Of a stretch of 64,000 nt of DNA, positions 1 to 64,000 are shown piece after piece; position 1 is the stretch's first letter; every line of letters begins with the position of its first letter. The notes beneath the pieces are model-generated. The model had not been told where the DNA came from. It saw only the letters and a list, made by a program, of their open reading frames with translations, and did no database searches. Where the stretch lies: positions 1,426,001 to 1,490,000 of the forward strand of contig JASTWF010000048.1 of assembly GCA_030390025.1 (NCBI GenBank), given 5' to 3'. This stretch comes from Squalus acanthias. Its lineage: Eukaryota. Position numbers and translations under genes: made by a program.

Positions 1-1508
1 CAGCACAGATAGAGGCCCTGCGGCACATCGTGTCCGCGCCGGCCATCAAGCCCTGTCTATTTGAATCCCATTTTCGAGCACTTGTTCCGTAGCCTTGTAT
101 GCTATGGCGTTTCAAGTGCTCATCAAATGCTTCATGAATATTGTGAGGGTTCCTGCCTCTACCACCCTTTGAGGCAGTGAGTTCCAGATTACAACCACCC
201 TCTGGGTCAAATGGTTTTTCCTCAAATCCCCTCTAACCCGCCTGCCCCTTACCTTGAAACTATGCCCCCTGGTTATTGACCCCTCTACTTAGGGGAAAAG
301 TTCCTTTCTATCTATCCTATCTATTCCCCTCATAATTTTGTACACCTCAATCAGGTCCCCCCCTCATCTTTCTCTGCTCTAAGGAAAACAATCCCAGCCT
401 GTCCAGTCTCTCTTCATAGCTGAAGCGCTCCAGCCCAGGTAACATCCTGGTGAATCTCCTCTGCACCCTCTCCCATGCAATCACATACTTCCTATAGTGT
501 GGCGACCAAAACTGAACACTGTATTCCAGCTGTGGCCTACCTAGCGATTTGTACAGCTCCATCATAACATACCTGCTCTTATATTTTATGCGTCGGCTAA
601 TGAAGGCAAGTATCCCATATGCCTTTTTAAACAACATATCTACCTGTCCTGCTGCCTTCAGGGATCTATGTACATGCACACCACGGTCACTCTGATCCTC
701 TGTCATTCCTAGGGTCCTACCATTCATTGTGTATTCCCTTGCCTTGTTAGACCTCCCAAAATGCATCACCTCACACTTTTCAGGGTTAAATTCAATTTAC
801 CACTGTTCTGCCCATCTGATCAAACCGTCTATATCGTCCTGTCGCCTGAGGCTTCCGTCCTCGCTATTTACCACCCCATCAATGTTCGTGTCATCTGCAA
901 ATTTACTGATCATACCTCCTACATTCATATCTAAATAATTAATGCACAATACATACAGCAAAGTACCCAGCACCAATCCCTGCGATACACCTGTGAACAC
1001 AGGATTCCAGTCACAAAAACAGCCTTCGACCATCACCCTCTGCCTCCTGCCACAAAGCCAATTTTGGATCCAATGTGCCAAGTTGCCCTGGATCCCATGG
1101 GTTCTTACCTTATTGACCAGTCTCCCATGCGGGACTTTGTCAAAAGCCTTACTGAAGTCCATGTAGACTACATCAACTGCACTACCATCATCCACACACC
1201 GAGTCACCCCCTCGAAAAATTCAATCAAATTGGTCAGACATGATCTCCCCCTGACAAAGCCTTGCTGACTATCCTTGATTAATCATTGCCTCTCCAAGTG
1301 GAGACTGATTCTGTCCCTCAGAATTTTTCCAATAATTTCCCTACCACTGATGTTAGGCTCACTGGCCTGTAATTCCCTGGCTTTTCCCTACTACCCTTCT
1401 TGAATAATAGTAATACGTTAGCGGTTCTCCACTCCTCTGGCACCTCCCCTGTGGCCAGAGAGGTTCTGAAAATTTGTGTCAGAGCCCCTGCAATCTCCTC
1501 CATTGCCT
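1..1508 (-). mobile_element. CR1-type LINE, 5'-truncated and decayed (reverse transcriptase to 3' UTR)
   Basis: ORF fragments contain [26 protein letters not shown] and RPQLEY..QFWSP. Confidence 0.92.
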
Positions 1509-2572
1509 CACATTTATGGACAATGGGAACTAAAGGGTTAAATGCTTCGCTGCACTACACTGCATTCTTGGAAAACACTTCAAAAGAGCACGAGAGTCTT
1601 GTACAGAAGTAGGCTAACGGTTTTAAACATATTCTCAAACTGCCTTCAGGAAGCAGGTGCTCCGACTTGAAAAGCATCTGGGGAGCGTCTCGTCTTTGCA
1701 CAGTATGAAACATCGATGACACGTTTAAGGGGTCGAAGATTAACCATTTACTATTTGAACGAGTTTGTGCCCCTTATGGCATTGAAGGGCAAGGGGAGAT
1801 TTGCAACAGGAGTTCAAAATCAGGAACGATTTTGATAAACTAAATAAGGAGCAACTTGTATCTAACGGCAGGAGGGTCGAAAACCAGAGGAGACAGGTTT
1901 AAGTTAATTGGCAAAAGAACCAGATGAGTAGAATTTGTCTTTCAGCGAGTTGTCTGGAATTCACTGCTTCAAAGAGTGGAGGAAGCAGATTCAGGAATAT
2001 CTTTCAAAAGGGAATTGGATAAACACTTCAAGGAGAACATTTTTCAGGGCTGTGGGGAACGGGGCGGGAGAATGAGACTGATTGCATTCATATTTCAAGG
2101 AGCCAGTTCAGAAACGATGGACCGAATGGCCTCCTTCTGCGCTGGAGCTTTCTGTGATTCAATAATAATCAGCAGATCACTCGTCGCTGTTGCAACAGTA
2201 CTAATACGAGGAGTGACAGGCAACTCCTCTGTTGAGGTGAGCCTGGGAATCATTCAGCGGGATGTTCGGGAGCTATGTGTAACTCCTTCCGATATTCCTT
2301 CGTTCGTTACTTCAACTTTGCCATTAACCCAACCTCGTAATCTGCGTGTTAAAATGTACAGGATAACTTAAGAAGAAGTTATTCCAAAACATTCATACAT
2401 CAATTTTAATAATTAATAATATATTGAAATAATCTAAAGTGAAAGAGAATAAGAAGATGAATCAATAACAAAAATATCAAACCATGAATTCTCATTTATT
2501 AAAGACAGACAGAGGGAAAGATCTATCTCCCACAGTTATTTGTCTCTAACAAGAGCTTCCTGCCCCATACAG

Positions 2573-2611
2573 GGTTTTTGTTGAGCTCCGCCAACTCTGT
2601 GAGTCACTGTG
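2573..2611 (-). other. 23-RSS of V1 (CACAGTG-23-ACAAAAACC)
   Basis: Plus strand ggtttttgt at 2573-2581, 23-nt spacer, cactgtg at 2605-2611. Perfect consensus. Confidence 0.97.
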
Positions 2612-3688
2612 CAGACTCCAAGCGCAGTAATACACGGCCGAGTGATTTGCCCACAGACTGCTGGACTCCAGGTAGAAGTGGGTGTCGTCGGGTCTCCTGG
2701 CGGTGAAACCGTCCACCTGACCGGAGGGAGCCACCGTTCCACGAACGTTGGAATAGAAAAGGTTCTGAGGCTCCCGGTCAGGATGCCATCGGTACCAGTA
2801 GAAAAAGGAGCTAGCATCTGCTTTTGTGTAAAGGCACTCGATGCGAACGGATGTGCCCGGGGAACTGGATATGGAAGCGGGAGTCTGTTCGACCAGCACG
2901 GCCCCCACATCTGTAAAACAGAGAGAGGTGTAAACGCAGGAAAAATGAACAAATCGACAGAGTGCCATGAAAAAGGACACGAGGGGGGAGTAGAGAGGGA
3001 GAGGGACGGGGGAGGGGGAGAGGCAGTGGACAGTGGGGCAGAGGGGGTATGAGGGGGAGAGGGAGAGTGACGCAGAACTACAGATAGAAATATGGAGAGC
3101 CAGAGACATACAGAGAGGGAGAGGAAGAGAGTTCGAGAGCGAAGGAAATAAACAGAGACAGAAAGAAAGAGAGAAGCATAGAGAGACACCAATCATTCTA
3201 GTGGCAATCTACACATTGACAGCCTCCTTGAAGGAGCACAAGAGGAGAGAGAGAGAGAGCGCGCTAATAAATAGAAAGAGCGAGAAAAGGCAGAGGGAAG
3301 AAGAGAAAGAGAGACAGAAGGACAGAGAGGCAGCCAGACAGAGAGACCGACAGAGAGAGAGACTGATAGAGANNNNNNNNNNNNNNNNNNNNNNNNNNNN
3401 NNNNNNNNNNNNNNNNNNNNNNNNNNNNNNNNNNNNNNNNNNNNNNNNNNNNNNNNNNNNNNNNNNNNNNNNNNNNNNNNNNNNNNNNNNNNNNNNNNNN
3501 NNNNNNNNNNNNNNNNNNNNNNNCGAGGAATCTAGAAGCTACATCAACAGGTGAAAGAGACCAGGATGGGGTTAAATCGAAAGCGGGACACGCGGGGTAA
3601 TAACTCTGAGAATGACTGAAAACTCGCAGTCCATCTCCATCTTACCTGTTAACACCAGCAACACAACCCAGAGCTGAGACCCAGCCAT
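2612..3688 (-). CDS. TRBV: TCR beta V segment V1, TRBV30-like 'CAWS' family, apparently functional
   Basis: Leader exon 3646-3688 (MAGSQLWVVLLVLT, GT donor). V exon 2612-2910 after a CAG acceptor: DVGAVLVEQTPASISSSPGTSVRIEC...WYRW...AVYYCAWSL, with the conserved Cys/Trp/Cys. Canonical 23-RSS follows. The intron contains an N-run. Confidence 0.9.
3373..3523. other. N-run (gap or masking); others at 11238-11402, 30313-30486 and 45308-45483
   Basis: Runs of n. Confidence 0.99.
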
Positions 3689-4355
3689 CTCTGGAGGGAG
3701 AAAGATCCGGGTGTTTATGGTGTGAAATCGCTGAGCCGTTTTATTGTAGAATATCTCAATGTCTGGGCACTGAGTGTAATTTACTACCCTTCATCTCCAA
3801 TGTAAAATTTTCGGATAGGCGGGACGAATCTCTCTTTAATTGTTCATTGGCTCCTACAGCTGGACGGGTCATTTCCGGGGCGGGGCTGCTGATGTCGCCG
3901 GGTAATCGGCGGTCTGTCTCATCCCTTTGGTGGCGGAGTCTGGGGTTCTTTAAACCTGCAACAACCCAAAGGTTCCAGCTCAGATTGCAGTGATGGTGAG
4001 GGAGTGAGAAAAGGGAGTTTTACTGTCTATCTCACTTATTCAATGCATAACCAGTGAGTGAGAGTCTTTACATTGTGTCCAATCAATGAGTTAGGAGCTT
4101 TACTCTGTATCTAATCAGTGAGTGAGGATCTTTACGCTGTATCTAGTCAGTGAGTCAGGGACATTACTCTGTATCTAATCAGTGCATGTGGGTCATTATT
4201 TAATATCTCACCCATACTGTCTCATTATCCAACCCGTGCGCTCCTGGTAGCTAGCCTATGTTTGCTTCTGCATCGAAACAATTTTGTCCCTTTATGTAAA
4301 TCGTGATGTCCCAGTTTCGAAACCCCTGCAATCCCTATATCTCATCCCGTGCTGT

Positions 4356-5720
4356 CATAAGAACATAATTAATAGGAGCAGGAGCAGGGCAGCAAGTTCG
4401 AAACCATCCAGGACAAAGCAGCCCGCTTGATTGACCCACCACATCCACCACCTTAAACATTCAAATCCTCCACCACCGGCGTACCGTGGCTGCAGTGTGT
4501 ACCATCTACAAGATGCACTGTAGCAACTCGCCAAGGCTTCTTCGGCAGCACCTCCCAAGCCCGCGAACTCTTCCACCTAGAAGGACAAGGGCAGCAGGCG
4601 CATGGGAACACCATCACCTCCAAGTTCCCCTCCAAGTCACACACCATCCTGACTTGGAAGTATGTCGGCCGTTAGGTCATCGTCGCTGTGTCAAAATCCT
4701 GGAACTCCCTCCCTTACAGCACTGTGGGAGCACCTTCACCTCACGGTTAGCAGCGGTTCAAGAATGGCGGCGCACCACCGCCTTCTCAAGAGCAATTAGG
4801 GATGGGAAATAAATGCTGGCCTTGCCAGCGACGCCTACATCCCATAAACGAATGAAAAAATGATAATGTGGTTGTAAAAGCATATGAGTTACTTGTGTTT
4901 ATAAATGGAGGCATAGAACGTAAAAGCAAATCGATCGTGCTAAAATGTTATAAATCACGAGATAGGCCTCGGCTGGAGTATTGTAGACAATTCTGGGCAC
5001 CACATTTCAGGAAAGATGTAAAGGCCTTAGAAAGCAGGTTTGCCAGTGTGTTATCAGGAATGAGGGACTTCAGTTATGAGGAGAGGTCGGAAAAGTTAGA
5101 CCTGTTCCCCTTGGAACAGAGAAAGTTAAGAGGTGCGGCAATATAAGTTTCAAAGGCGAGGAGAGGTTTTGATAGAGTAGACAGAGGAAAACTACTCCGT
5201 CTGTCGAGTGGATCAAATAACAGAGGTAATACCATTCGCAAAATACCTGGAGGGGAGATGAGGAGAAATGATTTCACTCAGAGAGTTGTCGGAATCTGGA
5301 ACACTCTACCTGAAAAGGTGGTGGAAACTGATTCCATCGACAATTTAAACATGGAGTTGGACAGGTTCTGTAGGATGAGGAACTTATATGGGCTCGGATG
5401 GTCATCTCGGGGTCAATACGACACCACGGTTGTGAGCAGTCTCGTTTGAGATTCAGAAAGTTGCCAGGGATAGGGATGGAGTCGGAGGCTACGGAACGGA
5501 GTTTGTTTTGCGGACCAAAGACAAAGGCTTCGGTCTTGACTGTATTTATTTGGAGGAAATCTCTGCTTATCCAATAGGACAAACAGGCTGAAAAATTACT
5601 GATTGTGGAGGGCTCGAGAGAGGTGGTGCTGAGGTACAGTCGTGGGGCAACATGTAGATGAGAAATAGGAGAGGACAAGGATATATCCTGGGGGGACTCC
5701 AGAATGGGAGCGTGGAATCA
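4356..5720. mobile_element. Cluster of decayed LINE 3' fragments (CR1 and L2-like)
   Basis: RPRLEYCRQFWAPHFRKD at 4868-5146 (+), FTQRVVGIWNTLP, and L2-like FLQINTVKTE (-). Confidence 0.7.
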
Positions 5721-6351
5721 GACACAATGTGATGCCTATTATGATCGTTTTGCAAGTCAAAACAAACAGTGAAGGAAATGTATTGGATTATTCATTGGTA
5801 ACAGGCGCGGGTCTTATAACATCACCAGAAAGAAGCAGCCAGGAGGAAGTCCAACTGCGTTTTTCGGCAAAAGGGTCGGAAAGTGAAAGGATTACAGAAC
5901 CAGAGCAGTTGACCATTCAGGGGACTCGAAGATCAGCGGTGGCGTTGCTCATTCGGTGCCAAAGCAATTCGTGGCACAGGAGACAGTGGACTACTGCGCC
6001 ATCCGATGGCTACAAAGTGCAACTACATGCAAATGCGTTTTGTTACTCTCCCAGTACAACCGAATTCGTCCTAAAATTGATCCGTCTTCCAATTATTTTC
6101 TCCTCTCCTTCAAATGTTGACGCTCCTTACACAGAATTACATTTAATTTACTCCATGGAATCAGGTCGATGCCGGTGTTTGTGGTCAAACATGAGCTTCC
6201 TCCAACCCATCTTCATCTCACCCTATCAGCAGAACCTGCTACTCCTTTCTCCCTCGTGTGTTTATCCAGCTTGTCTTGGGCAGAAGCGAGCGGAACATGA
6301 AAGGTAACAAGGAGTTTGAGGCGTCACGTCGTCCAAACGTTTCTCTGTGAC

Positions 6352-6390
6352 AGTTTTTGTCAGGGCGCCGGATCAGTCTGTATCGCTGTG
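6352..6390 (-). other. 23-RSS of V2 (CACAGCG-23-ACAAAAACT)
   Basis: agtttttgt at 6352-6360 and cgctgtg at 6384-6390; spacer 23. Confidence 0.95.
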
Positions 6391-7202
6391 CACCATCACT
6401 TGCTGCACAGAAATACTCCGCCGAATCTGTGGGCTTAACGCTGTGGATCTTCAGGCTGGACATCTTATCGTTCATTGTTCGTGTGATTTCAAATCCGGTT
6501 TTGAAACCCTCTTCATATTCAGCTTTGCTGCCTCTATAAATATACCCAATGCACGTGAATCCTTGTCCAGCGGATTGCCGATACCAGAGCATGTTAGCGC
6601 GGTTTGTTCCATTCTGATAACAATTTAACTCGGCCTCTCCTCCCTGATCCACAGTAATCGAACGCGGCCACTGATGGATCACATCCGCCAGCGGACAGTC
6701 TGTAAAAGAGACGGCAGATTTAAGAAAATCGCATGAAATTGAGAAATTGGTTTGCATGTCCACGTAAATCCTGGGCGCAAAATCGGCATGGTGGAGCACT
6801 GGATTCGCTACGCCAGTTCCAATGGTTAAAAATTACCCCGACAATTCTGGGGTTATCGTTAACTTGACTATATAATGGCGTGCATTTTACAGTTAGGTAA
6901 CAAAATAGAGATTATCAAACCTTAAGATATAATGAGAACAATCTGTGTATCAATAAATAAAACAGCTAAAAGAACATTAAGCGCCTTATAGGCAAAAGGT
7001 GTACAGATTAAAATGAATCATCGAATTTAAATATTTGTTTGCTGATATGCAATTGCTCGGTAATAATATGATCGAGTAGCACGGCATAGTTTAGTTAATA
7101 TTTTGATGAATGCATGATACTGGTACATCACTTCTCATTCTTCAACATTATCTTACCCGGCGTCAGAAATAAAAGCGCAAAGGCCAACAAATTTAAATGC
7201 AT
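6391..7202 (-). CDS. TRBV: TCR beta V segment V2 ('HQW/CYQN' family), apparently functional
   Basis: Leader 7157-7202 (MHLNLLAFALLFLTP, GTAAG donor). V exon 6391-6699: DVIHQWPRS...NCYQNG...WYRQ...YFCAASDG. Splices in frame. Confidence 0.9.
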
Positions 7203-7329
7203 GGTTGAGGGCAATCGACGATCTAATGCGCCAAATTGGGCCTGACAGAGAAAGCGACGTTGATCATTACGCGTATGCAAAATCCAGGGTCAGAACCGGA
7301 AGTTGCGTAGGCAAAGGAATTCAAGAACT

Positions 7330-8440
7330 TGCATTTCTTTCGCGCCTCTGACGTCCTGCGGACGTCCCACAGTGCTGTACAAACAATGCAGTCAATTTGC
7401 ATACTAACCGGTCCCGCCAACAGCACTGTGAAATTGACCAGATAATCTGCTGTTTTAGTGAGTTTGGTTCAGTGATACATATTGGACAGGACCCAAGGAG
7501 ACCTAAACTGCTTTTCTTCGAAATATAGTCTGTGTAATCTGTCACCTCACCTGATAGGCCAGACAGGGCCCTTGTTTAATGTTTCGTTAGAAAGACGACA
7601 TTTCCGACTGTGAAGTACTTTTTCAACTGCGCTCACTGTGTTAATGTAGGAAAGGCGGCAGACAATTTGAGTGCAGCTAGATCCCACAAACGGCAACGTG
7701 ATAAGGACAGTTTAATGCGTTTTTTTTTAATTGATCTTGATTCAGGGATAAATATAAATATCTGCCAGCACACCGAGAGAGCTCCAATGCGCGTCTTTTA
7801 ATTAGTGTCCATGGGTTACGTAACGTCCACCTGAGAGGGCAAGCAGTGCCGCGGTTTAACGTTTAATCTGAAGGAGGGCACGTCCGACACTGCAGCACTC
7901 CCTCAGGACTGCCCCTCCGTCGGAGCAGCGCTCCCTCAGTACTGCTCCTCCGACAGTGCAGCGCTCACTCAGAACTGCCCATCCGATAGTGCAGAGCTCC
8001 CTCAGTACTGCCCCTCCGACAGTGCAGCGCTCCCTCATTACTGCTCCTCCGACAGTGCAGCGCTCCCTCAGTACTGCCCCTCCGACTGTGCAGAGCTCAA
8101 TCAGTACTGCCCCTCCAACAGTGCAGTGCTCCCTCAGTACTGCCCCTGCAACAGTGCAGCGCTCCCTTAGTACTGCCCTTCGACAGTGCAGCGCTCCCTT
8201 TGTGCTGACCCTCCGAGAGTGCAGCGCTTCACAATACTGCCCCTCCAACAGTGCAGCGCTCCCCCAGTACTGGCACTCCGACAGTGCAGTGCTCCCCCAG
8301 TACAGATCCTCCGACAGTTCAGCGCTCCCTCAGTACTGCCCGTCAGTCAGCCTACATTATGCGCTCAAGTATCTGGAGCAGGACTCGAAACACACAATGA
8401 TCTATTTCAGAGGCGAGAATGCTGCCAATTGAGCTGTCAA
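7330..8440 (-). mobile_element. tRNA-derived Deu-domain SINE with an internal 33-bp tandem array (about 7885-8345)
   Basis: Unit CAGTACTGCCCCTCCGACAGTGCAGCGCTCCCT, flanked by SINE core (…CACCTGAGAGGGCA…GGTTTAACG) and a tRNA-like head. Confidence 0.75.
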
Positions 8441-8559
8441 TATAATACATGTTTCAACAACGAATCCTGAATACCTGGGAGCCCTTGACGTGCGTGGGGT
8501 TATTGCCACCGTCAAGGTTAGCCTATGAAAACTGTGAAACATTGTTTATTCAGTCGACA

Positions 8560-9360
8560 TTAAATGATGCCAGGGATCTGAAGCTTCGGTTTTGTGGCGA
8601 GAATGTAGAAGCTGGGTTTGTTGTTCTTGGAACAGAGAAGGTGAAGTGGAGATTTCCAGAATGGTACCACGAAGATGGACTTCCGTCATGTGAAGAGACT
8701 GGAGAAGCAATAACTATTCTCTTCAGAGCAGACAGTCCTGCCAGCTTCAAAGACTTGTGCACCAGCACCCCCAGATCTCTCTGCACTTGTACCCACTTTA
8801 AAATTATACTATTTAGTGTTTATGGTCTCTCCTCATTCTTCCTATAAGAATGTGTCACCTCACGCTTAATGTTTTCAAGTGGAGACTGGATAGGCACTTG
8901 AGGGAAATAAACTTGCAGGACTACGGGGATAGAGCGGAGGGAAATGGGACCGACTGGATTGCTCTACAGAGAGCCGGCACGGACTCTATGGGCCGAATGG
9001 CCTCCTTCTGTGCCATTATGACTCCATGACTCTGCGTTAAATGTCATGTGCCACGTGTCCGCCCATTCCACCAGCCTGCCTATGTCTTCTTGAAGTCTAT
9101 TACTATGCTCCTTACTGTTTACTACACTTCCAAACTTCGTGTCATCTGCAAATTTAGAAATTGTGCCCCGTACCCCCAACTCATTACTGTCTATCAAAAA
9201 CAGCAGTGGTCCTAGTACTGAACCTTGGGGAACATCATTGTAAACCTCCCTCCAGTCCAACAAGCAGCCATTCACCACAATCCACTGTTTTATATCCCCT
9301 AGACAATCTAGTATCCATACTGGTCCTGCCCCTTTTATCCCATGGGATTCAAACTCGGTG
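8560..9360. mobile_element. Scrambled CR1 fragments
   Basis: QRDLGVLVHKSLK; [12 protein letters not shown]; KFADDTK. Confidence 0.8.
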
Positions 9361-10475
9361 AATTAGTTGGTCAAAGGGCTCCCTTGTTCCAGTTAGTGCA
9401 GGCTTCAGTTCACTTATGGTAAAGGAGAACTGAAGGGTTAAATACTTCGCTGCGCTGGACTGCATTCTTGCAAAACACTTCAAAAGGCCCCGAGAGTCTT
9501 GTACAGAAGTAGGCTAACGGTTTTCAACAGATTCTCAAACTGCCTTCAGGAAGCAGGTGTTCCGACAAGAAAAGCATCTGGGGAGGCGTCTCGTCTTTGC
9601 ACAGTATGAAACATCGGTGACACGTTTAAGTGTTCGAAGATTAATCATTTACTATTTGTATGGGGTGGTGACCCTTATTGCAATGAAGGGCAAGGGGAGA
9701 TTTGAAAGAGGTATTCAAAATCTCGAACGGTTTTGATAAACTCAATAAGGAGCAACTTGTATCTAACGGCAGGAGGGTCGGGAACCAGAGGACACAGATT
9801 TAAGGTAATTGGCTAAAGAACAAGATTAGTAGAATTTTTCTTTCAGCGAGTTGTCTGGAATGCACTGCCTGAAAGGGTGGAGCAAGCAGATTTAGGAGTA
9901 TCTTTCAAAAGGGAATTGGATAAACACTTCAAGGAGAACATTTTTCAGGGCTGTGGGGAACGGGGCAGGAGAATGAGCCTATTTGTATTCCTATTTCAAG
10001 GAGCCAGTTAAGAAACGATGGACCGAACGGCCTCCTTCTGCGGTGGATCATTCTATGATTCAATGATAATCAGCGCATCTCTCGTCATTATTGCGACAGT
10101 ACAAATACTAGGAGTGTTATGTACCTCCTCTGATGAGGTGAGACTGGGAATCATTCAGCGGTATGTTCGGGAGCTTTATGTGTAACTCATCCCGAGATGC
10201 CTTCGTTCGTAACTTCAACTTTGCCATTAACCCCACCTTTTAATCTGCTTGTTAAAATGTAAAGGATATCTTAACGAGAAATTACTCCAAAACATTCATA
10301 CATCGATTTTAATCATTAGTAATGTATCTAAATAATCTAAAGTGAAAGAGAATAAGAAGATGAATAAATAACAAAAAAATCAAACCATGAATTCTCATTT
10401 ATTACAGACAGACAGAGGGACAGATCTATATCCCACAGTTATTTGTCTCTAACAAGAGCTTCCTGCCTCCTTTGG

Positions 10476-10514
10476 GGTTTTTGTTGAGCTTCCCCAACTC
10501 TCTGAGTCACTGTG
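10476..10514 (-). other. 23-RSS of V3 (CACAGTG-23-ACAAAAACC)
   Basis: ggtttttgt at 10476-10484 and cactgtg at 10508-10514. Confidence 0.97.
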
Positions 10515-11568
10515 AAGACTCCAAGCGCAGTAATACACGGCCGAGTGATTTGCCCACAGACTGGTGGGCTCCAGGTCGAAGTGGGTGTCTTCAGCTCTCC
10601 TGGCGGTGAAACCGTCCACCTGACCGGAGGGAGCCACCGTTCCTCGGACGGTGGAATAGAAAAGGTTCTGAGGCTCCCGATCAGGCTGCCAGCGGTACCA
10701 GTAGAAAGAGGAGCTAGCATCTGCTTTTGTGTAAAGGCACTCGATGCTAACGGAAGTGCCCGGGGAACTGGATATGGAAGCGGGATTCTGTTGGACCAGC
10801 ACGGCACCGACATCTGTAAAACAGAGAGAGGTGTAAACGCTGGAAAACTCAACACATCGAGAGAGTGCCATCAAAAAGGACAAGAGGGGGCAGGGATAGA
10901 GGGAGAGTGAGGGGGAGGGGAGAGGCAGTGGAGAGGGGGGCAGTGGGGGGGGGGGGTGAGGGGAGAGGGAGAGAGACGCAGAGCTACAGAGAGAAATATG
11001 GAGAGCGAGAGACGTGGAGAGAGTGAGAGACAGAGAGTTCGAGAGAGAAGGAAAGAAACAGAGACAGAAAGAAAAAGAGAAGCAAAGAGAGACACAGATC
11101 AGACTGAACACAATCTACACATTGACAGCCGCCGTGAAGGAGCACAAGAGGAGAGAGAGAGATTTCACAAATAAATACAAGAGCGAGAAAGACAGAGGGA
11201 AGAAGAGAAAGACAGACAGAAGTACAGAGAGGCAGCANNNNNNNNNNNNNNNNNNNNNNNNNNNNNNNNNNNNNNNNNNNNNNNNNNNNNNNNNNNNNNN
11301 NNNNNNNNNNNNNNNNNNNNNNNNNNNNNNNNNNNNNNNNNNNNNNNNNNNNNNNNNNNNNNNNNNNNNNNNNNNNNNNNNNNNNNNNNNNNNNNNNNNN
11401 NNACCGACAAGCGAGAAGCTACACCAACAGGTGAAAGAGACCAGAATGGGGTGAAATCGAAAGCGGGACATGCGGGTTCATAACACTGAGAATGACTGAA
11501 AACTCGCAGTCCATCTCCATCTTACCCGTTAACACCAGCAACACAACCCAGAGCTGAGACCCAGCCAT
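10515..11568 (-). CDS. TRBV: TCR beta V segment V3, TRBV30-like 'CAWS' family, apparently functional
   Basis: Leader 11526-11568 encodes the same peptide as the V1 leader. V exon 10515-10813 has about 11 amino-acid differences from V1. The intron contains an N-run. Confidence 0.9.
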
Positions 11569-12231
11569 CTCTGGAGGGAGAAAGATCCGGGTGTTTATGG
11601 TGTGAAATCACTGAGCCGTTTTATTGTAGAATATCTCAAAATTCTGGGCAGTGAGTGGAATTTACTGCCCCCTCCTCTCCAATGTTAAATGCTCGATAGG
11701 CGGGACCAATCTCTCTTTAATTGTTGATTGGCTCCTCGAGGGGGACTGGTCATTTCCGGGGAGGGGCTTCTGAGTTGGCCGGGTAATCGGCGGTCTGTCT
11801 CATCCATGTGGTAGCGGAGTCTGGAGTTCATTAAACCTGCAACAACCCAAAGGCTCCAGCTGAGATAGCAGTGATGGTGAGGGAGTGACAAAAGGGAGTT
11901 TTACTGTCTGTCTGACTCATTCAATGCATCACCAGTGAGTGAGAGTCTTTACACTGTGTCTAATCAGTGAGTGAGGGACTTTACTCTGTATCGATTCAGT
12001 GCGTGAGGGACTTTACTCTGTATCTAGTCAGTGAGTGAGTGACTTTACTCTGTATCTAATCAGTGCGTGAGGGTCATTAAGTAATATCTCACTGTCTCAT
12101 TATCCAACCCGTGCGCTCCCGGTAGCTAGCCTGTGTTTGCTTCGGCATGGAAACAATGTTGTCCCTTTATGTAACCCGTGTTGTCCCAGTATCGAAACCC
12201 CTGCAATCCCTGTATCTCATCCCGTGCTGTC

Positions 12232-13700
12232 ATAAGAACATAATAAATAGGAGCAGGAGCAGGCCATTCTACCCCATCGAGACTGCCCTGCCTTTCAATG
12301 AGATCATGGCTGATCCGAGTTTGGCCTCAACTCCACCTTCCTGCCCGTTCCCTATGACCCTTGACTCCTCTGTTGCTCAAAAATCTGTCTAGCTCAGCCT
12401 TGAATATATTCAATGACTCATCTTTCACAGTTCTCCGGTGTAAAGAAATTCAAAGATTCACGACCCTCTGAGAGAAGAAATTCCTCCTCATCTCCATCTT
12501 AAATGGGCAACCCCTTATTCTGAGACTGTGCCCCCTCGTTCTAGATACTCCCACTAGGTGAAACATCCTCTCTGCTTCTACCCTGTCCAACCCTCTCAGA
12601 ATCTTATAATTTTTCATAAGATCACCTCTCATTCTTCTAAACTGCAATGAGTTTAGTCTCAACCTACTCAACCTTTCCTAATAAGACAACCCCTTCATCT
12701 CAGGAATCAACCTCGTGAACCTTCTCTGAACTGCCTCCAATGCAAGTATATCCTTCCTTAAATAAGGAGACCAAAACTGTACGCAGTACTCCAGGTGTGG
12801 TCTCACCAGCGCCGTAAACAGTTGTAGCAAGACTTCCCTACTTTTATACTCCATACCCCTTGCAATAAAGGCCAACATTCTATGAGACTTCCTAATTACT
12901 TGCTGCACCTGCATGTACATTTTTTGTGTTTCATGTACGAGGACACCCAGATCCCTCTGTACCGCCGCATTCTCAGTCTTTCCCCATTTAAATAATATAT
13001 TTATTTTCTACTCTTCCTCCCAAAGTGGATAACTTCACATTTTCCCACATTATACTCCATCTGGCAAATTCTTGCCCACTCACTTAACCTATCTATATCT
13101 CTGCAGAATCTTTATGTCCTCCTCACAACTTTACTTGGGCAAGAGATACAGGAGGGATGTGTGGAAAAACCTTTTGACACAACCAGTGGTGAGGACCTGG
13201 AACTCGCTGCCGACGGAAGTGGTCGAAGCGGAGACACTCAATGTTTTCAAGGGGAGACTGGATAAGCACTTGAGGGATATAAACTTGCAGGGCTAGGGGG
13301 ATAGAGGGAGGGAATGGGACTGACTGGATTTCTCTACAGACAGCCGGTAATGACTCGATGGGCCGAACGGCCTCCTTCTGTGCCTTATGACTCTATGACT
13401 CTATAAGGAGAAACAGTCTCCAATTTCAGAAGGATGGGGAACCAGAGGATAAAAAATGATGGAGATTGGCAAAAGAAGCAGTGGCGAGGTGCGAAAACGT
13501 TTCTTTATGCAGGGAGTTGTTATGATCTGAAACGCACTGCCACAAAGTGTGCTGGCAGCAGATTCAATAGTAATTTTCAAAAGGTAATTGGATAACTACT
13601 CGAAGGGGAAATATTCAGGTCTATGGGGAACGAGTAGGGGGGTGGGAATCATTGCATCGTGCTACCAAAGTGTCGGCACAGGCACAGTTGACCGTATGAC
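12232..13700. mobile_element. CR1 LINE 3' fragments (minus strand 12232-13130, plus strand afterwards)
   Basis: LVRPHLEYCVQFWSPYLRKD and RRNFFSQRVVNL motifs, with 3' tail repeats. Confidence 0.88.
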
Positions 13701-13774
13701 CACTTATCTGCTGTTTCATATTATGATGCGATGGTAAAATGAAAACAAAACGAACGATATTGTTGGAAATGTAT

Positions 13775-16700
13775 ATTTCACTATATGCCCACTGACTCTC
13801 ACAGCCACCTTGAAAACATGTCCTCCCACTCCGCTTCCTGAAAGGACTCTATTCCATTCTACCAGTTTCTCTTTCTCTGTCACATACCAGAGCTGCCGAT
13901 AAGTCATCATTTTTACTTATCTGAGGATTCCACTCCACCATGTTTGACAGGGCACTCGACCGTGTCCTTTCCATTCCCCGAACTTCTGCTCTCACCCTTT
14001 CCCATCCCTCCCACAACCACGACAGGGTTCCTCTTGCCCTCACGTTCCACCCTACCAGCATCCGCATGCAACGGATCATCCTCGACCATTTCTGCCACTT
14101 CCAGCTTGATCCAACAACCAAACACATATTCCCTTCCCCTCTCCTTTCAACATTCCGAAGGGATCGTTCGCTCCGAGACACTCTGCTCCACTCCTCTATA
14201 ATCCGCATCACCCCCTCACCTTCCCACGCCACCTTCCCGTGCAACGGCAGGAGATAGAAACATAGAAACATAGAAGATAGCAGGAGTAGGCGATTCAGCC
14301 CCTCGAGCCTGCTCCGCCATTCGATGAGATCATGGCTGATCATTCATACTCAGTACCCTATACCTGCATTCTCCCCATATCCCTTGATACCTTTAGCTTT
14401 AAGAAATATATCTAACTCATTCTTGAATATATTTAATGACATGGCCTCAACTACCTTCTGTGGTAGAGAATTCCACAGGTTCACTACTCTCTGGGTGAAG
14501 AAAGTCTTCCTCATTTCTGTCCTAAATGGCTAACCCCTTATCCTTAGATTATGGCCTCTGGTTCTGGATTCTCCGATCATCAGGAACATTCTTCCTGCAT
14601 CTAGTTTGTCCAGACCTGTCAGAATTTTATATGTTTCGATGAGATCCCCTCTCATTCTTCTATACTCCGGCGAGTATAAGCCCAATCGACCCAATCTCTC
14701 CTCATATGTCATTCCTGCCATCCCAGGTATCAGCCTTGTGAATCTTCGCTGAACTCCTTCCATGCCAAGAACATCCTTCCTCAGATAAGGCGACCAAAAC
14801 TGCACACAGTACTCAAGGTGTGGTCTCACCAAGGCCCTGTACAACTGCAGCAGGACATCCCTGTTCCTATACTCAAACCCTTTCGCTATGAAGGCCAACA
14901 CACCATTTGCCTTCTTCACCGCCTGCTGCACCTGCATGCTTACTTTCAGCGACTGGTGCACAAGGACACCTAGGTCTCGTTGCACTTCCCCTTCTCCCAA
15001 TCTATTCCCATTCAGATAATAGTCTGCCTTTCTGTTTTTGACACCAAAGTGGATAACCTCGCACTTATCCACGTTATATTGCATCTGCCACGCTTCTTCC
15101 CACTCACCCAACCTGTCCAATTCATCCTGGAGTTTCTGGGTATCCTCCTCGCAGCACACACTCCCACCCAGCTTTGTGTCATCTGCAAACTTGGAGATAT
15201 TACATTTAGTACCCTTATCTAGATCATTAATGTATATTGTGAATAGCTGGGGTTCAAGGACCGATCCCTGCGGTACCCCACTAGTCACTGCTTGCCACTC
15301 GGAAAAAGACCCATTAATTCATACTCTCTGCTTTCTGTCCGCCAACCAGTTCTCTATCCAAGTCAATACCTTGCCCCCAATCCCATGTGCCTTAACTTTA
15401 CCCGCGAATCTCTTATGCGGGACCTTATCGAAAGCCTTTTGAAAGTCCAAATACACCACATCTACTGGTTCTCCCTTATCTATTTTCCCAGTTACATCCT
15501 CAAAAAATTCCAGTAGAGTAGTCAAACACGATTTACGTTTTGTATATCCATGTTGACTTTGTCCGATCCTGTCACTGTTTTTCAAGTGCTCAGCTATTAC
15601 ATCCTTTATAATGGACTCTAGCATTTTCCCAAATACCGATGTCAGGCTTACCGGTCTGTAATTCCCCGCTTTCTCTCTACCACCCTTTTTGAATAGTGGG
15701 GTAACATTGGCTACCCTCCAATCCATGGGGACAGTTCCAGATTCCATGGAATGTTGGAAGATGATCAGCAATGCATCTACTAATTCTAGGTCACTTCCTT
15801 AAGTACCCTAGGATGTAGATTATCAGGCCCTGGGGATGTATCGGCCTTCAATCCCGTCAATTTCCCTAACACTATTTCCCTGCAAATACTGATTTCTTTC
15901 AGTTCCTCCCTTTCATCAGGCCGTATGTTCTCCAACATCTCTGGGAGGTTATTTGTGTCCTCCTTTCTGAAGACAGAACCAAAATATGCATTTATTTGGT
16001 CTGCCATTTCTTTGTTCCCCATTATAACTTCCCCGCTTCTGACTGCAAGGGACCTACACTTGATTTCACTAATCTTTTTCTCTTCACATATCTGTAAAAG
16101 CTCTTACAATCAGTTTTTATGTTCCCAGCAAGCTTACTTTCATATTCTATTTTCCCCTTATTATTTAATCCCTTTGTCCTCCTTTGTTGAATCCTAAACT
16201 GCTCCCAATCCTCAGGGCTACCGCTTTTTCTGGCCAATTTATATGCCCTCTCCTTGGATCTTATGCTATCCCTAATTTCCCTTGTTAGCCACGGTTGAGT
16301 CACCCTTTTTGTTTTATTCTTATGCCACACTGGGATGAACAAATTCTGTAGTTCATCCATGCAGTCTTTGAATGTTTGCCATTGACTATCCACCGTCAAC
16401 CCCTTGAGTGACATTCCCCAATCAATCCTACCCAATTCGCGCCTCATACCATCGTAGTTTCTCTATATAAATTCAGGACCCTAGTCTCTGATGAAACACC
16501 AGCCCTATTAACTCCTCCTTTCCCACCCAAACACTCCTTCCAGTTGAAACAGCTAATTTCTTGTACTTCTTTGAATTTACTATATTGTATTCGCTGCTCA
16601 CCATGCAGTCTCCGCTACATTGTGGAGACCAAACGCCGATTGGGTACCCACTTTGCAGAACAACTCCATTCAGCCAGCAAGTGTGATAACGAGCTTCCGG

Positions 16701-17240
16701 TCACCTGTCATTTTAATCCTCCGCCTCACTCCCACTCTCACCTCTCTGTCCTCGACCTGCTGTTATTGTTGTAATGAAGCTCAACGTAAACTCGAGGAAC
16801 AGTGCCTCATCTTTTGATGAGGCACTTTACAACCTTCTGGATTCAACTTCGAGTTCAACAATTTCAGATCATAACCTTTGCTCCCATTTCTTCAGACGAC
16901 AGCTGTTGATGATTTTACTATTCTCATTTGCACCTCGTCTATCTTTTGTGTCTTTACAAGTCCCATTACCATCTCCTTTCGCCGTTCCCTATCATCTCTT
17001 TCGATATTTAATCTCTCCACCCTATCACAGACTTTTCCCTTGGTTCTTTCCTGACCTCCCATTCCCTGCCTCTGTAATTGCTTAAAACCTGTTACATCTC
17101 CAACTTTTTCCTGTTCTGTTGAAAGGTCATCGACCTGAAACGTTAAATCTGATTCTCTCCCTACAGATGTTGCCTGACCTGCTGAATATTTCCAAAATGA
17201 TCTGTTTTTAATTCAGTTTCCCTGCATCCGCAGTGTTTTG
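13775..17240 (+). mobile_element. Penelope-like retroelement (RT C-terminus plus GIY-YIG), split by a nested CR1
   Basis: 13775-14255 contains PTDSH and RVPLALTFHPTS...FRRDRSLRDTL...TFPCNGRR. It resumes at 16490 with CTSLNLLYCIRCSPCSLRYIVETKRRLGTHFAE. Confidence 0.8.
14254..16489 (-). mobile_element. CR1 LINE (2.2 kb, 5'-truncated) nested in the Penelope element
   Basis: Consecutive RT fragments (14530-16447) and a (TTTCTATG)n 3' tail at 14254-14280. Confidence 0.95.
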
Positions 17241-17285
17241 CTTTTGTGATATTGTGAGCAAGTTGTTTCTGAATTCGATTTTTAC

Positions 17286-17425
17286 ACTGCACGAGAAGAT
17301 GAAGAAAATTGTAACGTGTCGTGGTGATAAAATGTAATCCGGCGGCTACTTGCATTGCACACAGAACAGGGCTGAATCTTCAATCCGGTTCAGTTTGATT
17401 GTCATTGCTTCGGAGCCGGAAGTTG
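17286..17425 (-). pseudogene. Orphan V leader/promoter remnant (V exon absent)
   Basis: The 3' end ...CTTCTCGTGCAGT|GTAAA matches the end of the V11 leader (...CTTCTGGTGCAGT|GTAAG). CCGGAAGT lies at about 17416. Only Penelope and CR1 sequence follows downstream. Confidence 0.45.
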
Positions 17426-17549
17426 AGTCCGCCAATCTGGAAGATGCATGACACAGCTGCAGCCGTCCCCACATCAACTGAACTAAATTAACAGCAAAAA
17501 GTAACCATTGGGCCGTATAATTTACTCACTGATTTTGATGCTGTTTGAT

Positions 17550-17880
17550 TTGCTTCTTTCTTTCTTCCTGTCCTTTCTTTCTCTTTTCATTAATGGCTTT
17601 CTTTCGCTCACTTTTTCTCTCTTTCTCACTTTCACTCTCTCTCTTTCATGATCTCTTTTTTTATTTTCTTTCAATCATTCTTTCTTGCTCGCATTCCTTC
17701 TCTTCCTATTTCTTTCTTTCTCTCTTTTTGACTCTCGCATTCATTTACATTTTTCTTTCTTTCTCTCTGTCTTTCTTTCCTTCCTTCATTCTTTCTCTCG
17801 TTCTTTCTTTCTTTAATCCTTTTTCGTTCTTTCTGTTCCTTTATTTGCGTCTCTCATTATTTCGCTCCATTTCATCTCAT
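17550..17880. repeat. CT-rich low-complexity tract (also about 22850-23240, 26620-26770, 39125-39270, 59120-59270)
   Basis: Read directly from the sequence. Confidence 0.85.
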
Positions 17881-18494
17881 CTGATGAATCACAAAATGCA
17901 GATTAATAAATTGCTTTTGCAAATAAAACAGTGAATGGGAATAACGTGGGTTGTTCATTGGTAAGAGGTGCTGCTCATACCACGACACTAGAAAAGAGCA
18001 GCTTTCAGGAAGTCTAATTGCGGTTTTGTGCGAAATGGCCAGGAAGTGAATATGTTACAGAATCAGGGGATCTGACCATTAACGGGACTCGTAGATCTGC
18101 GGTGGCATTGATGACTCTGTGCCAAAGCACAGGCTCAGGATCAAATGGAACTGCAGCGCCACCTATTAGATATAACGAGCAACTACGTGAACCTGAGACT
18201 TGGGTCTTTCCCAGTATAACCGATTGCGTAAGCAGTTTCAAATCATGCTCTCAAATTGATCCGACTTCCAATTATTTTGCCATCTCCAGATGTTGGCACA
18301 TGTTACCTAGAATTACATCGAATAACAGCACAGAATTAGGCCATTCGGCCCAGCTATCCATTTTGGTGTTTATGCTCCACACGAGCGTACTCCCACCCTA
18401 CCTAATAATATAACCTTCTATTCATTGCTCCTCCATGTGTTTATCTCGCTCCCACTCAAATGCATCAACATTATTGGCATCAAACACTCCATGT

Positions 18495-20733
18495 GTGTAA
18501 ATACGGACACACTCCCAGGGATCACCTGTAACTACTGAAACACTACACGGGGTCCCCTGTAACTCATATGTGATATATTTGCTTTATGGAAATGGATTAT
18601 ATGAGAGAGAGGCTAACACATGATTTAGGATAAATCATTAGGATTTGGCAGGGGGCATGCTAAGTAAGCAAGGAGGCGTGTGGTTAATGCAACGGTCCTT
18701 TGTAAGAATTATATCTAGTTTACAGCAAACATGTCAAGCTTACTGCTGTTATCAGTCCGTTAAGATGTGATGTCCATAACCGTGAAAAGGTCTGCTACAT
18801 TCAACGTAAATAAAACACAAATTCCAATGAGAATGGTGTGTATGTGGGGTGACATTTCCATCTGTCGATGTAGTAGTAAAATGCACAGAACGATCAAATA
18901 ACAACAATCCCAGAATTGCTAGAGTTAGAGCAAGTCATCTGAATTTGCCATTCCAGTTGTACATATATGGACTATTTTAGTTTTCATTTGGTGAAGAACA
19001 CGCCTGAATTGGTTATCAGTTGGAAACTCAATGGATATCCTACTGGTAAGTATATAGACATAAAACTTGCTTTCATATCCTGTCGATTTTAATAAAACCA
19101 AACATTTGATTTATCTCTGGCCTCCGAACAGGTGGTAACATAGGAACAGAAGTAGGCCATTCAACCCATCTAGCCTATTCCGCAATTAAATTAGATCATT
19201 GCAGATGTGTATCTTGCATCGATTTAACCATCTTGGTTCCATACCTATTAATAACCATGCCTAACAAAAATCTATCAATCTCATTTTGGAATTTTTCAAT
19301 TGATTCCCAGACTCAACAGATTTTGGCGGAGAGAGTGCCAGAGTTCCACTACCCTTTGTATGAAGAAGTGCTTCCTGACATCAATCCTGAACGGCCTAGC
19401 TCTAATGTAAAGGTTATGCCCCCTGGTTCTGGACTCCCTCACCTGCGAAAATAGTTTCTCCCTATTTCACCCTATCAACTCCTTTAAACATCTCGATTAG
19501 ATTACTGATATAAATCAGGGGTGTCCAGAATGCATATGGTTATGCGAACAAAATTGTGACGCGAATAATGCTGTGTTTACACGATGGTATTACAAAAGGA
19601 GCCACAAGTTTCTTCAGACTAGTATTAGAATAACTGGATACATGCTTAGAATTTGCTTATGCTTAGATTCCCTGCGGCTATTAATAACATTTTGCACTGC
19701 GATTGTCAAATATGACCTTGTTTCCAGGCTAGCTGTCTGCTGTTTATGTGCTAGGAAGGTTGTTTTATGTATCTTTAATTTTACCAACCGAGGCCCAACG
19801 CCCACATTTATTCCATTACTGCTAATACCCCTATTATAATGCTAAGTTAGTATTTTGACTTTGTTTAACAAAACTGCTTTAAAATGCATAAGCTAACCAG
19901 TGTATGGGAATAGAATAGAAGCTATCTTTGCGAATGTAATGATTTATTCCACGGTACAATAGTCTGATAATGAAATAGTTAGTTTTGCATAGCTAAAGCT
20001 GCATGAACAGCAAGGAACATAAATAAGTATTAATAAGTAGTTCTGAACATCTGATGGCCGAGAATGTCATGTCCGACTCCAAACTAGGTCGGATAGGGAC
20101 AAGGGAGATAAGATACATTCCCATGGAAAGGCCTCAAAAACGTATAAACAATAAAGCATGTGTAATGATTCTGAAGACCCCGCCTGGAGGGAGGATCTTT
20201 ATCTCGAAGTCGAGACAAAGTACGCGACGCCTCATTGGGTACTGAGGATTTAGGGGAACCACCATAGGCTAAATGCTCTTGTCAATAATTTGGCCTCAAG
20301 CCCACCCCTAAAAAGAGAATAGAAGTTACACACCGAGCGCTTGCCCACACAGCCGCTGGAGGGGAGAGCCGAGCAGAAGTTGGGCTGGTCGAACGCTCTT
20401 TCGAGAGTTATCCCGTGCTCACCAACTCAGAGGTTCTAGACCAGAGGAAGAGAGGCCGCAAGCCAGAGAACGCCAGCAGTCTGTCCGACCGGGACCGGGA
20501 CCAGCTGCTTGTCACGGTTTTTGCTGTATAACTAACATGTTATATTCCGTCTTAAACTCTGATTAAACACAATATAGCCACTATATTGGTTTGCAGTCGA
20601 TCCTGATTATTTGAAAGACTAGAGATAAGTTACTAATTGGCCGAATCTCTACATCGGCCCTTAATATTATTTACTCGATGGAGTACATTATAGGATCTAT
20701 ATAATTTGAATGAATCACACCGGTTCATCTAAC
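18495..20733. mobile_element. LTR-like interspersed repeats with a CR1 3' fragment (about 19135-19500) between them
   Basis: 18570-19100 resembles 60150-60700 (GAGGCTAACA, CTAAG…AAGCA…GGAGGC, AAGAATTATA, AATAAAA). Ends look like TG…ACA. Boundaries are approximate. Confidence 0.4.
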
Positions 20734-20873
20734 ATCAGGAAATCACTTCCAATTCACCTCAATAGATCTAGATTTTTTAATTCAAAGCAGTCACCCGAAA
20801 ATGGCGCTATGCTTCATCAATGAGCACTGCTTACTTGAGTTGCCGACACTTTCGGCTCCGTTTTACAGGATGG

Positions 20874-20912
20874 TATGTTTCTGACACAGCCCTACACCTG
20901 TTGATCACTGTG
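20874..20912 (-). other. Degenerate 23-RSS of V4 (CACAGTG-23-AGAAACATA)
   Basis: Perfect heptamer at 20906-20912; the nonamer position matches only 5 of 9 bases. Confidence 0.75.
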
Positions 20913-22037
20913 ATCCGTGCAGTAATACACCGCCGTGTCAGTCGGCTCGACGCTCAGTATTTTCAGGCTGCAGGACTTAAGATCGGGTCTGGTGACTTCA
21001 AGCCTTTCCTTTAAACCCTCTTCAGGCTTTGGGTCACAGATGCCAATCGAGGTCTCTATGAGCTGCAACCCTGCCGCGCTGTGCTGCCGGTACCAGTACA
21101 TGTAGCTATAGCTGGTGTCGTTCTGGTAGCAGTGCATTCCCGCCATGCGCCCCGCTCCAACCGACATCCGGTTCCACCACTGGGAAACGAGAGCAATGCT
21201 GCAACAAGCTACAGAGGAACAGGAGAAACAGATCGGATCAAATACAAGCAGGCACAATAAGGATAGAGAGACATTTTCTGTCAAAAAGCATGATGCACAC
21301 CACAGTCGAACAGTTCGTTGAGCCAAAATGCAGATTCGTCATCTGTGGACGCCTAGTGTCCGTTGATCCCAACTGGAGCGGCGATAAATCGCTGCACTTG
21401 GCCTCAGTGCCCATTGCTTCCAGTCAGCCAGCTTCGCCATTCTACTCTACGTATTCTCGCTTAGTTGTAATCCCTTGCACTGTCAACCGATCCACCAAGA
21501 CTAACTGATGCAGCTCACTCACGTGGGCCAGGTGCCGTGACCGGCTGCCGAGGCCCGTACAACATTCAACTAAAGTGGAGGCGACATATTTAGTCATGTA
21601 CGTTAAAAAAATAAACAAATAGGCCACAATGGGAAGGTATTCATTGAATCATGGAATGATACAGCACAGAAGGAGACCATTCGGCCCATCGTGCCTGTGC
21701 CGGCTCTTTAAAGATCTATTCAATTAGTCCCACTCCCCTCCCGCTCTTGATCCATAGCACTGTACATTTTCCCCTTCAAGTATTTATCAAATTCTCTGTT
21801 GAAAGCTATTCCTGAATCTGCTTCCACCACCCTTTCAGGCTGTGCATTTCTGATCAAAACAACTCGCTGCGTAACTTAATAAAACACATTTTAAATTATC
21901 TAAGCTACTGGAGCGTATGTTTAGCAAATTGAATCGGATTTGCCAGAATCGGATGAAACCGGGACCAAATCACCCTTCAAGTGAAAACAGTGACCTGGGT
22001 GAAGCGGCCGCAGCAAATATAGGTAAACAGTACACAT
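20913..22037 (-). CDS. TRBV: TCR beta V segment V4 (same family as V10); open frame but degenerate RSS nonamer and weak leader donor, so ORF or likely non-functional
   Basis: V exon 20913-21208: ALVSQWWNRMSVG...MHCYQNDTSYSYMYWYRQ...DTAVYYCTD. Candidate leader 21995-22037 (MCTVYLYLLRPLHP) has a GTCACT donor. CGGAAGTG lies about 100 bp upstream. Confidence 0.75.
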
Positions 22038-22623
22038 GATGCCAGAAATTGAAGTCTTTTCCAGCTCCCAGCTCAGCTTCGCTGCCACACAGTGGGCCCT
22101 GATTGCCCCTGCACCTCGTTTTGTGCGTGGTTGCGGAAGTGTCGACATTGCAAGAGCGCCCAATAGAACACCCCCTCCTTCATTCAATCAGAGCAAATTG
22201 TTCGTATCTGCAAATGTAAGAATAATAAATACACAGGATCGACTTGCAATATGCAATCTATTCCAGGGATTCCATGAAGTTTGGAACGCATTACATATAT
22301 GTGTTTTGTGGAGATATATGATACCTGGAGAGACTGGCGAAGCTGCGAGTGTGCTGCTTGGAGCGGAGAAGGCTCAGGGGAGCTCTCATCGAGATGATGA
22401 AAATCAAGACAGCATACTGTTGCTTCCTGTCTAATCTATCAAAAGCCTTTGCATAATTTCAATATTAAAGAATCAAAATACCCACGGGTTAAATAAAACA
22501 TTATTGCAATAGCATATTTAATAGTCGGCTCTTGATATGTAATCGTGCCACAATCATTCATATTATTCCCATTGCTTAAATGAATCGAAGTAAGACATTT
22601 GTTGCTAAACCGTAACGCTGATG

Positions 22624-22776
22624 AGGCATCAGGAACAACACAGTCAGTTGCAGGAAATCTAAACGCATCCCAGCCAGAAGCAATCGGTCGGCTGCAGCTG
22701 AGCGCGTGGAGAAGCGGCTCGAAGTAATTACCCTTCGAATTGCAGGATGCAGCGTCGTGACCGGAAATGACGCCAC
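22624..22776 (-). pseudogene. Orphan V leader/promoter remnant
   Basis: The minus strand reads MRLDFLQLTVLFLMP, like the V2/V9/V11/V12 leaders, but lacks a GT donor. CCGGAAATGACGCCAC lies about 95 bp upstream. Confidence 0.55.
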
Positions 22777-23613
22777 ACGCAACCTTGCGTCCACAAAAAG
22801 ACTGCTGAAATATCAACGATTTGGACCACATTATTTTCCCCAATTATAACTCTTTATTTATTTATTTATTTATTTATGTTACTGCTTTCTTTCTCTCCCT
22901 CTCTCTCTTGTCTTTCATTCTTTCCTTCTTTCACTTCTCCTTCATCTCTTTCTTTTTTTCCTTTCTTGTTCTTTTCCTTCATTTCTTTCTTTTCCTGGCT
23001 TTCTTTCGTTTTCTTTTTTTCGTTTTCTCTTTAATTATCTCTCTTTCTTCCTCGGGCTTTCTCTTTTGCTTTTATCTGTCATTCTTGCTTGGTTTCATCG
23101 CTTATCTTGATTTTCCTTTCTTTCTCTCTTTCTTTTCTTCTCTTCCGTTTTCTCTTTTTCCTTTTACCTTATTTCCTTCTTTCTCTCTTTGTATTTACCC
23201 CTTCCTCCCTTGCATCTCTCTTCACTTCATTCCTTTCATCTAATTTCATAAATGATGAAGTTTTTTTGCCAATTTAAACAAAAAGTGAAAGTTAATAAAT
23301 AAATTTGTCGAGAAGTAAAAACGCGACAGAACCAGCGGAGTTCACCAGTGAAGGGACTCGTAGTTCTGCTGCGGCATTTCTCACTCTGTGCCAGAGCATG
23401 TTGTGGCAAAGGATAGAGAGGAGCTACACCACCACCGAGTGGCTTCAATGTGCAACTACAAGCACCTGAGGCGTCTTTCAAAGGATACCCGATTTCATCG
23501 GCATGTTCATGTCATGCCTTCAAATAAACCGCCTTGGAATTGTTTTCTCCTCTCCTTCAGATGCTGACATTTGTTACATAGAATTAGATGAAATTTAGTG
23601 GATGGGTTCAGAC

Positions 23614-24243
23614 TGTTAGGATAAAATTATAGGGCTTAAAGCAGCAACGTAAAGAGTTAAAGAATGTACTGTGAAAGGTGAACTCGTAAATACAGAATGG
23701 TTTCGCTGACAGAGTGCGATGAGTAATGTCTGTGGTCAACATGCGTACGTGCGAGACGACTTGAGGCCCACCAAGGACTACAATAATAGCACAACGGTTA
23801 CACTTGAGAACCGATCACCGCATGACCAGCCAGTCCGGCCGGACAGATGTGATGTAACACTCTATGTTTATAGTTTCGGAAGTGAACTGACAAGAACATT
23901 TAGCTTAAAGTGCAGATTATAATGAGGAGCTTGTTGCTGGGGAATGTGATTGGATGAATACATTTGTATCTAACGGATTGCGTAAACGTCCCTATAATGT
24001 ATAAAAGAAGTCCCGATACCACTGTAACGACGAGAAGTTGATCACTAGACCAGGGGATCTATGGCTCTTCTCCCAGATCGCTCTTTTAAATAAACTGTGA
24101 TCTTCTGCTTTGAGACAGACTCGAGTGAATTCATTTTTCACCAACAAGACCATTCTGCCAAACCTGCCCGAGCCAACTCGTGTGGAACCTTGCTCCACAC
24201 GAGTTGGCACCCCACCACTTTATCTAGACATATCAGCATAACA
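23614..24243 (+). mobile_element. Putative solo LTR
   Basis: TGTTA…TAACA termini, internal TATAAAA (about 24000) and AATAAA (about 24089). No target-site duplication confirmed. Confidence 0.45.
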
Positions 24244-25180
24244 TAAGAACATAAGAAATAAGAGCAGCAGTAGGCCATACGGCCCCTCGAGACCACCCGC
24301 CATCAAATAAGATCATGGCTGATCATCGATCTCAAATCCACTTTCCCGCCCGATCTCCATGTCCCTTGATTCACCTAGAGTCCAAAATTCTATCTATCTC
24401 AATCTAGATTATACTCAAATACTCAGCATTCACAGCCCTCTGGGGAAGCGAATTCCAAAGATTCACCACCCTCTGAGTGAAGCAATTCCTCCTCATCTCA
24501 GTCTTAAATGGCTCACCCCTTATCCTGAGACTAGGCCGCTTAGTGCTAGACACCCCAGCCAGGGGAAACAACCTCTCAGTATTTACACCGTCAATCCCCT
24601 TCAGTATCTTGAATGTTTCAATGAGATCACCTCTCATTTTCTAAACTCCAGAGAGTGTAGGCCCATTCTACACAATCTCTCATCATAGGACAGCCCTCTC
24701 ATCCCAGGAATCAATCCAGTGAACCTTCGTTGCACCGCCTCCAAGACAAGTATATCCTTCCTTAGATAAGAAGACCTAAATGTGCACAGTACTCCAGGTG
24801 TGGTCTCACCAAGGCCCTGTAAATTTGTAGCAAGACGTCCTTACTCTTATACTCCAACCCCCTTGCAATAAAGGCCAACAGTCCATTTGCCTTCCTTATT
24901 GCTTGCTGTACCTGTATGCGAGCTTTCTGTGTTTCTTGCACGAGGACACCCGAATCTCTCTGAACACTAACATTTGAAAGTTTCTGACCGTTTAAGAAAT
25001 ATTCTGTTTTTCCATTCTTCCTAGCAAGGTGAACAACCTCACATTTCCTGACAGTATACTTCATCTGCTACCATAGTGCCCACTCACTTAGTCTATCTAT
25101 ATCCCTTTGCAGACTCTTTGTGTTCTCCTCACAGCTTACTGTCCCACCTAGCTTTATATCATCAGCAAACATGGATACAT
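24243..25180 (-). mobile_element. CR1 LINE 3' fragment
   Basis: QRDSGVLV…LVRPHLEYCA and RRNCFTQRVVNLWNSLP, with a 3' tail. Confidence 0.9.
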
Positions 25181-25701
25181 TACAGTTATTCTATCTCCGT
25201 CATGCACGTATCAAGTTTTACATTAAATGCGCCTATGCTATTTGTTTCAAACACTCCATGTAGTAACGAAATCCATATCCTCAGCACTCTCTTATTGGAT
25301 TTATTAGTGACTATCTTATAGTAATGTCAACCAAGTTTTAGTCTCCCCCACTAAACGACTATCCCATCAAGCCCCTTTATACGTTAAAACACCTCTATTA
25401 GTTCAGCACTCGGCCATCATTTTCTAGAAGAAATTAGGTCCTGCCGGTTCAATCTTTCCTGATGGATATGGCCTCTCCGCTAAGATAGCGTTCCATGGGC
25501 ATCAAAAGCCATTGTTCATGTGTGCACCCAGAAAGGGTGCGTTGATTGGATATTCTGAGGACCAATTTCGGTCCTGTCTGTAATTGGTCAGACTTTGCAC
25601 ACAAGCGCGCCCTGAACAGATGAAGTTTCGCACACGGCCACACAAGGCGCTGTTCACCGATTTCTGATTAAATGCATCAGTTTGAGGCCAGAAGGTGCAA
25701 G

Positions 25702-25740
25702 GGTTTTTGTCAAGGCGGTGAATTAATCTGAACCGCTGTG
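25702..25740 (-). other. 23-RSS of V5 (CACAGCG-23-ACAAAAACC)
   Basis: ggtttttgt at 25702-25710 and cgctgtg at 25734-25740. Confidence 0.96.
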
Positions 25741-26484
25741 TCGCCTCAGTAGCTGCACAGAAGTACACCGCCACGTCAGTGGGTTTAAAGCTCTCTATCT
25801 TCAGAGTGGATTTCTTATTTTCCAAAGTCCTCGTAATGGCAAACCCGCTCTCAAAACCCTCCTCATACTGAGCTTCACTTCCTAAATAAATTGATCCGAT
25901 TAACACGAAGCCTCCGCCGGCGGACTGACGATACCACAGCATATAGCTGCGAAGCGTCCCGTTCTGAAAGCAGTTCAGTTCGGCAGATTCTCGCTGGTTG
26001 AGGCCAAGCGAGCGGGGCCATTGATGCACCACATCGCCCCGGGAACCACCTGGAAACAAGAATTAGGGGGAAAGAATTAGGACAGTTTACATTACACTTG
26101 CGACAATAGTTGCGCGATTTCCGCCGAATGCAGGATGGAAATTAAATCTTTGTGCTAATTTCCTACAAGCACCAGACACAATGCAACTGTAAAGTGGAAC
26201 CGCGAAATCTAAAAACTTGCAAAGTGTGCAACTATTAAACGCTTAAAATAACATTCACAACACTTCTTGTTCCAAAAATTAGCAGATTAAAGAGTCAACT
26301 ATCTGATATTACAATTGATTGCTGATATTTCACTTCATCGCGTTATTTCACCGCCGAATTGCATTATTTAGATCATTAATTATCCCTTTTAGTTGATCAA
26401 GAATAGTGCAGTCATTGCGACTGATTAGGACATACTCAGCGCCAGAGAGAAAAGAGCAACCACGAGCAAATGGAAGCGCCTCAT
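25741..26484 (-). CDS. TRBV: TCR beta V segment V5 ('HQW/CYQN' family), apparently functional
   Basis: Leader 26436-26484 (MRRFHLLVVALFSLAL, GTATG donor). V exon 25741-26049: GDVVHQWPRS...NCFQNG...WYRQ...VYFCAATEA. Confidence 0.9.
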
Positions 26485-26573
26485 TGCGGGGGATCTAAGA
26501 CACCTTCAGCTCCTTGTCCTGGCATTGCGGGAGTGACACAGATAAAGGACGTGCAGAATAGAACGTCATAAGC

Positions 26574-26587
26574 GGAAGTGACGTCAC
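26574..26587 (+). promoter_or_regulatory. ETS-CRE / V-beta decamer-like promoter element of V5
   Basis: GGAAGTGACGTCAC about 90 bp upstream of the V5 ATG. Confidence 0.75.
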
Positions 26588-26819
26588 GGCACCTACCTCC
26601 GTCAGTTCCTTTATGTTGTCCACCTTTTTCGTTTCTATCTCCCTATCTGTCTTTGTTTGTTTGTTGATTTCGTTCTACACTTTTTGTTGAGTCCTTCATT
26701 CTTACTTTCTTTACCTTCTTTTTTTCCCTTCTAATTTTCTTTCTGTCTTTTTTCTTTCTTTCTTATTACTGTTATTACATGTATGCAGAATTCAAGGACA
26801 ATAACGGAAGTAAATAGAA

Positions 26820-28340
26820 AGAAGGAACATGCATTTCTACAGCGCCTCTTGCGACCTCAGGAAGAACAAACCGCTTCACAGCCACTGTGGTAATGTAGGA
26901 AAGGCAGCAAAAAATATGCGCACAGCACGATTCCACAAATTGCAGTGTGATAATGACCGTTTAATTCGTTTTTTTTAGTGATCTTGATTTTGGGATCAAT
27001 ATAAATATTCGCGCTTCTTCCAATTAGTGTCCATGGGTTATTTGACGCCCACCTGAGAGGGCAAATAGGGTCTCGGTTTAACATCTAATTTGAAAGAGGG
27101 CATCACCGAAAATGCAGCGCTCCCTCAGTACTGTCCCTGCGACAGTGCAGCGCTCCCTTAGCACTGCACCACCGACAGTGCAGCGCTCCCTCAGTACTGC
27201 CTCACCGATGGTGCAGCACTCGCTCAGTACTGACCCTCCAACAGTGCATCATTCCATCAGGACAGCCCAACCGACAGTGCAGCGCTCCCTCAGTACTGCC
27301 CCCGAAAGTGCAGCGCTCCCTCAGAAATGCCCCTCCAACAGTACATCGGTACCTCAGGACTGACGGTCCGATAGTGCAGCACTCCCTCAGTACTACCGCT
27401 CCAACAGTACTGCCCTAACGACAGTGTACCACTCCCTCATTACTGACTCTCCGACAGTGCAGCGTTCCTCAGTACTGCCCCTACAAAATTACAGCGGTTC
27501 CAAAGTAATGAGGCTCCGACAATGCAGCGCTCCCTCAACACTGACCCTCCGAGAGTGCAGCGCTCCCACAGCATTGCCCCTCCAACAGTACAGCGCTCGC
27601 TCAGTACTGCAACTGAGACAGAGCAGCGATCTCTCAGTCCCGCCACTCCAACAGTACAGCGCTCCCTCAATACTGACCCCCGACAATGCAGCGCTGCATC
27701 AATACTGCCCCTGCTACAGGACAGTGATTCCTCAGGGCAGACGCTCCGACAGTGCAGCACTCCTCAGTACTTCCCCTCCAACATTGCAGCGCTCCCTCAG
27801 TACAGCCCAACCGACAGTGCAGCAAATACCTCAGTACTGTCCCTTCGACAGTGCAGCGCTCCCTCAGTACTGCCCCTCCAAGATACAGCGGTTCCTCAGT
27901 AATGACGCTCCGACAATGCAGTGCTCCCTCAGTACTTCCCCTCCAACAGTGCAGCGCTCCCTCAGTACAGCCCCACCGTCACTGCAGCGCTCCCTCAGTA
28001 CAGCCCCAACGACAGTGCAGCGATCCCTCAGTACTGCCCCTCCGACAGTGCAGCGCTCCCTCAGTACTGCCCCTCCGACATTGCGGCACTCCCTCAGTAC
28101 TGCCCCTCCGACAGTGCAGCGCTCCCTCAGTACTGCCCCTCCGACAGTGCAGCGATCCCTCAGTACTGCCCCACCGACAGTGCGGCGCCTGCTGAATACT
28201 GCCCCTCCGACAGTGCAACGCTCCCTCAGTACTGCCCATCCGACAGTGCAGCACTCCCTCACTACTGCACTAGTATCTAGAGAAGGACTCGAATCCACAA
28301 TCATCAATATCAGAGACTAGAATGTAAGCAACTGATCCAC
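26820..28340 (-). mobile_element. Deu-domain SINE with an expanded 33-bp array (about 27110-28270)
   Basis: Paralog of the 7330-8440 element with a longer array. Confidence 0.75.
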
Positions 28341-30565
28341 TGCTGAAGATATAATACATTTTTCAATAACGATCCTTGAATACGTGGTTTCCCTTGAATT
28401 ACGTGGGGTTAGTGCCACCGTCAAGGTTAGCCTGCGGCAATTGTGAAATATGTTTTATTCCACGGCACTGAATGATATAAGGGACGAAAGACTTCGGTTT
28501 TGTGGCGAGACTGCAGAGACTGGGGTTGTCCTCCTTGGAGCAGGGAAGTTTAAGTGGAGATTTACCAGAATGGTTTTTGGGATGAGGGACTTAAGTTATG
28601 CGGAGAGACTGGTGAACTGAGAACTATTCTCTTTAGAGCACACTGTCCTGCCCACTTCAAAGACTTGTGCACCAGCACCCCGAGGTCTCTCTGTTCTTGT
28701 ACGCACTTTAAAGTTGTACCATTTAGTGTGTATGGTCTCTCCTCATTTTTACTACCAAAATGTGTCACCTCACACTTAATGTGATCGAGGGGAGACCGAA
28801 TAGGCACTTCAGGAGAATAAACCTGCAGGGCTACGGGGATAGCGCGGGGGAATGGGGCTGACTGGATTGCTGCACGGACTCTATGGGCCGAATGGCCTCC
28901 TTCTGTGCAGTTATTACTCAATGACTCTATGACTGCTCTGTGTTAAATGTCATCTGACACGTGTCCGCCCATTTCACCAACCTGTCGATGTCTTCTTGAA
29001 GTCTATTACTATCCTCCTCACTGTTTACTGCACTTCCAAGTTTCGTGTTATCTGCAAATTTAGAAATTGTGCTCTGATCCCCCAACTCATTAATGTATAT
29101 CAAAAACAGCAGTGGTCCTAGTACTGAACATTGGGGAACACCGATGTATACCTTCCTCCAAAACTCTCTCTTTTATATCCCCTAGCCAATTTTGTATCCA
29201 CACTGGTCCTTCCCCTTTTATCCCATGGGATTCAAACTCGGTCAATTAGTTGGGTCAAAGGGCTCATTTGTTTTAGTTAGTGCAGGTTTCAGTTCACTTA
29301 TGGTAAACAAGAACTAAAGGGTTAAATACTTCGCTGCGCTACACTGCATTTTTGGAAAACACTTCAAAAGGCCCCGAGAGTATTATACAGAAGTAGGCTA
29401 ACGGTATTCAACAGATTCTCAAACTGCCTGCAGGAAGCAGGTGTTCCGACAAGAAAAGCATCTTGGGGCGGCGTCTCGACTTTGCACAGTATGAAACATC
29501 GGTGATAGGTTTAAGGGGTCGAAGATTAATCATTTACTCTTTGTATTGTGTTGTGCCACTTATGGCTACGAAGTGCAAGGGGAGATTTGCAAGAGGTGTT
29601 CAAAATCACGAACGGTTTTGATCAACTCAACAAGGAGCAACTTGTATCTAATGGCAGCAGGGTCGGTAACCAGAGGACACAAGTTTAAGGTAATTGGCAA
29701 AAGAACCAGATGAGCAGAATTTTTCTTTCAGCGAGTTGTCTGGAATTCACTGCCTCAAAGGGTGGAGGAAGCAGATTCAGGAGTATCTTTCAAAAGAGAA
29801 TTGGTTAAACGCTTCAAGGAGAACATTTTTCAGGGCTGTGGGGGACGGAGCAGGAGAACGAGACTAATTGTATTCCTATTTCAAGGAGCCAGTTCAGAAA
29901 CGATGGACCGAATGGCCTCCTTCTCCGCTGGAGCTTTCTATGATTCAATGATAATCAGCTCATCTCTCGTCGCTATTGCGCTGGTACAAATACTAGGAGT
30001 GATAGGCACCTCCTCTGCTGAGGTGAGCCTGGGACTCATTCAGTGGTATGATCGGGAGCTTTGTGTAACACCTTCCGATATGCCTTCTTTCGTAATTTCT
30101 ACTTTGCCATTAACCCAAACTCGTAATCTGCTTGTAAAAATGCACAGGATACTTTAACGAGAAATTACTCCAAAACATTCATACATCAATTTTAATAATT
30201 AATAATGTATTGAAATAATCTAAAGTGTAAAAGAATAAGAAGATAAATCAACAACAACAATATTAAACCATGAATTCTCATTTATTAAAGAGCATGATCT
30301 AAGGTACAGATANNNNNNNNNNNNNNNNNNNNNNNNNNNNNNNNNNNNNNNNNNNNNNNNNNNNNNNNNNNNNNNNNNNNNNNNNNNNNNNNNNNNNNNN
30401 NNNNNNNNNNNNNNNNNNNNNNNNNNNNNNNNNNNNNNNNNNNNNNNNNNNNNNNNNNNNNNNNNNNNNNNNNNNNNNNNNNNNNNTAGACCCACAGACA
30501 GGCAGAGACCCAGCTCTATCTCACACAGTTATTTATCTCTAACAGGAGTTTCCTATTTCCTTCAG

Positions 30566-30604
30566 GGTTTTTGTAGAGCTCCCTCAACACTCTGAGCCAC
30601 TGTG
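30566..30604 (-). other. 23-RSS of V6 (CACAGTG-23-ACAAAAACC)
   Basis: ggtttttgt at 30566-30574 and cactgtg at 30598-30604. Confidence 0.97.
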
Positions 30605-31627
30605 CAGACTCCAAGCGCAGTAATACACGGCCGAGTGATTTGCCCACAGACTGGTGGACTCCAGGTAGAAGTGGGTTTCGTCGGGTCTCCTGGCGGTGAA
30701 TCCGTCCACCTCACCGGCGGGAGTCACCGTTCCACGGTAGTTGGAATAGAAAAGGTTCTGAGGCTCCCGGTCAGGATGCCAGCGGTACCAGTAGAAAAAG
30801 GAGCTAGCATCCGCTTTTGTGTAAAGGCACTCGATGCTAATGGAAGTGCCCGGGGAATTTGATATGGAAGCGGGACTCTGTTCGATCAGCACGGCCCCCA
30901 CATCTGTAAAACAGAGTGAGGTTTTAACGCAGGAAAAATCAACACATCGACAGAGTGCCATGAAGAAGGACACGAGAGGGGAGGGAGATGGGAGCGGGAG
31001 AGAGACGCAGAGTTACAGAGAGAAATATGGAGAGCAAGCGACATAGAGTGGGGGAGAGACAGAGAGTTCGAGAGAGAAGGAAAGAGACTGAGAGAGAGAG
31101 AGAGGTGGCATAAAGAGAAACAGATCAAACTAGGGACAATCTGCACATTGACAGCCGCCGTGAAGAAGCACAAGAGGAGAGAGAGAGAAGCGCGCTAATA
31201 AATAGAAAGAGCGAGAGAAAGACAGAGTGAGGAAGAGAAAGAGAGACAGACAGACAGAGAGGGAGCTAGACAGAGAGCCGGACAGAGAGGGACTCTGACA
31301 GACAGAACTAGAGAGACTGAAAGAGAGAGAGACAGGGAGAAAGAGAGAGGCAGACAGCCAGAGCTAGAAAGACAGAGTGAGGAAAAGAGAGACAGAGAGA
31401 GACAGACAGAGAGAGAAAGACACACACACACACACACACAGACTGAGAGTGGGACATATAAACCGAGGAAGCGAGAATCTACACCAACAGGTTAAAGAGA
31501 TCAGGATGGGATTAAATCCAACTGGGGACATGCGGGGAAATAACACTGAGGATGACTGAAACCTCACAGTCCACTCCAACTTACCCGTTAACACCAGCAG
31601 CACAACCCAGAGCTGAGACACAGCCAT
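30605..31627 (-). CDS. TRBV: TCR beta V segment V6, TRBV30-like 'CAWS' family, apparently functional
   Basis: Leader 31585-31627 (MAVSQLWVVLLVLT). V exon 30605-30903 ends AVYYCAWSL. GA/CA-microsatellite intron. Confidence 0.9.
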
Positions 31628-31989
31628 CTCTGGAGGGAGAAAGATCCGGCTGTTTATGGTGTGAAATCACTGAGCCGTTTTATTGTAGAATATCTCAAAA
31701 TTCTGGGCACTAAGTGAAATTTACTGTCCCCTCTTCTGACAACGTTAAATGTTCGGATGGGCGGATCCATTCTCTCTTAAATTTTCATGGGCTCCCACAT
31801 CGGCACTGGTCATTTCCGGGGCGGGACTACTGAGGCCGCCGGTTAATCGGCGGTCTGTCTCCTCCATTTGGTGGCGGACTCTGCAGTCTTAAACATGCAA
31901 ACACCCAAAGGCTCCAGCTGAGATTGCGGTGATGGACAGGGAGTGAGAAAAGGGAGTTATACTGTCTGTCTGATTCATTCAATGCACAA

Positions 31990-33235
31990 CTAGTGAGTCA
32001 GGGTCTTTACTCTGTATCTAATTAGTGAGTGAGGGTCTTTACTGTGTATGTAATCACTGAGTGAGGGTCTTTACTCTGTATCTAATCAGTGAGTGAGGGT
32101 CTTTACTCTGTATCTAATCAGTGAGTGAGGGTCTTTACTCTGTTTCCAATCAGTGAGTGATGGTCTTTACTCTGTATCTAATCACGGAGTGAGGGCCTTT
32201 ACTCTGTATCTAATCAATGAGTGAGGATCATTACTCTCTATCTAATCAGTGAGTGAGGGTCTTTACTCTGTATCTATTCAGTGAGTGAGCATCTTTACTC
32301 TGTATCTAATGAGTGAGTGAGGGTCATTATTCTGTATCTAATCAGTGAGTGAGGAGGTTTACTCTGTATCTAATCAGTGAGTGAGGTTCGTTACTCTGTA
32401 TCTAATCAGTGAGTGAGGGTCTTTACTCTGTATCTAATCAGTGAGTGACGGATTTTACTCTGTATCTAATCAGTGAGTGTGGCTCATTACTCTGTATCTA
32501 TTCAGTGAGTGAGGGTCTTTACTCTGTATCTAATCAGTGAGTGAGGGTCTTTACTCTGTATCTAATAATTGAGTGAGGGTCTTTACTCCGCATCTAATCA
32601 GTGACTGAGGGTCTTTACTCTGTATCTCTTCAGTGAGTGAGGGTCTTTACTCTGTATCTAATCAGTGAGTGAGGGTCTTTACTCCGCATCTAATCAGTGA
32701 CTGAGGCTCTTTATTCTGTATCTAATCAGTGAGTGAGGGTCATTACTCTGTATCAATTCATGAAGTGAGCAGCTTTACTCTGTATCTAATGAGTGAGTGA
32801 GGGTCATTACTCTGTATCTAGTCAGTGAGTGAGCATCTTTACTCTGTATCTAATGAGTGAGTGAGGGTCATTACTCTGTATCGAATCAGTGAGTGGGGAG
32901 CATTACTCTATATCTAATCAGTGAGTGAGGGTCTTTAATCTGTATCTAATCAGTGAGTGAGGGTCTTTACTCTGTATCTAATCAGCGAGTGAGGGTCTTT
33001 ACTCTGTATCTAATCAGTGAGTGACGGATTTTACTCTGTATCTAATCAGTGAGTTGGCTCATTACTCTGTATCTAATCATTGAGTGGGGGTCTTTACTCT
33101 GTATCTAATCAGTGAGTGGGGTCTTTACTCTCTATCTAATCAGTGAGTGAGGAGCTTTATTCTGTATCTATTCAGTGAGTGAGGGTCTTCATTCTATATC
33201 AAAACATTGAATGATGGGCTTTACTCTGTATCTAA
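31990..33235. repeat. 32-bp minisatellite (TTTACTCTGTATCTAATCAGTGAGTGAGGGTC), about 39 units
   Basis: Direct tandem periodicity of 32 bp. Short versions occur at about 4015-4210 and 11895-12085. Confidence 0.95.
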
Positions 33236-33346
33236 CCTATGCTGTCGCGTCTTGATAAAACCACCCACCCCGCCCCCTCGGGGTAAATGCCAACCCCAGC
33301 AATGCTGCGACTGGTTCGGTCCTGAGCCCCGTTCTCTGCTGCACCG

Positions 33347-33669
33347 GGTTTCTGTTGCACCGCCCCGGCTCCTTGTGTCACTGTTGTCTCGCCAGGCGCA
33401 GTAATACATCCCCGAGTGGTTCGCTCGCAGTCTGGCCTTTCGCAGGTGACAGTTAGATCCGTCGGGTCCAGAGGCGGTGATGCCGTCCACCTCGCCCACC
33501 GGGTCGATGCGCACGGTATTGGGAGGGTAGAAGAGCAGCAAGAGCTCTCCGTCTGCGAGCTGGCGGTACCAGGAAAACACTGTAACGACGGAGTCCTCTG
33601 CATAACAGCGGGTGTGCAGGGATTTGCAGATTACAGCCGGAATTTGCTGAACATTGCCGCTCGCTGCAC
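33347..33669 (-). pseudogene. TRBV: TCR beta V pseudogene/ORF V7, divergent relative of the CAWS family
   Basis: Open V exon 33386-33669 (VQQIPAV...RC...WYRQ...NHSGMYYCAWRD) with a shortened FR1. The RSS heptamer is AACAGTG (invariant first C lost), then 23 bp and ACAGAAACC. No in-phase hydrophobic leader found. Confidence 0.8.
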
Positions 33670-33999
33670 CTGCGAATATGAAGAACATAATGGGGTTAAA
33701 CTACAGGGGGCGCTCACATTCGGAGCCAAACTGAGCCGTGGCATTTCAGAGGGTGACTTACTGTGCACCAGCAGCGCAGACACCTGACACATGATTAGAT
33801 GCATTGTGATTAATAGTATGCACAATTTTGTAAAAAGAATCTGCCCTCCCGGCAGCTGCGTGGCGGCTTTATCGAACTGCAGTTCTGTTTGATTGACAGC
33901 TGCAGCCCGCACACTCCAAGCACCTCCTCCTTGCTGTCTGATTGACAGATGATGATCCCTGAACACTACCTCGCCCCTCCTGGCTTCTGTTCGCTCTCC

Positions 34000-35990
34000 A
34001 AATTACCGAGGTCCATCATCCCTGGTACCATTCTGATAAATTTCCCCTTAACCTCCTCTGCTCAAAGGAAAACAATCCCAGGTTTTCTGGTCTCGCCACA
34101 CAACTGATGTCCCTCGTTCCTGGTAACATTCCGGTAAATCTCCTCGGCACCCTCTTTGAGGCATTGACATCCTTTCTAAAGTTTGTGTGGACTCAAAACT
34201 CCAGGTGAGATTGGGGAAAATGGTCTCTCCATGTTTATACATTAAAACAAATCGCACTATATTGTGAGAAAGTTGTTACTCAATTCGATTCTTACACCGC
34301 ACCAAAATAAAGCAATAAGTTGGAGAATGTTGTAAAGCATTGTGGCGGAGAGATGCACTCCGGTGGGTGCTGTTTTTTCAAACAAAGTGTCACAAAGTAT
34401 TTACAGCACAAAAACAGGCCATTCGGCCTAACAGGTCCATGCCGCTGTTTATGCTGCACACGAGCCTCCTCCCAACCCTCTTCGTCAAAAGCCATCAACC
34501 TATCCTTCTATTCATAAGAAAATAAGAAAGAGGAGCAGGAGTATCTCATTTCGCCCTTCGAGCCTACTCCGCCATTCAATAAGATCATGGCTGATCTTCT
34601 ACCGCATCTCCACTTCCCTGCACTATCCTCATATCCCTTGAACCCTTAATATTCAAAAATCTATCGAGCTCTGTCTTGAATATACTCAACGACTGAGCCT
34701 CCACAGCCCTCTGGGATAGAGAATTCCAAAGATTCACCACCCACTGAGTGAAGAAATTTCTCCTCATCTCAGTCCTAAATATCCGAACCCTTATTCTGAG
34801 ATTGTGACACCCTGGTTCTCGACTCCCCAGCCAGCGGAAACATCCTCTCTGCATCTACCCTGTCAAGCCCTGTAAGAATTTTGTATGTTTCAATTCCTTC
34901 TCCTTGTGCATATCGAGCTTCTCCTTGAAAATGTCTACGCTATTCACCTCGATTACTCCCTGTTGTAGCGAATTCCACATTCTAACCACTCTCTGGGCAA
35001 ATAAGGTTCTCCTGAATTTACTATTGGATCTATTAGTGACTACCTTATATTTATGGGCCCTAGTGCTGGTCTCCCTGCAAGTGGAAACATCTTCTCTATC
35101 TCTACCCCATTTAACCCTTTCATAATCTTGAAGATCTCGATCAGGTACCCCCCTCAGTCTTCTCTTTTCTAGAGAAAAGAGACACAGCATGTCCAATCTT
35201 TCCTGATAGGTATAAGCTCTCAGTTCTGGTATCATTCTTAATAAATATCTTTTGGACCTTCTCCAGTGTCTCTATATATATGGAAATGACACAGAACCAG
35301 CGGATTGGACCATTAAGGGGAACTTTAGTTCTGCGGCGGCATTGCTCATTCGGTGCCAAATCATAGAGTGGCGTTGGCTTCAATGGAGCTACAGCTCAAC
35401 TTAGTGGATACATCGTGCAACTACAATCACCTGGGACTTGGGTTTTTCCCAGTTTAACCGATAACGTAAGTTTTTCAAGTCAAATCTTGAAAGAGATTCT
35501 CCTTCCAACTTTCTCCTCTGCTTCAGATACTGGCATTTGCTATATGGAATTACATAGAATGTCCAGCACAGAATCATGCCGCTTGGCCCAACTGGTCTGT
35601 GCAGGTTTGTATGCTTCACACGACCCTCCTCCCACCCTTCTTCATCTCACCATTTCAGCACATACTTACTTTCCTTTCAAACTCGGATGTTTAAAAAGTA
35701 TCCACTTCAGTGCATCTATGCTATTTATCTCACTCTGTCCCCGTGGTAGCGAGTTCCACACACACTGTGTAAAGAAGTATCTCCTGAATTCCTTTTTGGA
35801 TGTATCAGTGACTATCATATTGCCCCTTGATTTTGTATCCCCCACGAATGGAAACATCTTCTCATCGTCTACCGGATGAAATCTTTCATAATTGTAAAGC
35901 CCTCTATTAATTCATCCTTCAGTCTTCTCTATTCGAGAGAAATGAACCCCAGCCTGTTTAGATTTTGCTGTTTGATATAATCACACCATG
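34000..35990 (-). mobile_element. Mixed decayed CR1 fragments (with a non-TE block at about 35290-35560)
   Basis: RRNFFTQWVVNLWNSL; YQERLDMLCLFSLEKRRLRG; FFTQCVWNSLP. Confidence 0.8.
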
Positions 35991-35994
35991 CACT

Positions 35995-38835
35995 TCAAGT
36001 GAGGTCTAACGAAGGCATATGGAGACCAGAACTGTGCACAGTGCTCCAAGTGTGGTCAAACCAAGGTATGTGGAGACCAGAACTGTGCACAGTGCTCAAA
36101 GTGTGGTCTAACCAAGGTATATGGAGACCGGTACTGTGCACAATGCTCGAAGTGTGGTCTAACCAAGCTATATGCAGACCATAATTGTGCACAGTACACC
36201 AAGTGTAATCTAACCAAGGTATATGGAGACCGGATCTGTGCACATTGCTCCATAAGTGATTAAACCAAGGCACATAGAGACAGAACTGTGCACAGTGCTC
36301 CAAGTCTGGTCAAACTAATGTATATGGAAACCAGAACTGTTCACAGTGCTCAAAGTGTGGTCTAACCAAGGTATGTGGAAACCAGAATTATGCACAATGC
36401 TCGAAGTGTGGTCTAACCAAGGTATATGGAGACCATAATTGCGCACAGTACTCCAAGTGTGCTCTACCCATGGTATATGGAGACCGGATCTGTGCACATT
36501 GCTCCATAAGTGGTTAAACCAATATATATGAAGACCAGATCTGTGCACAGTGCTACATAAGTGGTTAAAACAAGGTATATGGAGACCAGAACTGTGCACA
36601 GTTCTCTAAGGGTGGTCTAACTAAGGTATATGGAGATGAGAACTGTGATCATTGCTCTAAGTTTGGTCTAACCAAGGTTTATGGAGACCAGAACTGTGCA
36701 CAGTACTCCAAGAGTGCTCTAACCAAGGTATATGAAGGCCGATATGTGCACAGTGCTCCATAAGTGGTCTAACCAAGGTATATGGAGACCAGAGCTGTGC
36801 ACAGTGCTCTAAGTGTGGTCTAACCAACGTATATGGAGACCAGAACTGTGCTCAGTGCTCTAAGTGTGGTGTAACCAAGGTGTATGGAGACCAAAACTGT
36901 GCACAGTGCTCCAAGTGTGGTCTAACCAAGGTATATGAAGGCCAGAACTGTGCACAGAACTCCAAGTATGCTCTAACCAAGGTATATGAAGGCCAGATCT
37001 GTGCACAGTCCTGCATAAGTGGTCTAACCAAGGTATATGGTGACCAGAACTGTGCACAGTGCTCTAAGTGTGGTGTAACCAAGGTATATGGAGACCAGAA
37101 CTGTGCACAGTACTCCAAGTGTGCTCTAACCAAGGTATATGCAGACCATAATTGTGCACAGCACCCCAAGTGTACTCTAACGAAGGTATATGGAGACCGC
37201 ATCTGTGCACATTGCTCCATAAGTGATTAAACCAAGGCATATAGAGACAGAACTGTGCACAGTGCTCCAAGTGTGGTCAAACTAATGTATATGGAATCCA
37301 GAACTGTTCACAGTGCTCAAAGTGTGGTGTAACCAAGGTATATGGAAACCAGAACTATGCATAATACTCGAAGTGTGGTCTAACCAAGCTATATGGAGAC
37401 CATAATTACACAGTACTCCAAGTTTGCTCTAACCATGGTATATGGGGACCGGGTCTGTGCACATTGCTCCATAAGTGGTTAAACCAAGGTATATGGAGAC
37501 CAGAACTGTGCACTGTACTGCAAGTGTGCTCTAACCAAGGTATATGAAGGCCAGATCTGTGCACTGTGCTCCATAAGTGATCTAACCAAGATATATGGAG
37601 ACCAGAACTGCGCACAGTGCTCTAATTGTGGTCTAACCAAGGTATATGGAGACGAGAACTATGCTCAGTGCTCTAAGTGTGGTGTAACCAAGGTGTATGG
37701 AGACCAGAACTGGGCACAGTGCTCCAAGTGTGGTCTAACCAAGGTATATAGAGACCAGAACTGTGCACAGTACTCCAAGTGTGCTCTAACCTAGGCATAT
37801 GAAGGTCAGATCTGTGCACTGTGCTCCATAAGTGGTCTAACCAAGATATATGGAAACCAGAACTGTGCACAGTGCTCTAATTGTGGTCTCAGCAAGGTAT
37901 ATGGAGACGAGAACTGTGCTCAGTGCTCTAAGTGTGGTGTAACCAAGGTGTATGGAGACCAGAACTGTGCACAGTACTCCAAGTGTGCTCTAACCAAGGT
38001 ATATGATGGCCAGATCTGTGCACAGTGCTCTAAGTGTGGTCTCAGCAAGGTATATGGAGATGAGCAATGTGCTCAGTGCTCTAAGTGCGGTGTAACCAAG
38101 GTGTATGGAGACCAGAACTGTGCACAGTGCTCCAAGTGTGGTCTAACCAAGGTATATGAAGGCCAGATCTGTGCACAATGCTGCTTAATGGTCTAACCAA
38201 GGTATATGGAGACCAGAACTGTGCACAGTGCTCTAAGTGTGGTCTCAGCAAGGTATATGGAGACGAGCAATGTGCTCAGTGCTCTAAGTGCGGTGTAACC
38301 AAGGTGTATGGAGACCAGAACTGTGCACAGTGCTCCAAGTGTGGTCTAACCAAGGTATATGAAGGCCAGATCTGTGCACAATGCTGCTTAATGGTCTAAC
38401 CAAGGTATATGGAGACCAGAACTGTGCACAGTGCTCTAAGTATGGTGTAACCAAGGTGTATGGAGACCAGAACTGTGCTCAGTGCTCTAAGTGTGGTGTA
38501 ACCTAGGTGTATGGAGACCAGAACTGTGCACAGTGCTCCAAGTGTGGTCTAAGCAAGGTATATGAAGGCCAGATCTGTGCACAGTGCTCCATAAGTGGTC
38601 TAACCAAGGTATATGGAGACCAGAACTGTGCACAGTGCTCCATAAGTGGTCTTACGAAGGTATATGGAGATTAGAACTGTGCACAATGCTCTAAGTGTGA
38701 TGTAACCAAGGTTTAGGGAGACCACAACTGTGCCTAGTACTCCAAGTATGATCTAACCAAGATATATGGAGACCAGAATTGTTCACAATACTCCAAGTGT
38801 GATCTAACCATGCTATATGGAGTCCGCAACTCTGC
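35995..38835. repeat. 51-bp minisatellite derived from CR1 ORF2, about 55 units
   Basis: Unit GGAGACCAGAACTGTGCACAGTGCTCCAAGTGTGGTCTAACCAAGGTATAT; the minus strand translates as TLVRPHLEHCAQFWSPY. Confidence 0.95.
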
Positions 38836-38888
38836 ACGGGGCGCTGATCCCTGTAAATTTGCATGAAGTTCAGGCCATGTTGTATAAG

Positions 38889-39118
38889 GTTATTTGTCTA
38901 AGCGGCGCCTGACTCTGAACCGCTTTATCCCATCAGCAGCTTTACAGAAATACACCGCCACATCCGGGCGTTTAACGCTTTCGATCATGAGGGAGGATTT
39001 ATTTTTCTCCCCAGTCCCCTTAGTAGCGGACCCGCTCCTCAAACCCTGAAGATACTGAGCTGCATTACATAAATGAATAGATCCAATTCACACGATTAGC
39101 CGGCGGGCTTACCATAGT
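38889..39118 (-). pseudogene. TRBV: 5'-truncated TCR beta V pseudogene V8 (V5-like)
   Basis: Not in the ORF track. The minus strand reads LW*...IGSIHLCNAAQYLQGLRSG...KSSLMIESVKRPDVAVYFCKAADG, followed by a decayed RSS, TAAAGCG-23-ACAAATAAC (38889-38927). Confidence 0.85.
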
Positions 39119-39390
39119 TCTAAGACACCTTTCTTTCTTTCTTTCCTTCTGTCTTTCCTTCTTTCTTTACTTCTTTCCTTCTGTATTTCTTTCCTTCTCT
39201 CTTTCCTTCTTTCGTTGTTTCTTTCTTTCTGTCTCTCATTTCCTCGCACCTTCTCTTATTTCCTGTCATTCTGCCCCTGTTAACCATGCAAGAATCGTGT
39301 GCAACCAGGTGGAAATAGCCGGTGAAGCGTGCAGACAATAGCCATTGTCACAGCTCTTGTTATTCAGTGAGTTGTGTTGTTCACTCTGCT

Positions 39391-39429
39391 GGTTTTTGTA
39401 CTGGCACTCGCGCAGTCTGCAGCGCTGTG
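39391..39429 (-). other. 23-RSS of V9 (CACAGCG-23-ACAAAAACC)
   Basis: ggtttttgt at 39391-39399 and cgctgtg at 39423-39429. Confidence 0.96.
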
Positions 39430-39822
39430 CTCACTGGTTGCACAGTAATACACGGCTGTATCCGCAGCCTTCACCTTGAAGATCTTCAGGGTGCACTTTG
39501 ACTGCTCGGGCCTTACAATCTCGACCTCCTTCTCAAAGTTTTCTTCCAAAGTGGCTGGTATTCCATTAATAGAATAGCCTATAAGGTTGAGGCTCTGACC
39601 GGCGTACTGCCGATACCACAGCATGACGCTCTTGCTGCTGTCGTTCTGGTAACAGTTTAATTCCGCTGGTTCACCTTTATTCACTGTTACTGCACTTGGC
39701 CATTGGTGTATCACCTCTGCTAATGTTTTACCTTACAAAAAAAGGAGAACGTTTACATAGTTCAGTGCATCATGTAACATACGATAAATAGATAGATCGA
39801 TCGATCGATCGATCGATCGATC

Positions 39823-39878
<56 letters not shown>

Positions 39879-40225
39879 TAGATTTGCCGAGCGATTTCAG
39901 ACAGGCAAATTGACATAGAATTTGGGGAAATTTACCGTTAAAAAGACAATTCTGTAATCGAGTTACGAAAATATAGGTAACAAAGCTATTTAATATTAAA
40001 TTTCATTAAGCCAACATTATTCACAATCATATTCGATTCAGTTATCAAGTTAAAGTACACAGTTTAAGCAACAGTTAATAAGTTATGCTACGGCATGATA
40101 ATACCATTGACAGAACTAGTAGTGAATGAAAACAGAATAATATTTTATCGCCAGTATCGTTATAAACGAGAATACGTACATGGAAACAGCGGCGAGAGGA
40201 TAATGAAGAGAATGTCTAACTGCAT
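39430..40225 (-). CDS. TRBV: TCR beta V segment V9, apparently functional
   Basis: Leader 40180-40225 (MQLDILFIILSPLFP, GTACG donor). V exon 39430-39731 after an AAG acceptor: EVIHQWPSAV...NCYQND...WYRQ...DTAVYYCATSE. Confidence 0.9.
39789..39882. repeat. Compound (GATA)n/(GATC)n microsatellite in the V9 intron
   Basis: Read directly from the sequence. Confidence 0.95.
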
Positions 40226-40292
40226 CCTACAGGCTGGGGGCTGAATTCGCTATTGGACAAATTGCAGGCAGCAGAAGTTAAAACCGACAGCC

Positions 40293-40306
40293 GGAAATGA
40301 CATCAC
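40293..40306 (+). promoter_or_regulatory. ETS-CRE / decamer-like promoter element of V9
   Basis: GGAAATGACATCAC about 70 bp upstream of the ATG. Confidence 0.7.
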
Positions 40307-41574
40307 GAGAAGTAGTGTTCAATTCTGTACCGGCACTTCTTGTATGACATAATATTCAGACGACCTGGTCGAAACCAAAATGAGACAGGAACAATTCCGG
40401 TCCCTGCCGTGTGTCATTGTATGTGTCTGACTGGTGGTGGATGGGGCGTGTTGGGCAACTGGCTCAGTTGGTTAGACGATTGGTTCGATTTAAGGTCGAG
40501 GTCGAGCGATCTGTCCTGCTAGGGATCTCTTTCACGATTTATAGGATGCAAGAAGAGGGCCGAGTAAATGTGATGCGAACCATTTTTTGAAGTGGCGGGT
40601 TAATTAATTTGGTGGCTCGTTGGAACGGCCCGTTTCCCTGGTGCAATCTCTATGCATGAATTGAAGTGGTTTGGTCCAGTGGGACTTGTTCTGTGGGCGG
40701 CCCCGAGCTTTAGAAATCAGTGTCTAATCTTTAATAACCCAACACAGCAGCAGATCCCATGGAAACACTATCACCGCCAAGTCCACCTCCAGGTCACACA
40801 CACTCCATCCCAATTTGGACATAAATCGGCCGATCCTTCGGAGTCGCTGGGTCAAATCTTGGAACTCCCTGCCGAACAGCGCTGTGGGGCACCTTCGTCA
40901 CACGGGACTGCAGCAGTTCAAGAGAAGGCCCAACAACACCTTCTCAAGGGGCAACTAGTGATGGGCAACACATTTTGCCAGCGACGACCATATCCCGAGA
41001 AAGAATAAATAGAAAATGATCTTAATTTAGCTCACACTTTCTCATATTTTTTGATACTAGCGCTGTTCTGGACTATAGTCCTTGCTCCTTCAAATAAGTT
41101 TCGCTTACAAACTTGGAGTTTTTATGTTTGATAAAAAGGATTTGAATGCGTCGATAGAGAGAAAGTATTTCCTCAGAAGGGAAAGTCCAAAAAAAGGGAA
41201 AATAGCCCTAAACTTAGAGCTCGACTGTCCAGGGATGATGTCAAGAAGCACTTATTCAGACAAAGGGTAGGTAGTGGAAATCTGAAACGGTCTCCCCCAC
41301 GCAGCTGTTGAGGCTGGGGGTCAATTGAAAATGTCAAAACTGATATCAATAGATTTTCGTTCGGCAAAGTTATTAAGTTTTCTGAAACAAAGCCGAGGAG
41401 TTGCAGTTAAGATACAGATCAGCCATGATGGCGTTGAATGGCGGAACAGGCTCGACGGGCCACTGGTCTGCTCCTATTCCTACGTAACAGGCTCGAGGGG
41501 CTAACTGGCCTACTCCTGCTCCGATATTGTTGTGAGTCTGCAAGTTTCAATGTCGATTTCTTCTTGTTATACAA

Positions 41575-41592
41575 GAGCTCCCCCTAGCGGTG
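41575..41592 (-). promoter_or_regulatory. Candidate CTCF-binding element about 220 bp beyond the V10 RSS
   Basis: Minus strand CACCGCTAGGGGGAGCTC. Confidence 0.55.
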
Positions 41593-41811
41593 TCTGATAG
41601 AAGTAAATTGCATTGAATTGACAGACGTGTTAGTAAAGGCAAACCCGTGTCTCCCAAGTATAATGATATCCTATACCGTCCGTTTTCAGGAATGAATTAA
41701 CTAGTTTAACACAAATGAACATTATCATAGTGGACAGAGCAATTTCGTGCGCTTTAAGCGTGCGAGGGTAGGTCTGGGGTTCCCGGCATCTTCCTGTTCG
41801 TTGTTACCTTG

Positions 41812-41850
41812 AGTTTTTGAACCGGCTCTGCGCTTGTTTGCATCGCTGTG
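41812..41850 (-). other. 23-RSS of V10 (CACAGCG-23-TCAAAAACT)
   Basis: agtttttga at 41812-41820 and cgctgtg at 41844-41850. Confidence 0.93.
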
Positions 41851-42769
41851 CTGTTTAGTAGCGCAGTAGTAGGCCGCCGTGTCAGTCGTCTCAGCGCCCA
41901 GTATTTTCAGGCTGCAGGACTTAGGATCGGGTCTCTTTACTTCAAACCTTTCCTTGAATCCATCCTCGTGTGTTGGCTCACTGCCGGATACCGAGGTCAC
42001 GACGAGCTGTAACCCTGCCCCGCTGCACTGCCGGTACCAGTACATGTATGAATTGCTGGTGTCGTTCTGGTAACAGTGCATTTCCACCTCTTGACCCTTT
42101 CCAACGGACAACCATCTCCCCCACTGGTGGACGATGGAACATCTAGATGGGGCTGAAGAACAACAATGAAAGGGGATAGAAAAAAGCGGCCAAGTTGAAA
42201 TCAGAAATGTGGGACAAGTGTTTCCTCAAATCCGAGAAAAGCTGCCTGAACGATGGGTTTTGGGTAAATACATGGCGCGATGTAGCACCGACTGATTCTG
42301 ACCAGGAAAACTCCAGGATCAAATTCGGCCTGTCCTGGGCCAATATTTATCCCTAAACCACTATCACTGAACAAAAACAGATGATCTGGTCTTTATCATA
42401 TTGCTGTTTGTGTGAGCTTGCTGTGCGCAAATTGGCTGGCCGCTTTTCCTATATTATACCAGTGACAACTCTTTAAAAGTTGTAAAGCACTTAGGAACAT
42501 ACTGAGCTCGTGAAGGGCGCTATAGAATTGCAAGTTACATGTTTCCTTTTTTCCGGTCGGTCCTGAGTTAGAGGTGGTACTGGGGCGTGATGCTTCCTGT
42601 TATTATTAGAATGCGGACTGCAATCAAACTGAAGCAGAGCAACCGCCTTAGGAACAGCCACAATTTGAGATATCACAATTAAGTTGACAACTGTAAGTAC
42701 TCCGCCACAGAGAATATACTTACTTAAGAGAAGCAGTGCCAGGGAACACAACAAAGAGGTGGAGGTCAT
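41851..42769 (-). CDS. TRBV: TCR beta V segment V10, apparently functional
   Basis: Leader 42724-42769 (MTSTSLLCSLALLLL, GTAAGT donor). V exon 41851-42152: SIVHQWGRWLSVG...MHCYQND...WYRQ...DTAAYYCATKQ. Confidence 0.9.
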
Positions 42770-42867
42770 GCTGTCAGGCGTTCAGCAGATGATCTGTTCT
42801 CGTATTCACTCCCCTAGCATCTAACCCAAGCTGCTACTTCCGCTCCGTTTCTTTTGTCTGGCAATCA

Positions 42868-42879
42868 GGAACTGACATC
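42868..42879 (+). promoter_or_regulatory. ETS-CRE-like element of V10
   Basis: GGAACTGACATC about 100 bp upstream of the ATG; ACTTCCG also at about 42836. Confidence 0.5.
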
Positions 42880-43874
42880 CCCGTCTAGCGGAAGGAGCTA
42901 TATTTGTCCTTGTATGACTTTTGCGGCTCGGTGCGGCAACTATAGAAAACAGAAGGCACATAAGATTTAATTATTTCTCTCTCAGCCGCGGTACACTTTA
43001 TAAATCTATGAATTAGTTTCATTTCCTATGTTTCATACCGACGATTGCGTTCAAAAAACAAAACAGTAAAAATACAACTAAGATAAAATTGATATTATTT
43101 TAATTATATTAATGTATATATCAAATACGCTTGCTGACATGTTGAGTGTTTTGTTTTTACAACGACGATTTGCTACTGTGCAAAGAATTACATAGTAGTT
43201 GTGAATGGGACACAAAATCAAGCCTTTCGGCACAGCAGGTCCTTACCGGTGTGTATGCTCCACACGAATCTCCTCCCACCCCACCTCATCTCACCCAATC
43301 AATATATCCTTCTATTCCTTTCTCCCTAAAGTGTTAATCTAGATTTCCGGATAGCTGCACTCGCTCAGTTTTGCTATCATTCCAGTAAATATTTTTTGGA
43401 TATTCTCCAGGGACTCAATGTCATTTTATAATATGGAGACCAGAAATGTGCAGTGTAACTACTTCGCATAATGAGTTCCGCATTCTAAAGACTCTCTGAG
43501 TAAAAAGGTTACTCCTGGATTCCCAGCTGGATTTATTAGCGACTATCTTATATTGATGGATCCTAGTTTCCGAGTCACTACGTCTCCCCACAAGTGGAAC
43601 GCTCTGTTCTACGTCTATCCTCTCAAAACCTTTCATAATCTTAAATTCCTCTATCAGGTCACCCCTCGCCTTCTCCTTTCTGTAGAAAAGAGCCACAGCC
43701 TGTTCAGACTTCCCCGAAAATTAAAAATCTCAGTTTCGGAAGTCATCCTTGAAATTTTTTCTTGCACCTGCTCCCTTTTTATAATATGGAGACCAGAAAT
43801 GTGCACAGTCAACCAAACAATGGCTGTCTTTTATCCAGCATTATCACAGCAGTAATGGACATCAGCCTTTAAAT

Positions 43875-44985
43875 CAGGGAAATATTTGTGCACTGAATAG
43901 TTGCTCTCAGTCACTCTCCGTCAGGGAGATATCTGTACACTGCCTGTTGTCTCTCAGTCCCCTCTCCCTCAGGGAGATATCTGTATACTGAGAGGTGTCA
44001 CTCAATCCCTCTCTCTCAGGGAGATATCTGTACACTGACTGGGGTCTCTCAGTCCCTCTACCTCATGGAGATATCTGTACACTGACTGGTGTCTCTCAGA
44101 CTCTCTCCCTCAAGGAGATATCTGTACACTGACTGGGGTCTCTCAGTCCCTCTACCTCATGTAGATATCTGTACACTGACTGGTGTCTCTCAGTCCCTCT
44201 CCCTCAAGGAGATATCTGTACACTGACTTGGGTATCTCAGTCACTCTACCTCATGGATATATCTGTACACTGACTGGGGTCTCTCAGTCCCTCTACCTCA
44301 TGTAGATATCTGTACACTGACTGGTGTCTCTCAGTCCCTCTCCCTCAAGGAGATATCTGTACACTGACTGGTGTCTCTCAGACTCTCTCCCTCAAGGAGA
44401 TATCTGTACACTGACTGGGGTCTCTCAGTCCCTCTACCTCATGTAGATATCTGTACACTGACTGGGGTCTCTCAGTCCCTCTACCTCATGGAGATATCTG
44501 TACACTGACTGGTGTCTCTCAGACTCTCTCCCTCAAGGAGATATCTGTACACTGACTGGGGTCTCTCAGTCCCTCTACCTCATGTAGATATCTGTACACT
44601 GACTGGTGTCTCTCAGTCCCTCTCCCTCAAGGAGATATCTGTACACTGACTTGGGTATCTCAGTCACTCTACCTCATGGATATATCTGTACACTGACTGG
44701 TGTTTCTCAGTCCCTCTCCCTCAAGGAGATATCTGTACACTGACTGGGGTCTCTCAGTCCCTCTACCTCATGGAGATATCTGTACACTGACTGGTGTCTC
44801 TCATTCGCTCTCGCTGAAGCAATTACCTGTACACTGAGTGGTGTCTCTCAGTCCCTCTCTCTCAGCGAGATATCTGTCCACTGACTGCTGTCTCTCAGTC
44901 CCATTCCCTCAGGGAGATATCTGTAGACTGGTGTCTCTCAGTCGCTCTTGCTGAAGCAATGATCTGTACACTGACTGGTGTCTCT
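43875..44985. repeat. 47-bp minisatellite with alternating A/B variants
   Basis: GAGATATCTGTACACTGACTGG(G/T)GTCTCTCAGTCCCTCT(A/C)CCTCA(T/A)G; period 47. Confidence 0.93.
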
Positions 44986-45484
44986 TTTCTGATAATTAAA
45001 ACCTCTCAATTCTGGTATCATTCATATTAGAAAAATGTTTGCACCTTCTCCATGTACCTCGATGTACTTTTTATAATTTGGAAACCAGAACTGTTCGGGA
45101 TGGCACATGGTGAGGTGCTCTTTTGTCATTTGGAATTCAACAGAAGATGATTTACTGTGAATTGGACTTCTTTGATTGGATCTTAATTGTTCTCCGCATA
45201 TATTACCGATTTAACAGTAAAGATTGTGAGCCGCAATTCTGATGAGCAACCTGCTTCAGTTGCAGAAGCGCTCCCATTGGCCGTGATTGCTTCATCTTGT
45301 TTTCCACNNNNNNNNNNNNNNNNNNNNNNNNNNNNNNNNNNNNNNNNNNNNNNNNNNNNNNNNNNNNNNNNNNNNNNNNNNNNNNNNNNNNNNNNNNNNN
45401 NNNNNNNNNNNNNNNNNNNNNNNNNNNNNNNNNNNNNNNNNNNNNNNNNNNNNNNNNNNNNNNNNNNNNNNNNNNNNNNNNNNC

Positions 45485-48400
45485 TCGTCTTTGAAATAGT
45501 GCCAGGGAAACTTTTACGTTCACATAAGAGGGCAGAAGGGCACTCAGTTTAACGTCTCACCCGAAAGACAGCACTTCCGACAGTGCAGCGCTCCCTCAGT
45601 ACAGCCCCTCCGACACTGCAGAGCTCACTTAGTATTGCCCCTCCGACAGTGCAGCGGTCCCTCAGTACTGCCCGCTCCGACAGTACATCGCTCCCTCGGT
45701 ACTGCCCCTCCGACAGTGAAGCGCTCCCTCAGTACTGCCCCTCCGACAGTGCAGCACACCCTCAGTACTGCCCCTCCAATAGTGTAGCGCTCCCTCAGTA
45801 CTGCCCATGCGCCGTGCAGCGTTCCCTCAGTACTGCCCCACCGACAGTGTAGTACTCCCTCAGTACTGGCCCTCCGACAATGAGCCACTGCCTCAGTACT
45901 GCCCCTCCAAAAGTGCAGTACACCCGCAGTACTGCCCCTCCGACAGTGCGGCACTCACTCAGTACTGCCGCAACGACAGTGCAGCGCTCCCTCATTACTG
46001 CCGCTCCGAATGTGCTACACTTCCTCAGTACCACCACTCCGACAGTGTCGCACACCCTCAGTACTACCCCTCTGACAGAACAGCGCCCCCTCAGTACTGC
46101 GCCTCCGATAGTGCAGCACTTCCTCAGTACTGACCCTTCTACAGTGCATTCACTCCCTCAGTACTGTCCCTCCGAGACTGCAACGCTCTCTCACTACTGC
46201 CCCTCCGACACTGCAGCGGTTTTTCGTACTGCTCCTCCGTCAGTGCAGCGCTACCGCAGTACTGCCCCTATGACAGTGCTGCGCTCCTTCAGTACTTTAT
46301 CTCCCAGAGTACTGATCATCTTCAGTACTGCCCCCTCCGACAGTACAGCACTCCTTCACCACTGCCCCCTCCGACAATACAGCACTCCTTCAGTACTGCC
46401 CCCTCCGACAGCGCACTGCTTCCTCAGTACTGCCACTCAGATAGTGCAGCGCTCCCTTAGAACTGCCCCGACGACAGGGCAGCACTTCCCATACTGCCCC
46501 CGTCAATGCTGCGCACCCTCAGTGCAGCCCCTCCGAAAGTGCAGCTCTGCCTCATTACTGCCCCTCCGACTGTGCTGCGTTCCTTCAGTACTGCCTCTTC
46601 CACAGTACAGCAATTGCTCAGTAGTGCCCCCTCCGACAGTACAGCACTCCCTCAGTACTTCCCCTTCCATAGATACATAGATACATAGAAGATAGGAGCA
46701 GGAGTAGGCCATCCGGCCCTTCTAGCCTGCTCCGCCATTTAATGCGATCATGGCTGATCCTCCAATTCAGTATCCCGTCCCCGCTTTCTCTCCGTAACCC
46801 TTAACCCCTTTTGCCTGTAGAAATATATCTAATTCCCTCTTAAATATATTTAATGAGCTGGCGTACACTGCCCTATGTGGCAATGAGTTCCACAGGTTCA
46901 CCACCCTCTGAGTGAAGAAATTCCCCCTCATTTCTGTCCTAAATGGTTTAGCCCTTATCCTTAAATTATGTCCTCTAGTTCTGTTCTCACCCGCCAAGGG
47001 AAACATTCCTTCTGCATCTAGTCTGTCTAGACCTGTCAGAATTTTATACACTTCTATGAGGTCCCCTCTCAATCTTCTAAACTCCAGTGTGTACATCCCT
47101 AAACTACATAGTCTCTCCTCATAGGTCAATCCCGCCATTCCTGGTATCAGCCTAATGAATCGCCGCTGCACCCCCTCCATGGCAAGAACATCTTTCCTCA
47201 GATGAGGCGACCAAAACTGTACACAGTACTCGAGGTGTGGTTTCACCAGTGCCCTGTACAGCTGCAGCAAGGTATCCCTGTTCCTGTATTCCAACCCTTT
47301 TGCTATGAAGGCCAGCATACCGTTTGCATTCTTGACCGCCTGTTGCACCTGCATGCTCGCCTTCAGTGACTGGTGTACAAGAACACCCAGGTCTCTCTGT
47401 ACTTCCCCCTCTCCCAATTTATTGCCATTTAAATAATAATTTGCCCTCCCGTTCCTGCACCCAAGGAGGATAACTTCGCACTTGTCCACATTATAGTGCA
47501 TCTGCCATTTATCCGCCCAATCACCCAGTCTGTCCAAATCGCTCTGGAGCTTCCTGGTCTCCTCCTCTAAGCCCACCCCCCCCTCCTAGTTTAGTGTCGT
47601 CTGCAAATTTGGAAATGCTGCATCCGACTCCCTGATCCAGGTCATTAATGTAAATTGTGAACAGCTGGGGACCCAGGACAGATCCCTGCGGTACCCCACT
47701 TCTTACTGCCTGCCATTCAGAAAATGAGCCGTTTATTCCAACTCTCTGTTTTCTATCTGACAGCCAGTTCTCTATCCACATCAATACTTTCCCCTTTATC
47801 CCATGAGCTTCAATTTTCCATGCTAATCTTTTATGTGGGACCTTGTCGAAGGCCTTTTAGAAGTCCAGGTACACCACATCTACTGGCTCTCCCCCATCTA
47901 TTTTACCAGTTACTCCCTCAAAAAATTCCAATAGATTAGTCATGCACGATTTACCCTTTGTAAATCCATGTTGACTCTGTCCTATCCTGTCCCCATTTGC
48001 TAAGTGCTCCGCTATTTCATCCTTAATGATGGACTCCAGCATTTTGCCCACAACTGATGTAAGGCTTACAGGTCTGTAATTACCTGCTTTTTCCCTAGCC
48101 CCCTTTTTGAATAGTGGGGTAACGTTAGCTACCCTCCAATCCATGGACACTGTTCCCGTGTCTAATGAATTCTGAAAAATCATACGTAGTGCATCCGCTA
48201 TCTCTAGGGCCACCTCCTTCAGTACCCTAGGATGCATGTTATCAGGCCCTGGGGATTTGTCCGCCTTCAATCCATTTAGCTTCCTTAACACCATATCCTT
48301 AGAGATATTGATTTGCGTCAGTTCCTCCTTTGCCAATGTCCCTATTTTTCCCGATATCCCAGGGAGGTTTTTTGTGTCTTCCTTCGTAAAGACTGACCCA

Positions 48401-48880
48401 AAGTATGCATTTAGTTGGTCTGGCATTTCCTTATTTCCCGTTATATATTCCCCCGTATCTGACTGCAATGGACCAACTTTGGTTTTCACCAGTCTTTTCC
48501 TCTTGATATACTTATAAAAGCTTTTGGAGTTAGTTTTTATATTTTCCGCCAGCTTGCTTTCGTAAGCTATTTCGCCCCTCTTGATTAAGCCCTTTGTCCT
48601 CCTTTGCTCTATCTTAAACTGTTCCCAATCTTCCGCTCTGGCGCTTTTTTTGACTATTTTATACGCCCTATCTTTGGATTTTATGCTGTCTCTAATTTCC
48701 CCTGTTATTCCACACTGCAGCAGTCCCTCAGTAATGCCCCCTCCCACAGTGCGGCACTCCCTCAGTACTGCCCCTCCAACGGTGCAAACTTCTCGCAGTA
48801 TTGGCAAACGGGGAGTGTCAACTGGATGTTGGAGCTGGAGTGGGACTTGAACCCTCGATCTATTGATTCAGTGGCCGAGC
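45485..48880 (-). mobile_element. Deu-domain SINE whose 33-bp array is interrupted by a CR1
   Basis: Array runs about 45575-46665 and resumes at 48713-48800. tRNA-like head at about 48835-48880. Confidence 0.75.
46670..48707 (-). mobile_element. Relatively young 5'-truncated CR1 LINE with a TTCCA target-site duplication
   Basis: Three long RT ORF pieces and a (TATCTATG)n tail. TTCCA occurs at 46665-46669 and 48708-48712. Confidence 0.93.
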
Positions 48881-49314
48881 ATGGTATTCTGATTGGTGAC
48901 TGCAGCTCAGCAAAGAAAACGCATATCCCAACATGCATTCTTTGGCATTTATAAACCTTTGATGATATGCCTAAGAAGATATCTATCCAACCATCTGTAA
49001 ATGAGAACAGATGCACTGTTTACTGGTTCTTTCCCAACTATTATTACGTTCACTAGCAATTCAGGGCGCAAATTGAAGGATGGAAAAAAAGGTCTTTTTT
49101 TTCTTCAAATCTTATCTCGTCTAGTCATGTCGCCAAACGTCTCGTCACGTGACCTCATATTTATGTATCCCACGGCCACTATGGGAAATAGAGCAGGAGA
49201 GATCTCCCAGGACTCCTGGCCAATATTTATCTGTCAACCAACATCACCTGATCATTCATCGCATTGCTGTTTGTTGGAGCTTGCTGTGCGCTGATTGGCG
49301 AACGCCCCATCATA

Positions 49315-50420
49315 AATGATTGCAGCCCGCTCCATCACAGTCTGATTGACAGCCGTGCCTCCTCATAGTCTGAATGACAGACCCGCATTCTCCAAGCCTG
49401 ATTGACAGCTCCGCCTCCTCAGAGTCTGATTGACAGCCCCGCATCCTCAGAGTCTGAATGACAGCCCCGCATCCTCACAGTCTGATTGACAGCCCCGCCT
49501 TCTCACAGTCTGATTGACAGCACCGCCTCCTCACAGTCTGATTGACAGCACCGCCTCCTCAAAGTCTGATTCACAGCCTCGCCTCCTCAAAGTCTGATTG
49601 ACAGCCCCGGCTCCTCATAGTCTGTTTGATAGCCCCGCCCCGTCACAGTCTGCTTGACATACATGCTCCCTCACAATCTGATTGACAGCACTTTACCATC
49701 ATATTATAATTTAAAGCCCCGCCTCCTCAAAGTCTGATTGACATACATGCTCCCACACAATCTGATAGACAGCCCTTTCCCATCATAATATAATTTAAAC
49801 CTCAGCCCTTTCACAGTCTGAGTGACAGCGTCGCCTCCTCAATATTTGTTGGTCAGTCCCAGCTCTTCAAAGTCTGATTGAAGCCCTGGTCTGCATCACA
49901 GTCTGATGGGCAGCCCGTCCCCGCGCCTTTCGAGAATTTCGGACAGCCCCGGGCTCCATTGCAGTATGCTAAACAGCCCCACCCCTCGCATTCTGATTAA
50001 AAGTGCCGCCCCCTCCAATCGATAGCCAGCCATGCCCCGTCATCGTCTGATTGAATGATGCACCCCTCAGTCTGAAGGCAGACCCACATCCTCAGGGAAT
50101 TATTGGAATCCCCGTCCACGCACCACCGTCCCTCAAAGTCTACTTGACAGCTTCGGCTCTCTCACAGTCTAATTGAGAGCGCCTCCCCCGCACAATCTGA
50201 TTGACAACTTTGGCTCTCTCAGTCTGTTTGAGAGCCCCGCCCCCTCACAGTCTGATTGACATCTTCGGCTTTCTCAAAGTCTGATTTACAGTTCCATCCC
50301 ATCAGTGTCCGATCGAGAGGCCCTCCCCCTCGCATTCTGATTGTAGTTCGCACCCTCACTGTCTAATTGACAGCCCCGCGCCCACTCCATCTGATTGAAA
50401 GCCCCGGACTCCCTGACAGG
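49315..50420. repeat. About 28-bp degenerate minisatellite (CAGTCTGATTGACAGCCCCGCCTCCTCA)
   Basis: Direct tandem periodicity. Confidence 0.9.
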
Positions 50421-50464
50421 GTCCGGTGTTTGAGACGAAACGCGATGGTTTCTTCATTGACGGG

Positions 50465-51436
50465 GGATGTTGTCACGGCGCTGGACGGTTGTGAAACGCT
50501 GCGCTCCATCACCAGCCGCACAGAAATACATCGCCGCGTCTGCCGCTTTGACGCCGTCTATCTGCAGCCCGGATTTCCTATTGTCCACACTGCGGGTGAT
50601 GCTAAACCCGGAGTCAAAACCTTCTTCGTAGTTATCTTGGCTCCCCATCAAACTCTACCCGATCAGAGCCAGTCCCACTCCGAGGTACTACCGATACCAG
50701 CGCATGTTAGAGCGGGCGGTTCTGTTCTGGTAATAGTTCAATTCGGCGGCTCCTCTCTCCGTCGGGCCACTGATGCACCACGTCTCCCGAAGAACCGTCT
50801 GCAAAAGAATCGGGTATTAGAAAAACTGGTTAGACCTTGTGAACGCAAGAGCTGAAATCATGTTTGTGAAGAGCTTGTATGATCAGCAAGGATATAAATG
50901 ACCGCCTTCCTTGAAGTTACCCAAAGGAAATCTTTACGGTACAACAGGCCATCCTGAATAAAATACAGAAAATAAAATAACGAAACTTACGTCAAGGACA
51001 ACCATAGTTAGATTGATTCACGCATTAATATGGTATGAATTCATGATTTCCACCACTATCAAAGAAAAAGCTGTCCAATTAGTACCACTCCCCTCCGGTG
51101 GCCCCATAGCCTTAACATTGTTTTTTTTTCAAATATATATCTAATTTCCTTTTGAAAGTTAATATTGAATCTGCTTCAACCAGACTTGCAGGCAATGCAT
51201 TCCGGATCGTAACAACTCGCTGCATAAAACAAAATTCTCCTCATCTCGCCCTCTGTTTCTTATGCCGATTACCATTATCACAGGTTACTATGTTAATCCC
51301 ACGATATGGTTTATTTTAATATATATTTAAACAAGAGGCACTTTGAAGAAACATATCATTCTGCAGTCGTTTCATTAAGTCACCCTGCTTACACTGCACC
51401 AGAAGGACAGAAGTGGGCGAGAGAATCTAATCACAT
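50465..51436 (-). pseudogene. TRBV: TCR beta V pseudogene V11 (V2/V5 family)
   Basis: V exon 50504-50798 has a frameshifting FR1 deletion, first Cys changed to Tyr, and two in-frame TAG codons; it ends AMYFCAAGDG. RSS is CGCAGCG-23-ACAACATCC (decayed). Leader 51393-51436 starts ATG TGA. Confidence 0.9.
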
Positions 51437-52159
51437 ATTAGTGCGAAACATAATTCAGAACCCGCCAGCTTCTGGGTCGCGCATGGAGCTGCGGTGGTCA
51501 TTTAATGTCGCTTCCGGCGACCGGTTGTGACGTCGAAGCAACGTTAATTCTTCCGCTTGCAAAAAAGACGAGGAGGTGAGAGGCGTGGGTACAATCCACC
51601 AACCCTGGCTGAATTTTGACTTCGCATTTTATCTATGTGAGGTGCCAAAGCGAACTAGTTCTTATCCCCCTCCATTCATTGACACACGCTCCCCTCCCTC
51701 CCCTGACGGTGGCCAATTCTTCGGATAAAGTGGGCGGCAGTGCATTGACAGCCCGTTATACGCTCCGCCCAATTTTCCCCTCTATTGACTTTAGTGGCCG
51801 AGCCGAATACCAGAGCTGCATTCAAGGTGAAGCTAGATACGTACATGAGTGGGGAAGGAATAGAAAGATATGCTGCTAGGGTGAGATGGAGTCAGGTGGG
51901 AAAGGCTCGTGTGGCGCATAAACACCGGCACTGACCAGTTGGGCAGGGTGACCTGCTTCTGTGCTGTAAATTATATAAATTCTGTGTAATCTGGAATTTA
52001 ATCTAATGCAGCGGCTTTTTGCCAATTTTAATCCCGTATAAGTGATATTTTACTACCTTAAATGCGTCATATATACACAAGTTGTTGTTGTTGCACTCGG
52101 CAGGGGTTCCAAATCCTAGATTGTATCTAAAGGTTTCGGATGCGTCAGCTACTTTACAA

Positions 52160-53340
52160 CAACCACAACTTGTATTTATATAGCGCCTTTAACGTAGTAA
52201 AACGTCCAAGACGCTTCACAGGAGTATTGTCAGACAGAGGCGGAGAGGTTTAGGAGGGAATTGCAGAGCTTAGCACCGAGGCAACAGAAGGCACGACCAC
52301 CAATGGTGGAGCGATTATAATCAGGGATGCTCAAGAGGGCAAAATTAGAGGAGCGCAGATATCTTGGGGGGGGGCGGGTGGCTGGAGGAGAGTACAAATA
52401 TAGGGAGAGTGCGAGGCCATGGAGGGATTTGAAGAGAAGAATGAGAATTTTGAAATCGAGGCGTTACTCAACCGGGAGCCAATGTAGGTCAGCGAGCACA
52501 GCGGGTGATGGATGATCTCAAGTTTACGTGAAGGCCAGCCAGGAGTGCGTTTTATGTAATGATTGCATGACGACCTGCTAAACAGATGTGTTCTTTAGTT
52601 GCACAAGGGCTCCCTCTGCCGGCGATGGTTTCACACAGCTGAAATCCTGAACATTCAACTAAATCGGGCACAACGATCAATGAGTTGAATGGCCAGATCA
52701 TCAGTTTTTCAGTTGAGCAGTAATTATTATTGTCCATCTTTAGTTGCCCTGAGGGCATGCAAAGTTAACCTTGCAGTGGGGGAATGGTTTCATCCATGCT
52801 TTTGTTACCTCCAGACCCGACTACTTCAATGCTATTACTGCTCGATCTCCCAACTTGCAACCTCCCGAAACACGAGGTGCTACAAACTTCTGCTGGTCGT
52901 TTCCTGACTCGGTCCAGGTCCCGTTCACCCATTCACCCACTGTGCTCGCTGACCTACATTGGCTCCAGACCCGACAACGCCACGACTCAAAGATTCTCAT
53001 CCTCGCATTCAAATCCCTTCAAGGCCTCGACCCCATCCTATCTCGGTAACCTCCTCCAGTTCTACATCCGTCCGAGATCACTGGGCTCATCCAATTCGGG
53101 CCTTGTTCGCATCACCGATTTTAATCGTTCCACCATTGGCGGCCGTGCCTTCAGCTGCCGAGGCCCTGAGCTCTAAAATTCCCTCCCTAAATATGTAATC
53201 CCCTCCAACTGCTCTCCTCTACTTTGACGCTCCTTAAAACCTCACTATGTCACTGTGCTTTTGGTCACCTGTCCTAATAAGCGCCTTGTGAAGTTTTACT
53301 ACGTTAAAGGCATGACATAAAAATAAATACGTAGTTTCTT
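52160..53340. mobile_element. L2-like LINE 3' fragments
   Basis: FIHAFVTSRPDYFNA…PTVLADLHWL…KILILAFKSL and GGRAFS motifs. Confidence 0.7.
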
Positions 53341-53459
53341 GTTGCTTTTGTTGTTTGACGATGCAGGTTTATTTCCCTGAAAGACAGTAGTGAACATGTG
53401 AAATAGGTAACCTACAATCCGGGTTCTAGCACTAAAGTTACCTTAAGTTTTTCGCATTC

Positions 53460-54375
53460 ACATCAGGCGCAGTGGATAGCATGCTCGCCTCTGAGACAGA
53501 AGATTGTGGGATCGAGGCCTACTCCAGAGACTTGAATGAATAGCTTCGGCTGACAGTTTTGCGGTGTCGGAGAGGTAGTACTGAGGGAGCGCTGTACTGT
53601 CAGAGGGGTAGTATTGAGGGATCGCCGCACTGTCGGAGATGTAGTACTGAGGCAGCGCCGCCCTGTCAGAGGGGCAGTACTGAGGGAGCGCTGCATATTA
53701 GCGAGGTATTACTGAGGGAGTGCTGCACTGTACGGAGATGTAGTACTGAGGGAGTGCTGCACTTCAGAGAGGTGTTACTAAGGGAGTGCTGCACTATCGC
53801 AGGGGGAATACTGAGGGAGGGATGCACTGTCGGACAGGCAGTACTGAGGGAGCGCTGCACTGTCGGAGGGATAGTAATGAGGGAGCGTGCACAGTCGGAG
53901 AGCCAGTACTGAGGGACCGCTGCACTGTCGGAGGGGCAGTACTGAGGGAGCGTGCACTGTCGGAGAGGCAGTACTGAGGGACCGCTGCACTGTTGGAGAG
54001 TCAGTACTGAGGGAGTGCTGCACTGTCGGAGAGGCAGTACTGAGGGAGGGCTGCACTGTTAAATGTGTATCTTTGGCATGTGAATTTAAACCGAGGACCC
54101 GTCTTCTCTCACAGGTGGATGTGAAAGATCCAACGGACAATATTGGAAGAAGAGCAGAGTTTTCGTTCCCAGTGACATCTCAAAATCAATAAAACAACAA
54201 AATACTTAGTCATGACCTCATTGCAGTTTTTGGGGATCTTCCTCTGGGAAAATTGGCGGCCCCATTTTCTTACATTACAACAGTGACCACATGTTATAAA
54301 ATGTGCTTCATTGGCTGGAAAGCGCTTCGGAACGTCCTGGGGTCGTAAAAGGCGCTATAAAAATGCAAGTTCTTC
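53460..54375 (+). mobile_element. Deu-domain tRNA-SINE with a 33-bp array (about 53565-54060)
   Basis: tRNA-like head, array, core (AAACCGAGG…CAGGTGGATGT), and 3' end GGCGCTATA…AAATGCAAGTTC. Ends about 30 bp from the V12 RSS. Confidence 0.8.
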
Positions 54376-54404
54376 CTTTCCTTCTTCACGCTTTGAGCCG
54401 GCTG

Positions 54405-54443
54405 GGTTTTTGACAGGGCGCTCAATCAGTCTGCAACGCTGTG
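54405..54443 (-). other. 23-RSS of V12 (CACAGCG-23-TCAAAAACC)
   Basis: ggtttttga at 54405-54413 and cgctgtg at 54437-54443. Confidence 0.94.
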
Positions 54444-56019
54444 CGTCACTCGTCGCACAGTAATAGACCGCCGTGTCTGCAGGTGCAGCCCTGGGGAGCT
54501 TCAGATTAGAGTTTCTATCGCCGTTTCCTGAAATTTCAAAACTGGTTTGATCCTTCTCTTCGTAATGAACCGTTCCACCGACTTGAATGTATCCGATCAA
54601 CGTGAGACCCTGGCCAGCCGATTGGCGGTACCAGAGCATGGATTGAGGTGTCGAATCCTGTTCATCGCATCTTATTGTTGCAAGTTTGTTTTCTGCAATC
54701 ACCAGCGTGAGTGGACTTTGAAGAGGCCTCATTCCGTGTGTTAAATCTAAAAAGAAAAACGAATTAAGAGAATTAATTAAATCGGACAGCACAGAATGAG
54801 GCCATTCGGCCTTTATTGCCTGTGGCGGATCATTTGGTAAATCTATCCAATTAATCCCACTCACCTGCTCTTTCCCCATAGCCCTGCAATGTTCTCCCTT
54901 TCAAGTCTTTAACAAATTCCCTTTCGAAAGTTACTGTTCAAACTGCTTCCATCGCCCTTTCAGGCAGTGGATTCCAGGTCATCATAACTCACTGAGATGA
55001 AAAAAAGCAATTTCTCCTCATCTCCCCTCTGGTTCTTTTGTCAACTGTCTTCAATCGATGCCCGAATTTGGTTGTAAACTGGACTGGGTCCGCGACTAGA
55101 CCAAGTCAGTTGCATGTGTTGTATTTCCCAACAACATCATATGTCATTATTATCCTATTTCATAATAAGTCCCGCTCACCTATCACCACTGCAGCACAGA
55201 CTCGCTGACCTACTTTGGTTCCTGGTACGGCAGTGCCTCGATTATAAAATTCTCATCCCTGTGTTCAAATCCCGCCGTGGCCTCTCGCCCCTTCCCTATC
55301 GTTGTAGCCTCCTCCAGCCCTAGAAGTCCCGAGAGCACTGCACTTCTCCAATTTTGGCCTCTCGTGCATCCCCTACTCCCTTTATCCAACCATTGGCCGC
55401 CGTGCCTCCAGCGGCCGAGACCCCCAGCTTTGGAATTCCCTCCCTCAACATCTCCAAAGCTGTCCCGCTCTCTCCTCCTTTCAGTGCCTATTTAAAACGT
55501 ACATTTTTAATCTGTCATAATAGCTCCTTATGTGGCTTGGATCAAATCTTGCCTGATTTACTCTCGTGCGAAGCACCATAGGACATTTTACGAGATAAAG
55601 ACTCTGTATAACTGAAACCTGTTGTTATTATTCAAATGTCCGTAGCAAAACGACACTTGCAGATGAGTTCTCGTGAACCTGTTTCTATATTGTTCTTAAA
55701 TAAACCATTGATCCCCAATTCATGATTGAACCAAGTAAATATTAAACAGTGGGTTAGAAATTCGACTTGGGCGATAGCGCAAAACGCGCGCAAATGTATG
55801 GGCCGCCCATTATTCGCTTTGCGCCTGATATTCAACTCCGTTAATGCGGTATAGCCCAAGACGAGTTTGTACCAACTCTGCCGCATATCTAACGCTGCTA
55901 GTTTAGAGAAATCTACTGTCTAATGGAACACATCGCTCTAAAAATAAGTCGTATTTGAACGCAGGATACTTACCCGGCAAGAAAAGAGGCAAAGTAAATA
56001 AAATTAAATCTATTTGCAT
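54444..56019 (-). CDS. TRBV: TCR beta V segment V12, apparently functional
   Basis: Leader 55974-56019 (MQIDLILFTLPLFLP, GTAAGT donor). V exon 54444-54746: RPLQSP...IRCDEQD...WYRQSAGQGL...DTAVYYCATSDA. Confidence 0.9.
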
Positions 56020-56129
56020 AATTGGATCGAAATGGCCGGATTGATTGCTGCAATGATCGTGTTATCACAACAAGTGCCTCCGATTCTGACTAACCGGCCA
56101 TCCAGGTGCGCTCCCGAAACCGAGCCCCC

Positions 56130-56142
56130 GGAAGTGACATCA
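56130..56142 (+). promoter_or_regulatory. ETS-CRE / V-beta decamer promoter element of V12
   Basis: GGAAGTGACATCA, containing AGTGACATCA, about 110 bp upstream of the ATG. Confidence 0.75.
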
Positions 56143-56394
56143 TTTCCCAGACGAGGCAGCCACGTTCATGTTATATCTGCGTGACAGAATGTGAGTTAGT
56201 GCATGCGTGTTCTCCTGCTGTGTTGAAACATACCGAAATTCTTGGGCCGAGACCCAAAATAGTCAGTAGCTAAGAATTAGTCTATAACAACAACAACAAC
56301 AACAACATCGATCTATATAGCGCCGTTGACGTAGTAAAACGTCCCAATGCGCTTCACAGGAGCTTTATCAAACTCCATTCGCAATGCCGTGAAG

Positions 56395-57170
56395 CGATCG
56401 GTCGAGCAAATATACTGTTGGGCTGTATCCATAGCGCAAGCGATTATGAGACGAGCCATATTCATCCATTAGTCAGGACTTACTAGGAATACTGTGTCCA
56501 GTTTGCGTCTCCTCACATGGTAGGTGATATTGAGGCTTTGGAATAGATGCAGAGGAGGGCCTCTCGACTAATTCCCAGTTTAAAGCATCTTAGTTCAAAA
56601 GATAGGCTATAAGGGTTGGGCCTCTATACTTTAGAGATGCGTAGACTTACAGGAGATCTGATTGAGGTGTATAAGATAATGAAGGGAATATATTGTTTTC
56701 CAGTTGAGAGTTTGTTTCAATTAATAGGTTAGGGAGGACCAGCAGTCATAATTATAAGTTGTATCAGGGTTTATCTAGGACAGATGTCAGTAGCTGGTTC
56801 TTTCCCTGAAGAATAGTGGACTTCAGGAGCATCTGATATCTCGTGTGGTGTCGCTGAATTCGTCAAGCTGGACCTGTTTCTCGCTTGGGCAGAGATCAGC
56901 TCTTACAGAAGGTAGTTACTGAAGGGAATTCAGGGCCAGAGTGAGCTCCTGGACTAGCTGGGTCGGAGAGAAATTTCCCAGATTTTATTCCCCAAATTGC
57001 CGTGAGTTTTTAAATCTGCTTTTCTTTTGCCTCTTCCCGGGGATCACATGATTTCGGGTGGGGTGGAGTATACATATTCTGATACGCAAGGTACCGCATT
57101 TGTGTGGGACAGGCTCGATGAACCAGAGGGTCTTTATCCGGCCGTCATTGTTCGTAAGTTCGTAATTTGA
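56395..57170 (+). mobile_element. Decayed CR1-type LINE 3' fragment
   Basis: LVR..EYCVQF..PH and RRLTGDLIEVYKIMKG-like reading. Confidence 0.65.
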
Positions 57171-57349
57171 CACCGAGCCCAATATTAGGACAGGGGGCTA
57201 AAAGCTTGATCAAAGAGGTAGGTTAAAAGGAGGAGAGATTGCGGGAGACGTTGAAAGAGGGAATTCCAGAGCTCAGTTCAAAGCCAGCTGAAAGCACAGC
57301 CGCCACTGGTACTGAACATCTCCATCCCAAAATGTAAGTTGGCCTGGTG

Positions 57350-57985
57350 CAAGTTGTGTGACGAATGGCTCATTTGGTAGCTCTCTCGATTCTGAGTCAG
57401 AGGTTCCTGGGTTCGAGGCCCACTCCGGAAACTTCAGAAAAAATATCTAGGCTGACACTCCCAGTGCAGTACTGAGGTAGCGCTGCATTGTCGGAGGGCA
57501 GTACTGAGGGAGTGCTGCGCTGTCGGAGGGACTGTACAGACGGGGCGCTGCACTGTCGAAGGTGCAGTACTGAGGGAGCGCTGCATTGTCGGAGGAGCAG
57601 TATTGAGGGAGTGCTGGACTGTCAGAGGGTCAGTCCTGCGGAAGTGCTACACTGTCAATGGGCGGTACTTAGGGAGCGCTGCACTGTGGGAGGTGCAGTA
57701 CTGCGGGAGCGCTGCACTGTCGGAGGGGCATTTCTGAGGGAGCGCTACACTGTCGGAGGGGTAGTACTGAGGGTGTGCTGCACTGTCGGAGGGGCAGTAC
57801 AGGCTAATATTTATCGCTCAACCGATATCACTAAATTGATATCTGGTCTTAATCACATTGCTGTTTGTGTCAGCTTGCTGTGCAAAAATTGGCTGCCGTG
57901 TTTCCTAAATTACAACGGCGAGCACACATCAAAGAACGTACTTCGAGGTCGTGAAAGGCGCCGTAGATATGCAAATGAGTTCGCT
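57350..57985 (+). mobile_element. Deu-domain tRNA-SINE with a 33-bp array (about 57465-57800)
   Basis: A box TGGCTCATTTGG and B box GGTTCGAGGCC, then the array and the 3' tail. Confidence 0.8.
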
Positions 57986-58053
57986 CCTTTAGTGAACTGC
58001 CCAGAGAGTGCTCGATCTCAGATGGCGATGAGCGCACGGTGGGTGGGTGAGAA

Positions 58054-58092
58054 GGTTTTTGTATCAGTCTGCGGCAGTTTTGTGTCGCTGTG
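58054..58092 (-). other. 23-RSS of V13 (CACAGCG-23-ACAAAAACC)
   Basis: ggtttttgt at 58054-58062 and cgctgtg at 58086-58092. Confidence 0.96.
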
Positions 58093-58722
58093 CGATACTC
58101 GCCGCACAGTAATAGGTCGCAGAGTCTGTCAGCTCGGAGCCTTCCAGGTGCAGAGTGAGCTGGTTGTTTGCTGCGTCGAGGTGCACTTTGAATCGATTCT
58201 CGAAACTGGGCCCACACCTGCTGTTCTCATTGCAAATCCACTGTATTGTCTCTCCCTGTTGCCTGTACCAGTGCATGGTGTAGCTGCTCATGCTCGCTCC
58301 CTCCAAACTGCACATGAAAGTGAGCGGCTTTCCCGGTAGAATAGCGGCCGCGGCTGGAGACTGGACCACAGTGGGTGCAGCCCGAACCCCTGGATTAGGT
58401 TTAAACAAAGACAATATGTTAGAATCATAGAAGGAAGATTGTAGCATAAAATCGTCGAATCTTACTGCACAGAAGCAGACCATTCCGCCTCTTTGAAAGA
58501 GCTCTCCAGTTATTCCCACTTCCCTACAGCCCTGCAAATACCCCTACCCACCCCAACACTCAAGCATTGATCCAATTCCATTTTGGAAGTTATTCTTGAA
58601 TCTACTTCCACTTGCATATCATCGCAATTTCATTCTTTTACTATTGCCAATTGATATGGCAATACATAGTACTTACAACAGATCAAATGTCCGAGTGATA
58701 AGGTGACCAAGATTAAAAGCAT
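58093..58722 (-). CDS. TRBV: TCR beta V segment V13 (divergent 'SMSSYTM' family), apparently functional
   Basis: Leader 58677-58722 (MLLILVTLSLGHLIC, GTAAGT donor). V exon 58093-58389: APTVVQSP...FMCSLEGASMSSYTMHWYRQ...DSATYYCAASI. Confidence 0.87.
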
Positions 58723-59374
58723 TCTAGCTGAGAAACACATCGCTCTTCCAAAGGGATGACAGGCAGCGTTACTTAGCGACAACGTGTCACCTGTAAAATT
58801 GCGCTCCTCAACGGTGATGCAACCGTTGTGATGAATTACGCGGTAAGACTGGCCAGCCAATGGTGTGGTTGGAGCACACACGTCAACGGTATGAACAAAT
58901 GAGAAGCATTTCCTTTGATAGCATGTTTCTGACAAATTATGTACATAGGAGGAAGTTCGTAGCGTCAAATCGTAGCATCTCACAGCGCAGAAGGCGACCA
59001 TTCGGCCCATCGTGCCTGTGCAGGATCTTTGAAAGAGCTGTCCAATTAAACCCACTCCCCTGCTCTTTCCCCATAGACCTGAAACATTTATGTTTGGTAA
59101 TACTAGGGAAATGGGCTGGGTTATGAAATCTCTCTTTCTTACTTACTTGTCTTGCCTTCTTACTTTCACACTTTGCTTTCCTTCTTTCTTTTCATCGTTT
59201 CTGCCTTTCTCACTTCTTTTCATCGGTCTTTCCATCATTCTGTCCATTCCTTTCTTACTGTTGCATTTAATCAGCTCTGATTTCATACTATGTTGGCCTT
59301 GAAGTTACACCACCCTTTCCTACCTTAACTTGAACGCGAGAGGGACGTACAGGAGAGTGTATAACATCACAGAG

Positions 59375-60086
59375 TGTTAGAATAGTACAGTAGAGGAGTA
59401 CGCCGTTCGGAATATTGAGTATGCGCCGGCTCATACGAAGGGCACTCCCCCGCTCTTTCCGCGTAACCCGGCAATTTTTTCTCCTACAAGGATTTATCCT
59501 AATCCCTTTTAAAGGCTACTATTGAATCCGTATCCACCACCCTATCAGGTTGGGCATTCTAAATACTAAAAGATCGTTGCATAAAAAAGATTTTCCTCAT
59601 GTCGCCTCTGGTTGTTTTCCCAATCACCTTAAATCTGTGCCCTCTGGTTATCTGCCCTTCAGCCATTGGTAACAAGTTCTCCTTATTTACTCTTCCAAAT
59701 TCCTCCGCATATTAAACACCTCCGTCAAATCTCCTCTCAGCCTTCTCTGCTCTAAGGAGAACAACCCCAGCTTCTCCAGTCTATCCACGTAACCGAATCC
59801 CTCGAACCTTTCTTGACAATCTATTCTGCACCCTCTCCAAGGCACTCTCGTCCTTTCTGAAGTGTGCTGCCCAGAATTAGAAACAATAATCCAGATTATT
59901 AAAGGTTTAGCATAACTTGATGGCTTTTGTACTGTATGACTCTATTTATAAAGCCCAGGATACCATATGCTTTATTAACTGCTTTGTTAACTGTCATGTT
60001 CTGTCCTGTCTCCTTCACAGATGTGTGCACATACACCCCCAGGTCTCACTCTTCTTGCACTCCCTTTAAATTTATATAATTTAGCA
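59375..60086 (-). mobile_element. Decayed CR1 3' fragment
   Basis: Matches the other CR1 3' ends in the window (CTCTAAGGAGAACAACCCCAG etc.). Confidence 0.7.
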
Positions 60087-60754
60087 TGTAACATAACGGT
60101 GAAAAAAATGCTTCACAATATTGATGTCAGTATTAATATCTTTGTATTACGTGAATGTATCCTGTGTGATGGAGGCTAACAGATGGATTAGATTAGGACT
60201 GTAGGATTCCAGAGTCCGAAGCTAAGCAAGCAGGAGGCAGCCGTTTATGACATTAAAAAATAATCAATGGGTTTGTGTAAAGAATTATAGCTTAGTTTGG
60301 AGAGAGCATGTTTATATTTCAACTGTTAGTTATCTGGTCAAATTTGATATTTATAACTTTGCTAAATTATCTAATCTTCTATTGAATATCCAGTGAGACT
60401 GGAATAGATGTGGTGCAACCGTGCCATCTACTGGCGTGATAGCATATGAAACTTAAGGATCACATGACAGTAATCTCGAAATTGATAGGTTCAGCGAAAG
60501 TAATCTGACTGCTTCGCATCTGTCTTTAAGGTGTATAAATCTGTGTTGTTTTCATCAATACTTTGGTAATCTGTGCTGAGAACTCCCCTGGATTGGTTAG
60601 GGGTTCGTAGTCCACGATGGATAGCCTACTTGCAAGCGTATAGACGTCTAGAGTTGCTTCTACTTTCTGTCGCTATTAATAAAATCAACGAGTTCTTTTA
60701 TTACTGGCATGGGAACCGAATTAATTAGGATTAATCTGATTTTTTGATTTAACA
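60087..60754 (+). mobile_element. Putative solo LTR-like element
   Basis: TGTAA…TTAACA termini, TATAAA (about 60534) and AATAAA (about 60678); similar to about 18570-19100. Confidence 0.45.
60420..60436 (-). promoter_or_regulatory. Candidate CTCF-binding element inside an LTR-like element
   Basis: Minus strand CGCCAGTAGATGGCACG. Confidence 0.6.
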
Positions 60755-60914
60755 GCGAAGGCCCTTTCCTCGAGGAAGGATGGATGATCGGGAGAAGCAC
60801 TGCTGAATTTCCAGTATATACGCCCTCACTTTTCTGCAGTGGTGATACTTATGTCTAATATATCAGTTTGCTATGACCTGGTAGACAGAATATTTGCACT
60901 GAACTTTCATCTGG

Positions 60915-60932
60915 TGCTGCCATCTGGTGGCG
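60915..60932 (-). promoter_or_regulatory. Candidate CTCF-binding element 35 bp beyond the V14 RSS
   Basis: Minus strand CGCCACCAGATGGCAGCA matches the CTCF core CCASYAGRKGGCRS. Confidence 0.7.
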
Positions 60933-60967
60933 GAAAATGAGCACTGAACTCCCAGTCATCCGCTGCA

Positions 60968-61006
60968 GGTTTTTGTAGCTGGGGAGGCGCTTTCTCAAAT
61001 GCTGTG
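60968..61006 (-). other. 23-RSS of V14 (CACAGCA-23-ACAAAAACC)
   Basis: ggtttttgt at 60968-60976 and tgctgtg at 61000-61006. Confidence 0.95.
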
Positions 61007-61987
61007 CGGTACTGCAAGCACAGTAATAGACAGCGGTGTGAGACGGAGAGGCATCGCTCAGTTCCAAAGTAAACCGCGTATTGCTGCTTCTTTCGGCCTT
61101 AAAAGACTCAGATGTGTATTTCGTAACATCACCTTCGCCAGCAGAAAAGAAAAGAGCTCCTAATGCCCGGTCGGCTTGTTGTCTGTACCAGTACATGTTG
61201 GGATAGCCAGTATTCGTCAGCGTGCATCTGAGCGTGGTCGACTCTCCTGCTCCAATTGGTAGGATAAAAGGCGACTGGTCCACGTACGAGGCGAGTATTC
61301 CTGTTGAAAGGAACATCGATTAGAGACTGACTTCCATCAATAATTGAATAGGGTAGGGATTACATATAAAGAAATAACTTGCATTTCTACATTACGTTTC
61401 GTGACCTCAGGACGTCCCAAAGCGCTTTACAACATAGGAAGAACTTTTTGAAGTGTGGACACTGTTGTAATGTAATAATCGCTGTAGCCAATTTTCGCAC
61501 AGCAAGTTCCCACAAAGAGCAATATGAAAACTTGGTGTTTATAGGTGCTCGATGCGGGATAAATATTGGATAATCTACGTCCACCTGAGAGGGCAGCTTT
61601 AATTAACTTCCGAAAGAAGCCGCCTCCGACGGTGTAGCACACCGTCAGTGTTGTTGCTCCGATTGTGCATCGCTCCCTCAGTACTTCCCCTCCGACATTG
61701 CAGCGTTCCCTCAGTACTGCGCCCTCCGACATTGCAGCGCTCCCTCAGTACTGTCCAGTCCGACAGTGCAGCACTCCCTTATTACTGGCACTTGGAGCGT
61801 CAGGCTTGATTTTGTGCTCAAGTTTCTGTAATGAGAGGCGACCCCGCGACCTTCTGACTCGGTAACAAGAAGGCAATCATCTGAACTACAGCAGACATTA
61901 TAGTACATTATTCGATAAAGTTTGTTACTTTGACTTACGTGGGATCAATGCAGCCAACAAGATTAGATAATGAGTTTCAAGAAACAT
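61007..61987 (-). CDS. TRBV: TCR beta V segment V14 (TRBV30-like), apparently functional
   Basis: Leader 61939-61987 (MFLETHYLILLAALIP, GTAAGT donor). V exon 61007-61300: YVDQSP...LRCTLTNTGYPNMYWYRQQADRALGALFFSAGEG...HTAVYYCACST. Confidence 0.9.
61375..61890 (-). mobile_element. Deu-domain SINE in the V14 intron
   Basis: SINE tail, core and a short 33-bp array. Confidence 0.75.
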
Positions 61988-62107
61988 GATTTATTCATTC
62001 GACGCTGTCTCGCTGTGTGAACGCGTGCAGCTCTATACCACGTCTAAAGGCCCGTTTCTCTGTTGTATCTGTTTAAGTAAGGAGCATCCGGTTATTATTG
62101 TTATATC

Positions 62108-62119
62108 GACGTCACTTCC
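62108..62119 (-). promoter_or_regulatory. ETS-CRE promoter element of V14 (inverted relative to V5/V12)
   Basis: Plus strand GACGTCACTTCC about 120 bp upstream of the ATG. Confidence 0.7.
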
Positions 62120-63504
62120 TGCGAAACCCACCCTCCATCCCATTACTTCGGTCGTTTAGCATCTTCATAGAATGATACAGCAAAGATGACAACGATAGAT
62201 TTAATCGAGGTGTTCAAATTTCAGAGCGGTTTTGATAGAGTAGACTGGACAAATTGATTCCTCTCCGGGCAGGCTCGGTGACCAGAGGGCACAGATTTAA
62301 GGTAATTGGGGAAAATTCAACTGGTAGTTGAGGAGACAGTTTTTTACGCAGCAAGATTTTATGATCGGGAATGCACTTCCTGAAATGGCGCTGGACACAG
62401 ATTAATTGGTAACTTTCGCAAGGGAATTGGACATAAACTTGAAGAGGATAAAAACAGGGCTGTGGGGAATGAGCAGGGCTTTGGGAATAATTGGATAGGA
62501 GAGGCCAAAACCAGGGGCCATAAGTATAAGATAGACATTAATAAATCTAGTAGGGAATCAGGACAAATGTATTTACCCAGTGAGTTTTGAGAATGTGGAA
62601 CTCGCTACCACAGGGAGTGGTGGAGGGAAATAACAGAGCTGCATGTAAGGGGAAGATCGATAAGCACATGAGGGTGAGATGAAGGAGAGAGGGAGGAGAC
62701 TCGTGGGAGGCTAATTGGATCGCTCTTTCAAAGTACCGGCACGGACTGGACTGACCGAGTGGCCTCCTTCTTTGCTGTAGGATTCTATGATTCTTTAAAA
62801 CACGGATCATTGTTGAGTCAAAGTTCTCTCTTGTTTATTCGCTGGGTTGAACTTCTAGTTTCTTTGAAAAAACACTTCAAAAGGCGCCTAGAGTCTGATA
62901 GAGAAGTGGGTAAACGGTATTCAACAGATTTTGTACCCACCGTTAGGAGGCAGGTGTCTTAGCGAAAAACATAACTGGGGAGGCATCACGCCTTTGCACA
63001 GTATGAAACATTCATGACACGTTTAAGGGTTCTAAGATGAATTATTTGCTATGTGTATGGGGCTGTTCGCCTTAGTGAAGGTTAAGAAGAGTTTTACCGG
63101 AATGGTACCAGTGATGTGGGACGTCAGTTATGAGAGAATAAGAATGCTGCGATTGTTCTCCTTTAAGCAGAGAATGCTAATGGGGGATGTGATAGATTTG
63201 TTTTTTATTAATTCGATGTGGGCGTCGCTGACAAGGCCGGCATTTATTGCCCATCCCTAATGGACATTGAGTAGGTGGTGGTGAGCCGCCATCTTGAACA
63301 GCAAGAGGGTAGATAAGTGAACCAGATGGGTTTTTACGACAATCCGGTAGTTTCGTTATTCGTGACACTAGCTTAATAATTCTAGATTCATTTAATTAAC
63401 TGAAATTAAATTCCCCAGCTGCCGTGGTGGATTTGAATTCCTGTCTCTGCTACATTCGTCTAGGCCTCTGGATTACTACTTCAATAATTGTAATCGCTGA
63501 CAAC

Positions 63505-63955
63505 TCGTCATCCCTCTGATTGACAGCGTCACCCCTCACTCTCTGATTGGCATCCCTGCCGCGCCGTCTCTGACTGACAGGTCCACCCCTCCCCTCTCTG
63601 ATTGACAGCTCCACCTCGCCCTATCTGATTGGCATTCCTGTCGCGCCGTCTCTGAATGACAGGTCCGCCCCTCTCCTCTCTGATTGACAGCTCCACCCAC
63701 CCCTCTCTGATTGACGTCTCCGCACCGCACTCTGATTGACAGCACCATCCCGCTCTCTCTGATTGACAGCTAAACCCCACCCTCTCTGATTGAAAGCTCC
63801 GCACCTCCCCTCGCTGATTGACAGCTCCGCCCCGTCTTCTCTGATTGAAAGCTGTGCCATTCCCCTCTCTGATTGACAGCCCTGCAACCCAGTACTGATT
63901 CGCAGCCCTGACACACTAACCCGCATTGAATGTCGAACCCTCTCTCTCTGATCGG
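63505..63955. repeat. About 28-bp CTCTGATTGACAG minisatellite
   Basis: Same family as 49315-50420. Confidence 0.9.
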
Positions 63956-64000
63956 CAGTGAAGAGTGAAGTTGGGAACCGGAAGTTGCAAAGGTGACGTA

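Follow-up and report, generated by a model that had tools for sequence, protein, structure and literature searches.

The TCR-beta locus and the 64-kb window

The stretch analysed here (the window, 64,000 nucleotides of Squalus acanthias contig JASTWF010000048.1) lies within a TCR-beta locus of ~2.2 Mb composed of two tail-to-tail units, V-D-J-C facing C-J-D-V. Our survey covered 1.66 of the 2.28 Mb of the contig, with the stretches 80001-400000 and 1860001-2158436 covered by pattern searches only. All V segments seen in the surveyed contig (260/260) point inward, and the V RSSs on both arms are all convergent with the D of their own unit. D cores with 12/23 RSSs are located at contig 960540 and 1098948-1098961, the two units hold 34 and 4 J-like segments, and there are two C genes, both with TRB-type transmembrane exons. 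The combination that defines TRB (V with 23-RSS, D with 12/23-RSS, J with 12-RSS and TRBC) is therefore present. The best PDB matches of the C2 exon were Ig constant domains, so the identity of the C genes rests on their context; protein database searches with C2 and V14 gave no match. A C1-set search recovered one of the two C exons only. An earlier note had proposed that this DNA belongs to a shark TCR locus, and the PDB matches of V14 together with the D, J and C layout bear this out, specifically as TCR-beta. Long matches between the arms were inverted in 214 of 217 cases, with a median identity of 87%. An assembly artefact in which two haplotypes were joined was ruled out on the basis of this median and of the C exons, which are identical at 32/91.

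The features of the window are listed below, with CTCF motifs scored by the JASPAR matrix MA0139.1.

61007..61298, minus strand: intact TRBV exon of V14, an open frame with C/W/YYC; best PDB matches are TCR beta V domains
60968..61006, minus strand: V14 23-RSS, CACAGCA-23-ACAAAAACC; the nonamer ends at 60968
60940..60949, minus strand: 10-mer located 6 bases ahead of the core and resembling the upstream (zinc finger 9-11) motif, with 7/10 letters of the published CTGCAGTTCC-like sequence
60915..60933, minus strand: strong and partly palindromic predicted CTCF core of V14 (score 22.3), lying 34-35 bases beyond the nonamer
60870..60904, minus strand: second copy, now decayed, of the 45-bp unit formed by upstream motif and core; it immediately follows the first
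60419..60437, minus strand: CTCF motif, score 17.1, 531 bases past the V14 nonamer, in the sequence upstream of the following V unit
52607..52625, minus strand: CTCF motif overlooked by the earlier note (score 17.1), lying 1779 bases beyond the RSS at 54443
41812..41850, minus strand: V10 23-RSS, CACAGCG-23-TCAAAAACT; the nonamer ends at 41812
41575..41593, minus strand: CTCF motif of V10, moderate with a score of 14.8, lying 218-219 bases beyond the nonamer
5994..6012, minus strand: weak copy of a fifth site family, score 11.8, 339 bases past the RSS at 6390

The three CTCF cores described previously are present, on the minus strand (60915-60932, 60421-60436 and 41575-41592) and at the distances reported from the V14 and V10 nonamers. 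All three had been called good matches, which suits the scores of 22.3 (p = 1.5e-8) and 17.1 (60419..60437, p = 8.5e-7) but not the V10 site, which is moderate rather than strong at 14.8 (p = 3.5e-6). The window holds 5 minus-strand matches and 1 plus-strand match at a score of at least 12, and motif density is above chance, with ~0.2 matches of at least 14.8 expected per strand. A window-only orientation test was rejected as evidence, as 3 or 4 same-strand sites give a two-sided p of 0.25 or 0.125; it takes the sites of the whole locus to make the orientation bias plain. The fifth site family has strong copies (score up to 24) in the left arm, and 5 of 7 places homologous to 52607..52625 score at least 15.

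Sites adjacent to V segments

In a census of 229 V segments assigned to families, a predicted CTCF site was found within 60 bases of the RSS in 37, all belonging to two families: the V14 family (27 of 28 copies) and family 10 (10/11). The spacing of 34-37 bases behind the nonamer is constant across these two families, whose flanks are unrelated, and both thus show the fixed, short and family-wide distance that characterizes RSS-associated CBEs. The V10 site (+218) and the +530 site do not. V10-type sites are, like V14-type sites, family-wide and not peculiar to the copy in the window: 9 of 17 members carry one at +215 to +218, and 10/13 homologous places score at least 12. The +530 site had been presented as a feature of V14, a view that its homologues contradict, as they track the next V and not the preceding one. 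Their distance to a following V exon of family 8/9 is 0.9-2.8 kb (for one of them, 3.4 kb to another V), and that to the previous V varies (1.7-8.7 kb); 10/16 homologous places score at least 12.

The tandem 45-bp units of V14 are intact in paralogues, e.g., at contig 1609341/1609386/1609431. Using the upstream-motif consensus given in PMC12885311, we found a median of 7/10 matching letters in the V14 family 6 bases before the core (background 1.6%), and a median of 6 with a best of 8 in family G3; the 10-mer is missing from most other site families. The bipartite arrangement, a CTGCAGTTCC-like 10-mer 5-6 bases before the 19-mer, is thus seen in the V14 family as a degenerate match only. Going outward, the first RSS-adjacent site on the right arm is that of V14, 388 kb from D2, and on the left arm the first lies 164 kb from D1; neither arm has the D-proximal placement of such sites reported for mouse Igh (PMC6746451). 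The D-proximal 320 kb of the right arm contains 54 V segments and 3 matches of at least 15. RSS adjacency as a general design of the Igh type, as the earlier note had envisaged, is not what the locus displays, given two D-distal families.

Signs of retention coexist with widespread decay. Informative motif columns accumulated 57 changes in 56 columns, vs 129 in 77 for the other motif columns (p = 0.0008), and near flanks had 1.74 changes per column. The signal comes mostly from family G2 (0/221 flank windows as low); it is modest in the V14 family (5/110) and not significant alone in five other families. Scores of at least 12 persist in only 23/44 and 39/59 copies. A site scoring at least 15 accompanies 37/47 intact and 7/10 broken V segments, a comparison with few pseudogenes and automated calls. 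As for conservation elsewhere, a V14-type site does occur in contigs of three other organisms (B, C, and D), but there the motif was not significantly better kept than its flanks (1/19 vs 11/79 positions, p = 0.27).

Orientation of motifs across the arms and around the D-J-C units

Across the locus, motifs scoring at least 15 were distributed plus/minus as 46/1 in the left arm, 6/62 in the right arm and 2/3 in control DNA; of the six plus-strand motifs in the right arm, four are V14-type sites in a palindromic flip. Their density was 8.5 and 9.0 per 100 kb in the V arms vs 2.5 in control DNA, an enrichment of 3-4 times. The published consensus with at most one mismatch gave 56/6, 9/73, and 2/1 for the left arm, right arm and control, respectively, while the reversed consensus used as a control gave at most 2 matches per region. 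Neither the raw number of copies nor the change of strand from one arm to the other was accepted as independent evidence, as tandem and inverted duplication make the copies pseudo-replicates; the opposite strand bias of the arms is itself a consequence of the inverted duplication. The held-out contig ends (16/0 and 0/13) were likewise set aside as mostly copies of two of the same families. With duplicates collapsed into families with unrelated flanks, these families faced inward in 9/9 cases at a score of at least 18 (p = 0.002) and 11/12 at 15 or above (p = 0.003); at a threshold of 12 the inward bias was not significant (15/23, p = 0.11). A distant common origin is conceivable even for site families with no evident relationship. 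Sixty column-scrambled matrices yielded at most 2 strong families per direction.

Six families that face the opposite way and match control DNA are repeats found genome-wide. No match in 200 kb of control DNA was seen for families 1-9, 15 and 18. In genome-wide exact-pattern searches, 31/40 and 32/32 matches fell on the locus contig, every one facing inward. A motif-carrying mobile element was ruled out on these grounds (strong families without a control match, and all 32 exact matches of one search on the locus contig). At the scale of the locus, the sites are oriented toward the recombination centre, in agreement with the earlier note, motif density and orientation differ from background, and the V-region enrichment with D-J-C-facing orientation typical of mouse Tcrb is present. 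As all 260 V segments point inward, facing the centre is here indistinguishable from facing with the V.

Two strong single-copy motifs, oriented toward each other, enclose the pair of D-J-C units, one on the plus strand at contig 949688 and the other on the minus strand at 1101105; a third central motif, also on the minus strand, lies between the two C genes (1049705). Two further central candidates, 958357 and 1022049, were dropped as repeat-borne. The left arm has convergent partner motifs at 1049705 (score 21.4), 1101105 (19.6), and 953366 (12.9). For the right arm the nearest strong plus motif is 949688 (22.0), beyond the other unit; none was found between the right arm and its own D-J-C. 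Among the V segments of a TCR-gamma array (14 V) there was no match of at least 15, and two 20-kb stretches of IgH clusters had none of at least 12.

Possible roles of the inward-facing motifs

The closest match among known systems is mouse Tcrb, in which all 18 V-region CTCF sites face D-J-C (Loguercio 2018, PMC5859386; PMC10772921), 2 of them near an RSS (PMC5859386; PMC10772921), and in which folding works partly by diffusion rather than by RAG scanning alone. Both are TRB loci with V-region sites that face D-J-C and are mostly not RSS-adjacent; convergent sites around the D-J-C region are a further likeness for the left arm, less so for the right arm, which lacks a strong plus motif beside its own unit. 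They differ in that the shark has ~10 times more sites and V segments, CTCF sites that are predicted from sequence only and, where the mouse has one arm plus Trbv31, a pair of inward megabase arms with two D-J-C units placed tail to tail. The motifs are part of an inward-facing array that spans the locus on both V arms, and they probably serve as loop anchors by which the arms are folded onto D-J-C, as in mouse Tcrb. Thymocyte CTCF would occupy a sizeable fraction of the motifs; cohesin, moving along an arm by extrusion, would stall at these sites and pair them with the central ones, and V segments up to 1.1 Mb distant would thereby meet the D-J RSSs. The array may have grown by tandem duplication of V units already bearing a site, with inward-facing sites kept. 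In two families the RSS-adjacent sites may, in addition, influence the neighbouring RSS locally, which the model does not require.

The earlier note had implied a different process, the RAG scanning of Igh, in which RAG bound at D-J would scan linearly by loop extrusion and stall at RSS-adjacent sites, so that V14- and V10-type segments would be over-used. The constant spacing in two families with unrelated flanks, the convergence of every V RSS with its own D, the position of V14 as bearer of the first RSS-adjacent site along the right arm and the mouse precedent described in bioRxiv 2020.01.01.891473 all speak for it. We nonetheless regard it as unlikely: few V segments have a site so close, the V10 site is moderate and 219 bases off, intact V segments show no clear enrichment for sites over the few pseudogenes called, and the near-absence of strong matches from the 54 D-proximal right-arm V segments is the reverse of mouse Igh. 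Mouse Tcrb, moreover, allows inversional joins that scanning could not produce, with flipped RSSs still joining (PMC10772921). It is improbable, too, that the role is purely local, each site insulating its V unit or keeping RSS or promoter chromatin open, with orientation following V transcription rather than the centre. Such a role would suit the fixed places of the site families in V units (+34, +36, +216, +646), the link between the upstream motif and insulator activity made in PMC12885311, and the full confounding of V direction with centre direction in this locus; but such sites are missing from the TCR-gamma array with its 14 V units and from the IgH clusters, with V close to J, and the strong single sites on either side of the D-J-C centre are not near any RSS. 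Least probable, in our estimation, is that the sites are functionless passengers that arose as a handful of motifs by chance and multiplied as V units were duplicated in tandem. Copy counts are indeed inherited, many copies have decayed, pseudogenes retain sites and conservation across organisms does not exceed that of flanks. Against this stand nine unrelated strong families all oriented one way, where scrambled matrices gave at most two per direction, the fewer changes in informative columns and, in the V14 family, an upstream motif with the expected spacing.

The RSS-adjacent sites resemble those of mouse and human Igh VH in that they follow the 23-RSS nonamer at a constant distance, occur in certain V families and face the recombination centre (PMC6746451; bioRxiv 2020.01.01.891473). 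The same sources give a spacing of 17-19 bp in mouse and 19/48 in human VH vs 35-37 bp in shark TRBV, and the shark sites further differ in being next to TRBV rather than VH, D-distal rather than D-proximal, and with no bias toward intact V seen. As V lineage and spacing differ, these sites are probably convergent with VH sites rather than homologous, so that the proposal of an ancient design would apply to the inward-facing layout in general and not to individual RSS-adjacent sites. In the little skate, a CTCF orientation code has been described at TAD borders (PMC10115646), which offers both a likeness, a cartilaginous fish with inward-facing CTCF motifs, and a difference, in that the sites described there mark domain borders in fin tissue rather than a receptor locus.

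More speculative than an inward-facing array of loop anchors is the possibility, which we hold only tentatively, that the two-armed locus, with its several hundred V segments, is folded into one CTCF-bracketed hub around the two D-J-C units and the single convergent pair of sites that encloses them, in which each arm could reach both D-J-C units, its own by deletion and the other by inversion, and that the folding of receptor loci by oriented CTCF sites was already in place in the last ancestor shared by all jawed vertebrates. The literature we found, mostly outside subscription journals and supplements, describes oriented CTCF arrays in antigen-receptor loci of mouse, human, chimpanzee, and rabbit, and contains no shark TRB map and no CTCF in non-mammalian receptor loci. 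The sequence-level match in shark TRB suggests a folding logic as old as long-distance V(D)J recombination, and its absence from the TCR-gamma and IgH stretches of this genome, which are small, is in keeping with a requirement that depends on the size of the locus. If the hub reading is true, the locus would be a natural experiment in which repertoire sequencing alone could separate RAG scanning from diffusion.

A two-unit TCR-beta locus

The contig carrying the window (G000:C3311, of which 1.66 of 2.28 Mb was read) holds two TCR-beta units arranged tail to tail:

up to 952 kb, plus: left V array
960.5 kb: left D
between left D and C1 in the left unit: left J-like segments (n = 34)
1014.7 kb: C1, left unit
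1073.5 kb: C2, right unit
right unit: right J (n = 4)
1098.95 kb: right D
1105.6 to 2205.6 kb, minus: right V array

TCR beta V domains were the top structural matches of V14, and a TRB-type transmembrane exon is present in C1 and C2 alike, with 32 of 91 residues (35%) identical between their Ig exons. Two complete, divergent TRB D-J-C units lie within 955000-1105000, and each is served by a separate megabase-scale V arm. An inverted duplication of ~87% identity links the two arms, so they do not represent two haplotypes. All 260 V segments found in the 1.66 Mb (113 plus, 147 minus) point inward, toward the central D-J-C units; for those of the window, the distance to the D of their unit is 330-390 kb. 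Because the portion read holds at least 260 V segments, in ~19 families, the contig probably carries well over 300; the left array extends to the contig start and may therefore be cut off. Immediately past the last V come ~48 kb of CT/GA low-complexity satellite (2209000-2257000) and then, at 2258000-2278436, tandem units of ~7.7 kb whose open frames look retroelement-like. Our literature search, weak because it ran without most subscription journals and supplements, found no description of a tail-to-tail shark TRB; shark trb elements may be listed in the supplements of PMC10322711.

CTCF motifs in the window and across the locus

Motif scores are based on the JASPAR MA0139.1 matrix. The positions and spacings from RSSs proposed in the earlier note for three minus-strand motifs were verified by sequence, and a fourth match had been overlooked:

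60915-60932, minus: CTCF match, 35 bp past the V14 nonamer (score 22.3)
60421-60436, minus: CTCF match, +530 site (score 17.1)
52607-52625, minus: fourth CTCF match (score 17.1)
41575-41592, minus: CTCF match, ~220 bp past the V10 RSS (score 14.8)

Eleven V-type 23-RSSs of the window share the strand of the three motifs. The window by itself is too small to demonstrate orientation bias. Two of its V exons (50493-50520 and 33377-33398) lack a usable RSS, and one of these has stops; both are pseudogenes.

At scores of at least 15, plus/minus matches numbered 46/1 in the left arm (555 kb), 6/62 in the right arm (755 kb) and 2/3 in control DNA (200 kb, 20 places). A second scan, with the published consensus CCASYAGRKGGCRS (PMC6746451) and at most one mismatch, gave 56/6, 9/73 and 2/1, respectively, and the reversed consensus at most two matches per region. 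Because V units are tandem copies, 190 matches were sorted according to their flanks; this gave 28 families, of which the arms hold 23. The proposed co-orientation toward the recombination centre held across both arms: inward families made up 9/9 with a best score of at least 18 (p = 0.002), 11/12 at 15 or above (p = 0.003) and 15/23 at 12 or above (p = 0.11). Sixty scrambled matrices yielded a mean of 0.3 strong families per direction (maximum 2). Of the eight families facing the opposite way, six have counterparts among repeats in the control DNA; families 1-9, 15 and 18 have none. The flip between arms is no independent evidence. Genome-wide, a nonamer and core within 25-45 bases occur 40 times, 31 of them on this contig, V14-family and inward (31/31), and all 32 occurrences of the pattern of another site family are on this contig, each inward. 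The motif array is enriched, inward-facing and locus-specific. No match of at least 15 lay among the V segments of a TCR-gamma-like array (14 V), and none of at least 12 in two 20-kb IgH stretches. The first TCR-gamma-like V is preceded, at a distance of 13 kb, by a strong CTCF motif (22.7; G000:C8:145074363) that points away from that locus and is possibly a domain border. Elsewhere, G000:C29 carries at 5.9-10.3 Mb dozens of C1-set exons, nearly identical and on both strands, interspersed with TCR alpha/delta-like V RSSs.

Around the D-J-C units lie three single-copy strong sites:

949688, plus: score 22.0, 11 kb before D1
1049705, minus: score 21.4, between the C genes
1101105, minus: score 19.6, 2.1 kb before D2

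The sites at 949688 and 1101105 are convergent and enclose both units. The left arm has partner sites directly beyond its own C; for the right arm the nearest strong partner is on the far side of the other unit.

Placement and maintenance of the sites

Among 229 V of the first 1.46 Mb, a site scoring at least 12 lay within 60 bases of the nonamer in 37, within 300 in 47 and within 1000 in 70. Sites just downstream of the RSS are therefore the exception, confined to V14's family (27/28) and family 10 (10/11). Nine of the 17 members of the V10 family have a site between +215 and +218. The +530 site does not belong to V14: its homologues go with the next V, ~1-2.8 kb ahead of it and at variable distance from the preceding one, and family order indicates that it probably neared V14 through loss of an intervening unit. 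On the right arm, the 320 kb nearest to D (1105000-1426000; 54 V) arose by recent expansion of three V families. The CTCF element that accompanies these families has mostly decayed, scoring 11-17, and the stretch contains three matches of at least 15.

Homologous places were gathered via flanks alone and changes counted on flank trees. Eight informative columns in seven families showed 57 changes vs 119 expected from far flanks; within the motif, 57 changes fell in 56 informative columns vs 129 in 77 others (p = 0.0008). Family G2 supplies most of this signal; that of the V14 family is modest (5/110 flank windows equally low), and that of the other five, taken singly, was not significant. Many copies have decayed, with similar retention at broken (7/10) and intact V (37/47). 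Sequence comparison gives some sign of motif maintenance in the array. In the V14 family, a 7/10 match at 6 bases to the upstream motif (background 1.6%), the zinc finger 9-11 10-mer of PMC12885311, favours an inward reading of the partly palindromic core, the reverse strand outscoring it in 5/28 copies. A 45-bp tandem of upstream motif and core (window 60870-60949) includes the V14-type site as one of its units; some V14 paralogues have two or three intact units (e.g., contig 1609341-1609449), and loose contig ends suggest the same in organism B. Contigs (at least 80% identity) of three other organisms, B, C and D, evidently close relatives, span the nonamer and V14-type site, with a tolerated A to G as the sole listed motif change. 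Conservation in other organisms extends to the site's presence, without significant excess over flanks (variable positions 1/19 in motif vs 11/79 in flank, at this identity threshold).

Possible roles of the array

In mouse Igh, RSS-associated CTCF sites are D-proximal, at 17-19 bp (PMC6746451). The shark RSS-adjacent sites, in contrast, are not D-proximal and their function is putative, so we do not class them as Igh-type RSS-associated elements. Of the proposed loop-extrusion and RAG-scanning design, the TCR-beta locus and inward array stand and the Igh-like placement falls. Igh-type scanning with V14 and V10 favoured is unlikely; in mouse Tcrb a flipped RSS still joins, which is impossible by scanning (PMC10772921). 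A local role within the V unit, which gains from V direction and centre direction being confounded at this locus, seems improbable, and that the motifs are neutral passengers more improbable still.

The closer likeness is to mouse Tcrb, where 18/18 V-region CTCF sites face D-J-C and only two of them are near an RSS (PMC5859386); the predicted shark sites are likewise inward-facing and mostly away from RSSs. The same weak search turned up nothing on CTCF at receptor loci of cartilaginous fishes, and the term is absent from the main text of PMC12227049. We lean toward the prediction that the array works like that of mouse Tcrb. CTCF would bind the inward-facing motifs of both V arms, cohesin would stall at the bound sites, and folding would bring the V arms to the centre on the mouse Tcrb pattern, a sequence of events that we consider reasonably likely in this shark.
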